This document shows positions 1 through 64,000 of a DNA stretch of 64,000 nt, one piece after another (positions within the stretch are counted from its first letter, which is position 1; the number at the start of each line of letters is the position of its first letter). The DNA comes from Diadema antillarum. Lineage: Eukaryota. Below the pieces are notes generated by a model. The model was not told the origin of the DNA. It made no database searches and saw only the letters and a list, made by a program, of their open reading frames with translations. Location of the stretch: contig NW_027271069.1 of the NCBI RefSeq assembly GCF_040938485.1, forward strand, positions 3,968,001 through 4,032,000, written 5' to 3'. A program made the position numbers and the translations under genes.

Positions 1-37
1 TTGGTTTTTGTTTAGCTGTATAAACCCGTTGTGCACA

Positions 38-51
38 CAACTAGAGGGCGC
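38..51 (+). promoter_or_regulatory. CTCF-like motif
   Basis: CAACTAGAGGGCGC, one mismatch to the common CCACTAGAGGGCGC core, flanked by GTGCAC on both sides. Motif match only. Confidence 0.2.
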
Positions 52-1312
52 TGTGCACCTGATAGGAAGAAAAAAATGGGGTGCTCCAGTTTGACGATTT
101 TCATTCTTATTTTTCACTTTTCCATCTTTGGAGTTGTGAATTGATTTGGAGGAATTGAGGATAAAGAGAACAAGTAGTGCTGGCTGGATTTATATGAGGA
201 CAGGATGGGCTGTATTTCATGGTGATTTCGGAAGATTGTATGTATAATATCCACATGCACCAGGCATGTTGTTTATATCCGTTGTATATTGATGTGGTGT
301 GAATGTACTCGGTACACACGGGTACTGAATGTACACATGTAGCATGACCATGCAGCTGCATTGTAGCCTCATACTATGTCGGGTAGAGGCTTGCTGTGTA
401 ATGTGTGACACTGTTGGACGTAATGTAACGATGAATGAATACTGTAGTTATAAGTTGCTTATTGAAAGTGATGTTATATAAGAATTTAGAATTACATGCA
501 ACATCACATTGCTGCAGTAATTTAGATATTGTGCTTTTTTTTTGTTGTAGAAATGTATTGTTATGAATGAGTGTGAACAGCACTGCACTGGCCACTGCAC
601 ACTCAACACTGCCACTCACTGGTTATTAGGTTATGATTCAGAACATATAGTATAAGACAAGTATGGTTCTGAATTTTATTTTAGATTTATTCATCAGTGC
701 AGAAAGAATATAATCTCTGCCTCCGGCAATGTTTGGATTGATTGTATTTATATACACTGTAGGCTATATGGAATGTTTATGATATTAGCACAAATTATCA
801 GTGGCAGTACCACTACCAGTTCTGAAATTCTGACATTTTTGCTGGCTGGAGTAAATTAGCATGAGTTTGGTTTGGAGTTTCGGAAATTTATATTTAAGGA
901 TTGAAGGTTTTTTGTGTAGACAGTAGAGTTCACTGCTGTGTCTGTGGCTCTTGTGTAAAAGAGCTAGGGACTGTTTTATGAGTCTTGTGTTTAGAATTAA
1001 AGATACCGGATTGTGGATGTTATATTTGCCTGGTTTAGTATAGGTCTACACACCCCACAGTACCAGTAACAGTACTGTACATTGGATTTGCAGTTCAGAC
1101 ACTCGGGCTGACTGAATTTGATTTAATTTAGTTTTTATCATAATTGCTGTCATATTCCGAAGTGAACATTTCTTCGAATAAATAAAGAGCCTGGATTGCA
1201 CATGTACATGAACTGGTCTCTTGGTCCTTTCTTTGGAGCGTCGAGAAAACGTTTAATGCCCATGTAACACCGATTACGCCATCGATGAACACATCAACTA
1301 AAATAAAGGTGT

Positions 1313-1561
1313 TACAAGAAGTACAGATTTTCAAAACATGAAGTTAGAGCGATTGCTGACATGCTTAACGATGGTGACCTTGACAGGAAAATGTGAAGGA
1401 GCAAAGCTCTTAGCAAAGGGCTGCAGATTTGCATAGCATTGAATTACTTTGCGAAGGGGTCAATCTTCGATGACATTGCAACCAACCACAATGTCGACTG
1501 CTCTACTGTATCCAGATACGTACACTGTGTGGCTCAAGCACTGTGTAACATCAAGAAACAT
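1313..1561 (+). pseudogene. PIF/Harbinger transposase N-terminal HTH fragment (HARBI1-like)
   Basis: Translates YKKYRFSKHEVRAIADML...M*RSKALSKGLQICIALNYFAKGSIFDDIATNHNVDCSTVSRYVHCVAQALC, matching the Harbinger YRF...R..A(L/I)S...Q...AL.(F/Y)...G.......S+SR.V..V..AL pattern. One in-frame stop; ends at a GTGAGT donor (1562). Confidence 0.75.
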
Positions 1562-1789
1562 GTGAGTATGTAAATAATCTACAATATATTCTAAATAATA
1601 ATAGAACTAGACATCTATATCGATATCTTGCAAAGACAGTAGATTGCACATGGTGGAATATGTGCACAAATAAACTAGCACTAGCAGCCATCTACTGTTA
1701 GGGACAGTATAAACGAGCTTCAAGTCCAAGCTCAGAATGATCACTGGAAGCAGAGTAATTAGCTGAATTAGGCATAGACATAAACATAA

Positions 1790-2570
1790 CCCAATGTAAC
1801 CCGATCCAGGTCGCGAGAGAAATCAACAAGATCGCCGATAAGGTTGAGGAAGTCAAACGCAAGGCAAAGCACTTCGTTATCAAAGGCAAGAATCCGAAAC
1901 AAGTTAAAGCACTCCTAGGTATCACCAGTTTCTGCAATTGTGCAGGGAAGACCGCAAACTCAAACAGCGACCATCCACCAACAATAGGAGTCATCAAACA
2001 AATTCCAACAAACTTAACAGAAAAAGATTTAGAGTCAGAGCTTTCATCCAAGGAGTCACTGAAGCAAAACGTATCAACAAACGCGAACAAGGAGTTCTAA
2101 AACCCACCACTGTAGTAACTTAACTTTTGCCTAAAGCAACCTGACCCCAACTGTAAGCATTGGTTTTGAAATTTTCCCTGTTACAACATACATACCGCCT
2201 GTCACCAGATGCTTTAAATGTCAAAGATTTGGCCACGGCCAAGAAACATGTCGTTTCAAGATTAGATGTGTGCGATGTGGCGACAGTGACATACACGTGT
2301 ATTAGACTCATGCCCCAATAAAGAAAGCCCGAAATGTCTGAAATGTGGAGGTCCTCATAGTGCAGCGTATGCCGGATGCCCACACAACAAGAATGCCCGC
2401 CGAATTCAAAACCACAAGATCATAAACAAACTGTCATATGCAGAAGCCGCAAAACAAATTCAAGAGAAACAGAAACAACAACAAGCCCCGGCTCCCATCA
2501 ATCCCCAACAGCAACTTCAACCCCAACCATTCATCCCCACTAATCATCAACCAACTCCACCCCTACCTCA
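1790..2570 (+). mobile_element. Non-LTR retrotransposon (I/Jockey group) gag-like ORF1 remnant
   Basis: YIPPVTRCFKCQRFGHGQETCRFKIRCVRCG...CPNKESPKCLKCGGPHSAAYAGCP gives three CCHC knuckles, followed by LSYAEAAK. Frameshifted, with stops. Confidence 0.8.
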
Positions 2571-3438
2571 TCTAACATTCCAGGTCATAACCATGGAAGA
2601 TCTCCTCGAGGTAATGGAGGACTTGCGCGTATTCGACGCAGAAGATCCAGCAGGGGGGGAGGGAGCCGCAGGACTCAGTCACTGAAAAAGGGGAATTCAT
2701 GGAAGCAGAACAACACGAATTTGGTGCACTTCAAAACCTAGAGGACATCAAGGACATGTCTTTGTCCCCATATTTAAGGAAGCTGCGCTGAAGCTGAAGT
2801 CTGATGACTTTCACAACGGGGCAGAAATGGGCAGCCAAGTTATCCAACCAGTGGATGACATCAACCTGTCATCCAAGGCAGCCATGGAGTCGGTCAAGAG
2901 CATTGAAGAGGATATCATTGAGATCATCAGTGCCGCAGGAGACAGAACTGTTGGTCCAGTGGCCAACACATACATCCTGACAAGGTTCGAGAGGTACAGG
3001 GATGGGGAATGAGCAGCCCACCTGTTCAAGGAACTGACGCTCAATCAGCAAACCCTCCCTTGCTGCTTCCTCCAGCAGTACCTTCTGCGCGCCATGCTGG
3101 AGAAAGTCATGAAGCGTTTACGTGGAGAAGAGGCCATACCAGAGCAAGGCATGGATCCACTTTCGGTTCATGACGAGCAAGTAACACTACATCCTGTATG
3201 CCTTGTGCAAGAGGTATGGCAAACTGAAATCAGAGAGTGCACGCTCAGTGGCAGCATTTCTGAAGAAGTGGAGAAAGGCAGATGATGACCACACAGAATG
3301 TGACACATTCCTTCAATACACATCAGTTTGGCTAACTTTCCAAAGCAGAGGGGGACTGTTCATCGTTTCTGATGATGTCTACAAACTTTTCAGGTCATTC
3401 GAAATGGAAACAAGGAGGGTGCTCACACTTGGAAATGG

Positions 3439-4006
3439 CAAACCAATATTGCTTGTGTATCTGATATAGCCAGTACCAGTTCTGCTATGACTCAGCCTCC
3501 AGTGCATTTGAAAACAAACTAAGTGTCCACATAAGATTAGTGCAGCTTGACTCTCTTGATATTCCAGGGCCAACATCTTTTCAACCACCACATTACAAAA
3601 CATCAATAAGGTCACAGCTTTCACTTGAACATTTCTCATTCTCTGAGCAGGATTCTCAGCAGGAGAAAGAAATGTATGATAAAGCCATTGTATATACTTT
3701 GGAGAGATATTTTTATGTGGTGCAGAATAAATCTTCTAACCTTCCTAGTTTAAGTGTAAATTGGCATTTGAGGGTGAACAAAATATAGAACATTCAGAGT
3801 TTTCAAACAGGTATGTACTAAATGACGTCTACGTCTTAGATCATTTTAAGAGGGGTTTGTTTGTGTCAAGTCTCACTGGAAAGGAATTTTCTCAGGTTGC
3901 AATGGATGAGGCTCATGAGATGCTGATAAATAAAGATTGCAAGACTGCATTTTCACAGCATTTACCTCAACATGTAGAAATAACTAGAATTATCACTGAA
4001 GGTGAT
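3439..4006 (+). mobile_element. Academ-like transposase fragment, short allele (also at 8519-9087)
   Basis: Same block as 5687-6853, but the ~603 bp at 6078-6680 is replaced by CGTCTACG. Confidence 0.6.
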
Positions 4007-4460
4007 TAATACCCCCGCCCCGAGTGTTGCTTCATAGTATGTGATGTCATGAGGGCAATGACGTCAATACCAAGTACACCAAATTTGACCTTCATAGCTT
4101 AAATGGTTTATTTTGATACAAAAATGAGTGGTTACCATGGCAACACATTTTCGTTATACTAACACATTGATGTCTTGCAAAACTACACTTCTAGATCATG
4201 ATACATACTAAATTTGACTTTAATTGCTAGAATGATAGAAAAGTTATTCGATCTGCAAGGTTTTGGTAAAATTGTGGTTACCATGGCAACGGTTTGTGTG
4301 ACAAACACAAAAATTATGTGTTCCACATCTATACCTCAGGGCCATACTGCCTACCAAATTTGGTTTCAATTGCTTGAAAACTGAAACTAAACACCAACTC
4401 TCATCAGTAATGATAGAAAATGAAGTTGATACTTAACATTTGAAGTAGAGGAATACAAAT
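4007..4460. repeat. Non-coding interspersed-repeat block within the array unit, carrying X-box and CRE palindromes
   Basis: TGACGTCA at 4059-4066; GTTACCATGGCAAC at 4131-4144 and 4277-4290. The block recurs at about 6854-7310 and 9088-9545. Confidence 0.6.
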
Positions 4461-4951
4461 TATGTCCTAGTGATTTTCGAGGGATTGCTCCATTACATTA
4501 ACTCGGTACATCCGATGTGTACAGGGTTTTCACCATTTAACAAAAAGGTAGGCAAATTAAAATGGACAAGAGAACATGTTGGACACTGCCTTTGCACTAC
4601 CTCACATGTACACTATTTCAGTAAAGTTGTTGATAAATATGTTATGCTATATATTAAAGTCATCTGTTGGTACCTTTTTACTTTAAACAATTTCTTTTTC
4701 TCATAATGCTCATGTTTACTTATATCTGCACCTCCAATACCAAGTATTTGTAGGTATGAGGCCATTTTAAGTTTGTTAGCTTAAAAATAGTAAAGTTAAA
4801 TACAGAACACATCTTATTAGTTGACTTATTTATAGCATATGTACTGTACTCTTGAATTATCAGTTTATTATGCTAACTACAGCATTTAAGTATAGAGATA
4901 TTGCATTACAAGTAGCCGTCATTCTTTTTTTTTTTAAATCTTTTCTTTAAA

Positions 4952-5686
4952 GAATTTGGTGCACTTCAAAACCCAGAGGACATCAAGACATGTCCTTGTC
5001 CCCATATTTAAGGAAGCTGCGCTGAAGCTGAAGTCTGATGACTTTCACAACGGGGCAGAAATGGACAGCCAAGTTATCCAACTAGCGGATGGCATCGATT
5101 TGTCATCCAAGGCAGCCATGGAGTCGGTCAAGAGCATTGTGGAGGATATCATTGAGATCATCAGTGCTGCAGGAGAGAGAACTGTTGGTCCAGTGGCCAA
5201 CACATACATCCTGACAAGGTTCGAGAGGTACAGGGATGGGGAATGAGCAGCCCACCTGTTCAAGGAACTGACGCTCAATCCGCAAACCCTCCCTTGCCGC
5301 TTTCTGCAGCAGTACCTTCTGCGCACCATGCTGGAGAAAGTCATGAAGCGTTTACGTGGAGAAGAGGGCATACCCCCTGCACAAGGCATGGATCCCCTTT
5401 TGGTTCACGATGAGCAAGTATTATGTTATGTTGCCGGCTACATCCCATATGCCTTGTGCAAGAGGTATGGCAAACTGAAATCAGAGAGTGCACACTCAGT
5501 GGCAGCATTTCTGAAGAAGTGGAGAAAGGCAGATGATGACCACACAGAATGTGACACATTCCTTCAGTACAAGTCAGTTTGGCTAACTTTCCAAAACAGA
5601 GGGGGACTGTTCATCGTTTCTGATGTCTACAAACTTTTCAGGTCCTTCGAAATGGAAACAAGGAGGGTGCTCACTCTTGGAAATGG
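4952..5686 (+). pseudogene. P-element/THAP9 C-terminal-like ORF, array copy 2 (other copies at 2593-3438 and 7798-8518)
   Basis: VLCYVAGYIPYALCKRY...WLTFQNRGGLFIVSD-VYKLFRSFEMETRRVL resembles the Y+AGY+ ... RGGL ... F...E..FR motifs of the P-transposase C-terminus. Premature TGA at 5244-5246. No DDE core seen. Confidence 0.55.
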
Positions 5687-6853
5687 CAAACCAATATTGC
5701 TTGTGTATCTGATGTAGCCAGTACCAGTTCTGCTATGACTCAGCCTCCAGTGCATTTGAAAAACAAACTAAGTGTCCGCATAACATTAGTGCAGCTTGAC
5801 TCTCTCGATATTCCAGGGCCATCATCTTTTCAACCACCACATTACAAAACATCAATAAGGTCACAGCTTTCACTTGAACATTTCTCATTCTCTGAGCAGG
5901 ATTCTCAGCAGGAGAAAGAAATGTATGATAAAGCCATTGTTTATATACTTTGGAGAGATATTTTTATGTGGTGCAGAATAAATCTTCTAACCTTCCTAGT
6001 TTTAAGTGTAAATTGGCATTTGGGGGTGAACAAAATATAGAACATTCAGAGTTTTCAAACAGGTATGTACTAAATGAGAAGGCAGACTCACCAGATACTT
6101 AAATTTACTGGGATGCTGGCTTGAAGGATGTGGCCAAGTTAACCCACAAGCAATCCACACTAAAAAGCTTAGGCAGCTGTACAAATTTCAAACGAATGCA
6201 CAGATTTCTGTTACAAATATATGAGGCAATTCTTATGTTGCAAGTTTCTAGTTTCTTATCATATAAGAGTGATCATGAGGTTCGTTTCACCAAAGAGGTC
6301 TTCTTGGGCATTGTGAAAGATGTTTTAGCTCATGCAGATATCAAAGATGGTAAATACAAGTGTATGTAGATTGCCATAAGTTTTTGGCATCACAGCAGGT
6401 TTTTATCACACAATCTATCCAAACACCAATGCATAATGAGTTCAGTTTATTTTGTAATGAAATGTCTGAGAAATTTGAAACTTTCGGTTTTGAAACCAAG
6501 TTTTAGTAAAAGATTGCCTATGTCGGGTCAATCTTTGGTTAGCAATACGTACAGGGAATTGGAAGTTAAGGTTATCGGCTCTGAAATCAATGGTACCACT
6601 GTTCACTGCCTTTGATAGGCAAAATTATGCATATTTGATTCCGTTTTGTTTCCATCAGTTACGTTCTTTACCCCGATACATCTTAGATCATTTTAAGAGG
6701 GGTGTGTTTGTGTCAAGTCTCACTGGAAAGGAATTTTCTCAGATTGCAATGGATGAGGCTCATGAGATGCTGATAAATAAAGATTGCAAGACTGCATTTT
6801 CACAGCATTTACCTCAACATGTAGAAAAAACTAGAATTATCACTGGAGGTGAT
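5687..6853 (+). mobile_element. Academ-like DNA transposase fragment (long allele)
   Basis: YVLNEKADS.DT / IYWDAGLKDVAK...SLGSCTNFKRMHRFLLQIYEA / LWLAIRTGNWKLRLSALKSMVPLFTAFDRQNYA...F..GVFVSSLTGKEFSQIAMDEAHEMLINKDCK. These motifs are recalled from AcademX-type transposases; the superfamily name is not verified. Confidence 0.6.
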
Positions 6854-9800
6854 TAATACCCCCAGCCCCGAGTGTTGCTTTATAGTATGTGATGTCATGA
6901 GGGCAATGACGTCAATACCAAGTACACCAAATTTGACCTTCATAGCTTAAATGGTTTATTTTGATACAAAAATGAGTGGTTACCATGGCAACACATTTTC
7001 GTTATACTAACACATTGGTGTCTTGCAAAACTACACTTCTAGATCATGATACATACTAAATTTGACTTTAATTGCTAGAATGATAGAAAAGTTATTCGAT
7101 CTGCAAGGTTTTGGTAAAATTGTGGTTACCATGGCAATGGTTTGTGTAACAAACACAAAAATTATGTGTTCCACATCTATACCTCAGGGCCATAATGCCT
7201 CCCAAATTTGGTTTCAATTGCTTGAAAACTGAAACTAAACACCAACTCTCATCAGTAATAATAGAAAATAAAGTTGATACTTAACATTTGAAGTAGAGGA
7301 ATACAACTTATGTCCTAGTGATTTTCGAGGGATTGCTCCATTACATTAACTCGGTACATCCGATGTGTACAGGGTTTTACACCAGCTAACAACAAGGTGG
7401 GCAAATTAAAATGGACAAGAAGACATGTAGGACACTGCCTTTGCACTACCTCACATGTACACTATTTCAGTAAAGTTGTTGATAAATATGTTTTGCTATA
7501 TCACAGTCATCTGTTGGTACCTTTTACTTTACACAATTTCTTTTTCTCATAATGCTCATGTTTCCTTATATCGGCACCTCCAATACCAAGTATTTGTAGG
7601 TATGAGGCCATTTTAAGTTTGTTAGCTTAAAAATAGTAAAGTTAAATACAGAACACATCTTATTAGTTGACTTATTTATAGCATATGTACTGTACTCTTG
7701 AATTATCAGTTTATTATGCTAACTACAGCATTTAAGTATAGAGATATTGCATTACAGGTAGCAGTCATTCTTTTTTTTTTTTGATCTTTTATTTAAAGAA
7801 TTTGGTGCACTTCAAAACCCAGAGGACATCAAGACATGTCCTTGTCCCCATATTTAAGGAAGCTGCGCTGAAGCTGAAGTCTGATGACTTTTGCAACGGG
7901 GCAGAAATGGGCAGCCAAGTTATCCAACTAGCGGATGGCATCGATTTGTCATCCAAGGCAGCCATGGAGTCGGTCAAGAGCATTGTGGAGGATATCATTG
8001 AGATCATCAGTGCCGCAGGAGAGAGAACTGTTGGCCCAGTGGCCAACACATACATCCTGACAAGGTTCGAGAGGTACAGGGATGGGGAACGAGCAGCCCA
8101 CCTGTTCAAGGAACTGACGCCCAATCAGCAAACCCTCCCTTGCTGCTTCCTCCAGCAGTACCTTCTGCGCGCCATGCTGGAGAAAGTCATGAAGCATCTA
8201 CGTGGAGAAGAGGCCATACCAGAGCAAGGCATGGATCCACTTTTGGTTCACGACGAGCAAGTAACACTACATCCTGTATGCCTTGTGCAAGAGGTATGGC
8301 AAACTGAAATCAGAGAGTGCACGCTCAGTGGCAGCATTTCTGAAGAAGTGGAGAAAGGCAGATGATGACCACACAGAATGTGACACATTCCTTCAATACA
8401 CATCAGTTTGGCTAACTTTCCAAAGCAGAGGGGGACTGTTCATCGTTTCTGATGATGTCTACAAACTTTTCAGGTCATTCGAAATAGAAACAAGGAGGGT
8501 GCTCACACTTGGAAATGGCAAACCAATATTGCTTGTGTATCTGATATAGCCAGTACCAGTTCTGCTATGACTCAGCCTCCAGTGCATTTGAAAAACAAAC
8601 CAAGTGTCCGCAGAAGATTAGTGCAGCTTGACTCTCTCGATATTCCAGGGCCATCATCTTTTCAACCACCACATTACAAAACATCAATAAGGTCACAGCT
8701 TTCACTTGAACATTTCTCATTCTCTGAGCAGGATTCTCAGCAGGAGAAAGAAATGTATGATAAAGCCATTGTATATACTTTGGAGAGATATTTTTATGTG
8801 GTGCAGAATAAATCTTCTAACCTTCCTAGTTTAAGTGTAAATTGGCATTTGAGGGTGAACAAAATATAGAACATTCAGAGTTTTCAAACAGGTATGTACT
8901 AAATGACGTCTACGTCTTAGATCATTTTAAGAGGGGTGTGTTTGTGTCAAGTCTCACTGGAAAGGAATTTTCTCAGGTTGCAATGGATGAGGCTCATGAG
9001 ATGCTGATAAATAAAGATTGCAAGACTGCATTTTCACAGCATTTACCTCAACATGTAGAAAAAACTAGAATTATCACTGAAGGTGATTAATACCCCCGCC
9101 CCGAGTGTTGCTTCATAGTATGTGATGTCATGAGGGCAATGACGTCAATACCAAGTACACCAAATTTGACCTTCATAGCTTAAATGGTTTATTTTGATAC
9201 AAAAATGAGTGGTTACCATGGCAACACATTTTCGTTATACTAACACATTGGTGTCTTGCAAAACTACACTTCTAGATCATGATACATACTAAATTTGACT
9301 TTAATTGCTAGAATGATAGAAAAGTCATTCGATCTGCAAGGTTTTGGTAAAATGGTGGTTACCGTGGCAACGGTTTGTGTGACAAACACAAAAATTATGT
9401 GTTCCACATCTATACCTCAGGGCCATAATGCCTACCAAATTTGGTTTCAATTGCTTGAAAACTGAAACTAAACACTTAACTCTCATCAGTAATGATAGAA
9501 AATGAAGTTGATACTTTACATTTGAAGTAGAGAAATACAAATTATGTCCTAGTGATTTTCGAGGGATTGCTCCGTTACATTAACTCGGTACATCCGATGT
9601 GTACAGGGTTTTTTCACCAGCTAACAAAAAGGTGGGCAAATTAAAATGGACAAGAAGACATGTAGGACACTGCCTTTGCACTACCTCACATGTACACTAT
9701 TTCAGTGAAGTTGTTGATAAATATGTTATGCTATATCAAAGTCATCTCTTGGTACCTTCTTACTTTAAACAATTTCTTTTTCTCATAGATAATGCTCATG

Positions 9801-10037
9801 TTTATTCATATCTGCACCTCCAATACCAAGTATTTGTAGGTATGAGGCCATTTTAAGTTTGTTAGCTTAAAAATAGTAAAGTTAAATACAGAACACATCT
9901 TATTAGTTGACTTATTTATAGCATATGTACTGTACTCTTGAATTATCAGTTTATTATGCTAACTACAGCATTTAAGTATAGAGATATTGCATTACAGGTA
10001 GCAGTCATTCTTTTTTTTTTTTGATCTTTTATTTGAA

Positions 10038-11008
10038 GAATTTGGTGCACTTCAAAACCCAGAGGACATCAAGACATGTCCTTGTCCCCATATTTAAGGA
10101 AGCTGCGCTGAAGCTGAAGTCTGATGACTTTTGCAACGGGGCAGAAATGGGCAGCCAAGTTATCCAACTAGCGGATGGCATCGATTTGTCATCCAAGGCA
10201 GCCATGGAGTCGGTCAAGAGCATTGTGGAGGATATCATTGAGATCATCAGTGCCGCAGGAGAGAGAACTGTTGGTCCAGTGGCCAACACATACATCCTGA
10301 CAAGGTTCGAGACGTACAGGGATGGGGAACGAGTAGCCCACCTGTTCAAGGAACTGACGCTCAATCAGCAAACCCTCCCTTGCCGCTTCCTCCAGCAGTA
10401 CCTTCTGTGCGCCATGCTGGAGAAAGTCATGAAGAGAAGAGGCCATACCAGAGCAAGACATGGATCCACTTTCGGTTCATGACGAGCAAGTAACACTACA
10501 TCCTGTATGCCTTGTGCAAGAGGTATGGCAAACTGAAATCAGAGAGTGCACAAGCAGTAGCAGCATTTCTGAAGAAGTGGAGAAAGGCAGATGATGACCA
10601 CACAGAATGTGATACATTCCTTCAGTACAAGTCAGTTTGGCTAACTTTCCAAAACAGAGGGGGGCTGTTCATCGTTTCTGATGATGTTTACAAACTTTTC
10701 AGGTCCTTCGAAATAGAAACAAGGAGGGTGCTCACACTTGGAAATGGTGAAGCTGAGGGATTGAAGAACGCATGATCAAGCAGATTTCAGACAACATTCT
10801 GGTGCAGAATATGTGGAGCAATGTTGCGGGCAGTCTGGAGCCACATTTGGCCAAGCCTCTCCTCTCAGTAATCATCAATTACTGGGTGAAAATACGAATT
10901 TCTTCGTATGTCAAGTGCTACCTGTCATCACTCAGGAGAGAGGCAAGAATCTCTGTGGGAAGGAAGAAGAGCTTGAGAAAAGAACTGAAAAAACAATATG
11001 AAAAGTAG
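10038..11008 (+). pseudogene. P-element/THAP9 C-terminal-like ORF, terminal copy retaining the native C-terminus
   Basis: After GGAAATGG (10747) this copy continues IKQISDNILVQNMW...IINYWVKIRISSYVK...RKKSLRKELKKQYEK*, whereas copies 1-3 jump to the Academ-like block. Frameshifted. Confidence 0.55.
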
Positions 11009-12677
11009 ACATGAGCATGAATATATGATGTTGTATACATCTCATGCCAGGAATGAGCAGGGAGGTGAGCTGAAACCCCTGGAATGACTAACACAGAGTT
11101 ATGGGCATTTACCACTGATACATGTAATACATTCGCCAATCAGCTTTGCTTTATTTTTGATAATGCCATTGTTGTCAATTCACTTTAGCATCACAATGGC
11201 TGGAGAGTCAGTAAACTGGATCATCCTTTATTGAGTAAATCCCCTAAGGTAGCGCAAACTCACAAAGCAAAGGAACTTTGCACTTCAAGCGCACTGGAGT
11301 ACTTCCTCTTTCCGAACTTCCTAAACGCTTTGGGGACACTTTCCTAACCAAAATGCTAACTTTCCTAACCAAATGCAAACTTTCCGAAACTTTCCGAAAG
11401 CGATTGGGCCAGCATGCCGTGTGAATAAAAGTGGTCATGTGATGGTGCAAAACTTTGTGCATGCAAGTAAATGTTGCTCTGCGCTTCGCCGAACGAGAAG
11501 AAAAGGACGATAACATTTTTAGAGAAGCTCCAATCTCTGCCTAGAACCCCAAGATAAGGTAGGCAAAGATCAAAGAACAATGAAGCTGATTTCCATTATT
11601 ATCACTGCTGTTAACAGGAGTAAGTAACGGAAGTATTTTTATATAAACCCTATTAATTAACGTTCGTCATGCCATTTCATCGCAAGATTCAACCGAAAGT
11701 GCTTAGGGTGCCCCCAGACACAGTAGAGTCTACACCGTCGCCGGCCATGTAGGCAGCGATACAGTATTTAGTTTACAGTCGCCCCCGCTTAAGGCTTAGC
11801 GGGAGCGGGAGGGGTTGGGAACCAAGCCTTCCAACTTAAAGTTAAAGCCTTTAAAATAGGTTGGTATTCTGTAACTTACGGAAGTTATGACAGAAGTTTG
11901 TTATAACTTTTAAATTGGTATTCTGTAACTCAATCATAAGTCACTGATTTAAGAAAAAAGTTACGATCGAGATGGGATTATGATAAAAGTTATGACAAGG
12001 GAGGAGTTTCATTTGTGAACAATCTTGTACAGGTCACATTCTCCCTGTGTATAAGAAGATATTCTTACCCAAACAATTTCAGAGAATTATCAAGGAGGCT
12101 AACCAGGAATGGATTGCTACTGTTCTGTATGATGACGAAGGCCATCTTTGAAACACCTACAAGCAGAGCTGGTACCAGCCACCTCCATCCCCAAAGTTGT
12201 CACATTACCAGGTTACTAGTGTTTGCTACATCACACCTGTATACAATTATTTTACACTTGTTTTGAAATGTAGTGGTATTACACTTTGTGTTGGGCAGTG
12301 GTCTATCTTTATTTATTTTTTTATATGTTGTAAATTGATCTTCAAAGTTCACTGAAATGTTAGTTTCAGTATTGATGTCCTTAGAATTTGAGTTTTCTGG
12401 AAGCATATAGTAAATAATGTTATATTATGCTTAGTGCATTTATGTTACTATTAATTGTTGCTTTCTATCAGGACATGGAGGTCATAATCCAACTTGGCAG
12501 GGTGAATGCAAGTTGCTACATCAACACAGCCTGATGGGCTAGAGAGCATGAACCTGGTGCATTTTAGTTCTGTAAGCGTTACTCCCTGGCCAGGCTTTTG
12601 TTACACGTACTTTACACTGCAACTGTACCCCTATTTTATCTTTCACTTCTCTGCCTATTTCCCTCTTCAACAAGGTA

Positions 12678-13142
12678 AGAGTCTTGTAAATTTAGACCAA
12701 TTACGCTCTAAGCTCTAATTGGGATGGACGGCCTGCACACCAAACAAGGCTAGTCCAAGAGCGCCCGCAGGAACTGTTTCCCAACCAAGTGGTAGCATTG
12801 GGACACCCAACAGAGTACCCCCCACGTTCTCCCGTTCTGACACCCCTAGACTTCTTTCTCTGGGGGTTTGTGAAGAGTCAAGTGTACTGACCACATTTCG
12901 CAGAGACCCTTTCAGTACTTTGGGACCACGTCAAAGCGGCCATGAGAGGTGTCTGCAGAGAACGTATCATCCACTCAGCTAGAGACGCGTCCAGACGCAC
13001 CAGACTCTGTATTCAGTTGGAAGGGGTGCAAGTGGAAGGAAGAGTTTAGAGATCTAGTTTTATCTCGGATAGTGTTTTGAACTGCTTTGAATTATAATTT
13101 GCATTTCTTTATCAATTTTGGTTATGATTCCTTTTATGCCTA
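12678..13142 (+). mobile_element. Tc1/mariner DD41D (rosa/Visitor-type) transposase 3' fragment, copy 1
   Basis: 12720-13049 translates WDGRPAHQTRLVQE...FPNQVVALGHPTEYPPRSPVLTPLDFFLWGFVKSQVY*...RTRLCIQLEGVQVEGRV*. There are 41 residues between the DG aspartate and the PLD aspartate. Confidence 0.85.
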
Positions 13143-13325
13143 GAGAAGCAAACGCACCAATTTCATCCGCTTGATCCCACCATCCAAGTGCTGTGTGCCC
13201 TTGGCTATCATGCTACAGACGAATTGCTGTCTGATAGGGAAGAGATTCATCACATAAACATACCAACAGTGTTGGGAACAGTATGGGCAGTGGCCCAGGC
13301 CCTGATACGGAAGAAAAAACGAGAA
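13140..13325 (+). pseudogene. Second PIF/Harbinger HTH fragment
   Basis: LEKQTHQFHPLDPTIQVLCALGYHATDELLS...INIPTVLGTVWAVAQALIRKK, matching the HARBI1-like P..QVL.ALG(F/Y) ... V..AL pattern. Confidence 0.65.
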
Positions 13326-13782
13326 AAGAGTATTGAAAATTTAGACCAATTGGGCTCTAAGCTCTAATTGGGATGGATGCCCTGCAAGCCTAGTCCAAGA
13401 GCACCTGCAGGAACTAATTCCCAACCAAGTAGTAGCATTGGGACACCCAACAGAGTACCCCCAACGTTCTCCCGTTCTGACACCCCTAGACTTCTTTCTC
13501 TGGGGGTTTGTGAAGAGTCAAGTGTACTGACCACCTTTCGCAGAGACCCTTTCAGTACTCTGGGAACATGTCAAAGCGGCCATGAGGGGTGTCGGCAGAG
13601 AACTTATCATCCGCTCAGTTAGAGACGCGTACAGACGCGCCAGCCTCTGTATTCAGTTGGAAGGGGCGCAAGTGGAAGGAAGAGTTGAGAGATCTAGTTT
13701 TATCTCGGATAGTGTTTTGAACTGTTTTAAATTTTAATTTGCATTTCTTTATAAATTTTGGTTATGATTCCTTTTATGCCTA
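13326..13782 (+). mobile_element. DD41D mariner 3' fragment, copy 2 (direct repeat of copy 1)
   Basis: Near-identical to 12678-13142, with a small deletion after GATGGATGCCCTGCA. Confidence 0.85.
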
Positions 13783-13839
13783 TGAAAATCATGTCAAAGC
13801 ATAAAGTGCACTATTAATAAATATCAACATCATTGTAGT

Positions 13840-14240
13840 AACATGACCTTAAATGGTCAGCTCAAGTTGACAAAATGTTTAAACAGGCAAACATGAGACT
13901 CCACACGCTCAGGATTCTGAAGGGCTTTAACCTGCCTACAGTGCATTTAGTTAACGTTTACACAGCATATGTCAGGCCAGTCCTAGAATACTGCGCCATT
14001 GTTTGGAACTCAGGTTTGACAAAGAAACAAAGTGAAGAAATGGAGAAGATACAAAAACATGTATGTCGTCTCATGCTCGGCCCCTCATTTGTAAATTACC
14101 CAATACATTACCTGTTTGTGATTTATCAAAGTTATGTCAACGCCATCTAAAATTGTGCCAGAAATTTAAGTTCAGTTGTATTACCCATGATTATGATTTG
14201 CTCCCACCTACCAGAATGGAAACACATGTACGTAATTTAC
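13840..14240 (+). mobile_element. CR1/L2-group LINE ORF2 C-terminal fragment
   Basis: DLKWSAQVDKMFKQANMRLHTLRILK...VYTAYVRPVLEYCAIVWNSGLTKKQSEEMEKIQK, the typical post-RT region. Confidence 0.85.
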
Positions 14241-14247
14241 AGAGTAA

Positions 14248-15714
14248 CTAGAAATGTCGCTATGGCGACTGATGCCTCCGCCATAATGCATGATTCTCCC
14301 AATAGGCGTATAGTACCATGTCTTCACAATGTGTGATCCATGACAGTTTCACATAACTGGCAAAATATTGATATGACAGGTTTGTCAGAAATGACTTGAA
14401 TGTTCACTTTCCTTGAACTGGGTTTGCTATGATTGTCGAAGAGTGCAGGTACACATATTTGGGGAATTGAGAATTTTTACTTGAATTCTGACGGACCCTT
14501 TTATAAGTTTATGCATTGAGCAATTTCCAAGGTATGAAGAAAGAGTGTAATTACAGTACAAATAGATTTTTTTTTTTTTTTTTTTGGGGGGGGGCATAGA
14601 AACCTGGCCTTTGACCCTTAACCTTTGACCTTTGACATTCTGGCTGGAAATTTCCTGGAGAATCTCCATTAGGTAATGCATGTATATATCAAGTTTGAAA
14701 ACTAATGATGCAAGCATTTCATATATACTAGTGTATGAGGGAAATAGTAAAATATTGTGGAGTTGACCTTGACCTTTGACCCCATGACTATTGACCTATG
14801 ACCCCTAAATTCCCTAGATAATCTCTGCCAGTCAGTACATGCGTATGTACCAAGTTCCATGAAGATACATTGAACCATTTGTGAGAAAAGTGATATTACA
14901 TTTTCACCTAACCTTTGACCTTATGACATTAAACTCTCTCTGGAGAATCTTTACGCAGTAGTACATGTCTACACCAAGTTTCAAGAAAATACCTTAGGGC
15001 ATTGCATAGATATTGGGGAAATAGCAACATTTTTAGCATTTGACATTGACCTTTTGACCTTTGACCTCTTGCCAATGTCACTAAAATCTACTCAACTAAT
15101 TGTCCCATCATACATCATCCTTGGACCAAGTTTGGTGAAAGCTGCTTCATCCAGTTTTGAGTTATCACGTAAACAGATAAATTTCAGGATTTGACCTTGA
15201 TCTTTGACCTTTGACCTCAGTCCGATTTCACGAAGAAACTAATCAAGTAATTGTCCCATCATACATCATCCTACAACAAAGTCTGGTGAAATTTGATCGA
15301 TCCAGTCTTGAGTTATCGCGTAAAGGGATACAATTTCATGATTTGACCATGACCTTTGACCTCAGTCCGATTTCACTAAGAAACTAATCAAGTAATTGTC
15401 CCATCATACATCATCCTACAACAAAGTTTGGGGAAATTTGATCGATCCAGTCTTGAGTTATCGCGTAAAAGGATACAATTTCATGATTTGACCTTGACCT
15501 TTGACCTTTGACCTTTGGCGGATTTCACCCAAATCTAATCAACTAATTGCCCCATCATACTTTATACTTCGACCAAGTTTGGTAGAATTCAAGTCAATAT
15601 TACTCAAGTTATCGCGTAAACGAAAGCGGACGGACGTACAGACGTACGTACGGACGTACATACGGATGGACGGACGGACAACCCGAAAACATAATGCCAT
15701 AGTGGCGGAGGCAT
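14248..15714 (-). mobile_element. Non-autonomous Helentron-type element (HINE/DINE-1-like)
   Basis: Subterminal inverted repeats ATGCCTCCGC/GCGGAGGCAT, terminal hairpin GTCGC-TATG-GCGAC next to CTAG, (GGAC/GTAC)n microsatellite near the other end, TGACCTT-rich body, insertion in a T/A run. Confidence 0.75.
15030..15620. repeat. ~145-151 bp tandem repeat (about 4 copies) inside the HINE
   Basis: GTCCCATCATAC-like anchor at 15102, 15253, 15398 and 15549. Confidence 0.85.
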
Positions 15715-16750
15715 AAAAAATGTGTTCAGTGAGTTTAAGTGCAGAACAAGTCATATGTATGCTTTCGTTCCTGAGCATATCATTTGCATAAAGTTTCCCA
15801 AAATCTGTTCCGGAGCATCACCAGTTTCCATTTTTTTAAAACAAATTTTGCCATTCCAAAGACCACCATTTTCGAAATTCGCTCCAGAGAATCGCCATTT
15901 TACATATGTTGGTGAACCTTGCCGTTCCGATGACTGTACATGCAATTTAGAGCAGCATTTTCACTCTCAAATTGGGTCAAAATGGCTGCTTGTTTTGGAG
16001 TGCCTCATTATCACACTCAAAACGGCTCAAACTCGTTCCGGAGACCCTCATTTTCATGTTCAACCGCTCGGGTTTCCGTTTTGGAGGCCCTGCATTTCTT
16101 TTTCTTGCTGCAGCACATACCTACCAAAATTTGGGGTGAGGAGGGTGAGTACAATTTTACACGCATAATGCAAAATTTTTCATTGCAAATATCCATGAGT
16201 GGAAGAATCGATCATGACGGAAAACCAAGCGTAGCGATTACAGTACAATGGCCCGGAGACAGTTGTGGTCAACCGACTACACAGAGTATGAAAGCTTTCC
16301 TGAAAGGAGATCGTTGGAGGAGAGGAAACCACTTATGAAATATGAAAGAGCATTGAATTTTATGTGGAATTCAACGTTTTTTTGACAAAAATCCGTTTAG
16401 AAATGGCTGAGAAAAGCAAAAATAAGTTGTCCGATAAAAGTGTGGGACCAACACTTTCTTGCGTGAAACGACCATACAAACATGTACCTCCCTCTACTGT
16501 TTGAATTTGACTGCACTGGGCTTGAGGCTTTTTCAACCGTTATCTTCCGCACACGCAAGCAATGTGTGCCCCGCACGGCTTGGTCTGGGAGGTTGACCTT
16601 TTCACCTCAATCTGACCTCCGTGAATTTGGGAGAGAAAGTGTGGGAGTGTTGCGTAATCACGGGTGCGTCGTCGATCGTTCGGTTTGTTTACCCCATGAG
16701 CTTAGAGGGGAGTCTCCGATCTCCCTGCTGCTGTTTCCTTCCAAACAAAA

Positions 16751-16932
16751 ATGGACGCCGAAGAGATGAAACCGAAAAAGAGAAAGACGTACTTTGAATC
16801 TTATGATAGAAAGTGAGGAAACACTATGAAGAGGATACGAATAGGAGTAAAAACTCACGAGGAGTGGGCAAGATGCCGTAGCGACCTAGGATTCAAAAGG
16901 GACGACCAGCTCGCAGAGTTTTTGTTACAAAA
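16751..16932 (+). pseudogene. Possible first exon of a transposon-encoded protein (Kolobok-like N-terminal motif)
   Basis: MDAEEMKPKKRKTYFESYDRK*GNTMKRIRIGVKTHEEWARCRSDLGFKRDDQLAEFLLQK, then a GTGAGT donor. The R+.IG....W.....LG...D.+LA.FLL motif is recalled from Kolobok-associated proteins. Confidence 0.35.
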
Positions 16933-17473
16933 GTGAGTACTGCATACTATCAAAATAGTAGAGGAGAGGAAAGGAGTTGCCTCTTAATGTGCCTTCTGCC
17001 GACGAGATGTCAAAACTAGAAAGTGTTCTAGAAGAGTACAGACTGTCACTGCTCAATCACGACCCAGACCACATTTACTGTGGAGGAGACATCACTTCAG
17101 GTCTACCGAGGAGCACGTTAGTGAAGATCGGGACAGAAAGCATAGTAAAGCATCCATTTCACTCATTTGTGAAGCGTTATGCATTCCCGAACAAAGACAT
17201 AGCTGATAAAGTATGGCCAATACTATGCACTGTCCTTGAGAGACCGCCTTCAAAAACAGAAACAGTAACTGCATTGATAACATGTGGATGCATTCAGAGT
17301 AAACTTCTGAACTGGTTTGCATACTCTACATACATCAACGAGGTACATTCTGTGTATTAATGTGTGGATACCCCACGGAGTCGAGAGAGAGAGCGCTGTC
17401 ACTGCTGGCCAGAAATGAGATATCCAGACACCGGGGTAATAACAGTATGTATGCGCTTTGAGCACTCTATTAA

Positions 17474-17854
17474 AGGGATAGTATAGTATTGGTGGAGATG
17501 AGAATTGGGCTTTTAACTTTTTGTGAGATACCAAGAAAACACTTATGAAAAAGTATAGAGCATACCATTTAAAGAGGAATCCAAAGTTTATTTGATGAAA
17601 ATCAGGTTTGGAATGACTGAAGCATCCAAACACAAAGTAAAACAAAGCGATCATAATAAAATGTGGGTCCCAAACTTTATTGAATTGCTCTGTTTTGGAT
17701 ATCTCAGCCATTTCAAAACCAATTTTCATCAAATAAACGTTGAATTCCTCATGGAATTACATGCTCTTTCATATTTCATAAGAGATTTCTCATTATCTCA
17801 CCAAAAAATGTTAGAAACCTGAAATTAGATCTCAACCAAAACTGTACGATCCCT
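17474..17854. mobile_element. Kolobok-type MITE with TTAA TSD
   Basis: TTAA|AGGGATAGTATAG ... CTGTACGATCCCT|TTAA. The internal sequence is shared with 22207-22557, 25597-25875, about 37170-37500 and about 16330-16440. Confidence 0.8.
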
Positions 17855-18829
17855 TTAAGTGGATTTAGTGCGATATAAATTCATATCATTATTATTACAA
17901 TAATGTACACATAATGCCTAAACCTCTAATTCTAATACTGAAAATCAAGTAATCCATACCTGCTCAATCACCCAAAGTAAGAAAAAAAAAGCATAGATGG
18001 GATAATGTTGCGACCTGAATTTTCACTTTGTTGTAGCAGGAATTTTGTTATAACCTTGTTTGTTATAACAAGAGTTCACTGCATTCATAGAGAAACTTGT
18101 TGATATTTTGCTTTTTTGATTATCTTAAATCAGCTGTGTATTTATATCTGATGCATACAATAGGCACGTCCACTTACTGTTTACTATCATTGTTGAATGT
18201 CTGATATTCATTGTATACATCGGTTGGATCATGCTTATTGTAGTCAACAGATTTAACTCTAGTCAAGGGGAGGGCCTTTTTGACCCCCCTGCCATTTTCT
18301 TCATTGTGCATCTAGTCTGATTGGAATTTCTAAATCCAAATCCAAACATTCCCCCTGATTCATAAAAAATTTGTACATTCAGATTTTTAATGAATTACAT
18401 TTCAAGAAAAATGGTCTGATTTTTCATTCCCGACTTGTCTTATAATTGTGTCAATTTTCAAGTCAACCGTTCAATTCGTTGCCGAAATTTGAAAGGGGGG
18501 GGGGGGGGAGAGAAAAAGCCCCCAGAATTTATGCAACTTATTCTTGGGAATTGTTTTCTTCCTTGTGAGAGCATATATCAACTTGATGGCCACAGATGAA
18601 AATGCAGATGAGTATGCTGATGAGGATGCTCCATGTGCCATCCCTGAATACGTGCCAGCCCTCACCCATCTGTAAGTAGCAAGAATAGTGCTATTGCACA
18701 CAATGATAACATTATGCAGCATAACTAATTTTGTAAGATGGCGAACAATTCAGATGCATAGATCTGTATGCATATGAAATCAGTATAACCTATTCTCATA
18801 ACATTAATCACATTATTCACAAACCTGAC

Positions 18830-20147
18830 TTAGCCCTATTTTGCCTGGGCTATTTGGGAAGGTCCATCCCAAGATGGGATCACTCATTGCTAAGGAGCCA
18901 CTTGAGGTCCTGGTGATGGATTTCACTGTATTTGAGTCCAGCTCCAGTGGGTATGAGAATGTGTTAGTCCTCACAGATGTCTTCACGAAGTACACGCAAG
19001 CCATCCCAACGAAGGACCAGCGGGCCAGTACTGTTGCCAAAGTTCTTGTACAAAGCTGGTTTGTGCGGTTCGGAGTCCCAAAACGCTTACAAAGTGATCA
19101 GGGTAGGAATTTCGAGAGCACCATCGTGAAGGAGCTCTGCCAGCTGTATGGTGTGCATAAGACACGGACCACACCGTATCACCCTCAGAGTAACTCCCAG
19201 TGGGAGAGGTTTAACAGGACGGTGCATGATCGCCTTCGCACCCTTCCCCCAGAAAAGAAGAAGAAATGGCCAGAGTATCTGCCAGAGTTGGTGCATGCCT
19301 ACAATTGCACTCCACACTCTTCAACTGGATATCCCCCATACTATGCTTATTCTTCAGTAGGGACCCTGTACTGCCTGTGGATCACCAGCTTGGGCTGATG
19401 GATTCAACTTCCTCCAGTGAAGAGTGGAAGTCTCTCCATCATAGCCAATTGCGGACCGCATTTGACATAGCACAGCGGATGACAGAGAAGGAAGTTCTCA
19501 GACGTCAAGAGAGAGTTAACAGAGTGGCAAAGAACACAAGCCTTGTGATCGGAGCGAGGGTATTCACTTAGAACAGAGTTCTAGGGAGGAACAAGATACA
19601 AGATGTCTGGATTGATGTACCTTACAAGGTGGTGGCAAGACCCTTCCCTGAAGGAAACGTGTACGTGGTGGAGCCCCTTGATGGAAGTGGCAGTCAGAAA
19701 ACAGTACACCGTAGAGACTTGCTTGACACCCGAACCTTGGTGGAACATACATGTATCAATCCAGGCCAGGCTGATGTAGTCTCTTCACCTAGCACACCAG
19801 ATGTCAGCTCTGCCAATGAACAAGGTCAGCTTGAGGTCATTTTCCATGTCAATCCCACTAGCACTAACTCCATGGCACAGAACCCAACCATTACTTCCGA
19901 AAATGCAGGGGAGCAGACCCTGCAAGATGACGAGGCAACTGAGGGGCAGCGTAGTGATGGTGAAGATGCCCCTGCAAATGAATCTACCACACCCATGCAA
20001 GATAATGAGGATGCTGTTCCCCAGCTGAGAAGATCGAGGAGATTCCAAGGGAGACCTCCGTCACCCTCATCCCTCTCAAGTGAAATTGTCGCTGACATCA
20101 CAAGGTCTCATCTTCTGTTCATGCAGATGTTCGCAAATATCTCTTAA
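18830..20147 (+). mobile_element. Ty3/Gypsy pol 3' remnant (integrase core plus GPY/F region)
   Basis: PLEVLVMDF...VLTDVFTKY...[17 protein letters not shown]...[18 protein letters not shown]...[16 protein letters not shown], then a frameshift and KIQDVWIDVPYKVV. 5'-truncated. Confidence 0.95.
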
Positions 20148-20337
20148 TTTTCTTGTTGTTTATTTCTATCTTTCTAAATCTCTCTCTCCATCACTTTCTC
20201 TCTGATTTCTATCTATTCGCTGTTTCTCTTATTCTACCTCTCATTGACAGCTTTTGTTATATGCTTTTGATACTTGGAATTTACGCCTTGTTTATATGTT
20301 GGAGTGTCAGGACGACACTCATTTAAGCAGGGGAGGA

Positions 20338-20760
20338 TGTAACAGCTAGTAATGATCGGGGTACACTGTATATATTTCTCCTCCTTTATTACACACTGTA
20401 TAACACTATATTGTATACTACCACTTCATACCTCTACCATGTACTACCAAGTACATGTACTGTATATATATCCCTTTTTAGTGTACTACACAGAGTCTTG
20501 TGTGCACAATGTCTCACCCTTCCCTATTCATTGGAAGGCAGGGCAAGAAGTTTGTATGTGTGCACTTGATAATGAAACAAAAGGTGAGTCATGACTCAGA
20601 TGGTCAGCCTTGGCTTGGACCATGAGAAACATTCTCATTTTTAGCCTTGCTGCCATGAGGAGAAGTTGGTAGTGGACAAGCCTGCCGGTCAGTGACTTCT
20701 TTGTCACACAACTTGTCATACAACTTGGTAGGAGTCTGGCACATCTTGTTACTTGTTACA
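20338..20760 (+). mobile_element. Gypsy 3' LTR (423 bp) with upstream polypurine tract
   Basis: PPT AAGCAGGGGAGGA directly before TGTAACA; the LTR ends TGTTACA (7-bp terminal inverted repeat). Confidence 0.85.
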
Positions 20761-21021
20761 TGGTACAATGCTCACCTTCTAGGGGGTTTTGGTTTTTTTT
20801 TGGTTTTTGTTCGAGATTTGCTCTCGCAATAAAGATTTAATGCATAATAGCAATCAAAACAACTTGAGAGTTCCGTGCAGTTTGTCACATTACACAAGCA
20901 TTACATAATCTCTAATTGAACAGGAGTATATAATGTCAAGCAATAGGTGCGGTACCACTCCCCGCCCACCTGCGGTACTCTCTGCTGCTATGTGAAGACT
21001 ACCTGGAGCGCTAAACAGCTG

Positions 21022-24000
21022 TCACCTCTTCTTGTACGTCTCCCTAATGAGTTCATCCTGCTTGTAGTAGTGGGGGATCTTGCTTGACGACTTGGGGCTG
21101 AGATCGATGAGATTGCACGAGTAGAGAAACTTCTTGTCCCCCAGGCATATAACGTCATATTGGCTGGTGCTGCAGAGACAAAAATGTCACATTAAAATGT
21201 GAAAAGCAGCTGTGATATTTGACAGCTTATAAGAAATTATCAGTATTTGGGCTTTTTTTTTTCTATATGAATCTCTCATGATGCCTTGCATCATTGTGAT
21301 TTGACATATTTCGCTGGATAAAATGACAGAAAATATCTCCATGAATAAGTCCATGGGGCTCTTTCTGGTGATAAAGAAAATAAAGGGAGTGGAATGATAA
21401 CACAGTTGAAAATATGAAAATGGCTAAGTTTCCCATGACCACAGAAACTTTGCCTCTGGATTCTGCGATGCCAAACCTTGTAACAATTCCAAAATGTAAC
21501 AAATAAAGACAGAATAAACTGACCAGAAAGAATATAAATTATTAGTGGAAAAGTGAGCAAAGAAAATGGGATTCCATCGGGAGTTGAACCCGAGACCTCC
21601 GGATTGCTAGACCGGTGCTCTACCGACTGAGCTATAGAAAGCCCTAGTACAGTGTTCGTCCCAGAAACCCTTAATTCTCAATGCTCGGGTGGTCAGAAGC
21701 TATAGCAGTGTGTTTTGTGTGTGACACACACGCACACACTTGAACCTGGCATAAACCCATTTACTTTTCCACTAATAATTCCAAAATGTGACAAACGCAT
21801 TATGACATCACATGGAACCACTGATGAGGAGTAATCACTGAGGAAATTGGCTTCAACACAGTGTGACAAAGAATGCACTGTCAATGAAATATAAGATTAA
21901 TCCTTTCGCTGCTTCATTTTACCAATTGGCACGTGTGCTGGAGTGCTTTCTTTGCCAACTGGAACAGATGTCTGGAAATAAATTGTCAATGAAGACCTAA
22001 TCTCCCTCATTGCATCCCATGGACTTCCCTTTGGATTGATGCACATTGCTATGCCAAAGTAGGACTGCTAATCTACAGCTATGTCAAGTTTAGATGGATT
22101 AAGGAATGCTGCTTAACAGGCTTCTCACTTTAAGCTTGCTGCATGGGCACACAAGGGTTAAAAGAATATAATTTACAGAAAGCCTATTCGTAAAACCAAA
22201 GTGTAAAGGGATGGTATAGTTTTGGTAGAGGTGGGAATTCAGATTTTGACTTTTTGCAAGATAATAAGAAACCACTTATGAAGACTTGACAATTCAAGAG
22301 GAATTCAAAGTTTACTTGATGAAAATCTGATTTGACAAGGTATATCAAAGTGGTCCTATTAAAAGGTGAGTTCAACCCTTTATTATGACCTCTTTGTTTT
22401 TGGATAACTCAGTCATTTCAAAACCTATTCTCATCAAATAAACTTTGAATTCCTCTTAAAATTGTATGTTCTTTCACATTTCATACGAGGTGTCCTATTA
22501 TCTCATAAGAAAGTTGGAATCTTGAAGCCCTATCTCAACCAAAACTATAAAATCCCTTCAAGTAGGTTTCCTCACTTTCAAATGACCACACATACTTGAC
22601 TTACTCTGAGTTGAAGTCTAGGAGCGGTTGGAAGGTGATCATGATGGAGCAGTCCAGGACAGTCCTGGACACCATGTACCTCCGCAGGAGGGTGACACAC
22701 GTCTCCATGGGAAGATCAGGTACCTTGGCGTCGCTGAACAGCAGCGGTGGGTCGGAGCCCAAGTAGTCCGAGTCATGAGGACCGTCAACAGAAAATCTCT
22801 CCCTGGGGGAACAGAGGGGTGATTATCACTCCTTTCAGTCACAACATCAGTTAGAAAAATTCCTTTCAAGCTCTCAGAATGTGACAGAAAATTCATAGAT
22901 ATGATTAGTATACATAAACAAGAAAAAAAGAAGTCAACAGCAAAATAGTCTGCAGCTTGTTTCTTCATTGCCTGTTAGTTTTTGATAAACCAGTTTAAAG
23001 AGCACAATCTACAGCATTCCACAGTATTCAAATGATATCCAAATGCAGTTCTATATCACATGGAAACCACCTTACAGCACAGCTTTTTCTTGAATGAAAT
23101 CAAATAAAGGCAAATAGGTGATCACTAAAACTTGTACATATACCTGCAAGCAAAGAAAGAGATAGCTCCTTGTATACGCATGGAACAACGATTTTGGCTT
23201 AAAACCACTGTCTAGCAACAGATCAAACAACCTTGAAGCTGTTTTTTTTTTTCTTTTTCTAACATAATGGCAAAGCATGTCTTCTTTGGAGAGTAATTGA
23301 TTGAGATCATTTAGATAATTATGACTACTACAAGGAGACAACAGACATGGCTACTATCAGTGATATCCATTCCATGCATTGTGACATACGAGACTCACCC
23401 ATCTTGTGGATGTTGGATGATGTGCGTTTGGTACCTCTGGTAGACCTGATGGATGAACTTGATGCCATAAGAGTTGAGATGCTGGGAAGTAAGGATGCGA
23501 TGGAGAACACACCCCTTTGGAAGCTTGTTTTCATGAGACTGATCTGGGTCTGTCATTACAGCGTGTGGGAAATACAAGTTATGTGATCAAAAACAACAAT
23601 AATCATACTGACATAAATTCAGACTTTGAACCTACACAGCAAAATAAGGTCATTGGCCTTGAAGGTCAAGTACTGTGGGGACTCATGGGTGACCTGATTC
23701 ACTCGCTGCCCATTCGAAAACCATGCATAGCAACAGTCAGTGAATATGTGCATTGAAGCATATGTTCATTTATAAACAGTCCACTCCAGTCAAGATTCAC
23801 TTAGAGATCAGTGATAAAGCTGTTCACAATTTGTTACAGGGATTCTCAAAAATATTCAAGCCAGACTAGCCTTCCCATTCCATGATATCCCAATGCTTCT
23901 AGGTATTCAAAGCAGACATTTCATCTCTATAATAAAATTCAAAGTCTTATATCTAAACTACCTCCTGTTCAATTTTCAAGAATGGTAAGACAGAAATGTC

Positions 24001-27000
24001 ATTTTGAAGCATGTAATTATTGTCTTTCAGGTAAATTATAATTCTGATGGCATCAAATCTTGAAATCCAACAATAATGTCTCCACAATATATATCAATGG
24101 CAAAGCTAACAGTCTGCAGAACTTTAGCATACAGAAATATGAAAATTGAGGCAAGGTTAGTATCTCAGCCATGAAATGCCTAGTTGTGCCCAAATTTTGC
24201 CTTGTGTGCATTTTTTGATGTACTCTACAAGACTCCTTTGACAGAGTATTTAACTAAAAGATTTCATATATTTTGAATCAAAGCGAAATCAAAATGGTCA
24301 TACTTAATCCAAGCCTGTTCTTACCAGATGAATCAAGGCTCGATGCCAAACACGCTGTCCATGACAGTTGAGACGTGTCCAGTTGGCTTGGTTTATTGTC
24401 TGGCTTACAGAGAGCCGTGATTAGAAGACTTATGAGACCTTGAATGGAAGAACTGGTTGAGGGGAGAAAACAAATACCATGGCTGTCTCCTTTATTTACA
24501 GTGCACTCTTGTTACATCGAACATGGTTATAACAAAATTCTGGTTACAACAGAGTAAAAATTCAGGCTGCAACATTATCCTCTCTTTGTTCTTTATTGTT
24601 TGTTCGGTCATAAGGAACTTTGAGATAATGAAAGGAAAATGCCGGTCCTAAGGACTTTGTTGTAACGGAGTCCACTGTGATACCCAACCCCTTTTTCCTC
24701 CTTTCTCCTTCCTCACTATCTTGATTCTCTAGTCTCTACCCTTGATAACAACTCTATGCTACAAATTAACCATCATTCATATACTACCCACTCACACTCA
24801 AATTATTTAAACGCATGTAGTTGGTTATGAACCAGAAAGCTGTTACTGTAGTTTTGGGGGGTATTTATTTATTGGTATCATATTGTAATGCTCAATTTCC
24901 TCTACATTATGGTTTCAATTATCAACTATATCAATTTTCAGTAATATGTTAATAATCAAAACCACTACATACTTTGGATTAAATAAACTTTTATTTCATG
25001 AATATTGATTGTTTCATTTTCATTTATGCTTAAATCTTAGAACACTATAGCACACTTTTGGTTCTCAGCCAAAGATGTACTTATAGATTTCTTGTGTGCA
25101 ACAAGGTAGAAAAGTATAATATTCATGGGGGGGGGGGGGGTGGAGTTCAAATCAATCTACTGACACCAATATAGAAAAAAATAATGCATCGTCTAACTTC
25201 AAAATTTTTGAAAAAAAAAGTCTGTACCTATCATGCTACAATATACATAAAACAGCCATGAAATGTAGCACACATCACATTCTCACCTACTTGTACTTGC
25301 TTATCAGGGTGTCTGTAAAGATAACAATCTCCCATAAACAAGAAGGAGCTTGATGAAGTCTAGTAAGGATTCATTTTGACTTCACAAGTAGTGACCTCTC
25401 TATTTGGAAGATGGTGAGTACATTGTAAGCTCACCTTGTTGAGAAATGGTCACGGGGGCCTCGCTTGAAATCTTTAGCTCCCAGCCAGGAATGAATGGTG
25501 TCCATCACATCTCTTCGCTCCTTCTCACAGGGTAGTGAAGTACCTTGTCCTGGGTAGATTAACCTGCTGTCCTGTGTCCAGAGTGGTGGTGGTTAAAGGG
25601 ATGGTACAGTTTCAGCTGAGATGGGACTTCAGGTTTCCAACGTTTTTGATGATATTTTGTTTCTTGAGATAGTGAGAAACATTTTATGAAATATGACAGA
25701 GCATATAATTTTACGAGGAATTCCAAATTTATTTGGTAAAAATTGATTTTGAAATAATAAACTCTGAATTCCTGTTAGAATTGTATGCTCTGTAACATGT
25801 TATAAAGTGGTTTCTAAATATTTCACAAAAAGTTAAAAGCTAAATCCTCCCCTCAACCAATATTATACTATCCCTTTAATGATGCAAGTGTCCTGACCAG
25901 TGTAGTAACAAGTTTGATGCAAAGCCATGGATAATAAGAACCTCATCAAATAAATGTTTGCATCTCTTTAAAAGTATGTTTCACATATCAGCAGTCCACT
26001 CAAAACTCTTATATGATTATGCACAAACATTATTCCCTACAATTCACACTTTGTTTTGACATACATGTACTACTACAGATAGAGAAAGAAAACAAAATGC
26101 ATTGAAATGTTAGTTTGTCTGTCTAGACCTAGCTGACGAGCATTAAGAAATCACTATCTTCATTAACTTGTTCAATTTTGTAAACTGAACTCATTTGAAA
26201 AAAAAAAAAAAAGAGAGAAGAGTTTCTCAACTTGTACTATGGGCTTCTCCAGCCCAGTTTGACAAGAAGGCAATAACTGTTGTGAGGTGACGAGGCCATG
26301 TGGATGCCTCCATCTTTGCACATCCAGCTGACCAGGGCCCCATTGCAAGAAAGTTGCAATCAATTGTAAATAATTGCTAATTTTGAAACAACCATTCTGA
26401 TTGGCTCAGGGTCTGCCCTATTAAGAAGACATGCATGCAACAATGATTTTGATTGGCCAGTGACAATCAGTTGCAAGTTGCGTTTAAACGCAAAGTTTCT
26501 AGCAACGGGGCCCTGATCAAATAAGTTATCTAAACTTACTAGCCACAAGGATGAATCAGCATCTACAACACTATGATGTCAGCATCTTAAAGTGAACAAA
26601 TCATAGACCAAACCCAAAAATGCATTACCATGTACAATTAAATTACTGCTGTAAAGGTAATAGAGAATCCAGATATAACTGGATTAAAGCAACTCTGGAT
26701 CAACATTCATTGCAATTACACATTAGGCTAGATCAACATTTCTGCCCATCATTCGATTGCATAGCAGTGTCACATTTAACTTTTGACATAGTTTGAAGGG
26801 GCTTACCTTGAAGACAGTAAGGTTGTTTTGAGGTGTTTCAAACAGACCTTCTAAGGTGTGCCTCATTCTCCGATGGTCTCTAATGCAATGGGTGGGGCAG
26901 GAAGAAATCAAAAGCTATTGGGATTCAAACGTTCCATTACAATTTCAATTACTGATAATCTAAAACCTGATAATCAATGGATGAAATACAGCCTCGTGCA

Positions 27001-30000
27001 CAGTACACAAGGCACTGTTACTTTTTGCAAATCATACACTTCAACACACGCACACAGAACAAGCCACAACCATAAACTGAATACTGCAAACAACTTACCA
27101 AAAAAACATACCCAATACTGTATGCACAATACTGCAATTTTTGCGTGACTAATTTTTCGCACTCACACAGGAATGATGAATTTTTCATGTTTCTAATTCC
27201 CTGGAATCAAGACACTCATTCCTGGATCATATATCAAGCAAAAGTATCTGTGTGCCTTTATTTCTGTACTTATTTCCTGGTCACCTGAAATGCATTAAAA
27301 ATTTCCACTTTTACAGTACATTTTGCATCCAATTTGTGTCTATTTCTCCCAGCATCTAAATTAATAGTTTTTTTGTTTGTTTGTTTTTTTTTTGACTAGG
27401 CAGGCAAGAGTAAAACTCATTTGGTCTGCTATTTTTAATCGTATAAATGCTGCTAGCAATGCTAAATAGATGTATGTGTGAATAAAATTATGTTTGCACA
27501 TAAATTAAAATACTAGCTTCTGCAACATTCACAGCAGAAAAATAAATTTACTCACCCTGAGAAGAGATCTATTGGACAGTACTTGCTAGTGTAGTCCCAA
27601 TCTCCATCCCTTTGCTGTCCAAAATGCAAGATAAAAACGATATTAAGAGTGGGCACTTTTAATCATCTGTCACAATTATGAATGTAACTACAATGTATGT
27701 ACTTCAGTGGAGTGGACAAAACAGTAAAAGAATAATTACTTTGTATGTTGCACATTAACAGGACAGAAAAATCTGGTTTAGGCACAGGATGCTTGTTTTG
27801 TCTGTTGCTGTTCTACTGAAAACAAAATCAAGCAAGTTGGTCGACTACAGCATCATAAGAGAACCAAAGTCTGCTGAGATGATAGAATTCCATACCACAA
27901 TGATAGAATGAGAAATAGAGTAGAAATGTATGTGTCTTCCATTTCACTGATATCATTTGACTCCCAAAATTTGCCCCCCCCCAAAAAAAAACAAAACAAA
28001 ACAACAACAACAACAACATACATCATGACATTATCTAGCACATGCAATAAATTGTGCAAGTCATACAGCTGTATACGTTATCTGCATAGACAATGCATCT
28101 GGGCATTACATCATTATTACAATGACTACTGATGAAAGTTTCACAGCCACATACTCGACCATCAACAATCATTTGTCCTCACTTACAATTGTATTATTTT
28201 TTAAATGCATCCTTGAAAAGGAGAGAAGCAGCTACACTTTCTACTACATACATTTCCATTGTACGTTTGACCTCCAGTCCTCCCAACTGCCACATCGTGG
28301 AGTATCATGGTGGAACATATGCATCAGTGACAGGACTAACCTTGAGAACCTGCTGCATACAGAACAAGCAGGCATCTTTTTTGTCTTCACAGGAAACAGC
28401 TGTTATGAATCCACGTTTGGGCTGCATCAAACATAACAATTAGATGACTCAAGATACATACGCAATTCTTAACATGGCAGCATACATACAGGCTGTAATA
28501 TATTTATGGCAGCACATGCAACTTGTAGTTTCAAATAGTCGTCCATAGTTAAATGTACATTTCCTACAGGTTTTCATAACCAGATACAGCACACAATCTC
28601 TTGCAACAAATGGCATCACACAATTTTGAATGTCAGCTTCCCTTCAGCAAAACGTACAATGTGCAGTATACATGTACGCACTCAAAATAGTTTTGTGTTC
28701 ACTATCTTCCTCAAAACTATTTTACCACACAGGAATATGCTAGTTTGTACGTGACATGTACCTTGATTTCAATGGTTATTGTCGCCCTTTGTCCACATGC
28801 TCTTGGCCCATGTAAGAAGCAGAAATTTGGTTGGCTAACGACAAATCTCTGATGTGGGTCGATGATCTTGTGTCTTCGTTTGGTTGGTCGCTCCTTTTCA
28901 AATGCTTGGCTCATGCGCCTTACAAACTCTTCAGTCACTGGGACACATTGCTGAAGAAAAATACATGTTTACAAAAAGCCTCTAAATTATTGAGTATCAG
29001 AAAAGAAAAGCTCTGGTTTGCAAAACCTGCTAGTTGTCAAAAGAATACCAATACAGTATTTTTTTATTTCTTGTTTCTCGTAATCTTTATTAGTTATATG
29101 TATCTCGCAACATTCACCAAACAAAACAACACCCCCATATTCATCAAATAATACAACTGAGTAAAGAGGAAAACTTTCTCTGTAAATTATATATAAAGGT
29201 AACAATTTGATCCTTCTGATAGAGTAATTGATTTGAAATAATTCATAGGGGCAGGCTAATTTTTTTTTTAATAGAAGCAAATTTAGTTCAATGAAATCTG
29301 AGAACATCTTTAATTGAGCAATAAAAAGAAGTGCTCAGCAAACATTATGAGAGCATAACATGTCAAGAAGCAATGCAATACGGCATTATTTTCATGCCTC
29401 ACTCACAGGAATGTTGGCAAATTGGCCCAGAAGTGGCTTGAGCACCAGGCGGATGAAATCAATCTTGGAATGACACTCACTCTCCCGCGATGTCTGAGGT
29501 GACTGCTGCATAAAAGCAAAAATAAATGAATTACGTTTACTATTTCATAATGAGCGCAGCAAAAGCTTACTGCTGAAAACTGCTCATACAATAGTGGCTT
29601 GCAAGTGGAGTCAAATGGAGTCAAAGGGGGCCTGAGGTTCAGATTCTAGCAGTATCTTCACCAGAGGCAAAATTACAAACATTCAGGGTAAAACAGACAC
29701 ACAATATGGACTACACAAAACAGGCCCAGGGTGAGGAAGGCTAGGGACCCAGAACAATAAACACAAAAGGGGCAGGTTAGAAGTCAAAGGTAAAGCCAAA
29801 CAATTAAGGAAGGGGGATTAACAGGAAGCTGGGTGAACAGACAAAAGGCAGAAGTGGGTTGGTATTGTTCCTAAGGACCCATGATCTGAGGAAAATTCTA
29901 ATCTGTGAAGGATAAAGATGAATAGCGAGGCAGCATAAAAGGATCAGAACAGAAAGATGAAGGATTGGGAAGAGGTGACATAACACGGCATTATTAACCG

Positions 30001-30738
30001 GAGTTGTTTAGTAATAGTATGTGCACATTCCATCAAAGCCTGTTTATAATACTCTACATGTGCAGCTGTACCTTTTCAGTAGATCTCTTGGCCTCACATT
30101 TCCAAAGCTGGTAAATGATGTGTTTCTGTTGGAACAGTTATGAGAAAATATGCACAGATGCAATGTACTATTTATCTCTTCACATGAACAGATTTGAGTG
30201 GTATTACACATTTCACAATGACAAATCATGCAGATGGCAATTGAGATTAAACAACACATTCCTTTTACAAGGCAACATTTCCTTTTGTTGATTATGTTGG
30301 AAATACTATGCAACTCACAAAATAGCAAGAAATCATTTCCACCCTCTAAAATAACTTTTACAGTAAATTCTTCTATGTGCATTATTGCAATTGAGATATC
30401 AATTGCACACACATTTACAATCTTGGAAAATTGATAATGGAAACCCATTTCTGCTCAGTTACAGCATCCTTTTATCTAATGTAGCATTCATATCAGTAGC
30501 AAATCCATGATATTAGAGTCTACAACTGGCTCAATATTACTAAAACCTGTAAGGTACATGTACAAGTCATATTATTTTCCCTTGATAATACAATCAAGTT
30601 TCATAATTCGTAACATTTTGAGCATAGATGATGTAAAGCATACCAAGTAACAAGTTACAGTGTACTCACTGTCTTGTGCTCTACAACAACAGATGCATTT
30701 CCTTCCTTGATGTACATCCATTCTGCAGCAGTTTCCAT
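21022..30738 (-). CDS. IPPK: Inositol-pentakisphosphate 2-kinase, 461 aa, 12 coding exons
   Basis: Exons 30738-30670, 30125-30072, 29505-29407, 28950-28762, 28421-28341, 27614-27556, 26879-26807, 25571-25435, 24452-24325, 23549-23399, 22802-22605, 21169-21022. All GT-AG with consistent phases; total 1386 nt. Motifs WMYIKEGNASVV, EIKPKRGF, CLFCMQQ, KYCPIDLFSG, PQNNLTVFK, LPKGCVL, DCSIMITF, IDLSPK. Confidence 0.95.
21537..21780 (-). mobile_element. TIR-bounded element containing a tRNA-Ala(AGC)-like cassette
   Basis: Perfect 18-bp inverted repeat AATTATTAGTGGAAAAGT (21537-21554 and 21763-21780). Minus strand 21644-21568 has A box TAGCTCAGTCGG, anticodon loop CTAGCAA and B box GGTTCAACTCC. Confidence 0.7.
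22207..22557. mobile_element. Kolobok-type MITE, degenerate TSD
   Basis: GTAA|AGGGATGGTATAG ... CTATAAAATCCCT|TCAA; homologous to 17474-17854. Confidence 0.7.
24499..24677. mobile_element. Tc1/pogo-type MITE (TA|CAGTGCACTC end)
   Basis: CAGTGCACTCTTGTTACA ... TGTAACGGAGTCCACTG. Related pieces at about 31600-31790, 18030-18085 and 39465-39680. Confidence 0.6.
25597..25875. mobile_element. Kolobok-type MITE with TTAA TSD
   Basis: TTAA|AGGGATGGTACAG ... TATACTATCCCT|TTAA. Confidence 0.8.
26335..26513. mobile_element. Harbinger-type MITE
   Basis: GGGCCCCATTGCAAGAAA ... TTTCTAGCAACGGGGCCC terminal inverted repeats; TSD unclear. Confidence 0.6.
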
Positions 30739-32524
30739 GGCAGCAAACTGAGGAATCCCACCATTCCAGTCACTGAAAGGTGTTTTCAGTTCCAATTACA
30801 GTTGTGTACATAACTAAATAGAAAGGAAAATGACCCAAAAGAGTATTTGAATAAAAAAAAAAACACAACACTGTATACTCATACCTTTTTCACAAATGCA
30901 TCTCCATTATCATCCATATTTCAAGAGTACTGCAGACAATTCCATAAAAATTGCATTCATAAAACCTGAATATGATATGGGCAGGGCCTACACTTTTTTT
31001 TTCAAGCCCCCGTAAAAAAGAAGTCCAGTAATTGTCATGGCAACTGCTTGGTGAATGTCTCTCTGATGATGGTATGGGGAAAGGTCACCTTTTGACTGCT
31101 TCTTGGAAAAAAATGCATTCAAAAACTCGGTCTGGTTGTGATGTGGATATTGTGTGAATAACAGCAGTATAAACGTACGGTGTGGATTACCGTACTGTCT
31201 AGCTTAGCCCAACCAGACGCTGTGCGGAGCACAGCGACTGGACTGTGTATAGTGAATATGTCCAGCTCTGATTTACACCAATTTCGTTATAACCGAACAA
31301 ATGCAATATGTAACGAAAACAAGGAAAGCCACACATACCTGTATATATCATAATTGTTGAATACTCGTCATACACTGGAAAGGTACAATTGTATGTGAAC
31401 AATAAAACAAATAGGTATTCAATTTCAGATTATTGCATTACAATGACGCAAGTTCCCCTCGGAAACTGTGCGTGACACACCAAGCGAACACGCAGTGATG
31501 TGACACGTTCGCCCATGCAGAGACGCTACAAATGCTTGTTCCGCTACGTATTTTCAAAAGCGATTATCATTTCGTTATAACGGAGGACATTTTTTTTGTT
31601 TTTCTTTGTCAGTGGCGCTCGGAAAAGACTTTGTTATAACGAAAATTTCGCTATAACCGTATTTGTTACAGCTGTATAAGCAAATTTTGTACCATAGACT
31701 TTAATGCCGATAATTTTGGGACCAGAAGTTTTACTTCATTATGACGAAATTTCGTTATAACCGTGTTCGTTGTAACGGGAGTGCACTGTACATGTATAAT
31801 CCGCATAGAATTTAACCGAGTCTATCATGGAAGGGGCAAACAAATAGAAAAAAAAAAGCTAACAAAAAATGACTAGAACTACTGCCGCCTTAATCCGCAT
31901 TGTAATTCAGAATAATTGCCAGATGAGTGACTCAATGTTCAATACACGCAGCTGTCTATTCAATGGTAGCGACATGTAACCAACTGCACTTGTAGGTACA
32001 TTAAAACTCTTTGCTATCAATGCAGAATTTTGGGGTATGTAGTGAACAGAGCTACCAGGTCTCACACATTGTGAGTGAGACTCAAGCATTTAGGGTCTGT
32101 CTCACGATCTCACGCATGACACCCATTTTTCTCACGCATTGGGAGCATAGCTTAAAGGATTAAAGTGAGAGTTGCAATTGAAGGCCTATTTCCCTTTTGT
32201 CTTTCAAAATAAGTAAAAAATAATCACCTAAGTATGCACCAGCTTGCACCATTAGGAGCTAAAAATTGAAAAAGCTCCCTACCATGGGAGGGCGGACACC
32301 ACCCTGCCACACCCTCCCCTCGCTCAGTTGCTTTGCTCCCTCGCTCACGCACATATGCGCGCGCAGAGATGCTGAGTCAAGAAAATCTCACTCATAAAAA
32401 TTTTTTGAACTTGGCATCTATGAGTGAATGTCTAAATGCATGTTATTTAGAATCTACCACTAGAGAAAAATTTGAAGTGAATGTGCACTGACCACTGTAT
32501 GTTGTGTTGTGTAAGTAAAAAGTT

Positions 32525-32592
32525 AAGCGCCATGAGCGCCTGACTTGGCGGATACTGGCGCTATACAAGACTTCATCATCATCATCATCAAG
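32525..32592 (+). mobile_element. L2-type LINE/SINE 3' tail
   Basis: AAGCGCCATGAG...GGCGCTATACAAG stem-loop followed by (CAT)n. Confidence 0.5.
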
Positions 32593-33239
32593 TAACTCAT
32601 GTGAGTTGGTGTAGACATTTTGAGTTTAAAAATCCCCTTTTCCTGTGTTGCCTGGAAAATTCCCCTTTTCCTTGAAAACTTAGATCTGTTAATTAGATTG
32701 AAAAAACAAAATCACAGCGAGATCACTTCCAGATAAAAATTAAAAGGAGAGATCCAGATAAAGGGAGGCTGGATAGATGTTGAACTGCATAAAAATCAAG
32801 CACATACACAGACTGACAGAAATTCCACTGAAATTAACATAAAATAACAATGTCCTCATGATGGTTTCTTCTTCTTCTTGCGTTTATTCTGCCTCTTTCT
32901 ATCTTGAAGATTCTTGAAGATTTCCTACATGTTTGGAGTTTTATCATCAGTTTTGTTTTGTCTGTTTGGTTTTTTTTTTTTTTTTTAAGTCATTGACACA
33001 GAAATACAGCTTGTCACACTCACAATTTTTGAAAATAAGGTTAAATTAACATGATCAGACAGTTTATCACATCTGCATTGACCTAACACAAGTTTTGATT
33101 GAATTACCCTTAATGTGCCAGACCCAAAACCCCTAACATGCCAGACGTTTTGACCCAACGCCAGAAAGTTTGCGAACTGGATTGACAATGTAATTTAAAT
33201 CTGCCATATCTTTGAAACTATTGATTGTTTTGAATTAAT

Positions 33240-33612
33240 GCCCCAGTCACATATAACACGGATGCTCAAGGATCTACACTGTGATCCAGGGAGATCCGGG
33301 ATTTTGGTATAACTGTACACACGGTATCAACACAGCAGCTTCACGGATAAGGCCGGAAGAGCAGGGCGTCTACACGGACAAACACGGCATCTACACGGAT
33401 CAACACGGCAGCTACACGGATCAACAGGGCAGCTTCACGGCAGCCACACGGACCACCCCGGATTGCTCTGCCTACACGGCAATCCCCGGATGACGCCAGA
33501 TGTATTTGACCTCCAAAAGTTACCATGTTGGCCTCCCGGCGTCAACACCGATCTCTCCCCCGATCAGATCCGGGGTGGTCCGGGGTGATCCGGGATGTCT
33601 AGGTGACTGGGG
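33240..33612. mobile_element. MITE (Harbinger-like ends) with an internal 21-bp tandem repeat
   Basis: GCCCCAGTCAC ... GTGACTGGGGC; internal CTACACGGA(T/C)(C/A)AACACGGCA(G/T) repeats at about 33370-33440. Confidence 0.6.
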
Positions 33613-46848: not shown

Positions 46849-49800
46849 TCAGGGACAAAACTGAACATTTTCGCGACCTTTGGTGTTTTTCCGCAGAAAG
46901 ACCACCTTGTCAAAGGCGAGATTGTCATTGGTCTGTCTAGTCCATTCGCCAGGTAGATTCTTGTAGATAAGAATTGCCAGGATGGATGCGTCGAACCTGT
47001 GTTTTGGCGTTCGCGCCCCCTCGGGTCGTATACACCTCTTCTCGAGCGCACATTTCAGCATCGGCTGAACGATGCTGCGTTGGATAATGGAACTGTTGAT
47101 GTATAGCTGCCGATTTGCAGCTGCGTGGGGTGCCATATCTAGTGATAAGTAGTACTGAGTTCTGTTCACTCCGAGGTTGTCATAGAGCGCGGAATGGGTA
47201 TAAAAGTACTGATGTCGGATTTCTTCTTTCACCTTTGGGTCGAATCCATGGAAGTGAGTGAGGTAGCCGTGATGCTTTAAGGCGACGGGAAGAATTTTCC
47301 TCAGAGAAGCTTTTAGGCGGATCGATGAATCGCCCCAAAATATGACTCCAAATTCTTTCAGTGCCATCTGCCAAAAGTCAATAGAAAAAAGAAAGAAAGA
47401 AAGATGATACTCTTGAATCAAAGTATAGGCCTACTTTTCTGAGTAATGTATACATGTACTCCCTCGTGTCATTAGCCAAAGTCAATCGATCATGCACTGG
47501 CAGCAGATTGCTTTAATATTGCTAGATTGTATTTTGAATTTTCTTTTAAATAAGTAAACAAATACAACATCCACTAGCGCTAAAAAGCTTTCGACTTTCT
47601 GAATAATGTGTTTATCTGGTATTAGTAACAGGTAATTATTTACACATTTCTTTAGCAGGGTTTTGGAAGTAGAAGGGATGGGAATAATTTTATGTTAATG
47701 GAATTTGAGAGTCTGTCGCAGAGAGTTTTAAATCGCTCAAATCAGGAAATCGTTGACTTCGTCAGGCTTTCGCTCAGACGAGTCACAATTTTCGGCCTCC
47801 TGCACGCCGCTGTTGGCCCTCGAGTTCTCTGACGTAGCACATTGGATTTTTTTTTTTTTAAATTGATAATGCATACTGAATTCTCAGATGTTGCACGATG
47901 ACTCACATCAATAATGATTGGCTTCCAGGCGTACGTCAGAAGGTGTCTCACGTGATCCGGGTAGCGGTGGAAGGGAAACTTGCGCAGCTCCACGTTACAT
48001 AACAGTTTGACCTGCGGATAGCAAAGTGACAGAAAGGGGATACCGTGAACTAAAGATGCACCTTGTCCATATTGTGTACGTATGCTATACAAGGCACCCC
48101 CAAATATCTCATGGTTGAGATATATTTTGTCAAACATCAGTTTACTGTGCTTCAGGATTCTTACTTAGGTATTATTTACACTGAAGGCAACTGTTCTGCG
48201 AAATGGCGCAAAGGATCAGGGGCCCGTTTCATAAAACTTGTCATCAGTGACAAGTTGTCATAGATGTGACAAGCTACTGAAATCCTTGCGCCTGATTGGC
48301 TGAGAGCAAATTTGTCATTGAAATGTGGCAGTTGTCACTGATGACAAGTTTTATGAAACGGGCCCCAGGACATGATTTTAAAAATATACGCATGTATAGA
48401 CACTTTTTCCACTCCTGAAAAGAGGTTCTGTCCTCACTACAGGCATTGGTCTTTGCCAGTTGGACAAAATTGTATAATTTGTGTGATTTGCTGCATTAAG
48501 GTTACGGTCAGAATGGCAATAATATGTAATAAATCTGGAAATAAGAATTTTATGTCAGAAATCTTTAAGTGACTTATATTGGTCAGTTCTGCTTACAGGA
48601 AGTGAGTGTGTCTTCATAACCATTTATTGGAATTAACAGAGTCTAGAAGTATTTTCTGTGCCTGCCGTTACTGGCTTTCAAGGGAGATCCGGACACATTT
48701 GGGAAAAAATACCGATATACAAACATATACTTCAAAACTGCTATGGTAATGTGTAAAAACAACAACTTGAATGTAGACTTTTTGCAATATTTTGTATTTC
48801 ATGAGATGCTTCAGAACTGAGATATGAATCTGTTCTTTGCAATACATTGCAAGACGTCCATTCTACCGGAATCTTCCATCCCAAAAAAAGGAGGGGGAGG
48901 GTCGACATTGAATTTTTCATATCGTGTACATCATAATGGCTGATTTCAAAGTCTGAGAATAGGGATCCTATTTTTATGCCTCCGCAACGAAGTGGCCGGA
49001 GGCATTATGTTTTCGGGTCGTCCGTCCGTCCGTCCGTCCGTCCGTCCGTCCGTCCGTCCGTCCCGTTTTGTTTTTGTCGATATCTCAAGAACCGTGTGAT
49101 GGTTTTACATCAAACTTGGTATGAGGGTATATCCTTGGGGGATAATACTTTGTGTGGATTTTAGGGTCACAGGGTCAAAGGTCAAAGGTCACAGGTTATT
49201 TTGTGAAAAAAAGATTGAAATTTCATGTTTTTCTCCATATCTCGCAAATGGTTCAAGGTATCTTCATGGAACTTAGTATATTATGCTTGTACCGATGGGC
49301 AGTGATTATCTAGGGAAGTTGGGGGTCATGGGTCAAAGGTCAGGGGTCAAAGGTCAAGGTCAACTCCTCAAAATATCACTACTTTCCTTAAAATGCAATA
49401 TGCCTGAAGGTTTTTTTTTTCTTTTTAACTTGATGTATGGCATGTATTACCCAATATATATTTTTGGGGAAGTTTCTTGCCAAAAGGTCAGAGGTTAAAA
49501 GGTAAAAGGTCAAGTGAAAGTGCTAAATTGCACTTTTTCCTCCATATCTCGAAAGTAACTCAAGGTATCATCATGAAACTTACATATTTATGCATGTTCA
49601 ACCTAACAGTGATTCTCTTTGGAACTGTGAGGTCAAAGGTCAAAGGCCAGGTTTAGATAATGCTATTTTCCCATTTGATACTGAAATTATACTTATTCTC
49701 AATACCTTGAAAATTACTCAATTAATGCATAAACTTATAAAAGGGTCAAAAGTCAAGTAAAAATCATCAGTTCCCCAAATACCTGCACTCTGACATTTTA

Positions 49801-51299
49801 ATCATTCATCCAATTGAACCTAGTTCTAGGAAAGTGAACATTCAGCACATTTGTGTCAAACCTGTCATTTTAATATTTTGCCAATTGTGTGAAACTGTCA
49901 TCACACATTGTCAAGACATTGTACTATAGACCTATTAGGAGAACCATGCATTATGGCGGAGGCATATCAGTAGCCGTAGCGATATATCTAGTTGGTGTAT
50001 AGTGTTTGCAAATCGCAGTAACAATCCAAACTGACACCAAAATAAAGAAAGACGGTGCCAACATGCATTCCCTTATCCTTATAAAGGGATTTCACTCACC
50101 GTTGTTCATGGATAAGTCTAGATTGCCGAGTATATTTCTCACCAGTCATAAACTTTAAAAGTCAAGGTCTTTGAAATATAAGTGTGCCAAGATCCTGAAA
50201 GCCAATAATAGTCTATAAAACCGCATCCGCACTGTATGAATCAAAGTTGCGCTTTGTGTTCATTGTTCGTCATGTCGGATTGTCCTTGCCAACTATATGA
50301 AGATAATCCAGGCTCAGAGCCCTATATAAATATAATTAATAATGACCCTGCCTCTTGTTTTGACATTCTTGACGAAGTACACAGCAGTTCAGTTTTGTAT
50401 ATGCTTCAAAAACTGCTGTGTTCAGTTTGAATACCCCTGTGTGTTCGAGTGCGTTTCATCGCGCTTGTGTGTTTGTTTTTCACTATGATTACACCTTTTT
50501 TGTAACCCTTTGCAATGACACACGCACCCAAAGTCCAAAGTACAAATGAAAGACGAAGATTGTCCTCGATTGTTGAGTAGTCTAGGTATATGGCGAATAG
50601 GCCTATATACTGGGAAATGCACTTGTTTATAATGAAGCTGCAATGACATCATGAAATATAAGGTGTCCTGGTAGAAATAACTGTAGTCTCCTGTTGGACT
50701 CTAGTCCTCACTCAAAAGGAAAATGTGATATTTATATCGGTAAGTTTGTGTGTCTGTTAAGTCACTCTAAACTAAGTTTGATTAAGATTGTATGATGCTC
50801 CCGGAAAACAATGATAAACAGATAACAACAACAATAAGGAAGAAAGATAAAGATCGTTAGAAGACAGTGTTTCATGACGATGATGCCGCAAACGTCATTT
50901 TTATTTATTCTAAAGAATCAAACATTGCTGGCGGGCACTAAAATTGAAAGCCGGAAAGAATATTTTGTGAAGCCTCGTTCTCCTAGAGATGGATTTTTTT
51001 TTCCCAACGGGCAAAATTATAACTTTCAAACGCACCTTTGGGCGGACGGTTTTATTGAGGCCGAGATCGTAGACTATGATCTTCTTGTCGGGCATAAACT
51101 TTTGTAGGGATGCGATCCATGGCAACGCCTCTTCGTAGTGATTGGATGAGATGGCTGTAACCACGCCCAGACGGCGGTACAACTCGTCGATTGACGGGAC
51201 TGCCTTATCTATATCCAAGGGTTCAGGCTGCAAGTCGAATTCAATCATAAAAATGGCAATAAACAACAACGACGACAAATATAATGTGCTTCGTGGCAT
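46849..51299 (-). CDS. DUF1647-like type II membrane protein, paralog 1 (295 aa, 3 exons)
   Basis: Exons 51299-51036, 48011-47907, 47367-46849, with phase-0 GT-AG introns. N-terminal hydrophobic anchor, VTAISSNHY, IIVYDLGL, FPFHRYPDHVRHLLTYAWKPIII, FWGDSSIR, HRFDASIL. Family recalled, not searched; the start codon is the best candidate. Confidence 0.8.
48220..48365. mobile_element. Harbinger-type MITE with CAG TSD
   Basis: CAG|GGGCCCGTTTCATAAAACTTGTCATCAGTGACAA ... TTGTCACTGATGACAAGTTTTATGAAACGGGCCC|CAG. Confidence 0.85.
48976..49991 (+). mobile_element. HINE/DINE-1-like Helentron derivative, same family as 14248-15714
   Basis: TTTTT|ATGCCTCCGC..CGGAGGCAT hairpin, (GTCC)n, TGACC/GGTCA-rich body, GCGGAGGCAT subTIR, degenerate terminal hairpin, CTAG|TT. 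Confidence 0.8.
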
Positions 51300-51402
51300 T
51301 TTATCAGTAAACCAAAATGTGTCAGTCGCTGATGTAACGACGTATCAATATCGCTTGTTGTTTTGCTTTAAATGATAATCGCAGAAATTTTCCCTACTTA
51401 GT

Positions 51403-52020
51403 TTGGTAAGTGTTCATTATTGTCGTACAGAGTACAATTTTTCTTCTCATGCCAAGAAACATTCTTTCAATACTAGAAGTAAACAATGCTATATTTTACC
51501 ATTTTATCGTCTGAAAATCAGTCAGTCCAACTCAATAAAGTACAAAGGGGCTAAATTGTGGAATTTGTTAAGCATGAAACTGAAATCTGTTAACACATTG
51601 AATCTTTTTATGACTCAATATAAGCAGCTTCTTCTTAATCTGTATTGATTAATGTTTATTATATATGAATGAATGATGAATAATTGTGCAATTCCCATAC
51701 AAACCTTTGACAATTACTCTGCATGTTTGTTTTGTTTTTCATTGTATTGTATTATATCGTATTAGTTCAGTTGTTGTTTTGTTTCCTGTCTCCTGTCTCT
51801 ATCATAATGTATTGTTGATTTCGTAACGGCCTCTAATCTAAGTTCTGTTTTAATATATATATATGTTTCATTCAAAACTGTGATTTTTAACTATATTGTA
51901 AAGGAAATCTCCATTTCCAAGCCCTAGGCTTTTGTGTGATTTCCTCCTTTGACTCACACATTTATGTAAATATTTTATATGTGATTTTATGAAATGAATA
52001 AATTGAATTTAATTGAATTG
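51403..52020 (+). mobile_element. CR1/L2-group LINE 3' end
   Basis: HSFNTRSK...SIKYKGAKLWNLL...LNLFMTQYKQLLLNLY*, then a 3' UTR ending AATAAA(TTGAA)n. Confidence 0.75.
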
Positions 52021-55000
52021 AAAACAGGAACCCTTGGAAGCTGATACTGGTCGGTTTACGTGGAAATCAGTATGCAGTGTATATGTATAAGACTCGAGTA
52101 ATGAGACAAACCTTGAACAGGCCGAAAAATGCTTTTAAATAAAGTTGTTTATAAGCTTAAAGAAATAAGACAAAAAGCGAAAGGGCAAGCAAACGAGAGA
52201 CAGAAATAAATTCAAAACACAGTGTTACCTTTTCCCCTATTTTTGTTTGTTTTCAAAATCTTTCCAATTGACTGTGCGTGTGCTTTTTGTGGTCAACTTA
52301 CATAATACAGTGTACAGCGTATTTCGAAAGGGGTTACACTTTTCATCCCTGTCTTCTGTTATTTTTCTGTTGTTTTAATTTTACTTCTATATAATGATAA
52401 AAGCCAACGTGAGAATAGTGTGGATATTCCTTCTCGCTAATAAGAGAAGGGTTTTTATATTAAAAAAAAAGAGAAAGAGAGAAATCGCTGAATTGAGAGA
52501 TATGTTTATGCCTAGGAAGAAGGTACTAAAGAGTCTGCAAGTAGGTGTTTAACAAAGGGGGTTTATAATACGAGTATACTATTTGTGGTGAGGAAAACCT
52601 CTTTGGTGTATAACCATCGGATATGTGTGTCAATGTGGTTCATGACTCACGAACAGCGTGTCTTTTACAGATCTCGCACGTGATTTTAGCCCAGCGGACG
52701 AATTCAACATGCCTCTCACCGCAGCCAGTCCGCAGCCTGTAAACACGGCCTCACTTTGAGAAAGAGAATTCAGTGCGTTGTCAGGCGTCTCCAGACCTTC
52801 AGAAAGATACATTGGAGGAGGAAAAAGCAGTAATACTTACTTGAGGCTCCTTATATCATAACCAAACACTAACGAATGGCTAATTGCATTTTTCATGAAT
52901 AGGGCAAAAGATAAACATGGACTTATCATGCGATAGAATCAAACAATGAAAAATACACACTATATACATGCATGGCGGAATCTGTTGCTGTTAAAGAATC
53001 AACAACAAACTATTACACGTGCACAAATTAAAAAAAAAAAACTTTAAACAAAGTTAACTTGATAAGTTCCATCAACTAACTCTATAATCATAGAAATTGT
53101 AATATCAGAAAGTGGATGGTTTGAGATGTATATGCTGCATTGACAAGACATAATATTCTCGGTTTACTGGAGAAAATTCCTGAAGAGGTTCTATAGATCC
53201 CTAGATCGTTTCTGTAACAAAGAGGAGGAATAAAATGCTTATTAATTTCCGTAACACTTTGAATGGAACGATTGCTATATATTTTTAGTTTAAAAAAGGG
53301 AGGTATACTATTGTAAAACATTGCAGATACATGTAAGTAGGCCTAATTCTATATACTACAATCGCATAGATAACTAACTCTTCATGGTTATGGTGCAAAA
53401 TTTTGGTATTAGTGATATGCGTTGATATAGTACTTACACAGCTCATCAATGAGTTTTGTCGTGTTTGAAGCAAACAGATGTATGAGAACGACGCAAAGGA
53501 ATGCAAATGAAAAGAGATAGGAAAATCCCCGCGTGTATCTGTGGCGACACCTGTAATATATTGATATAAAATAGGAAGAAAATGAGTCGCATTTATTCTT
53601 GAGTGAGATGCACAGCGCGAAATTAAAGGAGCCTTGAAAATAATTAGTGCGTAATAATTGACTACATAACTGTTATCATATCTATCTCGTGTAGACTTTC
53701 CAGGAACGTTGAATTAGTTGGGAGGTACTATGTCAAGTATGATCAACACAGCTTTGTATAAGCAAACTATGATAATAAAAATATGTAATAACATAAAGAC
53801 GTGATTAAGAGGTTGTTATCAAAGCATCCGTCATAGGCGTCTATTCCATTTTCAGGTAATGAAATAATGATTTACTTTGTATTTACAGATACAACATAAG
53901 GGCTACACTTCCTAGAATATTCTGTAGTCTGGGTCTGTATAGTGTACGAGGACAGACATCAGTTTTGTTTTAAAAAAAATACAATTAGTAGTACAGCAAA
54001 AAGTTAAAATTGCAACACGATATGTTAAAAATATGGGATGGACAGAAATATACTGTGATTAGAAGTGTAAGCGTTCAATCATTGTATTTTTTTTAGGGTT
54101 GATGTAGGAAATGAGTACTGATTAACGTACAGACGATGCAACAACATTACTGTTCATATTGCTTTAAAAGTATAATGGGTACTCACATGTTCATGATAGC
54201 GCTCTTACGACGTAATCCAATGTTGTACTGTAGGATAGCCTACACGTTGATGTTGTTGTATAGGCGAGGAGAAAAACAAGTTGAGACATTATTCGTATGA
54301 CGATGTGTTCACAAGACAAAATAATGTTGTTCCTACGATGGCAAAGACTCATTCAGGACCAGTGCAAAGGAAAAGAGGGATTATTGGGATGCCAACTCTG
54401 CAGAAGACATTAAATCTCCCTAATTAGGTGGTTGCCAGTAGCACAACCGATATAGGTCTGAAGGAAGATCACGATGGAAGGTCATGCAGCGGCCGCCTTA
54501 AGTAAATCTGAAGAGAAGGGAGCACCTGAACTTGAAAGGTGATGTGGCTGTTATCTCTTCGTCAATCAGATAATGGGAAATGAGAATTTGTCGCCGCTTG
54601 CGGCACCAACAACTATGACGCCTGCAGTGTGTTCACATTGTCAGTGTCCGTCGACAGACACAATGTATGATGCTCGGCAGCCGACCTTTCGATGAAGGTG
54701 CGCGGGAAAGACACCGGCATGGTTGCCGTATGTTTTCATCACTTAGTTTATGGGAAGTTGGGATTTCTTGGCTTTTGAGGTGGCGGTGGACTCTAAACAT
54801 GGCACACGTGTGTTCACATTGTGTCCAATGATGACACAGCTAGTGCTCTTTATAGCGACCGTCCAACAAACATGGAAGGGGAGAATTAAGGCAGGGCTTA
54901 TCAGAGCTTGATCAGATAAGTGACGTACGCTAAACATTATACTCATTAGTCCCCGATGGATGTATATATCGGTCTACCCATCCAATGGATTCAAAGGCGT

Positions 55001-55806
55001 TTTACTATTATTAGAGAAGTTCAATGCCTCTATAAAATCAGCACTATATGTGACTGTAGATGTTCTGGCGGCGAGAAATAAACATAGTTTATGACTGTTT
55101 TTTTTTTTGGGGGGGGGGGGGCAGTGTGTGCAGCGTCAGTTGCAATTATTAGGCTCTTGATATATAGATATCACACAGATATAGCCATATTTTGTGAATC
55201 AAGAATTAAAGCCATTTATATGATTACTGTTGTGAGGTTTAGTATAAAATTTACCTTTCTAACTCTGGGCGTTAAGGATGTGTATTTGATATAAATACTG
55301 CCGTATTCTGAAACCATATCATAGGAATCTCTGTAAAATTGTACATTTTATAAATCATTCATCATTTTCGAATGTCCCATGACACTAAAGTATAATTTCA
55401 ATCGCGGATACAAGAAGAATGATATGACGCAATGCGCAAGAAGGCTAGTTTCGGGGGGGGGGGGGGGGTGACACCCCAGAGCTCAATCTCGCACCTGCCA
55501 ATAGAATGGACCGTTTTATATTATATCTCGTGTCTTCACAAAGGTACTGAAACATGAGTTCCTATATGAACGGAGCTTGAGCAGGTGAAAACAGCTCTCG
55601 AAACGTTCAGGATTGAAGTGAAATAAGCTGGAGGGATTACTTAACTTTGGGTTTAATAAGGAAAAGGGTTTTGAACTGAAAGCCCGACGTAAAGCACAGT
55701 CCAGGAGCATCCAGTTACTGGTTATGAATTAGAGCTTCTGTATATGGACGGGAAATTGCGCACATTATGCAAACTCGCAGTTTACCCATCCGCTGGTCGA
55801 CTAAGG

Positions 55807-56350
55807 TTCGGGTGATGTTCATTAATTCCGAACCCGAAATTGAAATAAAGTTCGTTATTAATCCGAAATATAAAAGGAGGTGCTTATTACTAACCAGCTT
55901 TTGGGATTACGAACCTTGTGTCATTTTCATTTCATTTCATTTCTTCTTTATTTACTTCATGAAAAGTACAATAATTATGCTAAAAGGATTCAAAGGCACA
56001 ATTTCATAAAACATGTACAATGAGGCCAAAAAACCCCCAACACCCCATACCCCCCCCCCAAAAAAAAAAAGAATGAATAAATAAAAATCTTGATATTGAG
56101 GTGTTACAGCGAAAATCATATTCTCGGTCATGTCGAGCGTTCCAAGAGCATCGCTAAGTCCCCCGTAGACACCCACATCCTCACCACAACATACCGCCCT
56201 GGCCACCAGACTCGAGAAAACACACCATCAACGCTCAAGCCCCCAACAGACCGTTGTACTGCGTTTTTGTCACGTTTTCTTCGGATTAACAAACCTTAAC
56301 GAATGGACGTCGTTTCATCTTCAGATTAACGAACCTTCGGAATAAGGAAC
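55807..56350. repeat. Small degenerate inverted pair of the TTCGGA/ACGAACC minisatellite family
   Basis: GTTCGTTATTAATCCGAAA orientation at about 55810-55870; TTCGGATTAAC/ACGAACCTTCGGAATAA orientation at about 56280-56350. Confidence 0.5.
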
Positions 56351-56693
56351 TGTGGTGTCTTTGAGAGTAATATGACAACTGTGGCGCCATTTTCTTTTTT
56401 CTTTTTTTTTTGCTCTTCTTATTTGCTATGAAGACATGAAAAACAAAAGAGAAAAACAAACTCAATGTGATTCTTTTTTTATGGAAGTGGGTTCATCACA
56501 ATTTGAACTAGTCAAGTTTCAAGATAATATACAGAGCATCACCTTCAGTACAATATATTATCAATTACGAATTTTGTCAAATTAACTGGTATGCCATCGC
56601 TACATCTCGAAGGCAATTTGTTATAACAGTAACTTTGAATCAATTTTGAAGTACACACGAAAGAGATTTTCTCTTTGGTACAATCATACACAC

Positions 56694-56824
56694 NNNNNNN
56701 NNNNNNNNNNNNNNNNNNNNNNNNNNNNNNNNNNNNNNNNNNNNNNNNNNNNNNNNNNNNNNNNNNNNNNNNNNNNNNNNNNNNNNNNNNNNNNNNNNNN
56801 NNNNNNNNNNNNNNNNNNNNNNNN
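56694..56824. other. Assembly gap (131 N) next to CA/CT microsatellite
   Basis: N run. Confidence 1.
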
Positions 56825-57346
56825 CACTCTCCCCCATCTCTCTCTCTCACTCTCCCCCATCTCTCTCTCTCTCTCTCTCTCCATTTTTCACTTCCCTTCA
56901 TCCCCATCTTGTTCCCCTTGAGATAGCATTTTCAAAATATCCATATTATCATATATATTTGTCACTTTTTTTTTGAAAAAAAAAACCCGGCATTTTATCT
57001 TCTCATTGCATACATCGACACATCGTTGTAATGGATACGCGTCATGTAATACCGAATGCAGTCATTATAGATTCTTATTTCGTAAGTTTCAAACCACATT
57101 ATGTGATAGACATAAGGAGCATTGTAATGTTACGTGAGACCCTAACATAAACTAACGAATAAATGAAATACAAGCGAAATATCTTTAAAAAGCTTCGTTT
57201 ATTTCTTAACTGATACAGCCTTCGCACCAAGTCGCCTATTGTCCATTAAATCATCTAGTTGTGCTTCTTGTGGCACCTGCTTTCTTCTAAAAGCGAATCA
57301 AAACATTAAGTCACAAACGTCGTAAAACTTAAAAACACCAGTATAG

Positions 57347-57836
57347 AAGGAATTCCAGTGCAGCAGAAAATTAGTCTGAAAAGAGAGGGCTTTTTCTAGC
57401 AAAACAATGAAAATTTGATTAAAATCGGATGAAAATAGGTATAGGTTGTACATAGAATTTTGAAATTTCTACTCCTTTTTTCACTCAAGCACAATCACGC
57501 CCAGGTCTCGTATCCTGATATATCTAACTGGTCATTATTCTGGCGTTATTCAACCAAGAATAACATTATGTTTTACACTTTGATAACAGAAACACTGATT
57601 TTTTCGTGTTGTTTTTCTTTTTTTACATGATCAATTTCTACAGAGAGTTATGAGATATTGATGTCACTAGCTCACTCATTTGCATATTCATGTCAAATGC
57701 ACAAGAACTGCTCTTCCAAAATTAGCGAAACCTTCTTAATTTGTATCCAATTTCGATCAAATTATCACTGTTGCACTCGTCAGATTTTTACTCTTTCTTG
57801 TCAGACTAACTTATATCTGGACGGGATTCCTCTTTG
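57347..57836. mobile_element. Degenerate MITE (Kolobok-like ends)
   Basis: AAGGAATTCCAG...AATTAGTCTGA versus TCAGACTAACT...GGATTCCTCTTT imperfect TIRs. Confidence 0.45.
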
Positions 57837-58894
57837 AACTGATCGAAGTTTGCTTTTGGCTTTTGACAGAACCTCACTTCACTATACGCGAGGCGAATTT
57901 CGGATGCTGTCAAACCCATTACTTTGCTTTGCCATGGAAATAAGCATGGTTTCGAGTCAACTGACCAAAATACTTTGTATATTATCATTTATGATACAAA
58001 TTATTCACATTTTTGTTTGTTTTTTACTGAGGAGGCCCTGCGAATCTTCGCACGTTCATTGCTATACCACGCACCAAAGCAAGCACGATATAAGGAGTAT
58101 AAATCAGGTTAGACATTTGCCAAGTTCCATCTACACATCTGGACGGTCACAATCAACAATCGAGAGCTGAGATAATTACCTGGATACCTGACAACAAGAG
58201 ATGGCGCCCTGTTAGTTTGTTGGCCAAAACGTCCTGGACGTTCTATGACAAGGCACTGTGGATTTTAGTTGTATCAGTTTTATATCACCAAGAACAACAA
58301 CAACAAAAAAGGACAACCAAAACCATCACATTATACCACACCTAGACTTTCACACAGTATAAGTGTCATGAATGACGTTGTTAATAGATACCATCCTGTC
58401 TAATCCTAAAAACTGGGTATTTATCGAGTTATGACATACTAAGTATTGATCAAAATAACGATCAGTACCCAACCTATAGTTCTAAAATGTAACAGTAAAA
58501 AACAAAAAGTATGAGTTCGCTCCACGAAAAAGTCATCCAGTAATACAACCAAAAAAAAAAATGGACTTTAAAGAATTTGAAAGAAATAACAAAAAGTAAC
58601 AGAAATAATTGCACTTCTCCTGCCGAGCCCAAACGAAGACGTATTACTTTGTCATGGTGGTACACCTTCCGTCTACGAAATAAAAAGTTTAAGGCTGTAA
58701 GTCATGATCAAACTAAAGTTTTCCTTTGACTAATGAAAGAAACTATAAGCTATCTTCCATAATCACCGGGTCTTTCTATATGCCACAGACTTTAAAGTAG
58801 TTCTTCATGATATTTACAAACAGCTGGAAAATGAAATAAACTACATTTTTTTCTTCAAGTTTTTTTTTTTGTTGTGTTTTGTTTTTAGTACCGT

Positions 58895-61800
58895 TCATTT
58901 TCGACAGTATTTAGCAGTAGCTCCTTTTGGTGTTCTTGCTATATCGATCACTTTGTCAAATATGCGGGTATCGTGATTATCCGGAGTCCACTCTCCAGGT
59001 AGGTTTTTGTATATCAAAATGGAAAGCAGCGAAGCATCGTAACGGTGCTGTCCTACTTTGGATCCTTCCGGCGCGATGCACCTTAATTCCAGCGCGCATT
59101 TGAGCATCGGCTGCATAATGGCTTGCTGGATGACCGAACTGTTGACGTAGAGTTGTCGATTCGCCGCTGGGTAAGCCGCCAGGTCGTTCGATTCGTAGTA
59201 CTTCCGGCGGTCAACGCCAAGTTTTTCATACATGAGAGGATTCGTGAAATAGTACTGGTGTCTAATCTTGTTTTTCTTCTTCGGGTCGAATCCGTGCCAG
59301 TGTGACATGAAGCCGTGGTGCTTGGTGGCGTACGGCACGAGGTCGTTCAGAGAGCGTTTGAAGCGCACCGCAGCATCACCCCAGAAAATGGCGCCAAACT
59401 CCCGCAGTGCTATCTGTATTGACACAAAAAAAAAAATGTAATCTATGTAGAAGAAGTGCATTGGAGAGTGAAAGAATTTGCAAAGTAGCTTCATGCAAGC
59501 AACTCAGGCTACATATTTGCCCAGACAGGGCGAGTTNNNNNNNNNNNNNNNNNNNNNNNNNNNNNNNNNNNNNNNNNNNNNNNNNNNNNNNNNNNNNNNN
59601 NNNNNNNNNNNNNNNNNNNNNNNNNNNNNNNNNNNNNNNNNNNNNNNNNNNNNNNNNNNNNNNNNNNNNNNNNNNNNNNNNNNNNNNNNNNNNNNNNNNA
59701 CCAAACAAGCAGGTAAGCAAGCAAAGACTGTAATTATGCCTATCTACACGAACATTCCTTTATGATTACAATTAGACGCGATTCAAAATATTTGACAATG
59801 TAAAAATAGATATTTAACACTGTGAAGCTATATTTTGTGAAGCAGCTTTTAGATTGGAAATGCATAGCAAGATTTGGGATTACAGGTACGATCGGGATAA
59901 AGTTGCTTGCTTATAAATGCAGGGTAGATGTGCGAGTGTGAACCGGTGTGAACTGACCGCAAAATTTTGGTTGCAGCTCGTTATTCCGATGGTTCGTTAA
60001 TCCGAAAATGAAAAAGGGTTGGATATTCCGAGGATTCATTAATCCGAAAATGAAATTAGGTTCGTTATTCCGAAGGTTCGTTGATCCGAAAATGACATAA
60101 GGTTCGTTATTCCGAACGTCCGTTAATTCGAAAACGAAATAAGGTTCGTTTAATAATCCAAAAATGTAATATGGTTCGTAATTCCGAAGGTTCGTTAATC
60201 CGAAAATGAAATATGGTTCGCTATTCCGAAGGTTTGTTAATCCGAAAATGAAATACGGTTCGCAGATCCGAAAATGAAATAATGCTCGATATTCCGAAAA
60301 TAAAGTAAATTTCTTGAAGTGACAAAATACGGTGTTGAGAAGAATGCCAATCTTATGCGCCCTCACCCCATTTTCTGCGCATTATAGCCTTACATTTATC
60401 AGTAGTCTAGAATTATTCATCATCATAACAATTTAGGAGAGGCACGTTCACTTTGATAAAGGGATGCTTACATGCTCATACTCTCTTTGGACACATAAAC
60501 ACACACGCACGCACACACATACAAACACCCATGTAAACAGGCACACACAAATACATGCAATTCCACACAAACTTCTATCAGCAACGTAAAATGCCGTCGT
60601 AATTTGTCATTTCATTTGTACATGTATACTATTGATGAAAGTAGAGGTATTTTCTCCTCCAGAGGATGAGCTCGCTCTCCCCCCCCCCCTTCTGCTCCTC
60701 TTAATACGAAATGATTACCAATGTTTGGCAACTCTAACATGTCTCAAGCAGAAAAAAAATGATATGCGTGGACTTAGAATAAAAGCTATCAAGCAAATAA
60801 GCAATCAAATATAATCAACAAGCAGATTTCAAATGTAACATCTCTTTTAATAGGCTATTCACTGTGAAGAGTGGAATGTAATCGAAATTGTCCTACCGAT
60901 CACACACTGGGTAAGAAATTATTTTTGCATGAATTCAATGAGAACTTAAATGCAGTTCTCCACTTTTTTGTGTGACATGGTAACACATGGAATTCATGTC
61001 GTTATGGTAACTGACAAAAATGTATAGGCCAGTGCTATGTATCATTTCTAGCTGTCATAAAGTAAAGAAAATTGCGTTAGCACTCCATTATGACAACCTT
61101 TGCCATGACACTATTGTCTTATTACTTTCGCAGGATTCTGAAAAAGTTACAGAGCCATGCTTGCATTCGGTTTAAGCCCAGGATACCAACTGCTACCTAT
61201 ACGCTCTTGTGTTAGACAGTCATCAAAAACACTGAATCTCTTGTGAAGAGAGGAATTTCATGAAACTTGTCCTACCGATCACACACTTTGTCAGAAATGA
61301 TTTTTGTATGAATTCAATGAGAAGTTAAATGAGGTTCTCCTGTTTTAGCGTTCCAAAGAAATGTTTTCTTTCTTTCACTGAAAAGAATGCTTCATCTTTC
61401 TAACCCCCCCCCCCCCACACACACACACACTCACACACACTTCCTCTGCCAGTTCCTCCTGCATGGCTCTGCCGTAGGTCGTTCAATTATCGGGTTAATA
61501 TGAAATGCTGATACCGGTAATGACATTTTTCGCTATGAATCTAGTAATAATTACAGTTGCTATGCGTTATCATCATTGTTACCATCGATAATTATTGCCA
61601 TTACTACCATCAATGTTACTTATTAGTCTTGTCCATTCGTATTGTCGTTACTGTTACATGTATTATTATCAAAATGTGAGGGTGTCTGAAGGTAGGCTAT
61701 AGAAAAATCACACAGTCGATCCCCTACGCTCTAAATTCAGTCGCTCAGGTAAATAATTGTTCAGAGTGAATTAAAATCAAGACTATTCATCTACCTTGCT

Positions 61801-64000
61801 TTACCTGAAAATGATATTATACACGTGTATCATCCTCCCCAGAGACAATATCGAATTTTCATTTCGAAATATCATTCTTTTTTTAAATCACGACAACGTA
61901 TTTTTAATCACAATGAGTTTATTACATTTTCGAAATTACGAACCTCATTTTATTGTTGGATTAACGAACCTTATTTCATTTTCGGATTAATGAGCCTTAT
62001 TTCATTTTCGGATAAACGAGCCTTCGAAATAACAGACCTTATTGCATTTTCGGATTAACGAATCTTAGGAATAACGAACCTTCCGAATAACGGACGCTAT
62101 TTCATTTTCAGATCTACGAACCTTCGGAATAACGAACCCTATTTCATTTTCGGATTAACAAACCTTCGGAATAACGAACCCTATTTCATTTTCAGATTAT
62201 AGAACCTTCGGAATGGCGAATCCTATTTCATTTTCGGATTAACGAACCTTCGGAAACACGCCACAAGTGTTAGAATTAACGAACTCTTTTTCATTTTCGG
62301 ATTAACGAACCCCTAGGTATAGGGAATTTGTGTATTTCGGATTAACGAACCTTCGGAATAACGAACAGCTCCCAAAATTTTGAACTCCACATGAGATTGT
62401 GAGATAGTTACAAGTTCGTGAGTTAAATATGCAATTATTATAGACTAATGCTAAGATTGTTATTCTTAGGCCTTCACTAAAATAGAATATGGAAATTATG
62501 GAAAAGATGCAAAGATATATCATGCAGAGTAATTGTCAAATTTGAGGGAGCTGGTCGCAGTCGCGAGCATCTTCACTTACGTCTAAAATAATCGGCTTCC
62601 AAGCGTAGTTGTGCAGATTCCTCACGTGCTCTGGATACGAATTCCATGGAAATGGACGGACTTCAACATTACATAACTTCTTTACCTGAATAAGGGAAAA
62701 GGAAATTACAGCGAAAAGATTTATGGTTTCATTTAATCTCTTATCATTGATACGTGCGTAAATCGGGGCGTCTATAACATAGTTGTTGTTTTTATTATTT
62801 CTTGGTCTAGTCTTTAGCACATTATCTACAACCTTATCACGAAAGATATAATCAAAATAGTCATGCGCTGAGGTTCGTCACACTACATCGTACATGTCAC
62901 ACTACATTCACTCACACAGCGTGCATAATGCACTTGAAAATGACTAACTGATGTGCATGTATTTCCACCTAAGTCTAATCGCCATGAACCCCCCCCCCCC
63001 CCCCATGAACAAAGAAACGATGCATTCCGATATTGTTATATTCTGACCGGCCTGTTTGTTGTTGTGTTTTTTTTTCGGCATGAAAAAAGCAGAAATAGGA
63101 TTTCACGACAAAACGAATTTTAGACTGTGATGCAAATCAGAAATTGTAAGAATGCTTTGTTGAAATAATTTCCCAATAGGTTCATGAACCATTGCAGGCA
63201 AATTTCAATCCCCATCAATTGGGAGCCGTAAAATGACGCATTAAAGGGGATGGCTAGTAACTGATCAGTGGGAATCAGTGGGAATGCTGGGGGATGATTG
63301 TTCCAGTCCTTGTGGGATTCATTTAAGGGTACACAACCCTGTACATTATAATATCTATTGTTGTGTGAAAATTGTTTGCGTCACAATGGTCTCATATTCA
63401 AGTAATGTGCAGTTTAACGTTTCCAGGTTAGCATGCCTGTACAGTGACGGGGCATTAAACTGCACATTACTTGAATATGAGACCATTCAGAAGCAAATAA
63501 TTTTCACACAACAATAGATAATTACATAATGTACTCTTAAATGAATCCAACAAGAATTGGAACAATCATCCCCAAGCATTCCCACTGATTCCCACTAATA
63601 GGTTACTAGCCATCCCATTTTATCACGCACTGAGAGTAAATTCACAATAAGCTACGGTTTACCCTATTATGAGCAATATCAAACATATTGTGAATTCCCT
63701 GTGCGATATTTAGTTATGAAGGAGATATGAGGAACTGCTGGACCTTCGGGGAAAAAGCGACTACATTGAAAACAATTCTTATACATTATTTGAATAGTTA
63801 ATCCAGAAATCCCAGGATCTCTGCTGGTTAGATAAGTTTTCAGAATTACTCATTTTCTTTTGCGACATTTATCGGTTGTCTCACCGATCGCAAGGTAGTA
63901 GCCTTGATGCCCAGGTCGTAAATGATGATCTTTTTCTCCGGCATCTTCTTCTGCGCAGAAGCAATGAAGGGGAGTGCCTCCCTGTAGTGATTATCGGAGA
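58895..64000 (-). CDS. DUF1647-like protein, paralog 2 (5' end outside the window)
   Basis: Exons >64000-63885 (SDNHYREALPFIASAQKKMPEKKIIIYDLGI), 62685-62581 (105 nt, YAWKPIILD) and 59413-58895 (519 nt, FWGDAAVR...HRYDASLL). Exon lengths and phases match paralog 1. Confidence 0.8.
59537..59699. other. Assembly gap (163 N)
   Basis: N run. Confidence 1.
59960..62382. repeat. Foldback-like structure: two inverted arms of a ~41-bp minisatellite around a ~1.6 kb loop
   Basis: Left arm (59960-60300) units GGTTCGTTATTCCGAAGGTTCGTTAATCCGAAAATGAAATA; right arm (61929-62382) is the reverse complement. Both outer ends carry CAAAATTTTG. Confidence 0.75.
63245..63617. mobile_element. Almost fully palindromic Kolobok-like MITE
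   Basis: TTAA|AGGGGATGGCTAGTAAC ... GTTACTAGCCATCCC; arms about 170 bp with a spacer of about 35 bp. Confidence 0.8.

What the first reader, a model, noticed from the sequence alone, without database searches (positions are those of the whole stretch)
1313..20760. Gene-free mosaic of transposon fragments all on one strand, antisense to IPPK read-through: candidate unistrand piRNA cluster
Seen: eight separate coding remnants (Harbinger-1, I-type ORF1, Academ/THAP9-like unit, DD41D mariner, Harbinger-2, CR1/L2, Kolobok-like exon, Gypsy) are all on +, mostly as short pieces without termini. If they were independent, the chance of this is 2x0.5^8, about 0.008; independence and my ascertainment are uncertain. 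The region ends abruptly ~260 bp past the IPPK stop, and IPPK runs on minus, so read-through or a minus-strand promoter would give RNA antisense to every fragment. Established: unistrand piRNA clusters such as Drosophila flamenco show this kind of orientation bias. The cluster role is inference.
Basis: partly seen in the sequence, partly recalled or inferred. Interest (0 to 1): 0.8.

Follow-up and report, generated by a model that had tools for sequence, protein, structure and literature searches.

The report
Co-oriented transposon graveyard downstream of IPPK
In a sea urchin (Diadema antillarum), the gene-free DNA behind the IPPK gene is full of broken transposons whose readable coding pieces all point the same way; a piRNA-producing locus would look like this, but so could chance plus tandem duplication, and no RNA data exist to decide.

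Summary
The core observation holds. In window 1313-20760 no host gene was detected, and every transposon (TE) coding remnant I could support lies on +. IPPK is on minus, with its stop codon at 21022-21024.

The count of eight independent pieces does not hold:
- Six get some support: two Harbinger N-termini, a LINE ORF1 (by eye only), a DUF6589-type unit, a reverse-transcriptase tail and a Gypsy integrase.
- The "mariner" and "Kolobok" pieces could not be verified.
- 8 kb of the span is one tandem array, which is a single part-unit in the other haplotype.
- Non-coding repeats occur in both orientations.

The bias does extend. In the 27 kb to the left, and in segments found only in the other haplotype, pogo, THAP, integrase, gag-protease and Myb-like remnants are again all on +, with none on minus. 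That gives about 7-9 independent events (two-sided P 0.016-0.004).

The scan has flagged at least seven similar loci in this genome, so chance is not excluded. No RNA run holds the stretch, so piRNA production is untested.

My odds: ordinary graveyard 0.45, unistrand piRNA cluster 0.3, other minus-strand transcription effect 0.15.

The parts
1..1313 (+). Right end of a 6.35-kb insertion present only in this haplotype. It starts 5035 bp left of the window. It is an LTR-type retroelement remnant with 182-bp direct repeats (97% identical), the right one ending at the insertion's right end and the left one about 590 bp inside its left end, and an integrase H2C2 ORF on +.
   Evidence: Absent from the other haplotype, and the empty site is contiguous there. 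Integrase_H2C2 E 1.4e-13. At least 30 genomic copies at 85-92% aa identity.
1301..1570 (+). Harbinger/PIF-type transposase N-terminal HTH remnant ('Harbinger-1'), split by the insertion above. In the other haplotype a THAP ORF lies about 360 bp upstream of it.
   Evidence: HTH_Tnp_4 E 0.0055, weak. Translation read by eye. THAP E 2.8e-8 at L005:4305-4607.
2200..2682 (+).
   Evidence: Seen by eye only. No convincing Pfam family (only a sub-threshold THEG4 match) and no word-search hit.
2717..10747 (+). Tandem array A-B-A-B'-A-B-A. The A parts (about 0.72 kb) start at about 2717, 4952, 7798 and 10038. It derives from a large-transposase element, and it is a single A part in the other haplotype.
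   Evidence: 94-99% identity between copies. (the other haplotype aligns 1314-3445 and then 10036-11248).
6494..6853 (+). DUF6589-type ORF inside array part B'. Its relatives elsewhere in the genome sit in open frames of 1700-1800 aa.
   Evidence: PF20231 E 3.5e-5, below the curated cut-off. Genomic relatives at 49-64% aa identity.
11248..12211 (.). Stretch specific to this haplotype. The other haplotype has 2.8 kb here, carrying a Myb/SANT-like ORF in the + orientation of the window.
   Evidence: (Myb_DNA-bind_4 E 9.5e-13).
13128..13364 (+). Second Harbinger-type N-terminal remnant ('Harbinger-2'), lying between two 466-bp direct repeats (12677-13142 and 13326-13782).
   Evidence: Aligns with Harbinger-1, E 3e-8. 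Repeat reported.
13842..14147 (+). C-terminal tail of a non-LTR (CR1/L2-like) reverse transcriptase.
   Evidence: ALKBH8_N E 3.5e-5, above the cut-off. tblastn with an RT library from this genome matched 13848-14012 on +.
14248..15715 (.). Recently inserted non-autonomous DNA transposon with a TA target-site duplication and an internal 145-bp satellite. It is absent from the other haplotype.
   Evidence: empty site. (at least 40 copies at 89-96%). An inverted relative lies about 52 kb to the left.
16962..17357 (+). The family was not verified.
   Evidence: No Pfam family. No word-search hit. About 10 degenerate genomic copies at 36-48% aa, plus short partial matches at 59-80%. Atlas result below recognition level.
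17466..17858 (.). Palindromic MITE-like element of very high copy number, so it has no defined orientation.
   Evidence: Inverted repeats. Very high summed depth in DNA contigs.
18829..20144 (+). Gypsy-type integrase core and C-terminal remnant. It is old: the nearest intact genomic copies are only 73% identical in protein.
   Evidence: rve E 3.5e-17 and rve_3..
21025..21186 (-). Last coding exon of IPPK, with the stop codon at 21022-21024. Candidate poly(A) signals on minus lie at 20836 and 20385.
   Evidence: (matches IPPK residues 418-465 of 471, weak on its own at E 0.11).

Best explanation
This is an ordinary, fast-turning-over, repeat-dense spacer (a transposon graveyard). It runs from IPPK's 3' end leftwards past the window start, towards a cluster of GPCR genes. 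TE coding remnants are found over about 47 kb of it.

The remnants come from several superfamilies: Harbinger, LINE, a large DUF6589-type transposase, Gypsy and other LTR elements, pogo and THAP. All of them happen to lie on +. On this reading the co-orientation has no function. It reflects three things:
1. A modest number of truly independent insertions, about 7-9.
2. Local tandem duplication, which copies orientation. There are two multi-kb arrays, and direct repeat alignments outweigh inverted ones 14 to 1.
3. Selection of the locus by a reader who scanned hundreds of windows.

Shown here: the anatomy, the strand tally, the tandem arrays and the haplotype polymorphism.
Inferred: that nothing selects for orientation.
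For: - Tandem array at 2717-10747, reduced to one part in the other haplotype.
- A second array of about 3.5-kb units to the left, plus macrosatellites. Direct versus inverted self-alignments total 168 kb versus 12 kb.
- Non-coding repeats occur in both orientations.
- Most coding remnants are old and far from intact copies: Gypsy integrase 73% aa, DUF6589 ORF 64% aa. They would be poor guides against the intact copies found.
- There is no significant strand asymmetry of haplotype substitutions.
- Poly(A) hexamers are not depleted on minus: 53 on minus versus 45 on +.
- At least seven other loci were flagged the same way in 733 windows of this genome. That is the order of magnitude chance would give for runs of 7-9.
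Against: - In the 27 kb to the left, pogo, THAP, integrase H2C2 and gag are all on + and none on minus; a Mutator-like hit on + lies somewhere in the 60 kb scanned but was not placed.
- The same holds in segments specific to the other haplotype: Myb-like, aspartyl protease and a P2RX7_C-like ORF are all in the + orientation. For 4-6 new events the one-sided P is about 0.06-0.016.
- The bias spans DNA transposons, LINEs and LTR elements alike. That argues against any single insertion mechanism.
- The same ORF scan did find host genes on both strands in the flanks, so the method is not strand-biased.
Confidence: 0.45

Rival explanations
1. This is a unistrand (flamenco-type) piRNA source locus. 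A minus-strand precursor starts at or reads through from IPPK's 3' end near 20.4-21 kb. It runs leftwards for at least 47 kb and is antisense to every TE remnant. It is then processed into antisense piRNAs. Insertions in the + orientation are retained because they add useful guides.
For: - About 7-9 independent remnants from at least five superfamilies are all on +, none on minus.
- The zone is gene-free and starts 262 bp after a minus-strand gene's stop.
- It keeps acquiring insertions. A 6.35-kb LTR-type element was inserted on +, and a TA-duplication DNA transposon has also landed; both are present in only one haplotype. Both belong to families with many copies at about 90% identity.
- Read-through from an upstream gene is a documented way of making unistrand clusters in mosquitoes (bioRxiv 10.1101/2022.08.22.504762).
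- piRNA-like 28-nt RNAs that are clustered in the genome and match transposons are reported from a sea urchin gonad (reviewed in PMC13666137).
Against: - There are no small-RNA or long-RNA data of any kind.
- Most remnants are too diverged from the intact copies found to guide silencing.
- There are 53 canonical poly(A) hexamers on the supposed precursor strand.
- There is no significant transcription-type substitution asymmetry.
- Whether sea-urchin clusters show TE orientation bias at all is unknown.
Confidence: 0.3
2. The spacer lies inside, or is swept by, a minus-strand transcription unit that has nothing to do with piRNAs. This could be a long alternative IPPK 3' UTR, a read-through transcript or an unannotated lncRNA. 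Insertions in the sense orientation were removed by selection because they bring splice and termination signals. This is the classical antisense bias of TEs within genes.
For: - The co-orientation is antisense to the neighbouring gene.
- All neighbouring genes to the left (three 7tm_1 receptor genes) and IPPK itself are on minus.
- Transitions between the haplotypes lean in the direction expected for a minus sense strand: 279 C/T versus 235 A/G on +, P 0.058.
Against: - No exon-like host domain was found in the zone.
- Minus-strand poly(A) hexamers are not depleted here, whereas the IPPK gene body shows that trend.
- From general knowledge, the antisense bias within genes is mainly seen for LINE and LTR elements. 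Here DNA-transposon remnants are co-oriented too.
- No RNA contig covers the stretch.
Confidence: 0.15
3. The pieces are not independent at all. They are fragments of only two or three large elements broken up by nested insertions, or a composite block that moved or duplicated as a unit. For example, one LTR element could account for gag and protease on the left and the integrase at 18.8 kb. One LINE could account for the ORF1 at 2.2 kb and the RT tail at 13.8 kb.
For: - The order on + of gag, then protease, then integrase, and of ORF1 then RT tail, is colinear with intact elements.
- The THAP ORF and the Harbinger-1 HTH are contiguous once the 6.35-kb insertion is removed.
Against: - No RT or RNase H lies between the supposed halves.
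- The two Harbinger pieces are the same domain, so they are two elements.
- The block is not found as a unit elsewhere in the genome apart from the allele, though only 39 of about 17,000 candidate matches were scored.
- pogo, the DUF6589 unit and the integrase-bearing insertion are unrelated families.
Confidence: 0.05

Closest known systems
Drosophila flamenco (unistrand piRNA cluster)
   Same: A gene-poor mosaic of truncated TEs from many families. Nearly all share one orientation, and the mosaic begins next to a protein-coding gene.
   Different: flamenco is defined by small RNAs, a mapped promoter and genetics. Here none of these is available. Most fragments here are old and diverged rather than copies of recently active elements. 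A large share of the span is tandem array and satellite.
Mosquito core piRNA clusters made by read-through from upstream genes (bioRxiv 10.1101/2022.08.22.504762) and the flamenco-like Aedes cluster (PMC7161354)
   Same: The proposed geometry is the same. A unidirectional cluster lies directly downstream of a gene on the same strand as the precursor, and the trapped elements are antisense.
   Different: The mosquito clusters were shown by small-RNA-seq, RNA-seq and chromatin profiling, and they are enriched for viral fragments. Here only the geometry is shown.
Antisense orientation bias of TEs inside transcription units
   Same: Recognisable TE remnants are antisense to the neighbouring gene's direction of transcription.
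   Different: No transcription unit is known to cover the spacer. DNA transposons share the bias. Poly(A) hexamers are not depleted on the putative sense strand.
Ordinary TE nests or graveyards with tandemly amplified TE-derived units (macrosatellites)
   Same: Nested, truncated elements, multi-kb tandem arrays with copy-number differences between haplotypes, and many insertion/deletion differences between alleles.
   Different: A run of 7-9 co-oriented independent remnants with none opposed is uncommon for a random nest (P 0.016-0.004).

Membership tests
Unistrand (flamenco-type) piRNA cluster | Dense 24-32-nt, 1U-biased, PIWI-bound small RNAs mapping almost only to one strand | not testable with these tools
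   No RNA run holds the stretch. No small-RNA data for this species appear in the genome papers.
Unistrand (flamenco-type) piRNA cluster | One long precursor transcript from a promoter at one end | not testable with these tools
   Only DNA-like contigs could be laid on 15301-21300. The sequence proxies tried (substitution asymmetry, poly(A) hexamers) gave no significant signal.
Unistrand (flamenco-type) piRNA cluster | Fragments of many TE families, mostly in one orientation | tested here: met
   All Pfam-supported TE remnants are on + in the window zone, in the 27 kb to the left and in segments specific to the other haplotype. None is on minus. Non-coding repeats are mixed.
Unistrand (flamenco-type) piRNA cluster | Fragments similar enough to potentially active elements to guide their silencing | tested here: inconclusive
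   Gypsy integrase is 73% aa and the DUF6589 ORF 64% aa identical to the nearest intact copies. The 6.35-kb insertion is about 90% aa and the satellite-bearing transposon 89-96% nt identical to their families.
Read-through-driven piRNA cluster (mosquito type) | Lies directly downstream of a gene transcribed in the direction of the precursor | tested here: met
   IPPK is on minus with its stop at 21022-21024, and the TE zone begins within about 300-900 bp.
Read-through-driven piRNA cluster (mosquito type) | Transcripts continuous from the gene into the cluster | not testable with these tools
   No RNA run was available.
TE antisense bias within a transcription unit | The region lies within a transcribed gene or lncRNA on the opposite strand | tested here: inconclusive
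   No host exons were detected in the zone. Minus-strand poly(A) hexamers are not depleted. Transcription itself was not testable.
Tandem array of a TE-derived unit (2717-10747) | Head-to-tail copies of one unit at high identity, with copy number varying between alleles | tested here: met
   Four A parts and three B parts at 94-99% identity. The other haplotype has a single A part.

The most novel reading that the evidence does not exclude
This would be the first structurally defined piRNA cluster of an echinoderm. It would be a unistrand locus of at least 47 kb, fed by read-through from IPPK as in mosquitoes. It would be one of a class of gene-downstream, strand-coherent transposon traps that recur across the Diadema genome; the scan has flagged at least seven more.
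Probability: 0.28. Interest if true: 0.6.

Novelty: new member of a known kind. Interest (0 to 1): 0.35.

Why it matters
The papers I could search say only that piRNA-like RNAs of one sea-urchin gonad are clustered in the genome. No echinoderm cluster has been mapped or described.

If strand-coherent TE spacers downstream of genes turn out to be piRNA sources, that would show flamenco-like or read-through cluster architecture in a deuterostome invertebrate. It would also give a sequence-only way to nominate clusters in newly sequenced genomes.

If they are not piRNA sources, this locus is a useful warning. A run of 7-9 co-oriented TE remnants, partly produced by tandem duplication, turns up by chance in a genome-wide scan and should not be read as a cluster without small-RNA data.

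Tried and rejected
1. RNA evidence. The look-up of sequencing runs (kind rna) listed no RNA holder. The two runs laid (X1, X2) are short contigs at 95-99% identity, with huge summed depth on repeats and even depth elsewhere. They look like genomic DNA, so they say nothing about expression.

2. A p53-family gene upstream on minus would have made the zone partly intronic. I rejected this. The P53 hits belong to a repeat present at 55 or more places in the genome.

3. Local TE protein library. RT loci from this genome gave only the one RT tail at 13848-14012 on +, plus a 17-aa match at 40069-40119 that is probably spurious, and nothing on minus in 124 kb. Libraries for Harbinger and mariner could not be built. 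My E-value cut for Transposase_1 was too strict. I did not try to get around this, so there is also no haplotype control over the IPPK gene body.

4. Word search for the 'Kolobok-like' ORF and the ORF1 found nothing. The Atlas result was below recognition level.

5. Strand asymmetry of haplotype differences. A first pass gave A/C versus G/T of 77:44 (P 0.0035). That was an artefact of array copies aligned to the same allele more than once. With unique alignments it is 79:62 (P 0.18), and A/G versus C/T is 235:279 (P 0.058).

6. Poly(A)-hexamer depletion on minus: none.

7. Orientation of dispersed repeat pairs. This was dominated by arrays and was not informative.

8. The Mutator-like + hit could not be placed on a particular ORF.

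9. ORFs shorter than 55-75 aa were not scanned, so very short or heavily broken minus-strand remnants could have been missed.

Full report
WHERE THE WINDOW IS

The window is C181:3,968,001-4,032,000 of a 1.75-Gb, 2963-contig assembly. That matches the uncollapsed Diadema antillarum assembly described in bioRxiv 10.64898/2026.05.24.727502 and PMC13511894. Both papers report 84.4% duplicated BUSCOs. The second shows that both haplotypes were retained: the haploid size is about 0.7-0.9 Gb and heterozygosity is 2.52%.

Accordingly, contig C1118 carries a 95-96% identical, inverted copy of the locus. I treat it as the other haplotype.

CHECKING THE OBSERVATION

I translated all stop-to-stop ORFs of at least 55 aa from both strands of window 1-21 kb. 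There were 83 on + and 66 on minus. I scanned them against Pfam under identical conditions.

On + the TE-type hits are:
- DUF6589 at 6494-6853.
- The C-terminal tail typical of non-LTR reverse transcriptases (ALKBH8_N) at 13842-14147.
- The integrase core (rve, rve_3) at 18829-19395.
- A weak HTH_Tnp_4 at 1397-1570.

On minus there is only DNA_pol_B_2 at E 0.0057. For 66 queries that is noise level.

Further checks on individual pieces:
- The RT tail was found independently with an RT protein library cut from this genome. That library matched nothing else credible on either strand of 124 kb; its one other hit was a 17-aa match at 40069-40119.
- 'Harbinger-2' (13128-13364) has no Pfam hit but aligns with the Harbinger-1 HTH. 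Because both are the same part of the protein, they are two elements, not halves of one.
- The 'I-type ORF1' shows CCHC zinc knuckles by eye only.
- I could not find the 'DD41D mariner'.
- The 'Kolobok-like exon' is a low-copy, degenerate repeated ORF of unknown family.

IPPK is on minus. The PF06090 exon is at 28762-28968. An exon at 22604-22822 matches IPPK residues 357-416. The last exon, 21025-21186, matches residues 418-465 of the 471-aa chain 5mw8_A, weakly on its own (E 0.11), and its stop is at 21022-21024.

WHY THE PIECES ARE NOT EIGHT INDEPENDENT EVENTS

- 2717-10747 is one tandem array, A-B-A-B'-A-B-A, at 94-99% identity. The other haplotype has a single A part. These 8 kb, 41% of the finding, count as one event.
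- The satellite-bearing element at 14248-15715 is a recent insertion with a TA target-site duplication. It is absent from the other haplotype and has at least 40 genomic copies. Its relative about 52 kb to the left is inverted.
- The element at 17466-17858 is palindromic.

So the strand rule holds for protein-coding remnants but not for non-coding repeats.

I fetched 100 kb to the left of the window and repeated the two-strand scan.

In the 60 kb next to the window, the + strand carries:
- A pogo element (HTH_psq assigned by eye, plus DDE_1 at E 7.9e-19) at L005:1755-3678.
- A THAP ORF.
- An integrase H2C2 ORF.
- A gag ORF.
- A Mutator-like hit that I could not place on a particular ORF.

The minus strand carries no TE domain.

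The P53 hits on minus are not a p53 gene. They belong to a repeat unit found at 55 or more places in the genome.

This insertion is absent from the other haplotype. It has 182-bp direct repeats (the right one at its right end, the left one about 590 bp inside its left end), and the short duplicated flank typical of an insertion. It belongs to a family with at least 30 copies at about 90% aa identity.

Segments present only in the other haplotype carry, in the window's + orientation, a Myb/SANT-like ORF (E 9.5e-13), an aspartyl protease next to the gag, and a weak P2RX7_C-like ORF. They carry nothing in the opposite orientation.

Further out, from 100 to 60 kb left and across window 21-64 kb, the same scan finds only host genes, and it finds them on both strands: 7tm_1, DUF1647 and IPPK on minus; an alpha/beta hydrolase and a SET domain on +. 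So the method is not strand-biased. The TE coding remnants are confined to about 47 kb, from roughly 27 kb left of the window to 20.1 kb.

HOW SURPRISING IS IT

Counting conservatively, the events are:
- THAP with Harbinger-1
- LINE
- the DUF6589 array
- Harbinger-2 with the Myb-like ORF
- Gypsy integrase
- the integrase-bearing insertion
- pogo
- gag with protease
- possibly Mutator

That is 7-9 independent events, all on +. The two-sided P is 0.016-0.004.

The part that was not used to raise the flag supplies 4-6 events. That works as a one-sided replication at about 0.06-0.016.

Against this, the same reader raised at least seven similar flags in 733 windows of this genome. One was followed up with the verdict that sequence alone cannot decide. 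A few runs of this length are what chance would give in a scan of that size.

Local duplication is also overwhelmingly tandem here. Direct self-alignments total 168 kb against 12 kb inverted, and tandem duplication propagates orientation.

TESTS OF THE piRNA READING

- No public RNA run holds the stretch. The two runs that do are DNA-like contigs. The genome paper lists only 12 RNA-seq runs and never mentions small RNA or piRNA.
- Substitutions between the haplotypes show no significant complementary asymmetry once array copies are counted once: A/G versus C/T 235:279, P 0.058; A/C versus G/T 79:62, P 0.18. An earlier 'significant' value came from double counting.
- The putative precursor strand carries 53 canonical poly(A) hexamers against 45 on +. 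The IPPK gene body shows the expected trend towards depletion, 20 versus 32.
- Most remnants are far from the intact copies found: Gypsy integrase 73% aa, DUF6589 ORF 64% aa. The two haplotype-specific insertions belong to younger families.

None of this refutes a cluster, and none supports it beyond the geometry.

COMPARISON WITH WHAT IS KNOWN

The geometry matches Drosophila flamenco. Because the zone starts just behind a gene on the precursor strand, it also matches the read-through-driven core clusters of mosquitoes (PMC7161354).

In sea urchins, the papers I could search report only piRNA-like 28-nt RNAs that are 'clustered in the genome' in one species' testis (PMC13666137). No cluster has been described.

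Membership in either family cannot be claimed, because the defining features (small RNAs, a precursor transcript) are untestable here. Only co-orientation and position are met.

VERDICT

My odds are:
- 0.45: ordinary TE graveyard, co-oriented through chance plus tandem duplication.
- 0.30: unistrand piRNA source.
- 0.15: some other minus-strand transcription effect.
- 0.05: a few elements broken into many pieces.

The locus is a reasonable candidate for a small-RNA experiment, together with the other flagged loci. It is not yet a finding.

Noticed in passing
L009:4378-4731 and L009:6390-6848, minus strand (45.6 and 43.6 kb left of the window start); genome-wide: A repeat unit carries the C-terminal half of a p53-family DNA-binding domain plus a tetramerisation motif. 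It occurs at 55 or more places in the genome, nearly always as two copies about 2.1 kb apart and mostly with open frames. A multi-exon p53 gene proper seems to lie on C306 and C1500. This is either a host exon captured by a mobile or tandem unit, or an expanded gene family.
   Followed up: partly
window 2717-10747 versus L003/L007 (C1118): The 8-kb array A-B-A-B'-A-B-A is a single A part in the other haplotype, like a solo-LTR state. This suggests either A-by-A recombination or reintegration of an amplified circle. Relatives of its DUF6589-type ORF elsewhere sit in open frames of 1700-1800 aa.
   Followed up: partly
L006:8630 to L001:7430 (about 21.4 to 12.6 kb left of the window): A second tandem array with a unit of about 3.5 kb and about 2.5 copies at 92-96% identity. 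Its ORFs are on +, and it has fewer copies in the other haplotype.
   Followed up: no
L041 to L010 (about 65 to 49 kb left of the window): A macrosatellite of about 15 kb with sub-repeats of roughly 0.5 to 2.5 kb at 80-99% identity.
   Followed up: no
L044:3496-4542, L043:2094-3093 and L042:6667-7677, all minus strand: Three tandem rhodopsin-type receptor (7tm_1) genes, apparently intronless. They are the nearest host genes found to the left of the spacer.
   Followed up: no
window 14248-15715: A non-autonomous DNA transposon with a TA target-site duplication and an internal 145-bp satellite array. It is polymorphic between the haplotypes and has at least 40 genomic copies at 89-96% identity.
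   Followed up: partly
window 21568-21642, minus strand: A tRNA-Ala(AGC)-like sequence, about 550 bp upstream of the IPPK stop codon and so inside the gene's last intron. It scored 53 bits in Rfam and was also found by ARAGORN. Another first-stage note already covers it.
   Followed up: no
L007:9047-9496, minus strand of the locus (a segment specific to the other haplotype): An ORF with a weak P2X7 C-terminal (ballast-like) match, E 4e-4. Another note in this scan links that domain to Kolobok-type elements.
   Followed up: no
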